Made by a program: the position numbers and the translations under genes. A DNA stretch of 27,098 nucleotides, taken from contig CAZFJT010000001.1 of the NCBI GenBank assembly GCA_964519135.1, positions 1-27,098 on the forward strand, in the 5' to 3' direction. The DNA is from an uncultured Syntrophales bacterium (GTDB lineage: Bacteria; Desulfobacterota; Desulfomonilia; Desulfomonilales; Desulfomonilaceae). Of the stretch, positions 1 to 27,098 are shown piece by piece. Every line of letters begins with the position of its first letter. Position 1 is the stretch's first letter. A model generated the notes under the pieces. That model was given only the letters and a program-made list of their open reading frames with translations, was not told the origin of the DNA and did not search any database.

Positions 1-2
1 GC

Positions 3-37
3 CGGAATGAAATTTCATTTCATTCCGTGTTTTATTT
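3..37. terminator. Intrinsic terminator-like hairpin
   Basis: Perfect 11-bp inverted repeat CGGAATGAAAT (3-13) / ATTTCATTCCG (17-27) with a 3-nt loop. T-rich tail on + (TGTTTTATTT). It lies 38 nt past the lpdA stop on -. Confidence 0.6.
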
Positions 38-64
38 AGAGAATTACTATAATATTCTATCTTT

Positions 65-1498
65 TCACTTTTTTTTCTCACTGGGCGAGAAAATCTGTGT
101 CGCGTGCCTCTCCACCTGTTCAGCGGCTTCTTCTATGCCCTCGGACAGTGTTGGGTGCGGGTGGATTGTTAATACTAAATCATCCACATGGGAGGCTGAC
201 GCGACAGCCAACGCGCCCTCTGATATGAGGTCCGACGCGTTGGGTCCCACTATCTGGACCCCCAAAACCGTCCCTGTTTCCGCGTCTGAAACCACCTTTG
301 TAAAACCAAGCGCGCCTTCTCCCATGGTCACTGCCCTGCCAAGAGCCTTGAATGGAAAAACTCCGGTCTTTATTTTTATGCCTTGCTTTTTTGCATCCTT
401 TTCATCAAGCCCAACCGCTGCGATCTCAGGATCACTGAATATTACGCTCGGAACCTCAACAGCTTCATACGCGGAAGGTTTGCCGGCAATTACCTCGGCC
501 GCGATCTTTCCCTGATAAGACGCCCTGTGGGCAAGCATCATCCCTTGAACTACGTCACCTATTGCGTATATATGAGATTTATTGGTTTGCAGCTTCTCGT
601 TCACAGGTATGAAGCCCTTTTCGTCAATATCTATCCCGGCTTTTTCCAGCCCGATTCCCTTTGTGTTCGGTCTTCTACCTATTGCCACGAGTATTCTGTT
701 TGCAGGGATTTTCACTGAGCTGCCCTTAACCTCATATTTCAGCTCCAATTCAGAGCCGTTCTTCTTAACTTCCTGGGCCTTTGCTGAAAGAACGAGATCT
801 ATTCCATGCTTTTGCAAGGCCTTCTCCATTGTCTTGCCTATATCAGAGTCCATCATGGGCAGCAATGAATCGGCCGCGTCCAATATAATGACCTTGGCGC
901 CAAATTTAGAATAGACCATGCCGAGCTCCAGGCCCACCGCTCCCGCGCCTATAACCACAAAATGTTCGGGTATCTCTTTAATATCCAGGGCGTCCTTGGA
1001 TTCCACAATCAGATCTCCGTCAAAGGGAACCGCTGGAAGCTCAATTGGAGAAGAACCTGTTGCAATGATAAGATTTTCGAATTCAAATCTTTTCATCCCT
1101 TCTTCTGTTTCCACGGACATGGAATATTCGCCTGTTATTTTGGCCGCGCCATGAACAAAATTTATGTTCTTATTTTTAACAAGACCGGAGATTCCATTTC
1201 TCAGCTTTTGCACCACTCCGTTCTTCCATTCCATCAATTTTTCAAGATCAACTTTTACACCAGAGGCGATGAGCCCCATGGACTCGGCCTTCTCCAAATG
1301 GGACTTCAGATTCGCCACATGTATTAAGGTTTTTGAAGGTATACAGCCCCAATTGAGACATACCCCTCCAAGATAGTCATTTTCCACCAAAGTAACCTCA
1401 AGACCCATCTGAGCCGCCCTGACCGCAGCTACATTACCTCCCGGCCCGCCGCCTATTATCGCCACCTGTGTCCCTTGGGCAAAATCACCAACTACCAT
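65..1498 (-). CDS. lpdA: Dihydrolipoamide dehydrogenase (E3)
   Basis: FAD motif GGGPGG, redox motif GGVCLNWGCIPSK, NAD motif GAGAVGLE, C-terminal HPHPTLSE. Start moved from 1552 to ATG 1498 because an AGGAGGT SD precedes it (MVVGDF...). Confidence 0.96.
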   Translation of the reverse strand: MVVGDFAQGTQVAIIGGGPGGNVAAVRAAQMGLEVTLVENDYLGGVCLNWGCIPSKTLIHVANLKSHLEKAESMGLIASGVKVDLEKLMEWKNGVVQKLRNGISGLVKNKNINFVHGAAKITGEYSMSVETEEGMKRFEFENLIIATGSSPIELPAVPFDGDLIVESKDALDIKEIPEHFVVIGAGAVGLELGMVYSKFGAKVIILDAADSLLPMMDSDIGKTMEKALQKHGIDLVLSAKAQEVKKNGSELELKYEVKGSSVKIPANRILVAIGRRPNTKGIGLEKAGIDIDEKGFIPVNEKLQTNKSHIYAIGDVVQGMMLAHRASYQGKIAAEVIAGKPSAYEAVEVPSVIFSDPEIAAVGLDEKDAKKQGIKIKTGVFPFKALGRAVTMGEGALGFTKVVSDAETGTVLGVQIVGPNASDLISEGALAVASASHVDDLVLTIHPHPTLSEGIEEAAEQVERHATQIFSPSEKKK

Positions 1499-1601
1499 GC
1501 CGACCTCCTGGTTAGATCTTGAAATTGATATTAAAAAATCAGTCAGGGGCAATATTCACGGCTGTATTGGTCCCCTGAAAACAGTTGGAGCAATAGATGC
1601 C

Positions 1602-2894
1602 CTATCCCATGTCCACCAGCATTAGCATGGGATCCTCCAGCAAGGATTTGACATGGTCAGTGAATCGCGCGGCTGTCGCGCCGTCCAATACTCTATGATC
1701 GAACGACACTGTAAGGGGCATTATTGTTCTCACAACTACTTCTCCATCCCTGACAACCGGTTTTTCAGTGGCCCTGTTGGAACATAGAATAGCCACTTGG
1801 GGGTGGAGAATTATAGGAGTTGCGAACATTCCGCCCACAGCTCCCACATTTGTGATTGTGAATGACCCTCCCCTTAGATCATCTATGTCTATGGTCCGAT
1901 CCCTGGCCTTTTCAGATAACTCTTGCAGGTCCTTAGCGATTTCCAGTATTGATCTTCTGTCCACATCCCGTATTACCGGAACCATGAGCCCGGCCTCTGT
2001 ATCAGTTGCGATCCCAATGTGAAAATAGTCCTTGTACACCAATTCCCCGGTCTCTTCATCCAGGGAAGAGTTCATGATGGGGTATTTTCTAAGGCCGGCT
2101 GTTGCGGCTTTTGCCAGAAAAGCCAGAGTGGTCAGTCTAACCCCTCTTTTTTCAGCGGTGGTTCTTTCTCTTTCAACCACCTTTAATAATTCGGTGATAT
2201 CAGCCTCGTCAAAGTGGGTCACATGAGGTATTGTGGAAACGGATCTTACCATTACCTCGGCAATGCGTTTGCGAACTCCCTTTAATGGTTCCCTTCTGGT
2301 TGGGCCGTATTTCTCAAAGTCAAAGCCTGAAGTGGCCGGTGTTCTCACAGCCGCCGCGGTAGGGGCCTTTGGAGCTTCTGGAGTTGTCTCTGAGGCAGCG
2401 GTTTGAACGTCATCGTCAGTAACGCGTCCACCCTTGCCTGTGCCCTTTACTGTATTTATATCAACACCAAGCTCCCTGGCGACCTTTCTGGTATGTGGTG
2501 TGGCCAAGACCCTCTTTTGGGGTTTAGGTTCTTCTTTTGGCGCCTTGGGTTTCTCTTTTGATTCTTGTGGTTCTTTTTCCTTCTCTTTTTCAGGTTTGGC
2601 CGCTGGCTTTTTTTCCTTGGGTTTCTCTTTGGCGGGTTTCTCTTTGGCCGGCGCCTCTTGGGTCTCGATTATGAGCACCGCGTCTCCAACTTGAACGATG
2701 TCGCCGGGTTTATGTGGTATTTCCAGCACTTTACCGGCGAACGGCGCAGGAAGCTCCACTACCGCCTTATCGGTCTCCACACGGACCACCATTTCGTCAG
2801 CCTTCACCTCTTGTCCAACTTCAACGAGATACTCCACTATCTCAGCTTCCGCTATACCTTCTCCCACATCCGGGAGTCTGAATGCTTGTCTCAT
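1602..2894 (-). CDS. pdhC: Dihydrolipoamide acyltransferase (E2) with one lipoyl domain
   Basis: Lipoyl motif ETDKA, E3-binding domain (ATPHTRKVARELGVDINTVKGTGKGGRV), catalytic DHRVLDGA. ATG 2894 is 9 nt after AAGGAG (the track uses TTG 2900). Acyl specificity cannot be determined by eye. Confidence 0.93.
   Translation of the reverse strand: MRQAFRLPDVGEGIAEAEIVEYLVEVGQEVKADEMVVRVETDKAVVELPAPFAGKVLEIPHKPGDIVQVGDAVLIIETQEAPAKEKPAKEKPKEKKPAAKPEKEKEKEPQESKEKPKAPKEEPKPQKRVLATPHTRKVARELGVDINTVKGTGKGGRVTDDDVQTAASETTPEAPKAPTAAAVRTPATSGFDFEKYGPTRREPLKGVRKRIAEVMVRSVSTIPHVTHFDEADITELLKVVERERTTAEKRGVRLTTLAFLAKAATAGLRKYPIMNSSLDEETGELVYKDYFHIGIATDTEAGLMVPVIRDVDRRSILEIAKDLQELSEKARDRTIDIDDLRGGSFTITNVGAVGGMFATPIILHPQVAILCSNRATEKPVVRDGEVVVRTIMPLTVSFDHRVLDGATAARFTDHVKSLLEDPMLMLVDMG
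2619..2648. repeat. Perfect 15-bp tandem duplication in the E2 linker (AKEKP x2)
   Basis: GGGTTTCTCTTTGGC at 2619-2633 and 2634-2648, inside the Lys/Glu/Pro-rich linker. Confidence 0.9.
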
Positions 2895-2920
2895 ATCCAA
2901 TCGCTCCTTTAAGGGCCGAA

Positions 2921-3898
2921 CTAGAATTCCATGGTCTCGTGAATCGCTCTAACAACTCTGTCCGGATCAGGATAGTTATGGTCTTCCAGCTTGGCCAGAG
3001 GCGGTGTGATGTCATAACCTGTGACCCTTTTTATTGGGGCAAGCAGGTAAAGCAGTAGATTTTCTCCCACTGTCGCGGCCAATTCCGCGCCTGCGCCGAA
3101 CGACTTGGGCGCCTCATGAACGATTACAAGACGACCTGTCTTTTTCACTGATTCAGAAACAGTATCAATGTCAAAGGGCGATATTGTGCGAAGATCAACC
3201 ACTTCAGCCTCAACACCCTCTGAACTCACATGATGGGCCGCTTTCTCGCAAACCGAGACCATGCCTCCCCAGGTAAGGAGGGTAATATCGTCTCCTTCCC
3301 TGGCGATCCTGGCTTCTCCTATTGGGACCCTGTGCTCGCCTTCTGGAACATCTTCCTTGAACGATCTATAAAGCCGCTTAGGTTCCAAATATATTACTGT
3401 ATCAGGGTCTTCTATTGCTGAGGTGAGCAGACCTTTTGCGTCTGACGGGGTCGACGGAATAACTACCTTCAAACCCGGCAGGTGGGCAAACAGGGCTTCA
3501 GGCGCGTCCGAATGGTGCTCCAAGGCCCGCACTCCCGCGCCGTACGGGGCCCTAATAACCAGAGGCACGCTATATAGCCCCTGGGAACGTTTTCTCATCC
3601 TTGAGGCGTGACTGTATATATGATCATAGGCCTTGAACATAAAGCCCTCGAACTGTATTTCAGCCACAGGCTTCATTCCGTATATGGCCATACCTATTGC
3701 CGCGCCCACTATCCCACTTTCCGCGAGAGGCGTATCTATGACCCTGTCTTCTCCGTATTTTTCTATAAGGCCCACAGTGGCCCGAAACACTCCGCCATCC
3801 ACTCCCACATCTTCACCCATAACCACGATGGTGTCATCCTTTTCCATCATTTCGCTCAAGGTGTTGTTAATAGCTTCTATCATTGACATTCGGGCCAT
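2921..3898 (-). CDS. pdhB: 2-oxoacid dehydrogenase E1 beta subunit
   Basis: GEDVGVDGGVFRAT, DTPLAESGIVG, EIQF, EHHS, VIPSTPSDAKGLL and VVDLRTISPFD motifs; GGAGGT SD. Confidence 0.95.
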   Translation of the reverse strand: MARMSMIEAINNTLSEMMEKDDTIVVMGEDVGVDGGVFRATVGLIEKYGEDRVIDTPLAESGIVGAAIGMAIYGMKPVAEIQFEGFMFKAYDHIYSHASRMRKRSQGLYSVPLVIRAPYGAGVRALEHHSDAPEALFAHLPGLKVVIPSTPSDAKGLLTSAIEDPDTVIYLEPKRLYRSFKEDVPEGEHRVPIGEARIAREGDDITLLTWGGMVSVCEKAAHHVSSEGVEAEVVDLRTISPFDIDTVSESVKKTGRLVIVHEAPKSFGAGAELAATVGENLLLYLLAPIKRVTGYDITPPLAKLEDHNYPDPDRVVRAIHETMEF

Positions 3899-3901
3899 AT
3901 T

Positions 3902-4966
3902 TTACCTCCCAGCGTCCCCGGCGTTTTCCCGGGCCTCTTCAAATTGTTCCTGCAGTCGCCAAGTCGGCTCAGAGTAAACGTAGTTGAACATGTCATCCAC
4001 GCCAGGCGCCTCTGTTGATTCATATTCTTTCACAGTGTTCTCTATCTGTTCTGTTATCTCTTCAATAAGGGCGTTTTCCTTGGAATCGTCCCAGTCCTTG
4101 TTTGCGGACAAATACTTTCTCATGCGTTCCACTGGATCTTTTTTTGTCCAGGGCTGAAGCATTTCTTCGGTTCTGTATCTACTTGCGTCATCAGAAGTGG
4201 TGTGATCATCCAACCTATATGTAACAAGCTCTACCAAAGAGGGTTTATATTCTTCCCTGGCCCGGTCCAGTAGTTGTTTGACCGTTTGATAGACTGCTAT
4301 TATGTCATTGCCGTCCACCCTCTTAGTATCTATTCCATACGCGAGGGCCTTTTCAGCCAGTGTCTCGCTCGCCGTCTGCCGGCTTACAGGCACAGAGATC
4401 GCCCAGTGATTGTTTTGTATGGCGAACACTACAGGCAACTTAAACACACCGGCAAAATTCAACGCTTCATGGAAATCACCCTGGGAGGTGGACCCATCCC
4501 CTGAGCTGGACAGGACCGCGACTTTGTCTCCCTTTATCTTTGCAGCCCACGCAAGACCGGCCGCGTGGAGCAAATGGGAGCCCACAGTTATGCAGACCGG
4601 TAAAACCCTTGAATCATCCGGAGGACGGCCGCCCCGCTCATCTCCGCCCCAGTAAAGCATCATATCCTTGGGATCAAGGCCTCTTACAAATTGGGTCCCA
4701 AGCTCCCTGAAAGAAGGGCAGAACCAATCCTTATCAGCCAAGGCCATTCCCATGCCGATATTTGCGGCCTCTTGCCCGCGCACTGAAGCCAATGTGCCCA
4801 TCCGACCCTGCCTTTGCAGACTAAGAACCTTGGTGTTAAAGGATTTGGTAAGTAACATCCACCTGTACATCTTCTCTATGATCTCATCGGTAATTCCATC
4901 CAGAGCGGATTCATCTACGATCTTCCCTTCAGGGTCCATTATTTGGATCAGTTCGTGTTCACTCAT
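3902..4966 (-). CDS. pdhA: 2-oxoacid dehydrogenase E1 alpha subunit (Bacillus/archaeal-like type)
   Basis: LQRQGRMG, GQEA, ThDP motif GDGSTSQGDFHEALNFAG...QNNHWAIS, and TYRLDDHTTSDD. Confidence 0.94.
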   Translation of the reverse strand: MSEHELIQIMDPEGKIVDESALDGITDEIIEKMYRWMLLTKSFNTKVLSLQRQGRMGTLASVRGQEAANIGMGMALADKDWFCPSFRELGTQFVRGLDPKDMMLYWGGDERGGRPPDDSRVLPVCITVGSHLLHAAGLAWAAKIKGDKVAVLSSSGDGSTSQGDFHEALNFAGVFKLPVVFAIQNNHWAISVPVSRQTASETLAEKALAYGIDTKRVDGNDIIAVYQTVKQLLDRAREEYKPSLVELVTYRLDDHTTSDDASRYRTEEMLQPWTKKDPVERMRKYLSANKDWDDSKENALIEEITEQIENTVKEYESTEAPGVDDMFNYVYSEPTWRLQEQFEEARENAGDAGR

Positions 4967-5141
4967 AAGTATTTCCCTTGGATTAGTATGTTCTCAAGAT
5001 CGGCCGGCTTGGAAATACCCCTGTTTCCGGCCGGTATCAAACACAATATGTACTAAATTATTCATTCTTTGGGGATTTGGTTAGAGAAATATTGCCTTCA
5101 CCAGTTCAATTACATAAACATAAGCCTTATATCCCATCATA

Positions 5142-5858
5142 TCAAAGACATACTCTTCTGTTAAAAATAGTGGAGAAATTGCTGATTATTTTATTTTTAA
5201 CTTCTTCCCTGGATACAGGTTGACCAATGATCCGCTCAATAGTTGTAAACTTTGCTCCAGGAATACCGCACGGCTCCACAAATCTTGATATGGGATCCAG
5301 GTTCTCCAGATTTATGGCAAAGCCGAACATTGTCACCCAGTCTCTTATTCTTACTCCCATAGAGACGATCTTATTACCACCCACCCACAAACCTATATGG
5401 GCTGGAGTGTCTCTCCTGGGTACGGCTTTGACGCCGAATTCGGCCAGTGTTTCAGAGGAAATGGCCTCAAGGCTTTCCATATATTTAGGGATATTTCTTT
5501 GGGACCCTTCCAATTTTATCACAGGGTAACACACAAGCTGTCCAGGCCAGTGATAAGTCACTCCTCCACCACGTACTGATTTATATAAAGGAATACCCAT
5601 TGATCTGAACTCTTCAATGGTTTTAAGGAGGCCTTTGGGTTGCAACTCATTTTTGTTCTTAAGACCAATGGAGATAGAAGGGGGATGACACATGAACAGG
5701 AGAGTTTCCGACGCGCCGCCACGTTTTATTTCGTTGGCCATTGCGTCCATATCAGCTTCTATATTAACAATCGATACAAGGCCCATGTCTCTGCACAGGC
5801 ATGGAGCTGTAAAAGGCCCTTCAACTGCGTTCAAGATTAGAGGCGGCATTTTAACCAA
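5142..5858 (-). CDS. lipB: Octanoyltransferase LipB-like
   Basis: RGGGVTYHWPGQLVCYP, KIVSMGVRI (catalytic Lys), EPCG (catalytic Cys). Adjacent to the pdh genes. Start is TTG 5858 or ATG 5849. Confidence 0.85.
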   Translation of the reverse strand: MVKMPPLILNAVEGPFTAPCLCRDMGLVSIVNIEADMDAMANEIKRGGASETLLFMCHPPSISIGLKNKNELQPKGLLKTIEEFRSMGIPLYKSVRGGGVTYHWPGQLVCYPVIKLEGSQRNIPKYMESLEAISSETLAEFGVKAVPRRDTPAHIGLWVGGNKIVSMGVRIRDWVTMFGFAINLENLDPISRFVEPCGIPGAKFTTIERIIGQPVSREEVKNKIISNFSTIFNRRVCL

Positions 5859-6101
5859 TCATAATTTCTTAATATGTAATTACTCACTGTGGCCCCATTA
5901 GTTTTCGGAATCGAATCCGGGAATTTTGAATGGGCAGATGTGTTTGCGCTTGTTCCGTACGGGCCCAGAACCGTTTCAATAAGAGTAAATTATAATATTT
6001 TTACTGTTTTTCGAAATATAATGTCACTTGAAATCCGGCCAGGGTTGGGCCCTCCCCATGGATATTGTTAATTACCATGAAGAGGGGTGTACGGATGAAG
6101 T

Positions 6102-6269
6102 TTAATTCCCTGGATCGTACGCTGCGGATCCTGAGTCAACGCAGTCTGAAAGCTCTTCAGGGCTGGCGTTCTTGGGGTCTTTCAGTTGACTCATGTGACA
6201 GATGAATTCGTTTCCCTCTCTGTCTTTTACCCATACCAACGGATCAGAAGGTGTTGTTGCTTCAGCCAT
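6102..6269 (-). CDS. Small acidic hypothetical protein, 55 aa (not in ORF track)
   Basis: Translated by hand: MAEATTPSDPLVWVKDREGNEFICHMSQLKDPKNASPEELSDCVDSGSAAYDPGN*. AAAGGAGAT SD upstream of ATG 6269; TAA at 6102-6104. Confidence 0.75.
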   Translation of the reverse strand: MAEATTPSDPLVWVKDREGNEFICHMSQLKDPKNASPEELSDCVDSGSAAYDPGN

Positions 6270-6318
6270 TTTTAAATCTCCTTTTTTTTGCCAAATCTGA
6301 TCATAGGACCAGAGTTCG

Positions 6319-6337
6319 AGCGTAAAAATTTTACGCT
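6319..6337. promoter_or_regulatory. Palindrome, candidate operator
   Basis: AGCGTAAAA-A-TTTTACGCT (9-bp arms, 1-nt centre), 50 bp upstream of the 55-aa ORF. Confidence 0.35.
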
Positions 6338-6625
6338 GTAAAATTACCAGGGGATTCAGTTTTTGAGATCTATTTTCTCTAAGAGTTTATCTCACATGAA
6401 TGGAATATCCCCCCCAATACCAATATAGAGCCCAGGTTCCATATAAAACCGGGATTCCGGACATCTATATTACAAAACATTATAAACACTGGAATTGCAG
6501 AGGTAAGAGTGTGTCAGGAGAATTAATTGACTGATAATTATGTATATTTCAAGAATAACTAGATTTAAAGTCTGTAAAAAAATATGAAAACCTGGTCTGG
6601 AGGCCGGTGGTTCCGTATTTACGGG

Positions 6626-6907
6626 TCAGTATCTTCCCAGGATATGATCAATGAGCGTATTGGACATTTCCATGAAAATGGCCCTGTATCCACCGGGCCA
6701 GGTGTGTCTTATGGGTGGAGGAGGGACATAGCCGTAATAAATTTGTGATTGATCTTTTACTTGAGGTTGAGTTTTGTGTATGGGCGCCCTGGGAGAATAA
6801 TCGGGCGCGGTAGAGCCCGCCCAGGCCGGAGACCAGGAACAAATAAAAATGAAACATAATATAGTGACAATGCTTCTTATTACTGGTATTGTTGTCTTTT
6901 CTCTCAT
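6626..6907 (-). CDS. Secreted hypothetical protein, 93 aa
   Basis: GAGGT SD; basic n-region, hydrophobic h-region and AWA-G signal peptidase site; YYGYVPPPP motif. Confidence 0.7.
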   Translation of the reverse strand: MREKTTIPVIRSIVTILCFIFICSWSPAWAGSTAPDYSPRAPIHKTQPQVKDQSQIYYGYVPPPPIRHTWPGGYRAIFMEMSNTLIDHILGRY

Positions 6908-7219
6908 TTCTACCTCAGCTAGATATTTTATCCACTTTCCAAGATAAAATCAATTAAAATGGTTTCAAGATTTACTAAGGCCGACAAATAGCGCCCGAAA
7001 ACCGCGTGAGTAAAAATCACGCCTTTTGCTTAAACCGCGAGTGGTTTTCGCTCGCGACGACTGTTTATAAGCTTCTGATATTTAAATGAAATAAAGAGAT
7101 GGGCCATATGCATTTAGCCATGGTTGGAAATAACGCATTTTTCAGGCTTGCCATAAAACAGTCCACAGAAATATAATTAATAATATTAGGTTGATACAAT
7201 GCGCAGCAGTCATTATTAG

Positions 7220-7236
7220 TGGGCACGAATATTGCA
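7220..7236 (+). promoter_or_regulatory. Sigma54 (-24/-12) promoter
   Basis: TGGGCACGAATATTGCA matches 16 of 17 positions of YTGGCACGRNNNTTGCW, with GG (7222-3) and GC (7234-5) exactly 10 nt apart. It faces the chemosensory cluster. Confidence 0.7.
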
Positions 7237-7730
7237 GGCGTTCGTCCTTATGCTAGTGCTATATTGAGATAGTCTCTTTTACTTGTACAAATCTTTGAAG
7301 GAGTTATTTTTAATGATGACCGTTAAATGATCATAAACGGTCGCGTGGGGCTTGAAATCTGAATCATACCAACATAACCAGGACTTTTTATCTTGATTTC
7401 CAGTGCTTGGCCATGATATGCTAGATTATCTCTAAAAGTCGTCAAGAGTAAACCACGCGATCATATACGCATGTTGTAGTAATAGAGATCTTGACACGTT
7501 GTAACGATTGTAAAACGGTATCAACAAAGACTTATAAGCCTCCGGAAGTATTTCATAAGTGCGTTAGGATTCCAGATTTGAATACGCCCTGATAAGCGTT
7601 GAATTTAAGTGGTCGGCCCAGCAAGATAAAGTGTTTTTTAAAAAGGCCTATGTATGAATCTTTGAAAAAAGGGCTTTTACTGTAAAAGGATCAATCAAGT
7701 AAACCTTGTCGGGTCCGGCGCGGGGAAGAA

Positions 7731-8069
7731 ATGGAAAAGGCGCCCCAAGAGGAACACAAAACTGAAGATCTATCCGAGGTCATGGACTTTTCCTCCTATG
7801 ATCTCAGGACAACTGTCCGTCTGGTAATTCATAGCGGTGAGTCCAGGCGTGTGGAAATTAGGCAAGGCAGTAAATGGGGCGCGATATATATAAAGGATGG
7901 GGAACTATATCGTGTAGAAACATCCGAATCAACAGGTGACGAGGCCTTCTTTGAGATACTGGGTTGGAAGAGGGCTTCCCATAATGACCGCATGCAAACT
8001 GAAATAATGGATAGAAACGTCAATATTTCAACTGACGTGTTTCTGGATCTTTTAAACAAGAACGCTTAG
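7731..8069 (+). CDS. Stand-alone DUF4388 (PatA-N-like) domain protein
   Basis: Pattern GAIYIKDGELYRVE...GDEAFFEILGW parallels the DUF4388 segment of the next gene (GLIYVNEGGIVHAE...GVEAFYEIVGW). Confidence 0.7.
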   Translation: MEKAPQEEHKTEDLSEVMDFSSYDLRTTVRLVIHSGESRRVEIRQGSKWGAIYIKDGELYRVETSESTGDEAFFEILGWKRASHNDRMQTEIMDRNVNISTDVFLDLLNKNA

Positions 8070-8213
8070 GGACGCGGAGCATTTTGGGGCCATAATACTA
8101 TTATATGTTAAGTTCCCTTGAAAATATTTAGCAGCCTGCTTTTATAGGTCGCAAGACTTATTCTTGCAGGGTCTGGTGATTTATATCTGAACTTATAGCT
8201 CTGGGAGAGTCCT

Positions 8214-10001
8214 TTGCCTGAACGTAGGATTCTAATATTGGAACAAGGCGCCAAGCTTGGTCACACCATAAAAAGCAGGTTGGAGACCAAAGGGGCCGCG
8301 TTTAGCTTTACTGAAGCCAGCTCAGTGGAAGAGGCTGAAGGCATTGTCTTTAACGAAAAAATCCACATGATTGTTGCCAACCACGACCCAAAGCAAGGAT
8401 TAAACGCCATTGATTTGATAAAAAAGATCAGAGCCAAGCAATCCACAACACATACCGTGGTCATTACCGATAAGGAATATGAAGCCGACCGGAGGGAAGC
8501 ATTATCATACGGATGTTCAGCCTATTTAACGCGACCACTGGCTGATGTTAAGCTTGGGGAATTTGTGTACAACACCCTCTCCAGGCACCAGGGATTCAGG
8601 GGCCGCGTTGTGGATATGCGGCTTGAAGATGTCATTCAAATGTTTTGCTACCGAAAGGACAGCACCCTTTTATCTGTAGTGAATGAAGAAGACAAGGGTC
8701 TGATATATGTAAATGAAGGCGGCATAGTGCATGCTGAAACAGGGGATCTTAGAGGGGTTGAGGCTTTTTATGAAATTGTTGGATGGGAGGCTGGAGAATT
8801 TCTTTCCCAAGTAACCCTGGAAGTGCCTACCCAAACGGTTTACATGGATTGGCAAAGCCTACTGATGGAGGGTATGCGTCAAAAGGACGAAATAAGGCAC
8901 GCATTGGGGCCTTACCCACAAGAGCAAGCATCCCCCCGCGCATCGTCAGCGCCAGCCGCGGGTCGAATAAAATCCAAGAAGATAATGGTTGTGGATGATT
9001 CCAGATTCATTAGAAAGATAGTTCAGGAAATACTAGAATCCGATGAGGCTCTTACAGTGGTAGGATACGCTACCAACGGCCAAGAGGCCCTGGAAAAGAT
9101 CGATGAACTCAAGCCGGATCTCATACTGCTTGATTGGGATATGCCGGTTATGAAAGGCTCCACCACACTGATGCACATAATGATAAGAAGCCCCTGTCCA
9201 GTGGTAGTTCTCAGCGGATTCGTCGGAGGAGTGGGCGCGAATCCTTTTGATTTATTGTGCCTCGGCGCGGTGGACTTTTTGAGAAAACCACAGAACAACT
9301 GGAGAAGGGACGGCAGGGCCAATGACCTTGTGCAAAGGGTTAGGGAAGCCTGTGGAATACATTTTGAGAGAATAAGGCGGGTCAGAATACCCTCCCTTCT
9401 ACCAGAAGACGAACGAGGCCGGGTATCAGGCGCCACAAGCCCATTTTTGGCTGTCATGGGCTCATCAATCGGAGGCTGTTCAGATTTGATACGAATAATT
9501 CCTTCATTAAGTCCTGGTTTAAACGCATCCATAGTTGCTCTCCATGACATGCAGGAGCAGGCTATCGGCGCGTTTGTGGATTATCTGAACAGAAGGTCCA
9601 GGACCCCGGTAAAACAGGTTGAATCAGGTGAACGTCTTATTCAGGGTGTCTGTTACATTCATCCGGCCACTATCCCCTTGGAAGCCCAAAGGGAGAATGG
9701 CCACGTCATACTCAAGGTAATAGCGGATATGCCTGAAACCAATGTCATGGATCATTTTCTTATTTCAGCGTCCAAGGTAATGGGACCCTCCATATTGGGA
9801 ATGCTTCTCTCAGGGGGGCCGGAGGAAAGGGGCGCGGATGGGCTAAGGGCCGTAAAGCAAGCCGAGGGCATTACCGCGATACAGGATCCGGATTCCAGCA
9901 TAGACCCAAGAATGGCCTCAAAAGCGGCGCTAACCGGTGTTGTTGATCACACATGGCCCGCTGACCTTGTGGCTAGATCTTTGGAAAAAATAATTGATTA
10001 A
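8214..10001 (+). CDS. Pseudo-receiver / DUF4388 / receiver / CheB-like esterase fusion, probably catalytically dead
   Basis: aa ~1-122: degenerate REC (LEQ, N56, TRP). aa ~127-227: DUF4388. aa ~255-380: intact REC (VVDDS, D307, KP). aa ~410-595: CheB fold (GSSIGG, LHDMQ, LSGGPEERGADG, QDPDSS). TTG start with GGGAG SD. Confidence 0.85.
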   Translation: MPERRILILEQGAKLGHTIKSRLETKGAAFSFTEASSVEEAEGIVFNEKIHMIVANHDPKQGLNAIDLIKKIRAKQSTTHTVVITDKEYEADRREALSYGCSAYLTRPLADVKLGEFVYNTLSRHQGFRGRVVDMRLEDVIQMFCYRKDSTLLSVVNEEDKGLIYVNEGGIVHAETGDLRGVEAFYEIVGWEAGEFLSQVTLEVPTQTVYMDWQSLLMEGMRQKDEIRHALGPYPQEQASPRASSAPAAGRIKSKKIMVVDDSRFIRKIVQEILESDEALTVVGYATNGQEALEKIDELKPDLILLDWDMPVMKGSTTLMHIMIRSPCPVVVLSGFVGGVGANPFDLLCLGAVDFLRKPQNNWRRDGRANDLVQRVREACGIHFERIRRVRIPSLLPEDERGRVSGATSPFLAVMGSSIGGCSDLIRIIPSLSPGLNASIVALHDMQEQAIGAFVDYLNRRSRTPVKQVESGERLIQGVCYIHPATIPLEAQRENGHVILKVIADMPETNVMDHFLISASKVMGPSILGMLLSGGPEERGADGLRAVKQAEGITAIQDPDSSIDPRMASKAALTGVVDHTWPADLVARSLEKIID

Positions 10002-10051
10002 AATGGAGACATCACGGTGGAAAGTCGTCCAAACAAGACAGGAGAGTAACC

Positions 10052-10594
10052 ATGAACGGCAATAATAACCCCCAACTAGGCTCAGGAGATGTTGCTGAAA
10101 TTGCGCAAATGATAAGTTTCTCCATCGGCTCTGAGCAATTCGGCCTAAATATCTTGATGGTTAAGGAAATCATCATGATCCCGGAAATTACGGAGATCCC
10201 GAACTCTCCTGATTTTGTGGAGGGGGTTATTAATCTGCGCGGTGAGATAATGCCTGTTCTGGATCTCAGGAAGAGATTAAGGCTCAGGGGTGTGCAGACC
10301 GAAGCCAAAAGGGGCCCGGGCAACCGTATTCTGGTTGTGGAAATAGAAGGCAACATTACTGGTTTTATAGTGGATTCAGTATCAAAGGTCCTTTCAGTTC
10401 CTATGAACAAGGTATTTCCACCTCCGGACATAATAGTTGGAGGTGTCCAGAGCCAGTACATCAGCGGAGTGGTGCACTTGGACGACAGAATTCTAGTTAT
10501 TCTGGATTTTGGAAAGATTCTTTCCCATGATGAGAAAGATGTGCTGGAAAGGGTTCCCAGACTAGCGCCTGAACAGGTGGGCGGCGCGTTGTAA
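10052..10594 (+). CDS. cheW: Chemotaxis coupling protein CheW
   Basis: ITEIPNSPDFVEGVINLRGEIMPVLDLRKRL; GFIVDSVSKV. Confidence 0.95.
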   Translation: MNGNNNPQLGSGDVAEIAQMISFSIGSEQFGLNILMVKEIIMIPEITEIPNSPDFVEGVINLRGEIMPVLDLRKRLRLRGVQTEAKRGPGNRILVVEIEGNITGFIVDSVSKVLSVPMNKVFPPPDIIVGGVQSQYISGVVHLDDRILVILDFGKILSHDEKDVLERVPRLAPEQVGGAL

Positions 10595-10702
10595 ATATAC
10601 GTAGCAATTATAGTATACAGGTGAATCAGTGAACCAAACAGGAAAACATGCGGTTAGTCCGCTAGCAATCTATACTTTCGACGAATCCCAGGAGGAATGG
10701 CA

Positions 10703-13129
10703 ATGGCGTTCTCATTTAAGAACATCTTCGGAAGAATAGGGTTCGGTAGAACTCTTAGGAACAAGCTCCTTGTAGCTTTTCTCTTACTCTCACTAATCCC
10801 TTTTGGAATCGCCGCTTATATGGCGTACTATTACATCCAGGACGTTGCCGAGAATCAGGCGTACAGTCAGATGCAGCGTATGTCCCAGGACGCTTTGCAC
10901 ACTGCGAACGTTTATATGAACGAACGTGTGGCTGACCAGTTGGTGTGGTCTGAGCTCAGGGTTGTCAAGGAAGCCCTTGATGTTGCAGAGGTAAGGGAGG
11001 ACGCCACTGAAACCCTGAAAGAGCTCGTCAAGTACTATGGTTCCTATGAAGCTATTATGGTGCTCAATAATAAGGGCACGTGCGTTGTGTCGAGCTGGCC
11101 TGGATTCGTTGGTCAGAGCTTCGGTAAAGACCCTCTTTTTAGGGGTCCAACAAAGGGGCAAAACTATGTAAGTGGGTTCCAGGTAGATAAAAGGATCAGG
11201 AAGATCAACCCAAAGGGTCAAGGTTTTACACTTGTCTTCTCAGTTCCCATTAAGATTGGAGGCAAGGTATCAGGTGTTGTGGCCTCCTTCTTTAAATGGT
11301 CGGCCCTTACGGAGATCCTTGACGAATTTAGACTGGGAAAGACCGGCCACGTTGGTGTTATTAATAAAGACTTGAAATATATTTATTATCCTAGAGATAT
11401 CGATCCTGGTCTTCTCTTAAAAACAGTTGGATCTAAAGGCCGTACAGCACTCCGAGACGCCATTAGGAACAAGCAGCACTCTTTTACTTATTCCAGGAAA
11501 GATCCTAAAACGGGGGTTCCAACTACAAGAATCGCTGATATTGAGTACGCGACTACAAAATACAAGAACTTTCCGGCCACAGGATGGTTCGTTTACGCTT
11601 CCGCGGATAGATCTCAGATTCTCTCCGCCCTACCTGGGGTTATTCGAAACCTTGCAATAGTCGCGGCGGTTATTTTGGCCTTGGTTGTTATAGCCACATT
11701 CTTCATCGCTGGAACCATTTCCCGGCCAATCACAGGTTTGGCCAATGTTATGGCCCAGGTTGACGAAAACTTGGATCTTACAATCAGGGCGCCTGTGACC
11801 ACACAGGATGAAACCGGTCAGACAGCCGAGACGTTCAACCGTCTTCTGGAGAACTTCCAGAATTCATTTACGTCGGTTCTTGATGCGGTTGTCAGGGTCC
11901 GGGAGTCTTCTTCTGAGGTTAATGAGGTTACCCAAAGGATCGTTGTTAACGCGACAGCCCAGTCAGAGCGTGCAAGGAACGTGCTCGACAGGGTCGGCGC
12001 GATGGGTGAAACAGCCCAGGAGGTCTCTTCAAACGCTCAGGAGACCCAGAGAGCAGCGTCCGACACGGATGAACGCATGAGGATAACCACCTCTAATATT
12101 GAAAGTGTCGCTGAAAGGTCAAGGGTCCAGCTTGAGCATTCCACTGAAACAGCAAATATTATCGATCAAATGGGTGAAACAGCCAGGGCGGTTGCTGAAA
12201 GGGCCAATGACCAGGCCGAGGCCGCCCGTGTTACAACTGAAGCCGTTTCCCGTATTGCCCAGGAAATTCAGGAAGTGGCCAGAGGCGCGGATGAAGCGAA
12301 TCAGCAATCGGCTCTCACCGACCGTTTTGCCCGTGAGGGTGGAGAGGCCGTCGACCAGGTGGTTGGCGGTATGAGGAGTATCGCTGAAGCGTCTGAACAG
12401 ATCAACGAAATCATGGACGTTATTTCGTCAATTGCCGAGCAAACGAACTTGCTGGCCTTGAACGCAGCTATTGAGGCGGCAAGGGCCGGTGAACACGGTA
12501 AAGGTTTTGCGGTTGTTGCGGACGAAGTTAGAAAGCTCGCTGAGAGAACCGCTGAATCAACCAACGAGATTGGAGAGCTCATTCGAGAAAGTAACCGACG
12601 TGTTGAGGAAGGAGAACGACTGTCCGCGATGAGCCGTGACGCTCTTACCCAAATTCAGGACGGTGTTGTGAAGACCAATGAGCTCATCTCCAGTATTACC
12701 GAGGGAACGGTCAGGCAAACCCAGGAAATTGGCGATGTGCAGAGGGCCATGGACAGGATGACACAGCTTGCCCAGGAAATTCTCAAGCTTACGGATGAGC
12801 AGGCCAGCAGAAGGGTCCAGGCCGCTGAATCTATGACCACGGTGCGTGAGGAGGCCATGACGGTTACCCAATCCGCTGAACAAGAGGTTGTTACAGCGGC
12901 GGCGGTTGCCGAATCCATGATCGGGGTTACAGAGCGAGCCGAAAATATCGCTAAACTCACTGGATTGCAGACTGAGCGTTCAGCGATTCTCAGACAGATT
13001 ATGGCTGAAATGTCCGAAACAGCGGCCGCTAACGCAGAGGGCGCAGCAGGGGCTTCTGATACTACATTGAAACTTGCTAATGTTGCTGAAGAGCTCGCCC
13101 AGCTCGTTGAGCAATTCAAAATTCAGTAG
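10703..13129 (+). CDS. Methyl-accepting chemotaxis-family receptor: TM-dCache-like-TM-HAMP-extended signalling domain
   Basis: Two TM helices and HAMP ([13 protein letters not shown]); tip [44 protein letters not shown] is 7 nt before ATG 10703. Residue numbers elsewhere count from the track start 10697. Confidence 0.95.
12002..12184 (+). repeat. Exact 15-bp repeat within the MCP, 168 nt (8 heptads) apart
   Basis: ATGGGTGAAACAGCC at 12002-12016 and 12170-12184 (MGETA twice). Confidence 0.85.
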
Positions 13130-13186
13130 CGCGCTTTTGTTTAATTGGAGCTCTGGAGTGCGCATATCAGGGTAATGAGGTGAACA

Positions 13187-13546
13187 ATGGGCGTGAGGGT
13201 CCTAGTGGTTGATGATTCTGGTTTTATGAGGAAACGGGTTTGTGAGCAACTTGAAGCTCAAGGTCACTCCGTGATCGGAGAGGCCAAGGGTGGAAATGAA
13301 GCTGTTGAAATGTTCAAGACGCTCAAACCCGACCTTATAACCATGGATATTACCATGCGTGATAAAGATGGAATCACAGCGGCAAAAGAGATTATGGAAT
13401 TGGATCCTCAGGCCAAAATCCTTTTTCTGACCATACTCAAGGATGAGAAATATAAAGCCGAAGCAAAAGATATAGGCGCCATCGGTTTTTTGAACAAAAC
13501 CGATCAGAACTCTATTGCAGAGGTTCTTAAGGGTTTAGACATATAG
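13187..13546 (+). CDS. cheY: Single-domain response regulator, CheY-like
   Basis: VVDDSGFMR, PDLITMD(54)ITM, FLT and LNK; GAGGTG SD; lies in a che cluster. Confidence 0.88.
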   Translation: MGVRVLVVDDSGFMRKRVCEQLEAQGHSVIGEAKGGNEAVEMFKTLKPDLITMDITMRDKDGITAAKEIMELDPQAKILFLTILKDEKYKAEAKDIGAIGFLNKTDQNSIAEVLKGLDI

Positions 13547-13780
13547 TTACACGACTGCTTCAGGGAGGCGAATCATTACTGAAAAGGGCTGCGCGGTCAA
13601 TGTGAGAAGGATTTGAATGGACAGAAGTGTACGCGCGCTGCTTGACGCTAAATGAACAGCAATCTTTATACGCCGGGTCAATCTGAATTTACAAGTTACT
13701 TGGCGCGCATAACCGAGAAGGACAGGGCGGACAATTAGCTCTAACAAAGGCCCAACAAAAAGGTTCAACTAGGACTGATA

Positions 13781-14542
13781 ATGGCCCCAAATCAAAGCGC
13801 CACTAGGGATGTAAGAGGTTCAAACGCTTTGTCTTCGAACAGGAGAGAAGGGAGCGCCAATGGACGCGCCTCAGTCTTGTTCCAAAAATCCTGGGCGCAT
13901 AAGTTAATTCCGATTGCATTGGCTCTTGCGGCAATAGTGGCCATCGGAATCACAACAAAGGTGGTCTGGGACCTTAACTTGAAGGGTCAGGCGTACCGAG
14001 GTATTTCGGCCTCCAAATCAGTTGAGCCGGGAACAAACACAGAACACATAGTAGCAGCGCCCATAGTAAATGGAATAGGAGTATACCAAAAAGCATTGGG
14101 GTCTTTTAGGCGAGGCCTGTATCTGATAATGGCCACAATCGCGATATCTTTTATAAGTATTCTGGCGCTCTTTATAAGCAAATTCGTTGTTCCCTTGAAC
14201 ACCATATCTAATGTGGTCCGGACAATGGCCGACGGAGATCTTACAATATCCGCGCCTGAAAAACTGCCTGATGACATGAGGTCTTTAGGCAAAGGATTGA
14301 ATGATTTGGCGGCCAACTTTCAGGAAGTCTTGCTTTTTACCGGAACCATGTGTGGAAACTTAAAATCTGAACTGGCTGCGCTGGAAGCTGATTTGTCAAG
14401 TGAAAACAGCACACTTGACCCGGAACAAATAAAAGCCGAGATTGCCGGACTTAGATCTGAGATAGAAATACTCTCTGAAATGGTTGAACAGTTCAAATAT
14501 TATCAGGTGGAATTTGATGGCAGTGAAGTTAAACCCAAATGA
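13781..14542 (+). CDS. Two-TM HAMP protein, MCP-like but without the signalling hairpin
   Basis: TM1, short loop, TM2, HAMP (PLNTISNVVRTMADGDLT...DDMRSLGKGLNDL), short coiled coil ending LSEMVEQFK like the MCP's LAQLVEQFK. Confidence 0.8.
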   Translation: MAPNQSATRDVRGSNALSSNRREGSANGRASVLFQKSWAHKLIPIALALAAIVAIGITTKVVWDLNLKGQAYRGISASKSVEPGTNTEHIVAAPIVNGIGVYQKALGSFRRGLYLIMATIAISFISILALFISKFVVPLNTISNVVRTMADGDLTISAPEKLPDDMRSLGKGLNDLAANFQEVLLFTGTMCGNLKSELAALEADLSSENSTLDPEQIKAEIAGLRSEIEILSEMVEQFKYYQVEFDGSEVKPK

Positions 14543-14688
14543 AATGCGCATTCTCCATGGACGGCTATCTGGTATTCATTGAGGCCGCGCCAATAATATC
14601 GTAAGGACGTTTCTGCCTTGGCATAAGATTCTCTGAGTCTTTAGGATTAAGGTCCATATGAAAAAGTCCCATTTAAGGGGAATTAAAG

Positions 14689-17600
14689 ATGATAGACATC
14701 GAACTCCTGGAAGATTACACCACTGAGGCGCGAGAAGTTTTAGACGACCTGGACGCCAACCTCATTCGTTTAGAGCAGGAGGGCGCCACCCAGGAAACCC
14801 TCAATAATGTTTTTCGGGCGGCCCACTCAATAAAAGGCTCGGCAGAGTACATCGGACTGGATCGTTCCAGCGCCCTGACCCATGGTGTTGAAACATTACT
14901 GGATCTATTACGGGAAGGAATGTTGGAAGTTACTCAGGAAGTGGTGGAATTCCTTTTTAAGGCCAAAGACTGTATATCCGCTCTGGTGGACGAGGTAGCA
15001 AGAGATCACGAGGAAAAAACAGATATATCCGGTCTTTTATCAGAGCTTGAAATACTGGTAAGCAAGTCTGATAAATCATCAGAAGTTTCGGAGATTACGG
15101 CGATAATAGAAGAGGCTGTGCAGGAGCGGCCAGAACCGGCTGAACAGGATCTCATTGAAGGACATGATGAAGAGCTGGAAACCCAAGGGCCGCAGGAAGA
15201 AGATCTCGAAGCGGACTTCATGCAACCTGAGGCTTTTTTCTCTGAATCGGACCGAGAGGAACTCGGAACTGCTCTCAATCAAATAGTAGAGTCTGATAGG
15301 GAATCCGAGCCGGATCAGTCTGCGATTCCAGCCACAGAAGACCTGGTTGAAAGACCTTATCCGGAAGATGATGATGAAACACCAACCGGGGAATTGGACG
15401 CAGGGACCACACTGGAAGAGACGGTTCCTCACCTGCTCAATCTATCATTGTACCTGGATGATCTGGCCGATGGCATCGCCATAGAGGAAGCGCTAACCTC
15501 CTTTTCTGAAACCGTTTCAAGATTGACCAGATCAATGGAGTTCCTGCAGATCCCTGAGGCTGTTACCATATTGGAATCATTGGAAGCTTCGGTAAATTCA
15601 TTGGATCTGGTTGATCAAAAGGTCAGTGATGATGAAATATCACGTTTGAGATTGCAATTACATGATCTTAGACCCTGCTATCCAGCGGATATATTTCCAT
15701 GGCCCGAATCTGAGGATGAACACACCCAGGAGGAGCCCACCGAGGACTTTGTAAAAAGGGATTTCTACTTACAATTGGAAAGTATCAAAGGTCTTGATCC
15801 GGGATTCTACGATAACCTGTACGACGCGGGTTTCACTTCTATTGCACAGTTGGCGGGCTCGTCCTTCAGTTCACTCTCTAACCTCCCGGGCATGACGGAT
15901 CAAGCCGCTGAAGCGATAATCTCCGCGCTCAAACCTGAACCTGTTCCAAAGAAGAAGGTCCCCGCCCGCGCGCCTGCCGCTCCTAAATCCATGCTCGCTG
16001 ATGTGGATGATGATCTTTTGAGCGAATTTGAGGGTATGTTTCAAGATGTGGAATCAGCTAAGGGTCAGGGCAAGTCCATTGGGGAATTGGACCCATCAGA
16101 TGAGCTGTTTGTTGATATCCAGGCTATTGGAGAAGATACGGACAAGGAAATAATGGAGATCTTCCTATCATATGGATGGGAAATAGTAGATAAGATCCAT
16201 GCAATTGTGGACAAGGTGAAAAAAGGCAAGACCGAGCAGAGCGACCTGCTGGCCTGCGCGGACCTGGTGAAATCGATTAAATCCTCTTCCACTTATATGG
16301 ATTTTCAGAATCTTGCCCTATTCCTGGACGATTGGTACGAACGATCCCTTTGGGCGGCTGAAAGGGTTGAATCGTTAACTGAAGAAGAGCTTAATTTCAT
16401 CCCAAAGGTATTTGATCGTTTTGAGAAATTTCTCCATGCTTTAGAAGGGGCCATGAAGCCTGAGACCAAAGCCCCAATTAAACAGAAGCCCCCAGAGCCT
16501 GCGCCGCGCCCAACAAAGGAAGCCCGGAAGACCAGACCTGAAGAACCAATGCGCAAGCAAGCCGAATACGAGCCTATCCAGGAAACAACCAAGCACCCAA
16601 AGGCGCCTGAAATCGAAGAGGCGCCGCCCCAGGCCGACGCTGCTGCAACCAAGCCCAAGGCGCCCATGACGGAAACATTTGAAGTGGAGATGGTTTCAGA
16701 TAAGACGTCCACTGCAAAGGCGGAAGCTCCCGGCGGGCCTGTTGGTCAATTTGAAGGAGACGTTTCCCTTACAAGGGATTCCTCTGCTGAAAGTCCTGTT
16801 GTCAGGACTATGCGTGTGGATTCTTCAAAGGTTGATTTACTCCTGAACCAGGTAGGAGAACTAGTTGTTAACAGGTCATATGTGGAGCAGTTGTCCAATG
16901 AGCTCAAGCTATTCCAAAGGGAAATTGCCGCAGCCACAAAAGTGGGTAAAGATGAGTCTGTGGCGATTCGTGACATCACCACAAAGTTGGGAGAAGCCGC
17001 GTTGTCCCTTGGTCGTGTGGCGACGGACATACAAGAAGGGGTTATGAAATTGAGGATGTTGCCGGTGGGGCAACTCTTCAACAGAATGCCCAGACTGATT
17101 CGCGATCTTTCCAGACGAATGGGCAAGAATATCTCGTTACATGTCATGGGTGGAGACACCGAGGTGGATAAACGGGTAATAGAGCAGGTTTATAATCCTC
17201 TGGTCCATTTGATACGCAACGCGGTGGATCACGGAATAGAAGACAAGGAATCCAGGCTCAAACTCGGTAAAAAAGAAGAGGGTAATATAACGCTCAACGC
17301 CTACTCCCAAGGCAACCACGTGGTTATTGACGTTGAGGATGATGGTGGTGGGATAAACACCAAAGCTGTTCTTAACAGGGCCGTGGAGAACAGGCTTTTG
17401 GACGCGGGCGAGGCCAAGCGACTAAGCCCGGAAGAAACGTACAACTTCCTATTCGTTCCAGGATTCTCGACAAGTAACAAGGTTACGAGAACATCCGGCA
17501 GGGGAGTGGGAATGGATGTTGTAAAAAAGGACGTGGAGAAGATAAGCGGACATGTTGAGGTACAGTCAAGAGAGAACCAAGGAACAAAAGTCTCCATAAA

Positions 17601-18102
17601 GATCCCCCTGACCCTTGCCATTATTCAAGCCCTCCTGGTTAGGTCCGGCAAGCACTGCTTTGCCATACCTTTGACCTCAGTGAGGGAAATCGTTCAGATC
17701 ATGCCCCATGAAATAACCACCATAGAGGGCTTTGAGGTGATCAGGTTCCGTGAAGACACAGTGCCGATACTCAGACTTGGGGATATTTTCAACATTGATG
17801 TGGATCCAAGGTTGGAGAATGAAGGATTCCTGATTTTGGCCAGCGCGGGTCTTAAGACCATCGGATTCCTTGTACAAGGCCTTATTGGTGAACAGGACGT
17901 GGTGATAAAGCCTTTGGCGGAGCATGTGTTCAAAAGCAGAGGGTTGGCTGGATCCACTATTCTTGGTGACGGCACAATAGCCCTTGTGATGGACGTGGCC
18001 GAAATAGTGGATGACGTAATAGCCTCTAAGCGAAGGATGATAGCCATGCAATCCAATGGGTATAACCAATCTATCCTTGATGAGGGAAGGCCGGAAGCCT
18101 GA
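14689..18102 (+). CDS. cheA: Chemotaxis histidine kinase CheA, 1137 aa, with expanded N-terminal half
   Basis: P1 FRAAH(46)SIKG; P3 RVDSSKVDLLLNQVGELVV; P4 HLIRNAVDHGIE, DDGGG, FVPGFST, SGRGVGMDVV; C-terminal P5/CheW domain. Confidence 0.96.
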   Translation: MIDIELLEDYTTEAREVLDDLDANLIRLEQEGATQETLNNVFRAAHSIKGSAEYIGLDRSSALTHGVETLLDLLREGMLEVTQEVVEFLFKAKDCISALVDEVARDHEEKTDISGLLSELEILVSKSDKSSEVSEITAIIEEAVQERPEPAEQDLIEGHDEELETQGPQEEDLEADFMQPEAFFSESDREELGTALNQIVESDRESEPDQSAIPATEDLVERPYPEDDDETPTGELDAGTTLEETVPHLLNLSLYLDDLADGIAIEEALTSFSETVSRLTRSMEFLQIPEAVTILESLEASVNSLDLVDQKVSDDEISRLRLQLHDLRPCYPADIFPWPESEDEHTQEEPTEDFVKRDFYLQLESIKGLDPGFYDNLYDAGFTSIAQLAGSSFSSLSNLPGMTDQAAEAIISALKPEPVPKKKVPARAPAAPKSMLADVDDDLLSEFEGMFQDVESAKGQGKSIGELDPSDELFVDIQAIGEDTDKEIMEIFLSYGWEIVDKIHAIVDKVKKGKTEQSDLLACADLVKSIKSSSTYMDFQNLALFLDDWYERSLWAAERVESLTEEELNFIPKVFDRFEKFLHALEGAMKPETKAPIKQKPPEPAPRPTKEARKTRPEEPMRKQAEYEPIQETTKHPKAPEIEEAPPQADAAATKPKAPMTETFEVEMVSDKTSTAKAEAPGGPVGQFEGDVSLTRDSSAESPVVRTMRVDSSKVDLLLNQVGELVVNRSYVEQLSNELKLFQREIAAATKVGKDESVAIRDITTKLGEAALSLGRVATDIQEGVMKLRMLPVGQLFNRMPRLIRDLSRRMGKNISLHVMGGDTEVDKRVIEQVYNPLVHLIRNAVDHGIEDKESRLKLGKKEEGNITLNAYSQGNHVVIDVEDDGGGINTKAVLNRAVENRLLDAGEAKRLSPEETYNFLFVPGFSTSNKVTRTSGRGVGMDVVKKDVEKISGHVEVQSRENQGTKVSIKIPLTLAIIQALLVRSGKHCFAIPLTSVREIVQIMPHEITTIEGFEVIRFREDTVPILRLGDIFNIDVDPRLENEGFLILASAGLKTIGFLVQGLIGEQDVVIKPLAEHVFKSRGLAGSTILGDGTIALVMDVAEIVDDVIASKRRMIAMQSNGYNQSILDEGRPEA

Positions 18103-18226
18103 AAAGACGCTATATGTTTAATGGGGAGCTGACTTTTAAACCGGTTTGTACCATAACCACAGCCAGTTATACTCTTGATATTATTAGGCGACAATAAGGG
18201 CAAAACCGGCAAGGAGTAGTCAATAC

Positions 18227-19000
18227 ATGGGCCAGCTTGTAGCAATAATCAGCCAAAAAGGGGGGGTTGGGAAGACTTCAACTGCCGTAAATCTTGGCGC
18301 GTGCCTCTCGGCGCTAAAAAGACGGGTTTTACTGGTTGGTATGGATCCTCAATGTGGCCTGGCGCAAAGCTTTGGGCTGGAGATTTCTTCCGATTCCGAT
18401 GGCATGTTCAGCGCGATTAAAGGGAATGCGCGCATGGATCATATCATTCATCAGACGAATCCTAGATTACCAAGATTGGATATGGCGGCGTGCAATATCT
18501 CATCCGCGGCTCAGGAGATAGAGTATTTAAACATACTTCAGGCGAATCCATCAATGCTGGCCGAGCTTCTCAATGATATGCGGCCACACTATGATTATAT
18601 CTTCATAGATTGCCCCCCAAGATTGGACAGTCCGACTCAGTCTGCGTTGATAGCCGCTGACTCCTATTTGGTTCCCGTCCAATGCGAATACGCCTCAGTA
18701 GGCACAGTGGGAGCGGTGTTGAGATCAGCGCTGGAAGTGAAAAGACTAAAAAATCCCGGACTCGGCATTTTCGGATTTCTGATCACAATGGCTGACAAAA
18801 GGGCCTCTTTTACATACGGCGTCATTAAGGAGATAAGGCAATATCTTAAGGAAAGGGTTTTTAAAACAATTATTCCCCGCGATCCTAAATTGGCTGAGGT
18901 CCCTGTTAGGCAATCTCCCATAATTGCTTACGACAAGAATGCTGTCGGCGCCAGGGCCTACATACAATTGGCGCGGGAAATCCTCAGTAAATCTAGTTAA
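18227..19000 (+). CDS. ParA/Soj-family ATPase within the chemosensory cluster
   Basis: Deviant Walker A KGGVGKT, MDPQ, Walker B YDYIFIDCPP, VPVQCE and IIPR. Confidence 0.92.
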   Translation: MGQLVAIISQKGGVGKTSTAVNLGACLSALKRRVLLVGMDPQCGLAQSFGLEISSDSDGMFSAIKGNARMDHIIHQTNPRLPRLDMAACNISSAAQEIEYLNILQANPSMLAELLNDMRPHYDYIFIDCPPRLDSPTQSALIAADSYLVPVQCEYASVGTVGAVLRSALEVKRLKNPGLGIFGFLITMADKRASFTYGVIKEIRQYLKERVFKTIIPRDPKLAEVPVRQSPIIAYDKNAVGARAYIQLAREILSKSS

Positions 19001-19184
19001 TGGTCAGTTGTTGAGACCCTGTGATTCAATAGAACACCAGCTTTCTTTGGGCCATATTTTTTAAATCACTAAAGCGCTCACTGGTGTGCGGAGAAATGGA
19101 TATCAAAGCATGGTTTAATACTTAGCCAATTTACGCAATTAATACCGCACGATCGCCAGGGGGTTGGCGCCGGGGATAGACTAA

Positions 19185-20249
19185 ATGGATGATATTTCAA
19201 ACAATAAACGGGTTCGAGTTCTTGTGGTGGACGATTCCGCTCTCATGCGTAAGCAGATAAGCTCGATTTTGGAATCAGACTCTCAATTGAGTGTTGTGGG
19301 GGACGCAAAAGATGGTGAAGACGCTTTGGCCAAGATTGGGGAACTCAAACCTGATGTTGTTACATTAGATGTTGAAATGCCCCGCATGAACGGCATAACC
19401 GCCTTGAAACACATAATGTTGAAGCACGCCATTCCCACGGTAATGATTAGCGCTCTAACAAGCGAGGGATCAAAGACCACTTTTGACGCTTTGAGATACG
19501 GAGCGGTCGAGGTTATCTCAAAACCCTCCAGGCGAGATACCGATAGTTTGGAAGCCCAGAGTAAGGACATAATTTCCAAGGTAAAAAGGGCGGCCGTAAT
19601 AAGAACCGGAAGGCTTAAGTATGTTAGAGTCGCTGGGGACGAGGCTATGAAGTCCGCTGAAAACATGACGCCCGCTGATAATGATACTGCGGTAGTGGGA
19701 ATGGTTACCGGAACAGGCGGTTATTATACTCTGTTAAGAATCATTCCGGCCTTGGCCCCTGATTTCAGTGGAGTCATAGTTGCTGTGATGAATATAAGAT
19801 CCAAATATGTAGAGCCATTTATCACATATTTGCAAGCCCATAGCAGGGCGCCTGTCCAGACGGTGAAAGGCATGGCCTCTCCAAAACAAGGTTGCTGCTA
19901 TGTATGCGCGTCAGAGGATCTGCCGGTAATTGAGAAATCCAATGACAGCGCCCTAAGAATAAGGCTGGAAGGGCCATCGGATCACCCTTTAAACCCAGGC
20001 CCATTGGATCGTTTTTTAATGTCCCTGTCTTTTGCATTGGTTGAAAAATCTGTTGGAATAATCTTAACAGGCGCTGGAAAGGACGGAGCTGAAGGACTCG
20101 CCAGCATTCGTCACGCTGGAGGAATCGCGGCGATACAGGATATCAACAACTGCGCGGACCCATCCATGCCGTTGGCCTGCCTTGAAAAGGGCACAGTGGA
20201 CAGGATAATACCTGATTATGAATTGGCTGATTTCATTAATAGCGTTTAG
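19185..20249 (+). CDS. cheB: CheB-like response regulator (REC + esterase fold) lacking the catalytic Ser and His
   Basis: REC: VVDDSALMR, D62 (LDVEMP), SKP. Esterase fold: VTGTGG, VMNIR, ILTGAGKDGAEG. Confidence 0.88.
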   Translation: MDDISNNKRVRVLVVDDSALMRKQISSILESDSQLSVVGDAKDGEDALAKIGELKPDVVTLDVEMPRMNGITALKHIMLKHAIPTVMISALTSEGSKTTFDALRYGAVEVISKPSRRDTDSLEAQSKDIISKVKRAAVIRTGRLKYVRVAGDEAMKSAENMTPADNDTAVVGMVTGTGGYYTLLRIIPALAPDFSGVIVAVMNIRSKYVEPFITYLQAHSRAPVQTVKGMASPKQGCCYVCASEDLPVIEKSNDSALRIRLEGPSDHPLNPGPLDRFLMSLSFALVEKSVGIILTGAGKDGAEGLASIRHAGGIAAIQDINNCADPSMPLACLEKGTVDRIIPDYELADFINSV

Positions 20250-20271
20250 AGCATTAAGGACACTTCTTTGA

Positions 20272-20562
20272 ATGAATTTAGAACTGAACCCGGCTCAAGC
20301 TGAAGAATCCTACGCAAAAATATTAGACATACTTGATCGTAATAACCTTCTGGCTGAAAGATTGCCTTATACAAAAGGATTATTCGAGGAAGCCTTGTTT
20401 TTCTGTTACAAGATGCGATTGATAACCCAGGGTGATGTTAAGAAAATGCTCGGGTTGGACAGACAAGGTCTGAAAATACTAATAAATGAATGGAATAGCG
20501 GCGACGAAGGAAACTGCTCGTGCAGGCTGGCCAGAAATCCCTTTGCTGATGAAATTGAATGA
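20272..20562 (+). CDS. Hypothetical protein, 96 aa, possible HTH and C-terminal CxC
   Basis: 22 nt after cheB with an AAGGA SD; ITQGDVKKMLGLDRQGL resembles an HTH; NCSCR near the C-terminus. Confidence 0.7.
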   Translation: MNLELNPAQAEESYAKILDILDRNNLLAERLPYTKGLFEEALFFCYKMRLITQGDVKKMLGLDRQGLKILINEWNSGDEGNCSCRLARNPFADEIE

Positions 20563-20581
20563 AAGTGTGTGACCAATTTTT

Positions 20582-21322
20582 CTATTGTTTTATAGAGTAA
20601 GGGAATTCAAGGCCTGGATTATGTTTCCCATGAATTTTCTTAATCTTTTTTATGTCATCTTTGAAGGCGCCCCATTCCTTATTGATCCAAACAGCTTTTG
20701 ATTGAAAAATTTCCGCCATGGTTTCCATCATTACCGTTAAATTTACGAAAACAGGTCTTATTACAGTATCTTCCGTGAAATAGACCAGAACAGGCGCTGC
20801 ATTTTGCTCTTTGCTTTCACAATCCACAAAATAGTATTCATCCTGGAATTGAAACACAGGGAACCATGCTTTGCGCCAGCCTGAAAGTAATCTTGTATCC
20901 ACTAAGGTTTTATACTCTGAGATGGCGCGATCAAGCGTCAAAAAATCATGGTACCAAATAAATGGAACATTGGAGGCCGGGTCGCATCCATTGTAAAGGT
21001 TGTACAAATCTATCAGCTCCTTTGGCGGGCGTAGCCCCAGACCAAGGAACTTCTCTTTTATCAAGCTTTCACTGAGACCCGGTTGAAGGGATTTTGCCAC
21101 TTCCGGCGCATTATTGTCATGCCATTGTTTGATCAGGACAATGGACTCCGACAATCTTTTAGTATCATACGCGTTATCAGCGGCTACCATAAGCGTCTTA
21201 TCAGCGCCGGGCCATTTTATCATGCGCTCTTTTTTGCAACCTTGCGAGGTGATACAAATCGCCCCAATCACTAAAAATAGCGGGAATAAATCTAAACCGA
21301 TCCTATGGGAAAATGATCTCAA
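20582..21322 (-). CDS. SMI1/KNR4 (SUKH) family protein with putative lipoprotein signal
   Basis: LQPGLSESLI...LGLRPPKELIDLYNLYNG and WFPV...YYFVDC patterns; hydrophobic stretch followed by TSQG-C. Confidence 0.75.
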   Translation of the reverse strand: MRSFSHRIGLDLFPLFLVIGAICITSQGCKKERMIKWPGADKTLMVAADNAYDTKRLSESIVLIKQWHDNNAPEVAKSLQPGLSESLIKEKFLGLGLRPPKELIDLYNLYNGCDPASNVPFIWYHDFLTLDRAISEYKTLVDTRLLSGWRKAWFPVFQFQDEYYFVDCESKEQNAAPVLVYFTEDTVIRPVFVNLTVMMETMAEIFQSKAVWINKEWGAFKDDIKKIKKIHGKHNPGLEFPYSIKQ

Positions 21323-21350
21323 TCTGATCCATTAACCAATGACAATAGAT

Positions 21351-21659
21351 CTAAACACTGCAAGCGCATGAGTGGTCTTGCTCTGGCGCCCCTATTTCCT
21401 CCACCAATTCTAAAGTCGCGCCACTTTTTCTAACAAGATCCGCGCTCTCCAATTGATCGAGCAAAATATCGCATTCTTCCCGGGATTTGGATAGATACAC
21501 AGGCAGTAGCTCCTGAACTCGATCCAGGTCATCGGCCAGTTTTAGGGAGTATAGGTTCACAAGCACTTGGAGGTGCAGAAAATCCAGGCCTGCAGAGGAT
21601 ATTTTTTCATTGATTACCTGATCTGTCATCACCAGTTGGCTTACACCATCAGAACACAT
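21351..21659 (-). CDS. Hypothetical protein, 102 aa, winged-helix-like with Cys/His termini
   Basis: AGGAG SD; LLDQLESADLVRK resembles a wHTH; begins MCSDG and ends DHSCACSV. Confidence 0.75.
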   Translation of the reverse strand: MCSDGVSQLVMTDQVINEKISSAGLDFLHLQVLVNLYSLKLADDLDRVQELLPVYLSKSREECDILLDQLESADLVRKSGATLELVEEIGAPEQDHSCACSV

Positions 21660-21732
21660 GATATTCTCCTATGACGCCGCGATGGTCGCAATAAACTTTT
21701 GGAATAACGATAGGGGAACTATTGAGTCTCCT

Positions 21733-22611
21733 CTATAATACTTTGTTCAAATCATATTCTATTATACCAGTGGCCCCGGCTTTTAAAAGTTTTGGTATGA
21801 GGGACCGGACCACCTCTTCTGAGACCACTGACTCCACTGAAAATGAATCTGATTTATAATGTCCGGCCACAGTCGGCGCCTCGAGTGAAGGTAGCAAGCC
21901 TACCACTATGTCCAGTTTATCCTTTGCCACATTCATCTTCAGGCCAACCATCTTTCTGGCTTCCAAGGCCGCTTGTAGAAGCAAATGGATCTGATCGATC
22001 TTTTCCTTTTTAAAAGGATCTTTATAAGATTGATGGTTTGAGATGAACTGGGTGTTGGTTGTGAGCAGTGTATGAATGATCTTGAGTCCATTTGCCCGCA
22101 ATGTGCTACCTGTTTCAGTAACATCCACAATTGCGTCAACAACGCCTTCTTTTACCTTGGCTTCTGTGCTGCCCCAGGAAAACTCTACCTCTATGGGTAT
22201 GTTTCTTTCTGAGAAAAACTCCTTTGTAACGCGCGTCAGCTCAGTGGCTATTCTCTTGCCTGCCAGATCTTCAGGTTTTTCATATCCGGACTCTCCATCA
22301 ACGGCAAGAACCCACCTGGCGGGATGCTGGGATACCTTTGAATACACGAGATCATCTATGACTTTCACGTCAGAGCCGTTCTCCATTATCCAATCCTTGC
22401 CGGTCAGCCCCGCGTCAAAAAGTCCTGATTCAACATACCTGGAGATCTCCTGGGCCCTGAGTCTTGCCAAAACCAGCTCTTCATCATCCACAGTGGGAAA
22501 GTAACTCCTGGGTGATATGTTAATGTTCCAGCCGGCCCTGGCGAACAGATCAACTGTGGCCTGTTCCAGGCTTCCCTTTGGTATTATAAGCTTTAAGGGT
22601 TCCCTATTCAT
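21733..22611 (-). CDS. hisG: ATP phosphoribosyltransferase, long form
   Basis: [40 protein letters not shown]; C-terminal regulatory domain (LPSLEAPTV). Confidence 0.96.
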
Positions 22612-22957
22612 CTATTTCCTTGAATTCTCCGTTTTCTTCTATTCGCCTGAAGAAGCAGCTCCATCTCTTTGTATGGCATGCTCCATCCCCCTGCTGATCC
22701 ACGAGCAATAGTATGGTGTCGGAATCACAATCCACCAGCACATCCCGCACAATCTGGATATCGCCCGATGTGTCGCCCTTTCGCCATAACTCACTTCTGG
22801 AACGGCTCCAATAGCAGGCTCTCTTCTCTTTTAAGGTGGTTTCAAGGGCCTGTTTGTTCATATAGGCCAGCATAAGGACCTTTCCGGTCTTTACATCTTG
22901 GGCTATTGCAGGAACCAGCCCTCCGGATTTTTCAAAATCAACATCCAGTTGATCCAA
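22604..22957 (-). CDS. hisI: Phosphoribosyl-AMP cyclohydrolase
   Basis: [47 protein letters not shown] 22957 is 9 nt after GAGGAG and avoids overlap with the upstream gene. The stop overlaps the hisG ATG. Confidence 0.95.
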
Positions 22958-22970
22958 TGTTCTAGACTCC

Positions 22971-23363
22971 TCATCTTGTAATAGGGGGTTCCCCCTGATC
23001 ACTCATGAATTCTCTTTCCAGGGCGCCCAGCAGGGCAAGTACCAAGTTTGAGGCAACCTGGGCCTTTTGCAGATCTATTGATCCATCCATAACTCCCTGT
23101 AAGAGGTAATTTAATACACCAATGGCCTCTTGGGGGTTATTAACTTGAAATGAGCCCGGATCTTCCATTTGAGCGCCTCCTTGGGCGATAATACCTGCGC
23201 GTTTTGCTGTTGCCCCTTTACCATGGCCCCTTTTTTCCAGGATATCCTCAAATATCTCTATGGCCTCTGGAGTATAATCATCCCGCTCATATTTTAATAT
23301 TTCCAGAATTTCTTCAGTTGATTTCTCTTCAAGAACCGTACGGTCAACACTATAATCAGCCAC
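22971..23363 (-). CDS. Hypothetical helical protein
   Basis: GTG 23363 is 5 nt after GGAGG (the track uses 23375); [20 protein letters not shown]; its stop overlaps the hisI SD, implying an operon. Confidence 0.75.
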
Positions 23364-23392
23364 CTTGTCCTCCACAATATTGCCAATATCCT

Positions 23393-23421
23393 AGCATATA
23401 ATGAGTGAGCTTACCTTTCAA
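23393..23421 (-). promoter_or_regulatory. Candidate sigma70 promoter for the hyp-hisI-hisG operon
   Basis: TTGAAA-17 nt-TATGCT on the minus strand, 30 nt upstream of GTG 23363. Confidence 0.4.
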
Positions 23422-23685
23422 TGCAATGGCTCGCCCTCTAGGTTTTTTTACGCGAGTTATCCGATCACCGCCCGCGGCCAAGCGCGCGTCAAGTTTCTTC
23501 ATTTTTATACCGTTGCGCATTCAAACAATGAACATTGAATATAGTTGACCGGCGTTCCGATTCGCTGCGTTTAATTCGCACAGCTCAGGAAACTTCGCTC
23601 ATCGGAAGCAGGCCAACTTCGTATTTATTCAATCTTCGAACGCAAATTGATGTTACACTTCTGAACGCTAAATGGTATTAACCGG

Positions 23686-23955
23686 TCATCGTGTGATACG
23701 CCAATTGAATTGTTTATCAAATTGTAAATGATGTGAAAGTTTCACAACCCGATCGCTTCTTTCCCACTCCATCTCATCAAACCATTTTTTCATATCTCTT
23801 AAAGAACAACTTGATAGAGTTAAGGAAAAGGATAAAGCCAACACCAGCGCAATCATTAGACGAGCTTTTCCCCACTGGACGGCTCTAATCTTATCGAGTG
23901 AGTTGGTATTGACTCCAGACTTTTTGTTAAAGTAGCGTTTTAGGTTTTGCGTCAT
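23686..23955 (-). CDS. Putative small lipoprotein
   Basis: Hydrophobic stretch LMIALVLALSFSLT followed by lipobox LSS-C; ~40-aa mature part; start uncertain. Confidence 0.5.
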   Translation of the reverse strand: MTQNLKRYFNKKSGVNTNSLDKIRAVQWGKARLMIALVLALSFSLTLSSCSLRDMKKWFDEMEWERSDRVVKLSHHLQFDKQFNWRITR

Positions 23956-24136
23956 TTGATTTTATCTATTTCCTATATATACTTGAGACTTAATAGGAAT
24001 TTCTTGATATTTCCATCCGTGTGTGCTAACATCGTCCTGGATCTTAAATTAGGAGAGTCTCGGCCAAGGATATTATTTATTCTCCAAGGCCTAACTTTCT
24101 CAACCAAAGTGTTAACACAATCCCGGAGGATGATAA

Positions 24137-24595
24137 ATGAAAACGGTTCTAAAAATAGCCTGCGCACTTATTATTTCATTGGTGTTGGCTATCCCGGTGT
24201 GCGCTTATGAAACGGATTTTGATGACCTGAGGGAATTCAACAGAGACCTCCCGGGTTGGAAACTTGGTAGAGGTTTTGTAAATATGCTTTCAGGTCCCCA
24301 TGAATTCACCACCCACATAGCCAACAACTCTATCCAGGGCGCTTATAACGGTTCATATGACGGCGGCTTTCAGGGTTATTTGGCCGGTTCGGCCAACGGC
24401 CTTATCGCGGGCATCTGGCCCGGATTGAAACATGGGGTCAGGAGAATGACCGTGGGCGCGTTGGAGATGATCACTTTCTGGTCACCTGAGTATGGCCCTA
24501 CCATGGACCCCACATATGGGACCAGAAACATGGCCTTTGGGGAGCAGGATTATTTCGATCCTAATCCATTCTGGTACAATGGGCCGCCAAGGTAA
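24137..24595 (+). CDS. Secreted protein resembling TIGR04073 (exosortase system-associated)
   Basis: GGAGG SD and signal peptide; KLGRGFVNMLSG..E, Gly-rich stretch, RMTVGALEMITFW.P. Confidence 0.6.
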   Translation: MKTVLKIACALIISLVLAIPVCAYETDFDDLREFNRDLPGWKLGRGFVNMLSGPHEFTTHIANNSIQGAYNGSYDGGFQGYLAGSANGLIAGIWPGLKHGVRRMTVGALEMITFWSPEYGPTMDPTYGTRNMAFGEQDYFDPNPFWYNGPPR

Positions 24596-24635
24596 TCGAA
24601 GTATGAACAACTCCATCTCAACTTAATAATTATCT

Positions 24636-24669
24636 TAGCCGGTCGGTTCCATGTGGCGCCGGCCGGCTA
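24636..24669. terminator. Hairpin between convergent genes, likely bidirectional terminator
   Basis: TAGCCGGTCGG / CCGGCCGGCTA, 11-bp stem with one non-Watson-Crick pair; the right arm includes the trxB stop. Confidence 0.55.
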
Positions 24670-25590
24670 TTTATTCAGTGTCAAAAGATATTGCTGCGCG
24701 CTGTAAGCCGCAAGCGCGCCATCTCCAACTGCGGTGGATATTTGCCGCAACTGCTTGGATCTTATGTCTCCTGCCGCAAATATTCCGGGGATCGAGCAAG
24801 CCATCTCTGTATCGGTTATAATAAAACCCGCCTCATCTGTGTCCACAGGACACCGTACATTCAAAGTATTGGGCTTAAGACCCACATAAAAAAACACGCC
24901 GTTCACAGGTATCTCCGAAACAGAGCCGTCCTTTACGGACTTTATTTTAAGGGCCTCCACTTCTGAATCACCCTTTATTTCCTCAGGCACATGGCTCCAA
25001 TGAATCTCTACCTTGGGCTCATTAAAAGCTCGTTCCTGGATTTCCTTTATAGCGCGCAATTCATCCCTGCGATGGACAAGATGGACCTTAGAGGCGAATC
25101 TGGCCAAATAGACCGCCTCTTCAACCGCTGAGTCACCTCCTCCAATAACAGCGACCTGGATATCCCTGAAAAAAGGGCCATCACAGACCGCGCAATAGCT
25201 CACCCCTTTTCCGGCCAATTCCAATTCACCCGGCACACCCAGCTTAACAGGAGAAGCTCCGCAAGCGAGAATCACCGCGTTTGAAGAATATTCCCTGCCA
25301 CTGTCCGCGGTAATTATAAAGCCATGATCCTGTGGTTTTAGTTCGGTTATCTCGTCCTGAACCACCTCCACTCCGAATCTCTTTGCGTGTTCCTCCATCT
25401 TTTGGGCCAGCTCAAACCCCAGAATGGGCTCGCTGAAGCCAGGATAATTTTCCACTGTTTCTGTCGCGGCCATTTGTCCTCCCGCGACACCCTTTTCCAA
25501 CAGCAGAACCGGAATCCTGGCCCTTGCGGCGTACATACCGGCCGTGAGACCAGCCGGACCCCCGCCGACTATAATGAGTTCAGTGTCCAT
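24667..25590 (-). CDS. trxB: Thioredoxin reductase
   Basis: GGGPAG, GVSYCAVCDG, GGGDSAVEEA, HRRDELRA, FAAGD...QISTAVGDG. Confidence 0.97.
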   Translation of the reverse strand: MDTELIIVGGGPAGLTAGMYAARARIPVLLLEKGVAGGQMAATETVENYPGFSEPILGFELAQKMEEHAKRFGVEVVQDEITELKPQDHGFIITADSGREYSSNAVILACGASPVKLGVPGELELAGKGVSYCAVCDGPFFRDIQVAVIGGGDSAVEEAVYLARFASKVHLVHRRDELRAIKEIQERAFNEPKVEIHWSHVPEEIKGDSEVEALKIKSVKDGSVSEIPVNGVFFYVGLKPNTLNVRCPVDTDEAGFIITDTEMACSIPGIFAAGDIRSKQLRQISTAVGDGALAAYSAQQYLLTLNK

Positions 25591-25592
25591 TA

Positions 25593-25931
25593 TTATGAGA
25601 CCCTGTCCAATAGCTCCTGGATCCTGCTCTTTGGCACAGCCCCAACTATTTGGTCCACAACTTCCCCATTGTTAAAGAGCATTAGTGTGGGTATGCCTCT
25701 CACTCCATATTTTGTGGGTGTTTGCTTATTCTCATCCACGTTCATCTTGCACACTTTGATCTTTTCAGCGTATTCACCGGCCAGCTCTTCCACTATTGGC
25801 CCCACTGACCGACATGGTCCGCACCATGCCGCCCAAAAATCCACAAGGGCGGGCTTGTCAGCGTTTATTATGTCATTTTCAAAGCTGTCGTCAGTCACTA
25901 TCACCAGGTTTTCACTACTAGCCATTATCAT
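25593..25931 (-). CDS. trxA: Thioredoxin
   Basis: VDFWAAWCGPC, YGVRGIPTL; AGGAGG SD (start 25931 or 25925). Confidence 0.97.
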   Translation of the reverse strand: MIMASSENLVIVTDDSFENDIINADKPALVDFWAAWCGPCRSVGPIVEELAGEYAEKIKVCKMNVDENKQTPTKYGVRGIPTLMLFNNGEVVDQIVGAVPKSRIQELLDRVS

Positions 25932-25938
25932 CTTCCTC

Positions 25939-26181
25939 CTACTTCATGTTGTTTTGTTGGCAATGTTCCCTTAGAAACCGCCTCAGTCTACGCTTTACAG
26001 GCTCAGGCGCTTCTGCGGGTATGGCTTTGCCACATATAAGAACAGTACGCTTTAATCCTTGATACACAAGTTCACAAGGTGGGCATTCACTTAGATGCTC
26101 CTCGATCAGCCTGCATTCATACTCATCTTTTGAGCCATCCAGATAATCGGATAATTGTTGGCAAAAATCCTTACAGTTCAT
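25939..26181 (-). CDS. Soluble zinc-binding anti-sigma factor (zf-HC2/ZAS)
   Basis: LSDYLDG...EEHLSECPPC (HxxxCxxC); no TM segment; follows the ECF sigma. ATG 26181 chosen over GTG 26211. Confidence 0.88.
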   Translation of the reverse strand: MNCKDFCQQLSDYLDGSKDEYECRLIEEHLSECPPCELVYQGLKRTVLICGKAIPAEAPEPVKRRLRRFLREHCQQNNMK

Positions 26182-26200
26182 CTTTGGACCTTCTCCTGTA

Positions 26201-26797
26201 TCAGGACTCACTCAATTCAGCGTAATACTTAGATAACGTCTCTCTGACCCAATTCCTGGCCCTATGCAGTCTGGATTTTACCGCAGGAACTGAACACTCC
26301 ATAATGTCCGCCACCTCAGCAAGGCTGAAACCTTCAACATCTTTAAGGACGATTGTTGATCTGTAAAGAACCGGCAATTCTTCTATTGCCTCCTCTATCT
26401 GCTTCTTGCCTTCCTGGGATAGCAAAAGGCTCTGGGGAGTCTTCACATAAGCTTCTGAAGATCCCAAATGTGGAAAATCAGCGCCCACTTTTACTCCATC
26501 ATCGTACTCCACACTCTCGGGTCTCTTTTTTCTCAAGTACATAAGGGCGTTATTAGTGGCTATTCTAAAGAGCCAAGTGGAAAACGATGACGCCCCTGTA
26601 AAATTCTTCAATCCTCTGTAAGCGTTCAAGAATGTTTCCTGTAATAGGTCTTCCGCAAGGGACGGATCTTTAACCATTTTGCTCAAGTGTCTGTATATCC
26701 TGCCTTCATATTGATCCACAAGGTCTTCAAATGCGTCGAAATCCCCGTTTGCCGCTGATTCCACCAGGTTTTGTTCTTGGGATTTTTGTAAACTCAT
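26201..26797 (-). CDS. ECF RNA polymerase sigma factor
   Basis: Region 2 AEDLLQETFLNAY...FSTWLFRIATN; region 4 LKDVEGFSLAEVADIMECSVPAVKSRLHRAR. Confidence 0.95.
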   Translation of the reverse strand: MSLQKSQEQNLVESAANGDFDAFEDLVDQYEGRIYRHLSKMVKDPSLAEDLLQETFLNAYRGLKNFTGASSFSTWLFRIATNNALMYLRKKRPESVEYDDGVKVGADFPHLGSSEAYVKTPQSLLLSQEGKKQIEEAIEELPVLYRSTIVLKDVEGFSLAEVADIMECSVPAVKSRLHRARNWVRETLSKYYAELSES

Positions 26798-26963
26798 AAT
26801 TTAGACGCCGCTCATTCCTGTTTGGATTCAAAAAAATTTCCGTCAGTTTCCAATGATTGAAAATAAGCGTTATATTAAGCCCATGTCAAGGGCAAAGGCC
26901 TTTAAGAGTTGTTAATGGTGGAACTCGCGATTAAAATGTTGTATCCTTGGTAACTTAAGAGGT

Positions 26964-26987
26964 CAACATGGAAGACAACATGGAAGA
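26964..26987 (+). repeat. Perfect 12-bp tandem duplication spanning the sirtuin start codon
   Basis: CAACATGGAAGA at 26964-26975 and 26976-26987. Confidence 0.9.
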
Positions 26988-27098
26988 TATGATATTAAAA
27001 GCCGCTGAAGCTCTGGTTAAAGCCAAAAACGCGCTTGCCCTTACTGGGGCAGGGATTAGCACTGAATCCGGAATCCCGGATCTATCGCTACCACAAAT
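26968..27098 (+). CDS. cobB: NAD-dependent deacylase (sirtuin), 5' fragment cut by the window end
   Basis: Translated by hand: MEDNMEDMILKAAEALVKAKNALALTGAGISTESGIPD; AGAGGT SD. Confidence 0.85.
   Translation, partial: MEDNMEDMILKAAEALVKAKNALALTGAGISTESGIPDLSLPQ

Follow-up and report, generated by a model that had tools for sequence, protein, structure and literature searches.

The window, the whole 27,098-nucleotide stretch of DNA analyzed here, carries a chemotaxis-like gene cluster that, on balance, we favor as a vertically inherited Desulfomonilaceae chemosensory pathway working without receptor methylation and with a PatA-type output. We found no published description of such a cluster. 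Pfam, NCBIfam and the reading of the ORFs define ten intact reading frames at 7731-20562, all on the forward strand, in the order small PATAN protein, CheB1, CheW, dCache-HAMP MCP, CheY, TM-HAMP protein, CheA, ParA, CheB2 and a 96-aa ORF (Table 1). The domain matches bear out the original prediction of a complete core (CheA with H46, CheW, CheY and MCP), coordinates included, and Pfam likewise recovers the accessory features it listed, namely two DUF4388 domains, a tip-less receptor, ParA and an HhH insertion in CheA.

Table 1. Features of the chemosensory cluster, in window coordinates.
Feature	Position (nt)	Strand	Length or residues	Basis
Small stand-alone PATAN (DUF4388 / PatA_N) protein	7731..8069	+	112 aa	Pfam PF14332, 26 bits vs cut-off 25
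CheB1, four domains	8214..10001	+	595 aa	Pfam Response_reg x2 + DUF4388 + CheB_methylest; NCBIfam CheB 196 bits vs cut-off 293
CheB1 domain 1, degenerate N-terminal receiver (pseudo-REC)	8214-8579	+	aa 1-122	
CheB1 domain 2, PATAN	8601-8894	+	aa 130-227	
CheB1 domain 3, predicted phosphorylatable REC	8976-9353	+	aa 255-380	receiver sites
CheB1 domain 4, CheB-like	9447-9998	+	aa 412-595	alignment to 1A2O
CheW coupling protein	10052..10594	+	180 aa	Pfam CheW 127 bits
Transmembrane chemoreceptor (dCache_1, HAMP, MCPsignal)	10697..13129	+	810 aa	Pfam
CheY, single-domain	13187..13546	+	119 aa	Pfam Response_reg 83 bits; best NCBIfam match CheY_Halo
Membrane HAMP protein ("tip-less receptor")	13781..14542	+	253 aa	Pfam: HAMP only
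CheA (Hpt, HHH_5, H-kinase_dim, HATPase_c, CheW)	14689..18102	+	1137 aa	Pfam, NCBIfam
ParA/MinD-type ATPase	18227..19000	+	257 aa	Pfam AAA_31 132 bits and CbiA
CheB2, REC + CheB-like (CheB_methylest) domain	19185..20249	+	354 aa	Pfam; NCBIfam 246 bits vs cut-off 293
ORF without known function	20272..20562	+	96 aa	no Pfam / NCBIfam match

When orthologous clusters were collected, as had been proposed, the identical gene order was recovered in 18 complete and five contig-truncated loci from Desulfomonilaceae MAGs and in Desulfomonile tiedjei DSM 6799, counts that overstate the statistical support because these loci share ancestry and are not phylogenetically independent. Synteny is kept at approximately 50% amino-acid identity, with the cultured type strain included. 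The small PATAN protein has an orthologue in the same slot in 18 loci (52-64% identity) and also in D. tiedjei. The membrane HAMP protein, which comprises two hydrophobic segments, a HAMP domain and a helical tail at the C terminus but lacks an MCP signaling domain, occupies the same position at all loci (23-37% identity, dN/dS 0.2-0.5) and recurs in the distant L032 and L035, while ParA, with the deviant Walker A motif KGGVGKT read from its sequence, lies beside CheA in all loci and CheW is tightly constrained (dN/dS 0.04-0.07). In neither the window nor D. tiedjei is the cluster flanked by genes for type IV pili or polarity. Among the syntenic loci compared, an orthologue of the 96-aa ORF was present in L006 only, and it is doubtful that this ORF belongs to the cluster.

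In agreement with the original prediction, Pfam identified neither CheR nor CheD among the window ORFs, tblastn of the window with a genuine CheR query gave no match in any frame, and the intergenic gaps across the cluster are only 22-234 nt, leaving no space for a hidden gene. The same holds for the family, as cheR was found within 10 kb at 0 of 24 Desulfomonilaceae loci (L001-L023 and L033); by comparison, of 27 control loci 15 kb or longer with a canonical CheB, 22 also contain cheR. The suggested co-occurrence of triad loss and cheR absence is therefore seen in these 24 loci but is not strict, since in the related cluster L029 two His-less CheB-like genes are followed by a partial cheR, indicating that the two losses do not always coincide. 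The outgroup cluster L030 shares the architecture, but its CheB triad is complete, its MCP matches the methylation consensus and carries E/Q at each of the five Tsr positions, and cheR lies 7.5 kb away, showing that another cluster, one with cheR, can be located near a PATAN-type cluster.

The receptor itself has its hairpin tip at E599 with approximately 30 heptads per arm, and no C-terminal pentapeptide. The methylation consensus [ASTG]2-x2-[EQ]2-x2-[ASTG]2 was matched in none of 14 MCPs (the window MCP and 13 orthologues) and four times in the Tsr control, against a background of 0.31 matches per sequence for a shuffled cytoplasmic domain and with the proviso that sites in non-enteric receptors can depart from the consensus. 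Ungapped alignment to Tsr pairs Q297 with D505, E304 with V512, Q311 with R519, E493 with E701 and E502 with A710; the predicted lack of Glu/Gln at the Tsr-equivalent sites thus stands for D505, V512, R519 and A710 but not for E701. The E701-Q702 pair is conserved, yet lies in the non-consensus context LTDEQASRR, and the residues equivalent to Tsr E303/E304 vary among orthologues (QQ, QE, QA, RE, RD, RV), a variability that fits a relic. With no cheR near the cluster, no consensus methylation sites and triad-less CheBs, the pathway probably operates without methylation-based adaptation.

Both CheB homologues combine intact receivers with incomplete triads (Salmonella numbering, alignment to 1A2O), as had been predicted, although in the window CheB1 only the Asp is missing. 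CheB2 has Gly176 for Ser164 and Met202/Asn203 for His190 and retains Asp300 (= Asp286), whereas CheB1 retains Ser418 and His444 and has Arg539 for Asp286. The CheB2 receiver residues D16, D17, D62, S89 and K113 are present, the phospho-acceptor residues of the CheB2 receiver and the central REC of CheB1 are invariant across orthologues, and REC dN/dS is very low (0.01-0.2). Intact triads with a linked cheR, which would have marked the window copy as an exception, are not what most orthologues possess: besides the cheR counts above, Ser164 occurs in 0 of 120 CheB2 orthologue clusters (Gly in 119, Ala in one) and His190 also in none. CheB2 falls in an old triad-less clade, and its loss is not recent. 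The AF2 model of CheB2 (pLDDT 83.8) matches full-length 1A2O at TM 0.84 in Foldseek, and its C-domain matches the catalytic domain of T. maritima CheB (3SFT) at a target-normalised TM of 0.90; both the fold and the closed packing of REC against the C-domain, by which CheB is gated, are therefore predicted to persist.

Judged by its domains, CheB1 is in essence a PATAN-REC (PatA-type) module with an appended CheB-like domain, and its AF2 model likewise has four domains (pLDDT 84.9). The anticipated link to a PatA-type output is consequently encoded in the cluster directly, and PATAN-REC-CheB-like fusions also occur in distant lineages. The Ser-His dyad of CheB1 could confer residual hydrolase activity, raising the alternative that methylation persists, with CheB1 a weak esterase/deamidase acting through Ser418-His444, CheR encoded elsewhere, non-consensus sites such as E701 in use, and CheB2 the sole pseudoenzyme. 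Across 109 CheB1 orthologue clusters, the His is retained in all 109 and the Ser in 83 (76%), the HDM motif is almost invariant, and the conserved E701-Q702 pair, the cheR-containing cluster of L030 and the partial cheR of L029 all lend this alternative some weight. Nevertheless, the remaining 26 clusters, 24% of otherwise well-conserved orthologues, have Phe, Ala or Gly at the Ser position, while Asp286 is gone in 107 of 109 and retained in two, at a hypervariable position harboring 17 residue types, which is why we read the window CheB1 as non-catalytic. Together with its sub-threshold NCBIfam score, the cheR-free family loci and the receptors devoid of consensus sites, these losses make persisting methylation unlikely. 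Asp445, beside His444, is invariant and would be a possible relocated acid for the dyad if methylation did persist.

The CheB-like domains have lost catalytic side chains but kept the Gly-rich loops (GxGTGG, TGxGxDG, SMP), score approximately 100 bits in Pfam compared with 200 bits for canonical CheB, and carry new invariant residues absent from canonical CheB. Their invariant, family-specific motifs are GTGGYY and DPSMP in CheB2 and HDMQ, D424, R427 and H483 in CheB1. Their dN/dS of 0.06-0.22 (CheB1 0.055-0.21, CheB2 0.10-0.22) is on par with MCP, CheA and ParA. By sequence, they are part of a broader group of CheB-like domains without the triad, kept in many architectures and lineages and often fused to PATAN. 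Such new invariant residues might reflect a receptor-unrelated function, either small-molecule or protein binding (PATAN partners, ParA) or new catalysis on the CheB1 invariant residues, and non-chemotaxis contexts do exist: in L028 an orphan CheB-like gene adjoins a hybrid histidine kinase, in L031 an orphan gene encodes REC-CheB-like-PATAN, and P0198 is a fusion protein of the form Ser/Thr kinase-REC-CheB-like. We regard this as improbable, as the domain always adjoins MCP, CheW or CheA genes in Desulfomonilaceae, L026, L027, L030, L032, L034 and L035, and the sequence names no ligand or partner. Competition of several receivers for CheA~P is known from systems such as those of Sinorhizobium and Rhodobacter, and the CheBs could similarly be phosphate sinks or competitors acting through their constrained, invariant receivers only, with the C-terminal domains as structural ballast lacking a binding role; purifying selection on those domains, their invariant motifs and their persistence across architectures and lineages render this quite unlikely. 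Decay of the cluster, with the CheBs becoming pseudogenes, has nothing in its favor beyond broken triads and sub-threshold NCBIfam scores and is effectively ruled out by the intact reading frames, the same substitutions in more than 100 orthologue clusters, dN/dS well below 1 and synteny that reaches a cultured type strain at approximately 50% identity. Shared substitutions, synteny, low dN/dS and the predicted retention of the fold therefore support the view that the CheB homologues are conserved pseudoenzymes, non-catalytic or at least triad-less.

In the methylation-independent pathway that we favor, CheA~P would phosphorylate CheY and two further receivers, namely the central REC in CheB1 and the one in CheB2. 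[quoted passage not shown] The CheB-derived domains would have lost methyl ester hydrolysis and be kept as phosphorylation-gated binding modules and, we infer, might dock the regulators on the receptor array, possibly exerting non-covalent feedback on receptor state, while ParA would position the array.

Cyanobacterial T4P-class systems lack both CheR and CheB (bioRxiv 10.1101/2021.06.11.447907; PMC11181946). Tax/Pix (PixJ-PixI-PixL, PatA-type PixG, CheY-type PixH) resembles the cluster in pairing a PATAN-REC regulator and a single-domain CheY with MCP, CheW and CheA and in having no CheR, and it functions without methylation-based adaptation and with PATAN as the output domain (PMC11181946; bioRxiv 10.1101/2021.06.11.447907). 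In contrast, the PATAN-REC protein described here has an additional N-terminal degenerate receiver and C-terminal CheB-derived domain, and the cluster adds a second REC-CheB-like protein, ParA, the membrane HAMP protein and the stand-alone PATAN protein, has a dCache chemoreceptor rather than a photoreceptor and no CheA-REC hybrid, and resides in a sulfate-reducing, dehalogenating deltaproteobacterium. With canonical CheB (Salmonella 1A2O, T. maritima 3SFT), both cluster CheBs share the REC plus alpha/beta C-domain organization, with its predicted fold and packing, the Gly-rich nucleophile-elbow loop, the DG loop and the receiver residues, but they differ in their incomplete Ser164-His190-Asp286 triads, 25-28% identity, scores below the NCBIfam cut-offs and lack of a partner CheR. 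The Helicobacter pylori Che and Myxococcus xanthus Dif systems likewise lack CheR in their clusters, and any adaptation must come about by other means, yet they have no CheB homologue at all, whereas two CheB-derived pseudoenzymes are retained here. A ParA/MinD-type ATPase also lies by cheA and cheW in Vibrio (ParC) and Rhodobacter sphaeroides (PpfA), presumably for array positioning or segregation; unlike those systems, no ParP-like partner was recognized in our cluster, and unlike the PpfA-dependent cytoplasmic cluster the receptor is transmembrane.

The Pseudomonas aeruginosa Pil-Chp system (PilG/PilH, ChpA, ChpB, PilK) similarly uses a pair of antagonistic response regulators and a CheA with extra Hpt-like modules, but differs in its active CheB (ChpB), CheR (PilK) and methyl-accepting receptor PilJ, and its cluster lacks both PATAN and ParA. 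The window CheA consists of an Hpt domain with His46 in AAHSIKG, an acidic linker, HHH_5 (aa 362-415), a weak Hpt-like region (aa 485-570), P3, P4 and P5, with no P2 domain detected by Pfam or NCBIfam. The pseudo-HPt insertion that had been proposed corresponds to the region at 485-570 and is weakly supported, as hhalign against Hpt gave an E of 0.0018 and a probability of 15% with Lys where His is expected. The 1541-aa CheA of L027 contains two Hpt matches and a faint FimL_C match.

The cluster holds a full excitation core, three intact receivers, two PATAN domains (DUF4388/PF14332, the PatA-type output domain) and two CheB folds that lack the catalytic triad and are under selection. Ten plus-strand ORFs tile window positions 7731-20562, separated by intergenic gaps of 22-234 nt. 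Both flanks consist of housekeeping genes on the opposite strand, with a 2-oxoacid dehydrogenase operon and a lipoate ligase upstream and a SUKH protein, hisG/hisI and an ECF sigma/anti-sigma pair with thioredoxin and thioredoxin reductase downstream. The ParA protein belongs to the AAA_31/CbiA fold (Pfam AAA_31, 132 bits) and carries the deviant Walker A motif KGGxxK[ST], present as SQKGGVGKTS at residues 9-18. No ORF in the window matched CheR or CheD in Pfam, and a six-frame tblastn of the window with a genuine CheR from a comparison locus (L024; Pfam CheR 198 bits) returned nothing. The absence of cheR and cheD from the cluster, as originally predicted, was thereby borne out, and a hidden copy of either gene is ruled out by the gap lengths (at most 234 nt), the flanking housekeeping ORFs and the negative tblastn search.

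Features of the chemosensory cluster and its surroundings in the window
Feature	Window coordinates	Strand	Length	Domains or content	Basis
Upstream region	5859-7730		1.9 kb	~41% GC	
Sole ORF of the upstream region	6626-6907	-	93 aa	Pro-rich, hydrophobic N-terminus	
Sigma-70-like sequence	7148-7177			TTGCCA-18-TATAAT (11/12)	
Sigma-54-like sequence	7221-7236			GGGCAC-N5-TTGCA	
PATAN/DUF4388 protein		+	112 aa	DUF4388	Pfam/NCBIfam
CheB1		+	595 aa	two receiver matches, DUF4388, CheB_methylest	Pfam/NCBIfam
CheW		+			Pfam/NCBIfam
MCP receptor		+		dCache_1-HAMP-MCPsignal	Pfam/NCBIfam
MCP patch, first arm (aa 411-445)	11927-12031				
MCP patch, second arm (aa 753-773)	12953-13015				
CheY	13187-13546	+	119 aa		Pfam/NCBIfam
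Membrane protein		+	253 aa	HAMP as sole domain	Pfam/NCBIfam
CheA		+	1137 aa	Hpt with His46, HHH_5, P3, P4, P5	Pfam/NCBIfam
CheA HHH_5 (aa 362-415)	15772-15933			helix-hairpin-helix	
ParA/MinD ATPase		+			Pfam/NCBIfam
CheB2		+	354 aa	REC-CheB_methylest	Pfam/NCBIfam
orf96	20272-20562	+	96 aa	without family match	Pfam/NCBIfam
102-aa ORF	21351-21659	-	102 aa	without family match	

A genome scan queried with CheA recovered 23 loci from metagenome-assembled genomes (MAGs) of Desulfomonilaceae, of which five are broken off at contig ends and 18 retain the full order PATAN, CheB1, CheW, MCP, CheY, HAMP protein, CheA, ParA, CheB2, with protein identities to the window of ~45-75%. The same cluster is present in the cultured type strain Desulfomonile tiedjei DSM 6799 (CP003360.1, 5,552,864-5,574,684). 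Searches by tblastn and phmmer with CheR probes detected no cheR within ~10 kb of cheA in any of the 24 family loci (L001-L023 and L033). A basis for comparison came from a metagenome scan for further PATAN-CheB-like clusters, whose patterns fell in the receiver and so returned mostly ordinary CheBs; these were reused as controls, 80 CheB loci in all, 77 of them with a full triad. With the same CheR probes, a cheR gene was detected in 22 of the 27 control loci of at least 15 kb versus 0 of the 21 Desulfomonilaceae-type loci (Fisher p = 3e-9, a value that overstates independence because the Desulfomonilaceae loci represent one lineage). Cluster genes are split by frameshifts in L002, L003, L008, L013, L015, L018, L021, L022 and L023, mostly MFD assemblies, and these look like assembly errors rather than pseudogenes because the adjacent genes remain conserved.

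To align the triad (Ser164, His190 and Asp286 in Salmonella CheB, 1A2O), positions were read from the HMMER output and the alignment was redone with MAFFT. The triads are broken, as originally predicted: CheB2 has Gly176 in place of Ser164 and Met202/Asn203 in place of His190 and keeps the acid as Asp300, while CheB1 has Arg539 in place of Asp286. For CheB1 the claim holds only for the acid, since Ser418 and His444 are still present in the window copy. A His190 equivalent is therefore found only in CheB1 and an Asp286 equivalent only in CheB2, leaving neither with a full triad, and with one or more triad residues missing from each, neither qualifies by sequence as a catalytically competent CheB. 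The pattern is a property of the family. Across 120 orthologue clusters of CheB2, Gly occupies the Ser position in 119 and Ala in one, the His position is never His and always hydrophobic, and the Asp286 position is Asp in 102. Among 109 CheB1 orthologue clusters, His is found in all, within a nearly invariant HDM motif, and Ser in 83, with Phe, Ala or Gly in the other 26; the Asp286 position is occupied by 17 different residues and is Asp in only two. Both proteins join a CheB_methylest domain (PF01339) to an N-terminal receiver, with Pfam scores of 97.8 bits for CheB1 and 105.8 bits for CheB2 compared with 200 bits for a canonical CheB, and both fall below the 293-bit cut-off of the NCBIfam CheB model NF001965 (196.4 and 246.1 bits, respectively). 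Judging from sequence, CheB1 and CheB2 are conserved pseudoenzymes, with at most a Ser-His dyad left in some members of the CheB1 clade.

The receivers attached to these domains were predicted to be intact, and the phosphorylation-site residues in the orthologue alignments agree for the CheB2 receiver and the central receiver of CheB1. D261, D262, D307, S334 and K358 of the latter are invariant in 53 sequences, and D17, D62, S89 and K113 of CheB2 are invariant in 57 (D16 in 53 of the 57). CheB1 also has a degenerate N-terminal receiver, whose phospho-Asp site is Asn in the window and Asp in only 28 of 53 sequences. Modelled with AlphaFold2 (pLDDT 83.8), CheB2 superposes on full-length 1A2O with a TM score of 0.84, and its C-domain matches the Thermotoga maritima catalytic domain 3SFT with a target-normalised TM score of 0.90; closed packing of receiver and C-domain is thus predicted to be retained in CheB2. 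The CheB1 model (pLDDT 84.9) has four folded domains and a disordered linker at residues 227-251, and the CheB-like domains keep the Gly-rich loops that form what was once the active-site cleft. Pairwise Nei-Gojobori dN/dS values from moderately diverged loci span 0.10-0.22 in the C-domain of CheB2 and 0.055-0.21 in that of CheB1, within the range of the MCP, CheA and ParA. Synteny, orthologue statistics and dN/dS together rule out a cluster in decay. The outcome named in advance as counting against the reading, orthologues with mostly intact triads and a linked cheR, is not what the 120 CheB2 and 109 CheB1 clusters and the 24 loci contain, and both the orthologue triads and the dN/dS values support the view that the CheB folds are conserved and non-catalytic.

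The window MCP aligns without gaps to Tsr, the reference methylated receptor, over 204 residues (Tsr position = MCP position - 208). The original prediction held that the receptor lacks Glu/Gln at the Tsr-equivalent methylation sites; this stands for Tsr Q297, E304, Q311 and E502, which correspond to MCP D505, V512, R519 and A710, and fails for E493, which is kept as E701 within a conserved E701-Q702 pair in a non-consensus context. A scan with the published consensus [ASTG]2-x2-[EQ]2-x2-[ASTG]2 matched Tsr four times, at four of its five sites, and produced no match in the window MCP or 13 orthologues. At the position equivalent to the Tsr E303/E304 pair the orthologous MCPs have QQ, QE, QA, QT, RE, RD or RV, so diverse a set that the pair looks like an unconstrained relic, and the window MCP has no C-terminal pentapeptide. 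With two corrections, the observation underlying the original prediction is confirmed. The receptor also has a second strongly conserved coiled-coil patch, ~23-27 heptads from the tip, whose two arms are paired across the hairpin and each contain Q-x-E-R-[AS] (identity 0.83-0.98 in 14 orthologues); the zone matching the Tsr methylation helices is less conserved than this patch.

Whether losses of the triad, of cheR and of the methylation sites co-occur received a divided answer from two comparison loci. L030, which fits such co-occurrence, has a window-like architecture in which the REC-CheB protein beside ParA (L030_399) has an intact triad; its MCP contains a consensus methylation site and has Glu or Gln at each of the five Tsr positions, and 7.5 kb upstream there is a separate CheB-HEAT-CheR-CheY-CheA cluster. 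In a neighbour-joining tree, a rough one without support values, L030_399 falls among canonical CheBs and CheB2 inside an older triad-less clade. This placement leaves unsupported a recent joint loss, in which CheB2 shed its triad along with cheR and the sites and L030_399 is the intact orthologue, and L030 is a useful contrast rather than an orthologous ancestor state. L029 argues against co-occurrence, as the contig ends there in a partial cheR (12230-12592; tblastn E 2e-7) that follows two His-less CheB-like genes; triad loss is therefore not always paired with cheR loss, and a universal coupling of the two is contradicted. The gene order in L029 is REC, REC-CheB-like, REC-PATAN-REC-CheB-like, REC and then the partial cheR. 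The two chemosensory clusters of L030 adjoin in one MAG (1-5452 and 10001-22001), and in the PATAN-type one a triad-less CheB is accompanied by an intact one and by ParA, PilZ and another PATAN-REC-CheB-like gene.

Triad-less CheB-like domains extend well beyond this lineage. When the CheB2 C-domain was searched exhaustively against 1.84 billion representative proteins, only four clusters fell below E 1e-30, and roughly one-third to two-fifths of the best 150 matches lack the His, often together with the Ser, as in the type [AS]EGGY...LY...DDG. Many of the His-less relatives among these 150 are PATAN fusions, with the arrangements REC-PATAN-REC-CheB-like, PATAN-REC-CheB-like and REC-CheB-like-PATAN. 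Gene contexts resembling the window cluster were found in four comparison loci, L032, L035, L027 and L026. L032 has the order REC-PATAN-REC-CheB-like, CheW, dCache MCP, CheW, MCP, CheY, HAMP protein, CheA; L035 is akin to it, with MCP, CheW, CheY and HAMP protein; and L027 combines a cNMP-PATAN gene and three CheB-like genes with CheW, CheY, a 1541-aa CheA (two Hpt matches) and ParA. Source databases label all these triad-less proteins 'protein-glutamate methylesterase CheB'. In literature on PATAN/DUF4388 with CheB, inactive or degenerate CheB, pseudoenzymes, Geobacter and Myxococcus clusters and Desulfomonile, we found no description of a triad-less CheB or of a PATAN-CheB fusion. One relative, P0198 (710 aa), fuses a Ser/Thr protein kinase to REC and CheB-like domains, and in the CheB-like domain Gly replaces the Ser and 'QY' stands for 'QH'.

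The proposed link to a PatA-type output is supported by the PATAN-REC plus CheB-like architecture of CheB1, in which DUF4388 (residues 130-227, 61 bits) directly precedes a receiver (residues 257-361) in the PatA-type arrangement; PATAN is likewise directly N-terminal to a receiver in the CheB-like relatives P0132, P0161, P0169, P0195 and P0210. In Synechocystis, the only organism for which this is known, PATAN binds the type IV pilus motor components PilB1 and PilC, and phosphorylation of the attached receiver controls the localisation of the PATAN regulator (bioRxiv 10.1101/2021.06.11.447907; PMC11181946). In chemosensory systems of the T4P class, such a regulator usually occurs together with a single-domain CheY (PMC11181946), and those of cyanobacteria lack CheR and CheB (bioRxiv 10.1101/2021.06.11.447907; PMC11181946). 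Two CheY-like response regulators likewise accompany the core here, CheY and the PATAN-REC module of CheB1, a layout that suggests resemblance to the T4P (Tfp) class of Wuichet and Zhulin and is not proof of membership. The pathway would work most like the cyanobacterial Tax/Pix systems of the T4P class, but differs from every system found in keeping two disarmed CheB homologues, one of them fused to a PatA-type module, and further in adding ParA and a membrane HAMP protein. Neither in the window nor in D. tiedjei is there a pil gene within 10 kb of the cluster, so any PATAN target is an extrapolation. D. tiedjei is described as non-motile and, if so, a flagellar output is unlikely.

A working model can be drawn from these elements. 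Phosphorylated CheA would feed CheY, CheB1 and CheB2; CheB1 would be the output regulator, of PatA type; the CheB-derived domains may dock on the receptor bundle under the control of phosphorylation, with MCP 411-445 opposite 753-773, far from the tip, as the candidate surface; and ParA may position the array. The interpretation offered originally is partly supported, in that the pseudoenzyme status and the PatA link are supported; the adaptor role and a genome-wide loss of methylation are hypotheses. CheB-derived pseudoenzymes make up an old, widespread family, often PATAN-fused and present in several Desulfobacterota-like lineages. A broader proposition about them, which we consider rather unlikely, is that phosphorylation-gated, non-covalent binding of the dead esterase replaces receptor methylation, tethers a PatA-type regulator to the array and feeds back on receptor activity. 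If this reading of the dead esterase were true, it would constitute a new principle of adaptation and output for chemosensory arrays.

CheR and CheB are treated as the core of essentially all chemosensory systems and anchor their standard evolutionary classification (bioRxiv 10.1101/2022.05.07.491037). Here the esterase is kept, disarmed and long under purifying selection, and in one case fused to a PATAN output domain. Methylation-free systems are, to our knowledge, known only as ones without the genes. If the reading is correct, CheB would join the signalling enzymes that have conserved pseudoenzyme descendants, the automatic methylesterase annotation would be wrong, and a testable handle would be gained on adaptation in methylation-free arrays and on PATAN-array coupling outside cyanobacteria. 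Since the cluster is present in the cultured D. tiedjei DSM 6799, its proteins can be produced and tested.

Several further features accompany these clusters. The linker of the window CheA contains an HHH_5 helix-hairpin-helix, also faintly detectable in the D. tiedjei CheA. HHH_5 is normally a non-specific DNA-binding module, and its presence together with ParA raises the idea of contact with the nucleoid, though the HHH_5 region is poorly conserved (0.25-0.37). A second Hpt in CheA had only weak profile similarity, and that reading was dropped. The window orf96 and the 102-aa ORF each have a C-x-C near the C-terminus; no kinship between them is detectable (BLASTP E 0.036), and orf96 has an orthologue in L006 only. 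The region upstream of the cluster contains no convincing gene, its sigma-70-like and sigma-54-like sequences were rejected as promoters because shuffled sequence contains such sites at least as often, and an Rfam search of the window matched nothing. In L026 the che genes comprise REC, a triad-less REC-CheB-like gene, MCP and CheW, and ~5 kb upstream (4363-5449) are genes for a Ras/Arf-like small GTPase and for a Roadblock/LC7 protein, which together resemble an MglA/MglB pair; between this pair and the cluster come a histidine kinase and a sigma-54 activator, and the same kinase-activator pair is found upstream in L027. Finally, a D. tiedjei MAG that carries the main cluster (L016) encodes at a second locus (L028; JACRDG010000089.1, 10001-11446) an additional pseudo-CheB paralogue, an orphan REC-CheB-like protein of 481 aa with Gly, Leu and Asp at the triad positions, adjoining a PAS hybrid histidine kinase away from che genes.

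Follow-up and report, generated by a model that had tools for sequence, protein, structure and literature searches.

The window, by which is meant the whole stretch of 27,098 nucleotides that was analysed, carries a chemosensory module of nine genes, all on the forward strand. They encode, in order, a small PATAN protein, the four-domain protein that is the subject of this analysis, CheW, an MCP, CheY, a HAMP protein, CheA, a ParA-like ATPase, and a second CheB-like protein:

7731..8069, + strand: first gene of the module, upstream of the gene under study, encoding a stand-alone PATAN protein of 112 aa
8203..8207, + strand: ribosome-binding site GGGAG, 6 nt ahead of the TTG start
8214..10001, + strand: whole gene for the 595-aa pseudo-REC / PATAN / REC / CheB-like response regulator, from a TTG start to a TAA stop
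10052..10594, + strand: CheW
10697..13129, + strand: dCache-HAMP-MCP chemoreceptor, lacking a strict methylation consensus and a C-terminal pentapeptide
13187..13546, + strand: single-domain CheY
13781..14542, + strand: HAMP protein with a C-terminal coiled-coil-like stretch and no MCP signalling domain
14689..18102, + strand: CheA (1137 aa), with Hpt, a long insert containing an HHH_5 match, and dimerisation, HATPase, and CheW-like domains
18227..19000, + strand: ParA/MinD-like P-loop ATPase
19185..20249, + strand: second REC-CheB-like protein, with an intact receiver, Gly at Ser164, Asn/Met at His190, and Asp286 kept

The order of the nine genes is kept in D. tiedjei and at the loci of all 39 Desulfomonilaceae-type species, as far as the contigs reach. 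An in-frame stop lies 15 nt 5' of the TTG start of the four-domain gene, and homologues of the protein share the same N-terminal start point. In the HAMP protein, two hydrophobic stretches were taken by eye to be transmembrane segments. Marine metatranscriptome contigs at least 99% identical to the operon cover it, a thin signal that could include DNA. Scans of the upstream gap (5859-7730) for Rfam families (at the gathering threshold and with E up to 1), repeats, and promoters or terminators gave nothing above chance.

Some genes are missing from the neighborhood. No CheR domain is encoded by any ORF of at least 100 aa in the window, and no CheR lies within 10 kb at the four annotated loci (L001, L002, L006, and L007), although one may be encoded in another part of the genome. 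The flanks of the module differ between genomes, and within 10 kb at the loci examined they contain neither pil nor flagellar genes and neither mglA nor mglB. Nor are polarity genes linked to the module at any locus examined.

The preliminary description, made from the letters of the DNA, had read the 595-aa product as a fusion of four domains, and Pfam and an AlphaFold2 model both give that result: REC, DUF4388, REC, and a CheB-like domain. Response_reg (PF00072) was found in two stretches, DUF4388 (PF14332) at residues 130-227 (61.4 bits against a cutoff of 25, E 1e-16), and CheB_methylest (PF01339) at residues 414-589 (97.8 bits against a cutoff of 24). The residues on which that description built its argument (E10, Q11, N56, R107, D307, S418, H444, D445, M446, E537, E538, and R539) are all where it had placed them. 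The parts of the protein are the following:

8223..8582, + strand: N-terminal pseudo-receiver, residues 4-123, with E10/Q11 for the DD pocket, N56, and R107 for Lys
8379-8381, + strand: N56, at the phospho-Asp position of the N-terminal receiver
8595..8906, + strand: PATAN/DUF4388 domain, residues 128-231, 70% mean identity in the family
8907..8975, + strand: variable linker between lobes, residues 232-254, 16% mean identity, pLDDT below 50 at residues 236-251
8976..9353, + strand: intact CheB-type receiver, residues 255-380, with D261, D262, D307, S334, and K358 invariant in 110/110
9132-9134, + strand: D307, phospho-site of the middle receiver
9438..9998, + strand: CheB-like alpha/beta domain with a remodelled triad, residues 409-595, TM 0.91 to 3SFT
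9465..9467, + strand: S418, equivalent of the nucleophile Ser164
9483..9485, + strand: D424, a near-invariant Asp specific to the family (109/110; Ala170 in canonical CheB), in the first helix turn after S418
9543..9554, + strand: H444-D445-M446-Q447 in place of QHMP; H, M, and Q invariant in 110/110, D in 109/110
9660..9662, + strand: H483, an invariant His specific to the family (110/110; Ala228 in canonical CheB), at the end of strand 480-484
9810..9833, + strand: S533-G540 (SGGPEERG) in place of TGMGNDG, with R539 at Asp286

The model of the whole protein (pLDDT 88) has two lobes. The first is predicted to comprise the pseudo-receiver and PATAN and the second a unit derived from CheB, with a disordered linker between them. 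The family used for comparison consists of 110 members, in which the four domains are conserved to very different degrees: mean identity is 84% for the middle receiver, 70% for PATAN, 51% for the CheB-like domain, and 28% for the N-terminal receiver. The short homologues P0114-P0120 were considered as separate REC-CheB or REC-PATAN-REC architectures and rejected, as they are contig-end fragments or frameshifted pieces.

The N-terminal domain is a receiver by fold: its 128 aa taken alone match Response_reg (34.8 bits, cutoff 30.2, E 2e-8), and residues 4-123 of the AlphaFold2 model form a clean (beta-alpha)5 fold. As had been claimed, however, the chemistry is degenerate, with neither the acceptor Asp nor the full acidic pocket, and judging from these residues the window protein's domain (N56) is not phosphorylatable. 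The least conserved of the four, it has undergone at least 38 changes in the acceptor column within the family, where about half of the orthologues still have Asp, and the Thr/Ser column is Ala in 87/110.

The PATAN domain is matched compactly by the DUF4388 profile, 98 residues spanning 122 profile positions. No solved structure is near enough to it to inform its mechanism. When the segment was compared by sequence with the PDB, nothing fell below E 0.39, and a Foldseek search with a model of PATAN by itself (pLDDT 88.9) gave no match at E ≤0.001 and a best TM of 0.42.

The middle receiver is a different matter. It was claimed to be intact, and it is: D307 and the rest of the phosphorylation site are invariant in all 110 homologues. 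Since the module contains three phosphorylatable receivers (in the four-domain protein, CheY, and the second CheB-like protein), and phosphate-sink receivers are established in multi-CheY systems, one might imagine that the intact receiver alone counts, taking phosphoryl groups away from CheA and so tuning CheY, while the other domains are relics. Such a role would suit a receiver that is so much better conserved than any other domain. The other domains do not have the look of relics, however, because family members share 70% mean identity in PATAN, where 34/104 columns are conserved to at least 95%, the invariants peculiar to the CheB-like domain have never changed on the family tree, and proteins with all four domains occur in Desulfomonilaceae and Desulfobacterales alike. 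A simple phosphate sink or kinase competitor is therefore quite improbable.

The receiver and the esterase-like domain belong together. Residues 255-592 are collinear with full-length CheB, matching model positions 4-351 of the 357 in NCBIfam NF001965, and the HMMER match of the window protein to full-length CheB has E 3e-27. Foldseek superposes residues ~256-590 of the model on CheB 1A2O with TM 0.82 over 351 columns, a packing that may reflect AlphaFold's memory of 1A2O, and the catalytic-fold domain on T. maritima CheB 3SFT with TM 0.91. The two domains are thus modelled as a complete CheB unit that keeps the two-domain packing. The protein does not score as CheB, however: it reaches 196.4 bits against NF001965 (cutoff 293) and 169.3 bits against NF009206 (cutoff 342).

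What has become of the active site? The Ser164-His190-Asp286 triad is absent from the window protein, which reads S418 / D445 / R539, and the canonical triad has been lost throughout the 110 members, bearing out the claim of a degenerate esterase. The three positions tell different stories. Ser418 had been described as kept, which is true of the window protein and of 84/110 orthologues (76% Ser), whereas F, A, or G replaces it in the other 26/110, and the nucleophile has been lost at least 14 independent times in the family. At the second position, where Asp445 had been proposed to stand in place of His, a pairwise HMMER alignment to 1A2O, an L-INS-i alignment that included 145 diverse CheB domains, and an hhalign comparison of the family profile with a canonical CheB profile (probability 100%) all agree, with D445 at His190, H444 at Gln189, and R539 at Asp286. 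A MAFFT run dissents, putting H444 at His190 and treating D445 as a one-residue insertion, so the equivalence of D445 with His190 is favored rather than certain. At the third position there is no such disagreement: all four alignments, the dissenting one included, put R539 at Asp286, as originally proposed. Across the family, the residue found there is one of R, G, Q, W, and K.

E537 and E538 had been raised as possible substitutes for the missing acid, and both were rejected. E537 is a rare insertion, present in 4/110, and column 538 is unconstrained (D39, G24, E17, and others), so there is no conserved acid replacing Asp286 there. Columns 538 and 539 have each changed at least 40 times on the family tree. 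Other residues are as fixed as these are labile: the tree shows no change at H444, Q447, or H483 and a single one at each of D424 and D445. Given that HDMQ, D424, and H483 vary hardly or not at all, the former active site is, to judge from sequence, remodelled and not merely decayed.

Remodelled for what? Perhaps the protein is a still-working receptor methylesterase or deamidase that has been rewired, with S418 as nucleophile, H444 as a base shifted by one residue, and D445 or D424 as the acid, PATAN serving to localize it. The CheB fold and CheB-type regulation are kept, the almost invariant D424 and D445 lie not far along the sequence from the nucleophile elbow, and H444 is invariant and falls at His190 in one alignment; because the window protein has both S418 and an adjacent invariant His, some hydrolysis, residual or rewired, is conceivable. 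However, the Ser is absent from 26/110 orthologues of the same conserved module through those repeated losses. Moreover, three of the four alignments have Asp, not His, at position 190, the score lies under the NCBIfam CheB cutoff, no CheR is present in or near the module, and the MCP is without strict methylation motifs. The triads of the Desulfobacterales relatives, quite different from this one, are clearly dead. A rewired enzyme thus seems unlikely.

Or perhaps the pocket (D424, H444, D445, Q447, and H483, with C422 and C480 nearby) binds a metal or other ligand or has a new catalytic activity, making the domain a sensor or a different enzyme. The model places these residues in first turns of helices or where strands end on their C-terminal side, which is where the active sites of alpha/beta folds are located. 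All five are polar, unlike their counterparts in canonical CheB, and invariant or nearly so, and the CheB-like domain forms a tight, isolated clade (five representatives with E <1e-30, the next match at 5e-20). That the five converge on one pocket, however, is a supposition drawn from their positions in the sequence and secondary structure. The cysteines are not invariant (C422 in 79/110, C480 in 91%), no known motif is matched, and the signature of HDMQ and H483 is absent from the Desulfobacterales relatives. We regard a ligand or catalytic site of this kind as improbable.

The relatives just mentioned are REC-PATAN-REC-CheB-like proteins from Desulfobacterales MAGs (P0179, P0129/P0269, and P0156), encoded at loci L002, L047, L048, L055, and L057. 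They have the same order of four domains and keep similar company: a dCache MCP, CheW, CheY, CheA, a ParA-like protein, and extra REC-CheB-like genes, likewise without CheR. Their triads are degenerate too, but the residues are quite different, and they lack the signature of HDMQ, D424, and H483. They are only 28-32% identical to the Desulfomonilaceae protein, their N-terminal receiver has the standard residues (DD, D, T, K), unlike the Desulfomonilaceae pseudo-receiver, and their genes are arranged in another order with no small PATAN gene upstream. The four-domain architecture is older than the 110-member protein family, being found also, with an intact N-terminal receiver, in Desulfobacterales.

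The reading we favor, with a little more confidence than doubt, is that the protein works without catalysis, as an adaptor gated by phosphorylation and as the composite output regulator of a self-contained chemosensory module, conserved in Desulfomonilaceae, that has no CheR nearby. The signal from the kinase is probably relayed through the binding of partners and not through the demethylation of receptors. According to this model, the CheA of the module would phosphorylate D307, as the operon context and the invariant phospho-site suggest. Phosphorylation would then loosen the packing of the receiver over the former active-site face, as it does in CheB, if the packing in the model is a guide. 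The exposed face has lost its Ser-His-Asp triad, and in its place has polar residues (D424, H444, D445, Q447, and H483) that are invariant or nearly so. It may serve not as an esterase but as a binding site gated by phosphorylation, whose most plausible partner is the ancestral one, the chemoreceptor. Finally, the PATAN lobe would bind a machine downstream. If cyanobacterial PatA-type proteins are a guide, this would be the type IV pilus motor (PilB/PilC) or else a factor for polarity or positioning. In this way the protein could couple kinase activity to localization or surface motility in place of receptor demethylation.

The preliminary description had already called the protein an output adaptor. 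The chemosensory half of that claim has held up well, given the operon (CheW, MCP, CheY, and CheA) and the invariant D307. The output half has fared less well: no linked effector gene accompanies the module, and the target of PATAN is therefore named purely by analogy. Cultured strains of Desulfomonile are not motile (PMC7773648), which speaks against a flagellar output and makes the module a candidate chemosensory pathway with an output other than motility.

One might go further. The second CheB-like protein of the module lacks both Ser164 and His190 in 25/25 orthologues. Conceivably, though we are doubtful, Thermodesulfobacteriota have a distinct pathway in which CheB was twice turned into a non-catalytic, phosphorylation-gated binder and adaptation by methylation was abandoned. 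In the PATAN-fused copy, a His/Asp pocket gated by D307~P would bind the receptor or a ligand and so bridge the receptor array to the PATAN machine. Candidates for that machine would be the type IV pilus motor, the module's own ParA-like positioning ATPase, and the polar-growth and division apparatus at the 'collar' of Desulfomonile.

In textbook accounts of bacterial chemotaxis, CheB is the enzyme of adaptation. Here both of its paralogues keep the phospho-switch and lose the canonical triad with no CheR nearby, which would be a natural case of a signalling enzyme becoming a pseudo-enzyme scaffold. In the open-access literature on PATAN with CheB, DUF4388, inactive CheB, and Desulfomonile chemotaxis or pili, searches turned up no account of the four-domain architecture or of a naturally occurring CheB pseudo-enzyme. 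The fusion with PATAN joins two fields usually studied apart, that of methylation-type adaptation proteins and that of PatA-type outputs to pili and polarity, and it provides a concrete protein with which to ask what PATAN binds outside the cyanobacteria. In public databases such proteins carry the label 'chemotaxis protein CheB / protein-glutamate methylesterase', and the activity that it implies is probably not theirs.

How does the protein compare with systems already known? The N-terminal domain of M. xanthus FrzS, a protein tied to the polarity of type IV pili, and the second receiver of PleD are pseudo-receivers that act as structural or docking modules. The N-terminal domain here resembles them in having the receiver fold without the chemistry of a phospho-acceptor. 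It differs in that there is no kinship in sequence beyond the REC fold and in that the N-terminal receiver of this family is weakly constrained.

The PatA-type regulators (PixG, PixE, TaxP1, and PilG of Synechocystis and PatA of Anabaena) also have PATAN directly N-terminal to a receiver, joined by a flexible linker, just as PATAN here (128-231) is followed by a linker (232-254) and a phosphorylatable REC (255-380, with the invariant D307). They too are encoded in che-like operons with a single-domain CheY, CheW, MCP, and CheA. The tie between DUF4388/PATAN and the cyanobacterial pilus motor, put forward as established in the preliminary description, is sound: in Synechocystis, PATAN is an output domain with PilB1 and PilC, two proteins of the type IV pilus, as binding partners (bioRxiv 10.1101/2021.06.11.447907). 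Those regulators are bipartite, however, consisting of PATAN and REC, and the present protein has four domains, with an extra pseudo-receiver at the N-terminus and a CheB-like domain at the C-terminus. Its receiver is of the CheB type (the top PDB match is the REC domain of CheB, 3T8Y), its PATAN match is compact, its host is a non-phototrophic sulfate reducer, and here a link to pili is drawn by analogy.

The closest comparison is with CheB itself (Salmonella 1A2O and 1CHD; T. maritima 3SFT and 3T8Y), with which the protein shares an intact receiver phospho-site and the glycines G420, G421, G534, G540, and G543. It departs from CheB in scoring under the curated cutoff, in the absence of CheR from its module, in having a 250-aa N-terminal extension made up of the pseudo-receiver and PATAN, and in the substitution of Asp for His190 and of Arg or variable residues for Asp286. 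In CheB's relative, Ser164 has become dispensable, and it is D424, H444, Q447, and H483 that the family keeps.

The gene at 8214-10001 (+) is a genuine open reading frame of 595 amino acids. It begins with TTG, six bases downstream of GGGAG, at a position common to its homologues, and because an in-frame stop lies 15 nt 5' of the TTG, a longer reading is ruled out. Pfam recognizes Response_reg in two stretches of the protein (best 257-361), DUF4388 (PATAN) at residues 130-227 (61.4 bits), and CheB_methylest at residues 414-589 (97.8 bits). Residues 1-128, scanned alone, score 34.8 bits for Response_reg (gathering score 30.2), and in a confident AlphaFold2 model (pLDDT 88.1, pTM 0.73) residues 4-123 adopt a regular (beta-alpha)5 fold. 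Pfam and the predicted fold of the N-terminal receiver thus bear out the four-domain fusion proposed in a preliminary description of the sequence. The residues named there (E10, Q11, N56, R107, D307, S418, H444, D445, M446, E537, E538, and R539) all lie where they were placed, and the observation is confirmed and extended by what follows.

The gene is the second in a module of nine genes, all on the same strand:

7731-8069, +, small PATAN protein
8214-10001, +, PATAN-fused CheB-like protein under study
10052-10594, +, CheW
10697-13129, +, dCache-HAMP-MCP receptor
13187-13546, +, CheY
13781-14542, +, HAMP protein
14689-18102, +, CheA (1137 aa)
18227-19000, +, ParA/MinD-like ATPase
19185-20249, +, second REC-CheB-like protein

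This order is kept in Desulfomonile tiedjei DSM 6799 and, as far as each contig extends, in all 39 species-level loci of this type found in one GTDB-wide scan. The flanks vary between genomes, so the module is self-contained. It is a conserved unit that contains CheA and lacks CheR: no CheR domain occurs among the window's open reading frames of at least 100 aa, nor within 10 kb in four loci with Pfam annotation (L001, L002, L006, and L007, the second of these of the Desulfobacterales type). The module's MCP has neither the strict methylation consensus nor the C-terminal pentapeptide, and the pathway may do without methylation-based adaptation. Short contigs from a marine metatranscriptome (2017, run X9) match several module genes across the operon (7963-17924) at 99% identity or more, the CheB-like part of the gene under study included, which is modest evidence of transcription. 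The whole region is also present at about 17x depth in four 2025 runs from one study.

Several neighbors have features of their own. CheA is unusually long, some 600 residues separating Hpt (1-100) from the dimerisation domain, which starts at 706, with an HHH_5 (helix-hairpin-helix) match at 362-415 among them; the D. tiedjei orthologue shares the long insert. The HAMP protein (253 aa) has no MCP signalling domain; two hydrophobic TM-like stretches and a coiled-coil-like C-terminal stretch were read by eye from its translation. Its place in the module is conserved while its sequence diverges fast (23-36% identity across species). The stand-alone PATAN protein (112 aa), immediately upstream of the gene under study, is a distant paralogue of that gene's PATAN domain (33% over 48 aa); every one of the 39 Desulfomonilaceae-type loci has it, and the Desulfobacterales version does not. 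A 1.9-kb stretch of low GC (5859-7730, about 41%) separates the lipoate-protein ligase gene from the module; it has no notable repeats, no Rfam match, and no open reading frame reaching 100 aa. It holds a 93-aa open reading frame (6626-6907, -), whose N-terminus looks signal-peptide-like by eye, and a sigma-70-like promoter match (7148-7177, 11/12). The opposite strand encodes a SUKH/SMI1_KNR4-family protein shortly after the module ends (20582-21322, -); no family match was found for the 101-aa open reading frame adjoining it.

In the protein database, at least 113 homologues (45-77% identity) are full-length; those with a named source come from D. tiedjei or from Desulfomonilaceae or Thermodesulfobacteriota MAGs, and the same three Pfam families are found in every one. 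Compared with the window protein, mean identity differs greatly by part: the middle receiver stands at 84%, PATAN at 70%, the CheB-like domain at 51%, the N-terminal receiver at 28%, and the linker (232-254) at 16%. One receiver is live and the other dead. In an alignment of 110 sequences, the entire phospho-site of the middle receiver (D261, D262, D307, S334, and K358) is invariant, in keeping with the earlier reading of it as intact. At the acceptor position of the N-terminal receiver, 52 sequences have D, 22 have E, and the others N, V, A, or H; a neighbor-joining tree requires at least 38 changes there (all change counts here are minima on that tree). In this receiver Ala occupies the Thr/Ser column in 87 of the 110 sequences, and the second acidic-pocket residue is unconserved. 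Across the family, then, this domain reads as a pseudo-receiver whose phospho-site drifts freely, and N56 of the window protein is unable to accept a phosphoryl group, in line with the earlier view that the domain is probably not phosphorylated.

Residues 255-592 are collinear with whole CheB (positions 4-351 of 357 in the NCBIfam model), and the best PDB match of the middle receiver alone is the CheB receiver 3T8Y, not CheY. The model of the protein superposes on full-length CheB 1A2O with TM 0.82 across 351 columns; against the catalytic domain 3SFT, TM is 0.91. The receiver is accordingly predicted to sit against the CheB-like domain in the manner of inactive CheB, a prediction made by a program trained on 1A2O itself. 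No solved relative of the PATAN domain was found by sequence or by fold. Against the NCBIfam CheB model the protein scores 196 bits, under the curated cutoff of 293.

The fold is that of CheB, but the canonical triad (Ser164, His190, Asp286) is gone and a new invariant polar cluster stands in its place. S418 aligns with Ser164, H444 with Gln189, D445 with His190, and R539 with Asp286 by pairwise HMMER against Salmonella CheB 1A2O, by L-INS-i together with 145 diverse CheB domains, and by hhalign between the family profile and one built from 101 triad-intact CheB domains (probability 100%). (In the reference CheB sequence, S164, H190, and D286 fall where they should, and the sequence agrees with the 1A2O fragments in the HMMER alignment.) The retention of S418 and the Arg at the Asp position thus stand as first described, loss of Asp286 being seen in every alignment. 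One MAFFT run, however, puts H444 at His190 and makes D445 an insertion, so the placement of D445 at His190 is favored, not proven.

Conservation across the 110 sequences falls on other residues than the triad. The HDMQ motif is nearly invariant (H444, M446, and Q447 in all, D445 in 109), while the nucleophile column is Ser in only 84 (F in 11, A in 8, G in 7), some members having no Ser at either 417 or 418. The Asp286 column is R, G, Q, W, or K; E537 is an insertion found in 4 members, and column 538 is variable. The S418 column has changed at least 14 times and columns 538 and 539 at least 40 times each, compared to none for H444, Q447, and H483 and once each for D424 and D445. D424, H444, D445, Q447, and H483 are invariants specific to the family (Ala170, Gln189, His190, Pro192, and Ala228 in canonical CheB), as are Y457, C480, P488, and A568. 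In the model, the family-specific invariants are carried by strands 412-417, 439-444, and 480-484, at their C-terminal ends, and by helix 422-431, in its first turn, and it is at the C-terminal edge of the strands that alpha/beta folds have their active sites. Invariant new residues beside variable triad columns argue that the old active site has been rebuilt under strong selection and the classical triad released from it. An active but rewired esterase, pairing S418 with H444 and taking its acid from D445 or D424, is conceivable for the window protein but fits poorly with Ser having been lost at least 14 times independently inside one conserved module, and with the lack of CheR there. Alternatively, the remodelled pocket may be a new ligand, metal, or catalytic site.

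The CheB-like domain forms a clade that is tight and isolated: of 1.84 billion representatives, no more than five match under 1e-30, with the next at 5e-20. The order REC-PATAN-REC-CheB recurs outside Desulfomonilaceae, at 28-32% identity, in Desulfobacterales MAGs and one Desulfococcaceae genome. These relatives differ in having a canonical N-terminal receiver (DD, D, T, K) and other degenerate triads (A-Y-D, G-R-G, and similar), without the HDMQ and H483 signature. Their loci have the same gene company plus one or two extra REC-CheB-like genes, all lacking His190, and CheR was again not found in them. The second CheB-like protein of the window (354 aa) also looks like a pseudo-esterase: it has Gly at Ser164 and Asn/Met at His190, keeps Asp286 and the receiver site, and scores 246 bits against the cutoff of 293, and all 25 orthologues compared have Gly at Ser164 and no His at 190. 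Of the 145 nearest CheB-domain representatives, about 30% depart from the SHD triad (for example G-Y-D, S-Y-D, A-Y-D; clusters P0125, P0131, P0134, P0136, P0138, P0152, and others), so CheB pseudo-enzymes are not rare in sequence space and may be widespread; the searchable literature yielded no description of natural ones. In P0152, the domain is fused to a Ser/Thr protein kinase.

In CheB, the unphosphorylated receiver blocks the active site until phosphorylation. By analogy, CheA would phosphorylate D307, freeing the remodelled CheB-like face from the receiver to bind a partner, most economically the ancestral one, the receptor, while the PATAN lobe would hold a cellular machine. The protein would then be a phosphorylation-gated bridge or output regulator rather than an adaptation enzyme. 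A role as phosphate sink only does not explain the conservation, leaving both PATAN and the new pocket unaccounted for. The CheA-containing module and invariant D307 lend partial support to the output adaptor originally proposed, but linkage supports none of the candidate outputs: type IV pili, positioning of arrays by the ParA-like ATPase, or polarity/division. PATAN proteins elsewhere are linked to S-motility (SgnC) and encoded near mglA/mglB. Cultured Desulfomonile strains are non-motile, with a collar-like invagination (PMC7773648), and flagellar output is therefore unlikely.

The ParA/MinD-like P-loop ATPase, a conserved member of the module in Desulfomonilaceae and Desulfobacterales alike, is reminiscent of the array-positioning ATPases ParC/PpfA. 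No module of this type, lacking CheR, is described within the literature searched. The window protein itself departs from CheB in its triad and in its score against the curated cutoff, and from PatA-type regulators in its architecture. From its sequence it is best called a PATAN-fused, CheB-derived pseudo-esterase response regulator.

Follow-up and report, generated by a model that had tools for sequence, protein, structure and literature searches.

The architecture of CheA is thought to vary mainly in HPt copy number, in the presence of P2 and in fused receivers. Domains with two helix-hairpin-helix motifs, (HhH)2, are classic sequence-independent DNA binders, and the backbone amides of their G-h-G hairpins touch DNA phosphates. 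The acidic repeats of NusA do not bind DNA; AR1-AR2 bind the alpha-CTD of RNAP or lambda N. Among chemosensory systems, an additional, clade-specific CheA domain was described in Vibrio, where CheA-LID serves a ParA-like positioning system and is found only where the che cluster encodes a ParA-like ATPase (PMC5706961). Nucleoid-associated arrays were described for PpfA of R. sphaeroides and FrzCD of M. xanthus, in which the element that contacts DNA or ParA is a basic tail on the receptor (PMC11407121, PMC5716589).

Here, a chemosensory locus of an uncultured Syntrophales bacterium of the sulfate-reducer type (contig CAZFJT010000001.1) is compared with these systems; the window, that is, the whole stretch of DNA analysed, is 27,098 nucleotides long. 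With the Vibrio CheA-LID/ParP/ParC system the locus has in common a clade-specific extra CheA domain, here a predicted (HhH)2 domain, and a ParA-like ATPase in the che cluster, but it has no ParP gene and its ATPase is closest to Soj/ParA structures. With the PpfA and FrzCD arrays it shares a ParA-family ATPase of its own and the idea of an array component touching DNA non-specifically, whereas the candidate element here is a folded kinase domain, acidic in the window clade, and the receptor is transmembrane. Literature searches on CheA with helix-hairpin-helix and on Desulfomonile chemotaxis returned nothing relevant, and, within the literature searched, a nucleic-acid-type (HhH)2 inside CheA is undescribed.

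The CheA kinase and its predicted (HhH)2 domain

The CheA histidine kinase (1137 aa; ORF and Pfam) is encoded at 14689..18102 on the forward strand, to which all coordinates below refer. Its Pfam matches comprised Hpt (5-100), HHH_5 (362-415), H-kinase_dim (706-788), HATPase_c (836-975) and CheW (980-1109), and the match of the NCBIfam CheA models was restricted to the kinase core. P1 (14689..15063; Pfam Hpt, E 1.7e-16) is a true HPt domain, whose phospho-accepting His46 in FRAAHSIKGSAEY was invariant in the orthologues (n = 25) and which was modelled by AlphaFold2 (AF2) with a pLDDT of ~90. The kinase core, composed of P3 (dimerisation), P4 (ATPase) and P5 (CheW-like) at 16804..18018 (Pfam), had a mean identity of 71-76%, and the core residues of P4 were invariant in the orthologue alignment. 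Judged by its sequence, the protein is a CheA kinase, with a phospho-accepting His in P1 together with P3, P4 and P5.

It had been predicted that this kinase contains a tandem HhH of the HHH_5, NusA-AR or RadA-NTD type, foreign to canonical P1-P5 CheA, and Pfam, profile comparison, AF2 and Foldseek all bore this out. The 52 residues on which the original prediction rested are the exact translation of 15775-15930 (aa 363-414); they represent the core of the domain (15739..15933, aa 351-415), whose fold begins one helix earlier, at aa ~351 (15739). HHH_5 (PF14520) scored 29.9 bits at aa 362-415 with the whole CheA as query and 34.0 bits (E 4e-8) with the isolated segment, above the Pfam gathering score of 27 in both cases, and precomputed PF14520 annotation was found in most orthologues. 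When a profile of 23 orthologous segments was used, the best sequence match was to AR1 and AR2 of E. coli NusA (E 1.5e-10), and further matches were to the HhH repeats of Topo V, domain 5 of Hel308/Hjm, the N-terminus of archaeal eL32 and the RadA/Rad51 NTDs (E 1e-9 to 1e-5). AF2 on the orthologue alignment predicted five helices (H3-13, H20-29, H34-38, H42-46, H53-63; mean pLDDT 80.5), arranged with pseudo-twofold symmetry as two HhH motifs and a connector helix, and the same helices were present in the full-length model (352-363, 371-379, 385-389, 393-397, 404-414). In the Foldseek comparison with the PDB, (HhH)2 proteins accounted for 50 of the 50 matches listed, with a probability of 1.00 for the top ones; these included RadA, RAD51, ERCC1-XPF, NusA AR2, RuvA domain II and UvrC (rmsd 1.2-1.6 A over 50-57 residues). 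By sequence and model, aa ~351-415 thus make up one (HhH)2 domain of the HHH_5 type that folds independently. No competing ORF was found on the opposite strand at its position. The segment had no GC or compositional anomaly and no Rfam family was matched across the whole window, so nothing pointed to a recent insertion of the HhH.

The domain lies where P2, which in canonical CheA docks CheY and CheB, would be expected. The two P2 families of Pfam, PF07194 and PF09078, had no match in the window CheA even at E <= 10, although both turned up as annotations of other CheAs recovered in that search; the earlier remark that P2 could not be recognised in this protein therefore stands, and its position is occupied by the HhH. 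In the full-length AF2 model the HhH is folded at 352-414, with pLDDT <50 at 340-349 and 417-467, which puts it in the P1-P3 interval with a flexible linker on either side. Replacement of P2 by the HhH had been suggested as a possibility, and the HhH shares with P2 this position, the flexible linkers, dispensability and the lowest conservation among the folded kinase domains, but its fold is unrelated, being all-helical whereas P2 is alpha/beta. No complementarity between CheY charge and HhH charge was found across acidic-HhH, basic-HhH and HhH-less lineages.

Charge, hairpins and DNA binding

The net charge of the HhH was -3/-4 in the window CheA, -10 to -1 for the core in 23 HhH-bearing sequences (alignment A1), and -13 to +1 when the full envelope was taken for about 40 orthologues of the clade. 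The two hairpins read KGLD and PGMT in the window CheA and, across the clade, PG[VLI][DSE] and PG[VLM][TSE], the second Gly of G-h-G being gone from both; those of NusA AR1/AR2 are EGLD and EGLT. The five-helix (HhH)2 fold, the net acidity, the G-h-D and G-h-T hairpins and the best profile match are thus held in common with NusA AR1/AR2. The CheA HhH, however, is single and internal to a histidine kinase, while NusA is a transcription factor with a C-terminal tandem AR1-AR2 pair, and the CheA cluster encodes no HhH-type partner, a further difference from NusA. With the RadA/Rad51 NTD, the archetype of HHH_5, the domain shares the Pfam family, the superposition and the AG[FY]xS/T motif, but it does not sit on a RecA core, and the window clade is devoid of the basic hairpin residues found in rare basic CheA-HhH relatives.

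These relatives, P0147, P0169 (Ca. Zymogenus saltonus), P0180 and P0184, are four rare, deeper CheAs with a collinear HhH, and the features of a canonical DNA-binding HhH, G-h-G together with a basic surface, were found only in them and not in the window clade. Their HhH is basic (+1 to +6), has canonical G-[LV]-G hairpins, and matches Pfam HHH, HHH_2 and nucleic-acid-binding PDB proteins, not NusA; their genes lie in the same cluster type, ParA included. The HhH of these deeper relatives may bind DNA, and since it is basic and canonical there, the domain may ancestrally have bound nucleic acid. Branching among the four deep groups is unresolved in the neighbor-joining (NJ) tree (17-51% bootstrap support), so that only the collinear architecture speaks for the HhH having arisen once.

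It had been proposed that the HhH may tether the kinase to the nucleoid. In the form weighed here, it would bind chromosomal DNA non-specifically and hold the kinase or the array at the nucleoid surface where ParA operates, in the manner of clusters positioned by PpfA or of FrzCD arrays bound to DNA. The RadA/Rad51 NTD, RuvA, UvrC and ERCC1-XPF are among its top matches, the linker behind it is mildly basic (Pro/Lys-rich, aa 416-432, net +3, 15934..15984; pLDDT <50), the four relatives with a basic HhH occur in the same cluster type, and the adjacent ATPase is Soj-like, nucleoid-based array positioning being known (PMC11407121, PMC5716589). These points are set against the acidity and the missing second glycines, which extend over the window CheA and about 40 clade members, with the basic version occurring only in the rare deeper relatives. 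In addition, the ~450 residues around the HhH are strongly acidic, the array is membrane-bound because the cluster MCP is transmembrane, and ParA has been kept even though the HhH is dispensable. The proposal is weakened accordingly, and nucleoid tethering by the window HhH is considered unlikely. Acidity is no strict bar to DNA binding, and the RadA/Rad51 NTDs, which are also HHH_5, match nearly as well as NusA; charge and hairpins nevertheless suggest that the HhH of the window clade does not bind DNA.

The ParA-encoding cluster, losses of the HhH and its proposed role

The cluster is rigidly syntenic, in the order PATAN, PATAN-REC-CheB, CheW, MCP, CheY, HAMP-only protein, CheA, Soj-type ParA and CheB. 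The genes for the small PATAN protein, PATAN-REC-CheB, CheW, the dCache-HAMP MCP, a transmembrane dCache receptor, and CheY (7731..13546; Pfam) had an identical order in 34 loci. They are followed by the gene for a HAMP-only membrane protein of 253 aa (13781..14542; Pfam HAMP 132-181), which immediately preceded the CheA gene in each HhH-bearing locus examined and was missing from HhH-less sister clusters. Behind CheA are encoded a Soj-type ATPase of the ParA/MinD family (18227..19000; 257 aa, pI 9.1; Pfam AAA_31 / CbiA), whose closest PDB match was 8RAY, a protein of the ParA family (E 2.5e-50), with Soj ranking next, and a second CheB (REC-methylesterase; 19185..20249; Pfam and NCBIfam). No ParP-like CheW-domain adaptor was found by Pfam among the cluster genes beside ParA. 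HhH-CheA defines a compact, strictly syntenic type of chemosensory cluster that encodes a Soj-like ParA of its own but no ParP that could be recognised; the architecture was restricted to Desulfomonilaceae-type MAGs and a few other Desulfobacterota.

Conservation was assessed in orthologues obtained by a full-length CheA homologue search; with the mid-region alone, the search returned six fragments, several of them frameshifted. The HhH was kept in 32 of the 34 related genomic loci (species-level), so the segment is not missing from orthologous CheAs at large, the two exceptions being L007 and L033. At 34%, its mean pairwise identity was the lowest of any folded domain (43-76% for the others, 16-22% for the linkers); the positions that are conserved belong to the core (L/G/A/F), and surface conservation is weak. 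Clean loss, with the remaining parts kept, occurred at least three times within the clade (P0012/L007, P0034 and P0131, plus L033), and the HhH-less P0012 is the nearest relative of the window CheA in the NJ tree (89% bootstrap). In L033 a low-complexity linker of ~90 aa takes the place of the HhH. The window HhH itself is degenerate at clade-consensus residues, with K for P in hairpin 1 and S for a near-invariant D. All of this, namely the low and core-limited conservation, the repeated losses, the substitution by a linker and the degeneracy in the window, would suit a decaying or structural spacer, descended from a functional, probably DNA-binding ancestor and now merely a folded element of the P1-P3 tether with no specific ligand. 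A confidently folded domain is retained in nearly all loci, however, and its sequence is twice as conserved as the linkers on either side, which indicates that purifying selection on the fold persists; a spacer is considered unlikely. If it were one, the finding would amount to a refinement of annotation for a few dozen uncultured Desulfobacterota.

Docking of ParA had also been suggested, together with a survey of co-occurrence of CheA-HhH and parA, and in the related loci compared here the answer was divided. The ParA gene was the next gene downstream of CheA in all complete related loci and came directly after CheA, or after CheA-CheB, in every HhH-bearing locus, but it was kept where the HhH was lost. 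L007 and L033 retained ParA, which is unchanged (259-260 aa) in HhH-less members inside the clade, and HhH-less sister CheAs also adjoin a ParA, in their case one with an N-terminal zinc ribbon. The HhH thus did not co-vary with ParA, and since ParA stays without it, the link to ParA belongs to the cluster and not specifically to the HhH. That a ParA-like ATPase recognises its array cargo via the HhH instead of via ParP or the N-terminus of TlpT is favoured by the constant adjacency of the genes, the lack of a ParP-like adaptor gene beside ParA, the pairing of a basic ParA (pI ~9) with an acidic HhH and the different ParA of the HhH-less sisters. Apart from the unchanged ParA of HhH-less clade members, it is opposed by a ParA that is equally basic in basic-HhH lineages and by the mid-region profile, which gave only a weak, HPt-like match (hhalign, E 0.065) to P0111, a ParC/ParP-type Pseudomonas CheA with putative LID boundaries. 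The known ParA partners act via short basic N-terminal peptides and not via folded acidic domains, which also counts against a dedicated adaptor, and such a role is regarded as very improbable. The pI of ParA and the charge of the N-terminal tail of the HAMP-only protein showed no compensatory pattern with HhH charge across acidic-HhH, basic-HhH and HhH-less lineages.

We tentatively favour, with somewhat less than even confidence, a role of the HhH as a low-specificity, dispensable, NusA-AR-like protein-docking module. The CheA is otherwise intact but has three extra beads, a degenerate HPt bundle, the (HhH)2 domain and a second degenerate HPt bundle, which disordered linkers connect in the stretch from P1 to P3, where canonical P2 sits. 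The HhH is a lineage-specific accessory of one cluster type, in which two CheB, a HAMP-only protein and a Soj-type ParA are always encoded as well. Since it resembles the NusA acidic repeats in the window clade, net negative with G-h-D/T hairpins instead of G-h-G, it would behave like P2 or the Vibrio CheA-LID and not like a DNA clamp, and on its flexible kinase arm it could keep a partner encoded in its own cluster at a higher local concentration. The obvious candidates would be the basic ParA and the REC-domain proteins. Repeated clean loss is the evolutionary behaviour expected for an accessory docking domain; together with weak surface conservation, it fits a domain with no specific partner equally well.

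A bolder reading, and a decidedly unlikely one in our estimate, is that the positioning handle of a ParA-partitioned array is borne by the CheA kinase itself and neither by the receptor nor by an adaptor like ParP. An ancestral basic (HhH)2 would have clamped the array to the nucleoid beside the Soj-type ParA and would have been re-charged in Desulfomonilaceae to an acidic, possibly DNA-mimicking module that directly engages either the basic ParA or some other protein of the cluster. With such a kinase-borne handle, array positioning would have a third solution, one not seen before, in which the transition from DNA binder to protein binder is still visible. If the HhH serves in docking or positioning, it would offer a new entry point to the recognition of chemosensory cargo by ParA-family ATPases, and the HhH in its basic and its acidic form, found in related lineages, would make a natural pair for studying a switch from DNA binding to protein binding.

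The bundles and the acidic motif around the HhH

Between P1 and the HhH, a disordered acidic linker (aa 129-235, 15073..15393; pLDDT <50, mean pairwise identity 17%) precedes a four-helix bundle, B1 (aa 242-335, 15412..15693; mean identity 43%; AF2 pLDDT 80-91; helices 242-261, 265-285, 289-303 and 314-325). An invariant acidic motif, KSMLADVDDDLLSEFEGMF (15985..16038; mean pairwise identity 76%), follows the Pro/Lys-rich linker on the other side of the HhH. Its consensus RSLLADVDDELLxEFEG is clade-specific, and in the AF2 model it falls in a region of low confidence that includes a short helix. The part LADVDDELLxEFEG resembles SILSQAEIDALL of E. coli FliM and QVDDLLDSLGF of CheZ, and it resembles the N-terminal helix of ordinary HPt domains just as well, so that a CheY-binding peptide of the FliM/CheZ type is taken as a lead only.

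The HhH had further been placed between two HPt-like bundles, a description that holds for the downstream bundle and marginally for the upstream one, with weaker support than for the HhH itself. B1 is marginally HPt-like: it aligned to the P1 of the same protein (hhalign, E 8e-4) and weakly to P1 of a Pseudomonas CheA, with Ser at the His position. B2 (aa 469-589, 16093..16455; pLDDT 85-90) is a five-helix bundle in the AF2 model and a degenerate HPt domain, in which the phospho-His is replaced by Lys in VKSIKSSSTYMDF. A profile spanning the acidic motif and B2 had no match among PDB sequences, so the HPt-likeness is shown through the alignment of B2 to its own P1 (hhalign, E 1.9e-4 over 81 columns, Lys at the position of His46) and through other CheAs, in which the B2 profile matches Pfam-verified Hpt domains.

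Domain identity and anatomy of the CheA protein

The 52 residues originally quoted agree with the translation of window positions 15775-15930 (plus strand) and form aa 363-414 of a 1137-aa CheA (ORF 14689..18102). The helix-hairpin-helix (HhH) module predicted there was borne out by Pfam, profile and structural comparisons, and its identity as an (HhH)2 domain is secure. It belongs to Pfam HHH_5, which matched aa 362-415 with 29.9 bits in the full protein and 34.0 bits for the isolated segment (gathering score, 27); the other Pfam domains are Hpt (aa 5-100), H-kinase_dim (aa 706-788), HATPase_c (aa 836-975) and CheW (aa 980-1109). A profile of 23 orthologous HhH segments matched both acidic repeats of Escherichia coli NusA at E 1.5e-10, followed by Topo V, Hel308/Hjm, archaeal eL32 and the RadA/Rad51 N-terminal domains. 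AlphaFold2, run on the alignment of HhH segments, gave a five-helix domain (mean pLDDT 80.5); every PDB entry among the Foldseek matches listed was an (HhH)2 domain, and RadA/RAD51 superposed with an rmsd of 1.2-1.6 Å over 50-57 residues. The positions first given cover the core; the true start lies one helix earlier, at aa ~351 (window 15739). The GC content of the segment is unremarkable, no ORF of at least 80 aa overlaps it on the opposite strand, and no Rfam family was detected within the window.

The full-length AlphaFold2 model, built on a 25-sequence alignment, presents the protein as beads on a string: P1 (aa 1-125), a disordered acidic linker (aa 129-235), the four-helix bundle B1 (aa 242-335), a low-confidence hinge of ten residues, the (HhH)2 domain (aa 352-414, pLDDT ~83), a disordered stretch with a Pro/Lys linker and an invariant acidic motif (aa 417-467), the five-helix bundle B2 (aa 469-589), a long disordered Pro-rich linker (aa 593-709), and P3, P4 and P5. 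The proposal that two HPt-like bundles flank the module holds for B2 and is marginal for B1 (hhalign E 8e-4). B2 aligned with the protein's own P1 (hhalign E 1.9e-4 over 81 columns) with Lys in place of the phospho-accepting His, and its profile matched Pfam-verified Hpt domains of other CheAs; judged by sequence, it is a degenerate HPt. Since the orthologue alignment shows no variation at P1 His46 or at the core residues of P4, the kinase itself looks functional. No P2-type Pfam family was found in this CheA even at E <= 10, and the module differs from P2 in fold and family, which rules it out as a P2 domain.

The acidic motif KSMLADVDDDLLSEFEGMF (window 15985-16038, aa 433-450; clade consensus RSLLADVDDELLxEFEG) is found in the HhH-CheA clade only and has the highest conservation between P1 and P3 (76% mean identity), although the region is disordered. 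It is akin to the CheY-binding peptides of E. coli FliM (N-terminal) and CheZ (C-terminal), and equally to the usual first helix of HPt domains; it could be the real CheY/CheB docking element.

Distribution, conservation and loss

The full-length homologue search recovered ~34 orthologue clusters (46-75% identity, 1074-1215 aa), the named ones being Desulfomonile or Thermodesulfobacteriota MAGs. PF14520 is precomputed in most of them and in none of the remaining ~85 CheAs among the matches listed. Clade-specific peptide patterns, run against one genome for each GTDB species, yielded 34 loci, all in Desulfomonilaceae, Desulfomonilales, 'Syntrophaceae' or Thermodesulfobacteriota MAGs, and HhH was detected in 32. 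Among loci with a long enough contig and no frameshift, the gene order is invariant: small PATAN protein, PATAN-REC-CheB, CheW, dCache-HAMP MCP, CheY, HAMP-only membrane protein, CheA, ParA, CheB. Split or frameshifted metagenomic CheA copies (P0001, P0004, P0005/P0006; L003, L008, L011, L034), with out-of-frame C-termini or the gene in 2-4 ORFs, are probably long-read assembly errors, not pseudogenes.

In an exhaustive profile search covering 1.8 billion representatives, about a dozen clusters at 50% identity had the mid-region complete, and a collinear B1-HhH-B2 was present in four far more divergent CheAs (P0147, P0169 from Candidatus Zymogenus saltonus, P0180 and P0184), whose gene cluster is recognisably related: (CheR or CheB)-CheW-MCP-CheY-HAMP-only-CheA-CheB-ParA. 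HhH-CheA has a narrow phylogenetic range and is rare, with a few dozen protein clusters out of 5.8 billion. No paper describing HhH in CheA was found in the literature searched.

Mean pairwise identity is lowest among the folded domains in HhH (34%), against 43% in B1, 54% in B2, 68% in P1 and 71-76% in P3-P5; HhH is nonetheless conserved at twice the level of the linkers (16-22%), its conserved columns being core residues. The domain is cleanly absent from P0012/L007 (replaced by a short acidic linker), P0034, P0131 and L033 (~90 aa of low complexity). In a neighbour-joining tree of the kinase core, P0012, P0034 and P0131 occupy three separate positions within a 100%-supported clade, P0012 as sister to the window protein (89% bootstrap). 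These repeated losses, and the partly degenerate consensus residues of the window copy itself, would suit a decaying spacer, which we consider unlikely.

ParA accompanies the HhH clusters but also occurs without HhH: L007 and L033 have lost the domain and kept ParA and all other cluster genes, and the related long CheAs P0041, P0043 and P0044, with two true Hpt domains and neither HhH nor the HAMP-only gene, have a ParA with an N-terminal zinc ribbon. Because ParA persists where HhH is absent, inside and outside the clade, a dedicated ParA adaptor is very improbable.

Surface properties and possible roles

The net charge ranges from -10 to -1 over the 54-residue core in 23 HhH-bearing sequences, and, when the full envelope is counted in ~40 clade sequences, from -13 to +1 (window copy, -3/-4). 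Hairpin 1 is PG[VLIMF][DESTQ] in the clade (KGLD in the window copy) and hairpin 2 is PG[VLM][TSE] (PGMT); both hairpins therefore lack the second Gly of G-h-G, the motif that contacts phosphate. The best sequence match, NusA AR1/AR2, is likewise acidic, with hairpins EGLD and EGLT. These repeats are known to bind proteins, are not known to bind nucleic acids, and are probably the closest likeness in mode of action. The four divergent relatives are opposite in charge (+1 to +6), with IPGVG or IKGLG as hairpin 1; their HhH also matches Pfam HHH, HHH_2 and the pol-lambda fingers domain, and its PDB matches comprise eL32, RadA, UvrC, ComEA, Hjm and FAAP24, with NusA not among them.

From these features we infer, tentatively and as the likeliest of the roles considered, a protein-docking module. 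The domain sits on flexible linkers where P2 would be, can be lost, evolves fast at its surface, is acidic there and has hairpins of the NusA-AR type; this combination is expected of docking modules and not of a DNA clamp. The module would act as an accessory docking element like P2 or Vibrio CheA-LID, a clade-specific CheA domain that occurs only together with the ParC/ParP system (PMC5706961); an hhalign comparison of the mid-region profile with one ParC/ParP-type CheA, from Pseudomonas, showed no homology beyond a weak HPt-like match (E 0.065). Tethering to the nucleoid through DNA is improbable for the window protein given the sequence features of its clade, even though the fold family is archetypally DNA-binding, related clusters carry basic canonical versions, and chemosensory arrays scaffolded on the nucleoid exist (PMC11407121; PMC5716589). 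It seems quite doubtful that the handle by which a ParA-partitioned array is positioned sits on the kinase, with a transition from DNA binder to protein binder visible between lineages.

Cluster partners and flanking genes

The cluster ParA is Soj-like (top PDB match the ParA family protein 8RAY, E 2.5e-50, then Soj) and basic (pI 8.2-9.6) in acidic- and basic-HhH lineages alike; no pattern of charge compensation of HhH by ParA, CheY or the HAMP-only N-tail was seen. HhH-bearing clusters encode a plain ParA of 256-260 aa, whereas the HhH-less sister clusters encode a 313-322-aa ParA-like ATPase with an N-terminal Zn_ribbon_4/5 (L037 6989-7939, L038 12730-13698, L039 12704-13645); these could be alternative ways to couple ParA to cargo or matrix. 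The HAMP-only membrane protein (253 aa, window 13781-14542) has an N-terminal tail that varies and is mostly basic. Its gene immediately precedes that of each HhH-bearing CheA examined and is missing from HhH-less sister clusters, which makes the protein a candidate for a co-evolving partner or a component of the array.

CheR is missing from the window cluster, which has two genes of CheB type; in the Ca. Zymogenus relative, CheR occupies the corresponding place (L035 1-786). Ahead of an unusual PATAN(DUF4388)-REC-CheB methylesterase fusion (8214-10001), a small protein consisting of PATAN alone is encoded (7731-8069). The ~1.9 kb before the cluster (5859-7730) contain no ORF of at least 100 aa and gave no Rfam match; an extended regulatory region or the remains of a gene may lie here. 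Housekeeping genes flank the cluster: upstream, on the minus strand, the E1 alpha, E1 beta, E2 and E3 components of a 2-oxoacid dehydrogenase complex together with a lipoyl ligase (65-5858; the lipoate-ligase-like gene at 5142-5858), and downstream a SUKH/SMI1 protein, HisG and PRA-CH (20582-23002). An ECF sigma factor is encoded at 26201-26797.

Follow-up and report, generated by a model that had tools for sequence, protein, structure and literature searches.

A CheB-like response regulator without the catalytic serine and histidine in a CheR-less chemosensory operon of non-flagellated bacteria

A receiver joined to a CheB fold without an intact esterase triad

Bacterial chemotaxis is defined in part by the enzyme CheB, and the gene at positions 19185–20249 of the window, i.e., the whole stretch of 27,098 nucleotides analysed here, raises the question of what a CheB-like protein might do once two residues of its esterase triad are gone. 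A first-pass annotation had read its serine as Gly176 and its histidine as Asn203, with the aspartate kept as Asp300, in a full-length frame free of stops and frameshifts. This reading holds: the 354-residue frame is intact, and both phmmer alignments with solved CheBs and the codons themselves (GGA at 19710–19712 for Gly176, AAT at 19791–19793 for Asn203 and GAC at 20082–20084 for Asp300) place the three residues as claimed. The gene, hereafter referred to as dead CheB, is organized as follows:

19185..20249, + strand: dead CheB gene, 354-aa receiver plus CheB-like pseudo-esterase (ORF, Pfam, AF2 CheB fold)
19209..19538, + strand: receiver domain, residues 9–118, with D16, D17, D62, S89 and K113
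19539..19688, + strand: linker, residues 119–168, with a conserved basic helix at 122–140
19689..20240, + strand: CheB-like domain, residues 169–352, with Gly176, Asn203 and Asp300 (Foldseek match to 3SFT)

Pfam assigns residues 12–118 to Response_reg (85 bits) and residues 171–351 to CheB_methylest (PF01339; 105.8 bits against a cut-off of 24), and detects no PATAN/DUF4388 domain in the polypeptide. Searched with phmmer against all PDB chains, the protein best matches the CheBs of P. atrosepticum (6YMZ), Haloarcula (7ESG) and Salmonella (1A2O), with E-values of 7e-37 to 2e-35. In these alignments, V174-T175-G176-T177-G178-G179 stands opposite GASTGG and M202-N203-I204-R205 opposite QHMP, the very replacements (VTGTGG and MNIR) read at first pass; Gly176 and Asn203 are equivalent to Ser164 and His190 of Salmonella CheB, respectively, and LTGAGKDG (294–301) aligns with LTGMGNDG, Asp300 being equivalent to Asp286. 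The serine-to-histidine spacing, which had been taken as the usual one, is 27 residues, identical to that of a canonical CheB encoded on contig C82 of the same genome and one more than the 26 of Salmonella. The LTGAGKDG motif and the receiver phospho-acceptor D62 (GAT, 19368–19370) had also been called intact, and they are, together with D16/D17, S89 and K113.

At the positions of the Ser-His-Asp triad by which CheB (EC 3.1.1.61) is recognized, dead CheB presents Gly176, Asn203 and Asp300, and it scores under the NCBIfam CheB cut-offs (246.1 against 293 bits for NF001965, and 218 against 342 for NF009206). As far as its residues tell, the protein cannot carry out Ser-His-Asp esterase chemistry. 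With its fold kept, its catalytic residues lost and the gene under purifying selection (see below), it is a pseudo-enzyme, a response regulator with a repurposed enzyme fold as its effector domain. A Shine-Dalgarno-like GGGGA run lies ~9 nt 5' of the ATG; a promoter and terminator scan around the gene returned nothing beyond chance, and an Rfam scan of the window gave no matches.

The AF2 model of dead CheB, built from 41 homologues, is of moderate confidence (mean pLDDT 78, pTM 0.62); in Foldseek searches it matches full-length CheB (6YMZ) with an E-value of 1e-28 and the isolated catalytic domain (3SFT) with a TM score of 0.90 and an rmsd of 2.1 Å. To describe the remodelling of the active site, 120 family members were compared with 75 control CheBs from other phyla, 74 of which carry Ser-His-Asp. 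The controls come from a contig scan with receiver-domain patterns, which yielded mostly canonical CheBs, L011–L015 being the useful rest. Canonical CheBs have 43 positions with a conservation of 85% or more, and at 24 of these the dead CheB family is changed or variable. The residues common to both sets, G174, T177, G178, G179, G296, G298, G301, G304 and M328-P329, are structural glycines and fold motifs. The canonical cleft residues that are replaced or variable (window numbering) are Q202-H203-M204-P205, F208, T209, A213, R215, E226, A241-P242, H246, P272, M297, E320, V325 and G327. Conversely, conservation of at least 92% is confined to the dead CheB family at Y180, Y181, L184, Y208, Y215, H219, C238, Y239, R309, I320, N322, D325, P326 and D344. 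In the linker, Q125, R135, R140, G142 and Y146 are at least 94% conserved among the 120 homologues.

By the secondary structure of the AF2 model, most of the new invariant residues lie at helix starts or in loops that follow β-strands, and it is on this edge of the sheet that CheB carries its active site. Because the new invariant residues sit at this edge, we infer that the face of dead CheB is remodelled but still constrained. In the family the former histidine loop (202–205) varies, which leaves a portion of the old face free of constraint. This replacement of the whole active-site neighbourhood, beyond the two residues, had been missed at first pass. Two specific explanations were tried and rejected: a metal or redox site formed by H219, C238, C241 and C323 fails as a general explanation, since all four residues occur together in just 54 of the 120 members, and a Rossmann-like nucleotide loop created by the Ser-to-Gly change is nothing new, since G-x-S-x-G-G is already present in canonical CheB.

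Homologues, selection and operon setting

The homologue set comprises the 120 best matches in a collection of 5.8 billion proteins (47%–81% identity), and its named members are Desulfomonile tiedjei and metagenome-assembled genomes of Desulfomonilaceae and Thermodesulfobacteriota. The substitutions are not private to the window. The serine is gone in all 120 homologues (Gly in 119, Ala in one) and the histidine in 119, its position being occupied by Leu in ~80% and variable in the others, with His in a single protein; a pattern that recurs in 120 of the 120 closest homologues is not one of chance. The aspartate is kept in 102, with Ala, His or Glu in the rest. D16, D17, D62, S89 and K113 are invariant or nearly so, and the CheB-like domain is full length in every member. 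At the level of whole genomes, 19 of the 24 genera of the GTDB family besides that of the window have an orthologue with 48%–56% identity; in 16 genomes of a neighbouring family of the same class, the only matches are at the level of canonical CheBs (32%–35% identity).

Selection was assessed between the window gene and its two closest relatives with available DNA, L111 and L113 (81% and 79% amino acid identity). By the NG86 method, dN is ~0.14 and dS exceeds 2 or is undefined, the synonymous sites being saturated; because of this saturation the ratio given here is the uncorrected pN/pS, which sets an upper limit to omega and amounts to 0.16–0.18 between the window gene and the relatives and to 0.07–0.12 between L111 and L113, far from the value near 1 that would mark relaxed selection. 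The ratios are alike in the receiver and in the CheB-like domain, and these codon comparisons show purifying selection on both. Across 13 orthologues, mean identity to the window protein is 69% for the receiver and 47% for the CheB-like domain, a range that matches other products of the same operon (46%–52% for CheA and 46%–63% for the MCP). The triad serine and histidine were lost long ago, and the gene has been kept by selection across a family of non-flagellated bacteria. Selection for a non-enzymatic role had been proposed from the open frame of this one gene; the family-wide loss, the pN/pS of 0.07–0.18 and a fixed position in the operon in at least 13 genomes from different genera now bear out selection for a role that is non-enzymatic or, at the least, non-esterase.

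The neighbouring genes in the window are:

7731..8069, + strand: stand-alone DUF4388 (PATAN) protein (Pfam, synteny); opens the operon, candidate partner
8214..10001, + strand: REC-DUF4388(PATAN)-REC-CheB-like fusion (Pfam), hereafter fusion CheB; LHDMQ kept, Asp lost, Ser variable among orthologues
10052..10594, + strand: CheW (Pfam)
10697..13129, + strand: dCache-HAMP MCP (Pfam, motif scan)
13187..13546, + strand: CheY (Pfam, synteny)
13781..14542, + strand: small membrane HAMP protein (Pfam), weakly conserved (26%–37% identity)
14689..18102, + strand: CheA with Hpt, HHH_5, dimerisation, HATPase_c and CheW-like domains (Pfam, synteny); presumed phosphodonor
18227..19000, + strand: ParA/MinD-type ATPase (Pfam), directly 5' of dead CheB
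20272..20562, + strand: 96-aa ORF, 22 nt 3' of dead CheB, no Pfam or NCBIfam match

According to tblastn, the nine-gene order DUF4388-fusion CheB-CheW-MCP-CheY-HAMP-CheA-ParA-dead CheB is the same in 13 loci from different genera. In the window and in these 13 loci, dead CheB is the last gene of the co-directional cluster, and ParA lies directly upstream of it in the 13 loci and in L111. The 96-aa ORF follows the orthologue only in L113 and L120 and, being conserved in close relatives only, is probably not part of the core operon. Neither the window nor any of the 13 syntenic 20-kb loci gave a CheR domain when searched with a CheR query that does detect CheR domains of 32%–38% identity elsewhere. 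The operon MCP, scanned for motifs, does not match the methylation-site consensus. Of the clusters that carry a related dead CheB at greater distance, L014 and L015 gave no ParA match, and L013 has a CheR beside the dead CheB, so the wider clade is not strictly methylation-free.

The genome does encode methylation enzymes at other places, i.e., the canonical REC-CheB with Ser-His-Asp on contig C82, two CheB-CheR fusions and a CheR-TPR protein, and since such CheR genes exist, a CheR may act in trans on the operon receptor. It also encodes paralogues of dead CheB: one on contig C103 has the architecture REC-dead CheB-DUF4388, and others adjoin ordinary HWE/HisKA_2 kinases and a CHASE2 cyclase. 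The presence of histidine kinases, and not of MCPs, beside these paralogues speaks for a dead domain of general use in output or regulation and against one that serves to dock on receptors. Neither the window's genome nor any of the 31 sampled genomes of the family contains FliM, and genes for PilB/PilT-type ATPases of type IV pili are present in the window's genome; with FliM missing and these ATPases present, the operon is not a flagellar chemotaxis system.

A wider clade of degenerate CheB-like proteins

When 1.84 billion cluster representatives were searched exhaustively with phmmer, 2019 proteins were returned at E ≤ 1e-30. Only 72 of the best 150 of these representatives carry Ser-His-Asp, a count to be read with the sample in mind, which is centred on the dead CheB query and over-represents its relatives. 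The rest have triads broken in many combinations, with the receiver intact and typically GGY in place of CheB's GGP. Trees built without the triad columns, and left unrooted, separate the two kinds. In FastTree (170 rows) the canonical CheB clade has a support of 99 and the other side 92, and in IQ-TREE under LG+C20 PMSF (76 rows) the split between canonical and non-canonical proteins has an SH-aLRT of 98. In both trees, dead CheB and fusion CheB fall within the non-canonical clade, apart from the true CheBs. This clade includes two members that retain Ser-His-Asp, and in it the stand-alone proteins and the fusions form separate lineages (support of 99 and 100, respectively).

The first-pass annotation had contrasted the losses of dead CheB with those of fusion CheB and suggested two independent inactivations. 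The contrast is real: the window's fusion CheB has its serine (GSSIGG) and its histidine (LHDM) and carries Arg at the aspartate position, and throughout its lineage the Asp is lost in all orthologues, the Ser in some, and LHDMQ is invariant. Independence describes the residues, which differ between the two proteins, but probably not the event, given that both lie in one non-canonical clade. Because the two CheB-like proteins of the window share this well-supported clade, the catalytic constraint was probably released once, in the clade ancestor, as the trees suggest, with the residues decaying separately afterwards.

The degenerate proteins differ from canonical ones in their fusions as well. 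DUF4388/PATAN is present in 35 of 74 degenerate-triad representatives and in 0 of 71 with Ser-His-Asp (Fisher p = 4e-13), the latter being fused to CheR or CheA modules instead. The clade is apparently a large, undescribed group of CheB-derived pseudo-enzymes, often PATAN-fused. PATAN, i.e., DUF4388, is the output domain of cyanobacterial PatA-type regulators; in Synechocystis it binds PilB1/PilC of the motor for type IV pili, and the cyanobacterial Tax systems lack CheR and CheB (bioRxiv 10.1101/2021.06.11.447907).

Proposed function and relation to known systems

We favour, with a probability of roughly 55%, the reading that dead CheB is a phosphorylation-switched, non-catalytic binding module that works with the operon's PATAN proteins. 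The operon's CheA would presumably phosphorylate the receiver at Asp62, and phosphorylation would expose the remodelled C-terminal face in the way that CheB's active site is exposed. The exposed face would serve to bind a partner and not to cut a substrate, and receptor methyl-esters would no longer be hydrolysed. The likeliest partners would be the small PATAN/DUF4388 protein (7731–8069) and fusion CheB (8214–10001), because related dead CheB-like domains are PATAN-fused in about half of the lineages. Binding that can be reversed would take the place of covalent demethylation of the receptor, and through it the kinase signal might be relayed towards the pilus or cell-polarity machinery or limited in time, a pilus target being proposed because it is to the type IV pilus motor that PATAN domains bind in cyanobacteria. 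Several points weigh against this reading. The PATAN link is drawn by analogy from fusions in relatives, and dead CheB itself has no PATAN; evolution is faster in the CheB-like domain (47% identity) than in the receiver (69%); the former histidine loop is variable at 202–205; the invariant neighbour is ParA and no PATAN gene; and a CheR is present in the cluster of one distant relative (L013). A broader proposition is more tentative, and we would call it less likely than not: an ancient and widespread pseudo-esterase clade, marked by GxxxGGY for GASTGGP and by an intact receiver, may consist of PATAN partners and cis-modules that form an output and feedback layer for type IV pili or polarity in non-flagellated bacteria, with phosphorylation-timed binding replacing methylation-based adaptation and the window protein as a trans-acting form.

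Other readings are less likely. Adaptation might still take place at the receptor if the phosphorylated dead domain docked on the MCP adaptation region and damped the kinase by binding rather than by chemistry. The CheB fold and the glycine-rich loops of its pocket (G174, T177, G178, G179, G296, G298 and G301) are kept, dead CheB and the MCP share one operon, and with neither CheR nor an MCP methylation consensus some other feedback is needed; however, the canonical substrate-cleft residues are replaced or variable, close paralogues adjoin ordinary histidine kinases in MCP-free surroundings, and the fusion partner in half of the related lineages is PATAN and no receptor-binding module, so we regard such docking as unlikely. 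Slightly less probable still is a pure phosphate sink, in which the receiver would drain CheA phosphoryl groups in competition with CheY and fusion CheB and the C-terminal domain would be inert. It is true that no other part is as well conserved as the receiver (69% identity), which retains every residue of the phospho-chemistry, and that several operon receivers compete for one CheA, yet a 185-residue CheB-like domain with the same low pN/pS as the receiver, full length in 120 of 120 homologues and with ~14 family-specific near-invariant residues gained, does not look like ballast, which would decay or vanish.

The constant neighbour offers another partner, and dead CheB could provide a phosphorylation-controlled link between a chemosensory array or cargo and ParA-driven positioning. 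ParA partners act through short basic peptides, which the conserved basic linker helix (R135, R140, K/R-rich) may resemble, and ParA is directly upstream in all 13 syntenic loci and L111; but canonical CheBs have a similar KV(K/R)xAA linker helix, and the related dead CheBs of L014 and L015 have no ParA match, confining the link to this family, and we give this explanation a slim chance. A new active site for a different hydrolytic or transfer chemistry, built from Cys238/His219 with Asp325 or Asp344 or from some other set, appears improbable: although H219 (93%), C238 (92%), D325 (97%) and D344 (100%) are conserved in this family only, the AF2 secondary structure puts H219 at a helix end remote from the former pocket, the Cys-His pair is missing in ~17% of members, and no related enzyme is known. 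Decay into a pseudogene, or an annotation artefact, has nothing in its favour beyond the missing catalytic residues and is refuted, as nearly as can be, by an ORF intact here and in more than 120 relatives, a pN/pS of at most 0.18 and fixed synteny. The binding-module reading with PATAN partners accordingly remains the one that we prefer.

A whole bacterial family thus retains a non-esterase CheB in a conserved, CheR-less operon, with flagella absent, and about half of the nearest 150 sequence clusters are degenerate and tightly tied to PATAN domains. This points to an unstudied wiring of chemosensory arrays to non-flagellar outputs and provides a candidate for a pathway reset without receptor methylation. 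Public annotations name the relatives of dead CheB either CheB methylesterase or plain response regulator, and their systematic misannotation as methylesterases inflates the counts of "methylation-competent" chemosensory systems in genome surveys. Full-text literature searches, which covered few subscription journals, found no catalytically dead CheB family and no CheB-PATAN association, although a prior mention is possible; nor did they find a paper that joins pseudoenzyme, CheB and chemotaxis.

A comparison with known systems places dead CheB closest to CheB itself (Salmonella 1A2O/1CHD, P. atrosepticum 6YMZ and T. maritima 3SFT), with which it shares the receiver, the linker and the CheB α/β fold, intact receiver chemistry and a place in a che operon. 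It differs in having Gly for Ser and Asn or, in its family, Leu for His, in the replacement of the QHMP box and cleft, and in its setting, i.e., an operon without CheR, a receptor without the methylation consensus and an organism without flagella. Phosphate-sink CheY paralogues, such as Sinorhizobium CheY1 and the Rhodobacter CheYs, are single-domain proteins that compete for CheA phosphoryl groups; dead CheB is likewise an extra receiver, but one that adds a conserved 185-residue second domain. The PatA-type PATAN-REC proteins (PixG and PixE) of the cyanobacterial Tax/Pix systems are also response regulators, in pilus-directed systems that lack CheR and CheB, and the likeness extends to the two PATAN/DUF4388 proteins of the window operon and to the PATAN fusions in 35 of 74 dead CheB relatives; in contrast, dead CheB has a CheB-derived output domain and no PATAN, and the cyanobacterial systems have no CheB-like gene at all. 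Finally, fusion CheB (8214–10001) and the paralogue on contig C103 belong to the same clade as dead CheB and, like it, combine intact receivers with broken triads, yet they have lost different residues and carry PATAN in cis, whereas dead CheB stands alone.

The fusion CheB and the MCP of the operon

Two further proteins are encoded in the che operon:

8214-10001, fusion CheB (REC-DUF4388-REC-CheB-like)
10697-13129, MCP

In the fusion CheB and its orthologues at the fetched loci L114-L124, the catalytic Asp is missing from every sequence, the LHDMQ motif is invariant, and the position of the catalytic Ser is occupied by S, A, F or G. Loss of the Asp and variability at the Ser position make the fusion CheB, too, a pseudo-esterase throughout the family. 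The cytoplasmic domain of the MCP is very long, extending about 420 residues past HAMP, and the protein shows no match to the methylation consensus; the only conserved EQ pairs lie in the tip region and at positions 701 and 805.

Flanks of the operon

On the 5' side, the approximately 1.9 kb at 5859-7730 contain neither a convincing ORF nor an Rfam match, and may form an extended leader or regulatory sequence, or harbor small genes. On the 3' side lies one additional reading frame:

20272-20562, 96-aa ORF, 22 nt 3' of the dead CheB gene

This ORF has no family match and is found 3' of the dead CheB orthologue in the closest relatives only (loci L113 and L120), a restricted distribution that points to a recent addition, probably no part of the core operon.

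CheB-like proteins and motility genes in the genome and GTDB family

The own genome encodes further CheB-like proteins and pilus-type ATPases on other contigs:

Contig C103 (locus L125), 6086-7600, - strand, 504-aa paralogue: REC, dead CheB-like domain and C-terminal DUF4388
Contigs C107 and C123 (loci L001/L008 and L003/L007), two large CheB-CheR fusion proteins
Contigs C165, C223 and C563, PilB- and PilT-like ATPases

The C103 paralogue is 43% identical to the dead CheB and carries the motif GLCAGIGCYY in its dead CheB-like domain; its gene adjoins those of a pentapeptide-repeat/wHTH protein and a REC-PAS protein. Both CheB-CheR fusions lack a receiver, display the motifs GASAGG, QHLE and SGTGT(E/D)G, and continue into long coiled-coil/sensor regions. 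FliM was not found in any of the 31 whole genomes sampled from the GTDB family, which appears to be non-flagellated while still possessing several chemosensory systems.

Related clusters in other bacteria

Degenerate CheB-like genes also occur on contigs from other lineages:

Locus L013 (uncultured Thermodesulfobacteriota), 807-4809, two degenerate CheB-like genes with a CheR gene immediately adjacent
Loci L014 and L015 (Desulfobulbaceae/Candidatus Electrothrix), dead CheB-like protein (A-Y-D), MCP, CheW, CheY, small HAMP protein, CheA and fusion-type CheB, in this order

Because the L013 pair adjoins CheR, some members of the degenerate clade do coexist with a methyltransferase; in the IQ-TREE tree, one of the two proteins belongs to a separate "S/T/G-E-D" lineage next to canonical CheBs. 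Neither ParA nor CheR was detected in the 17-21 kb fetched for L014 and L015, whose clusters are related to the window operon, yet differ from it in gene order.
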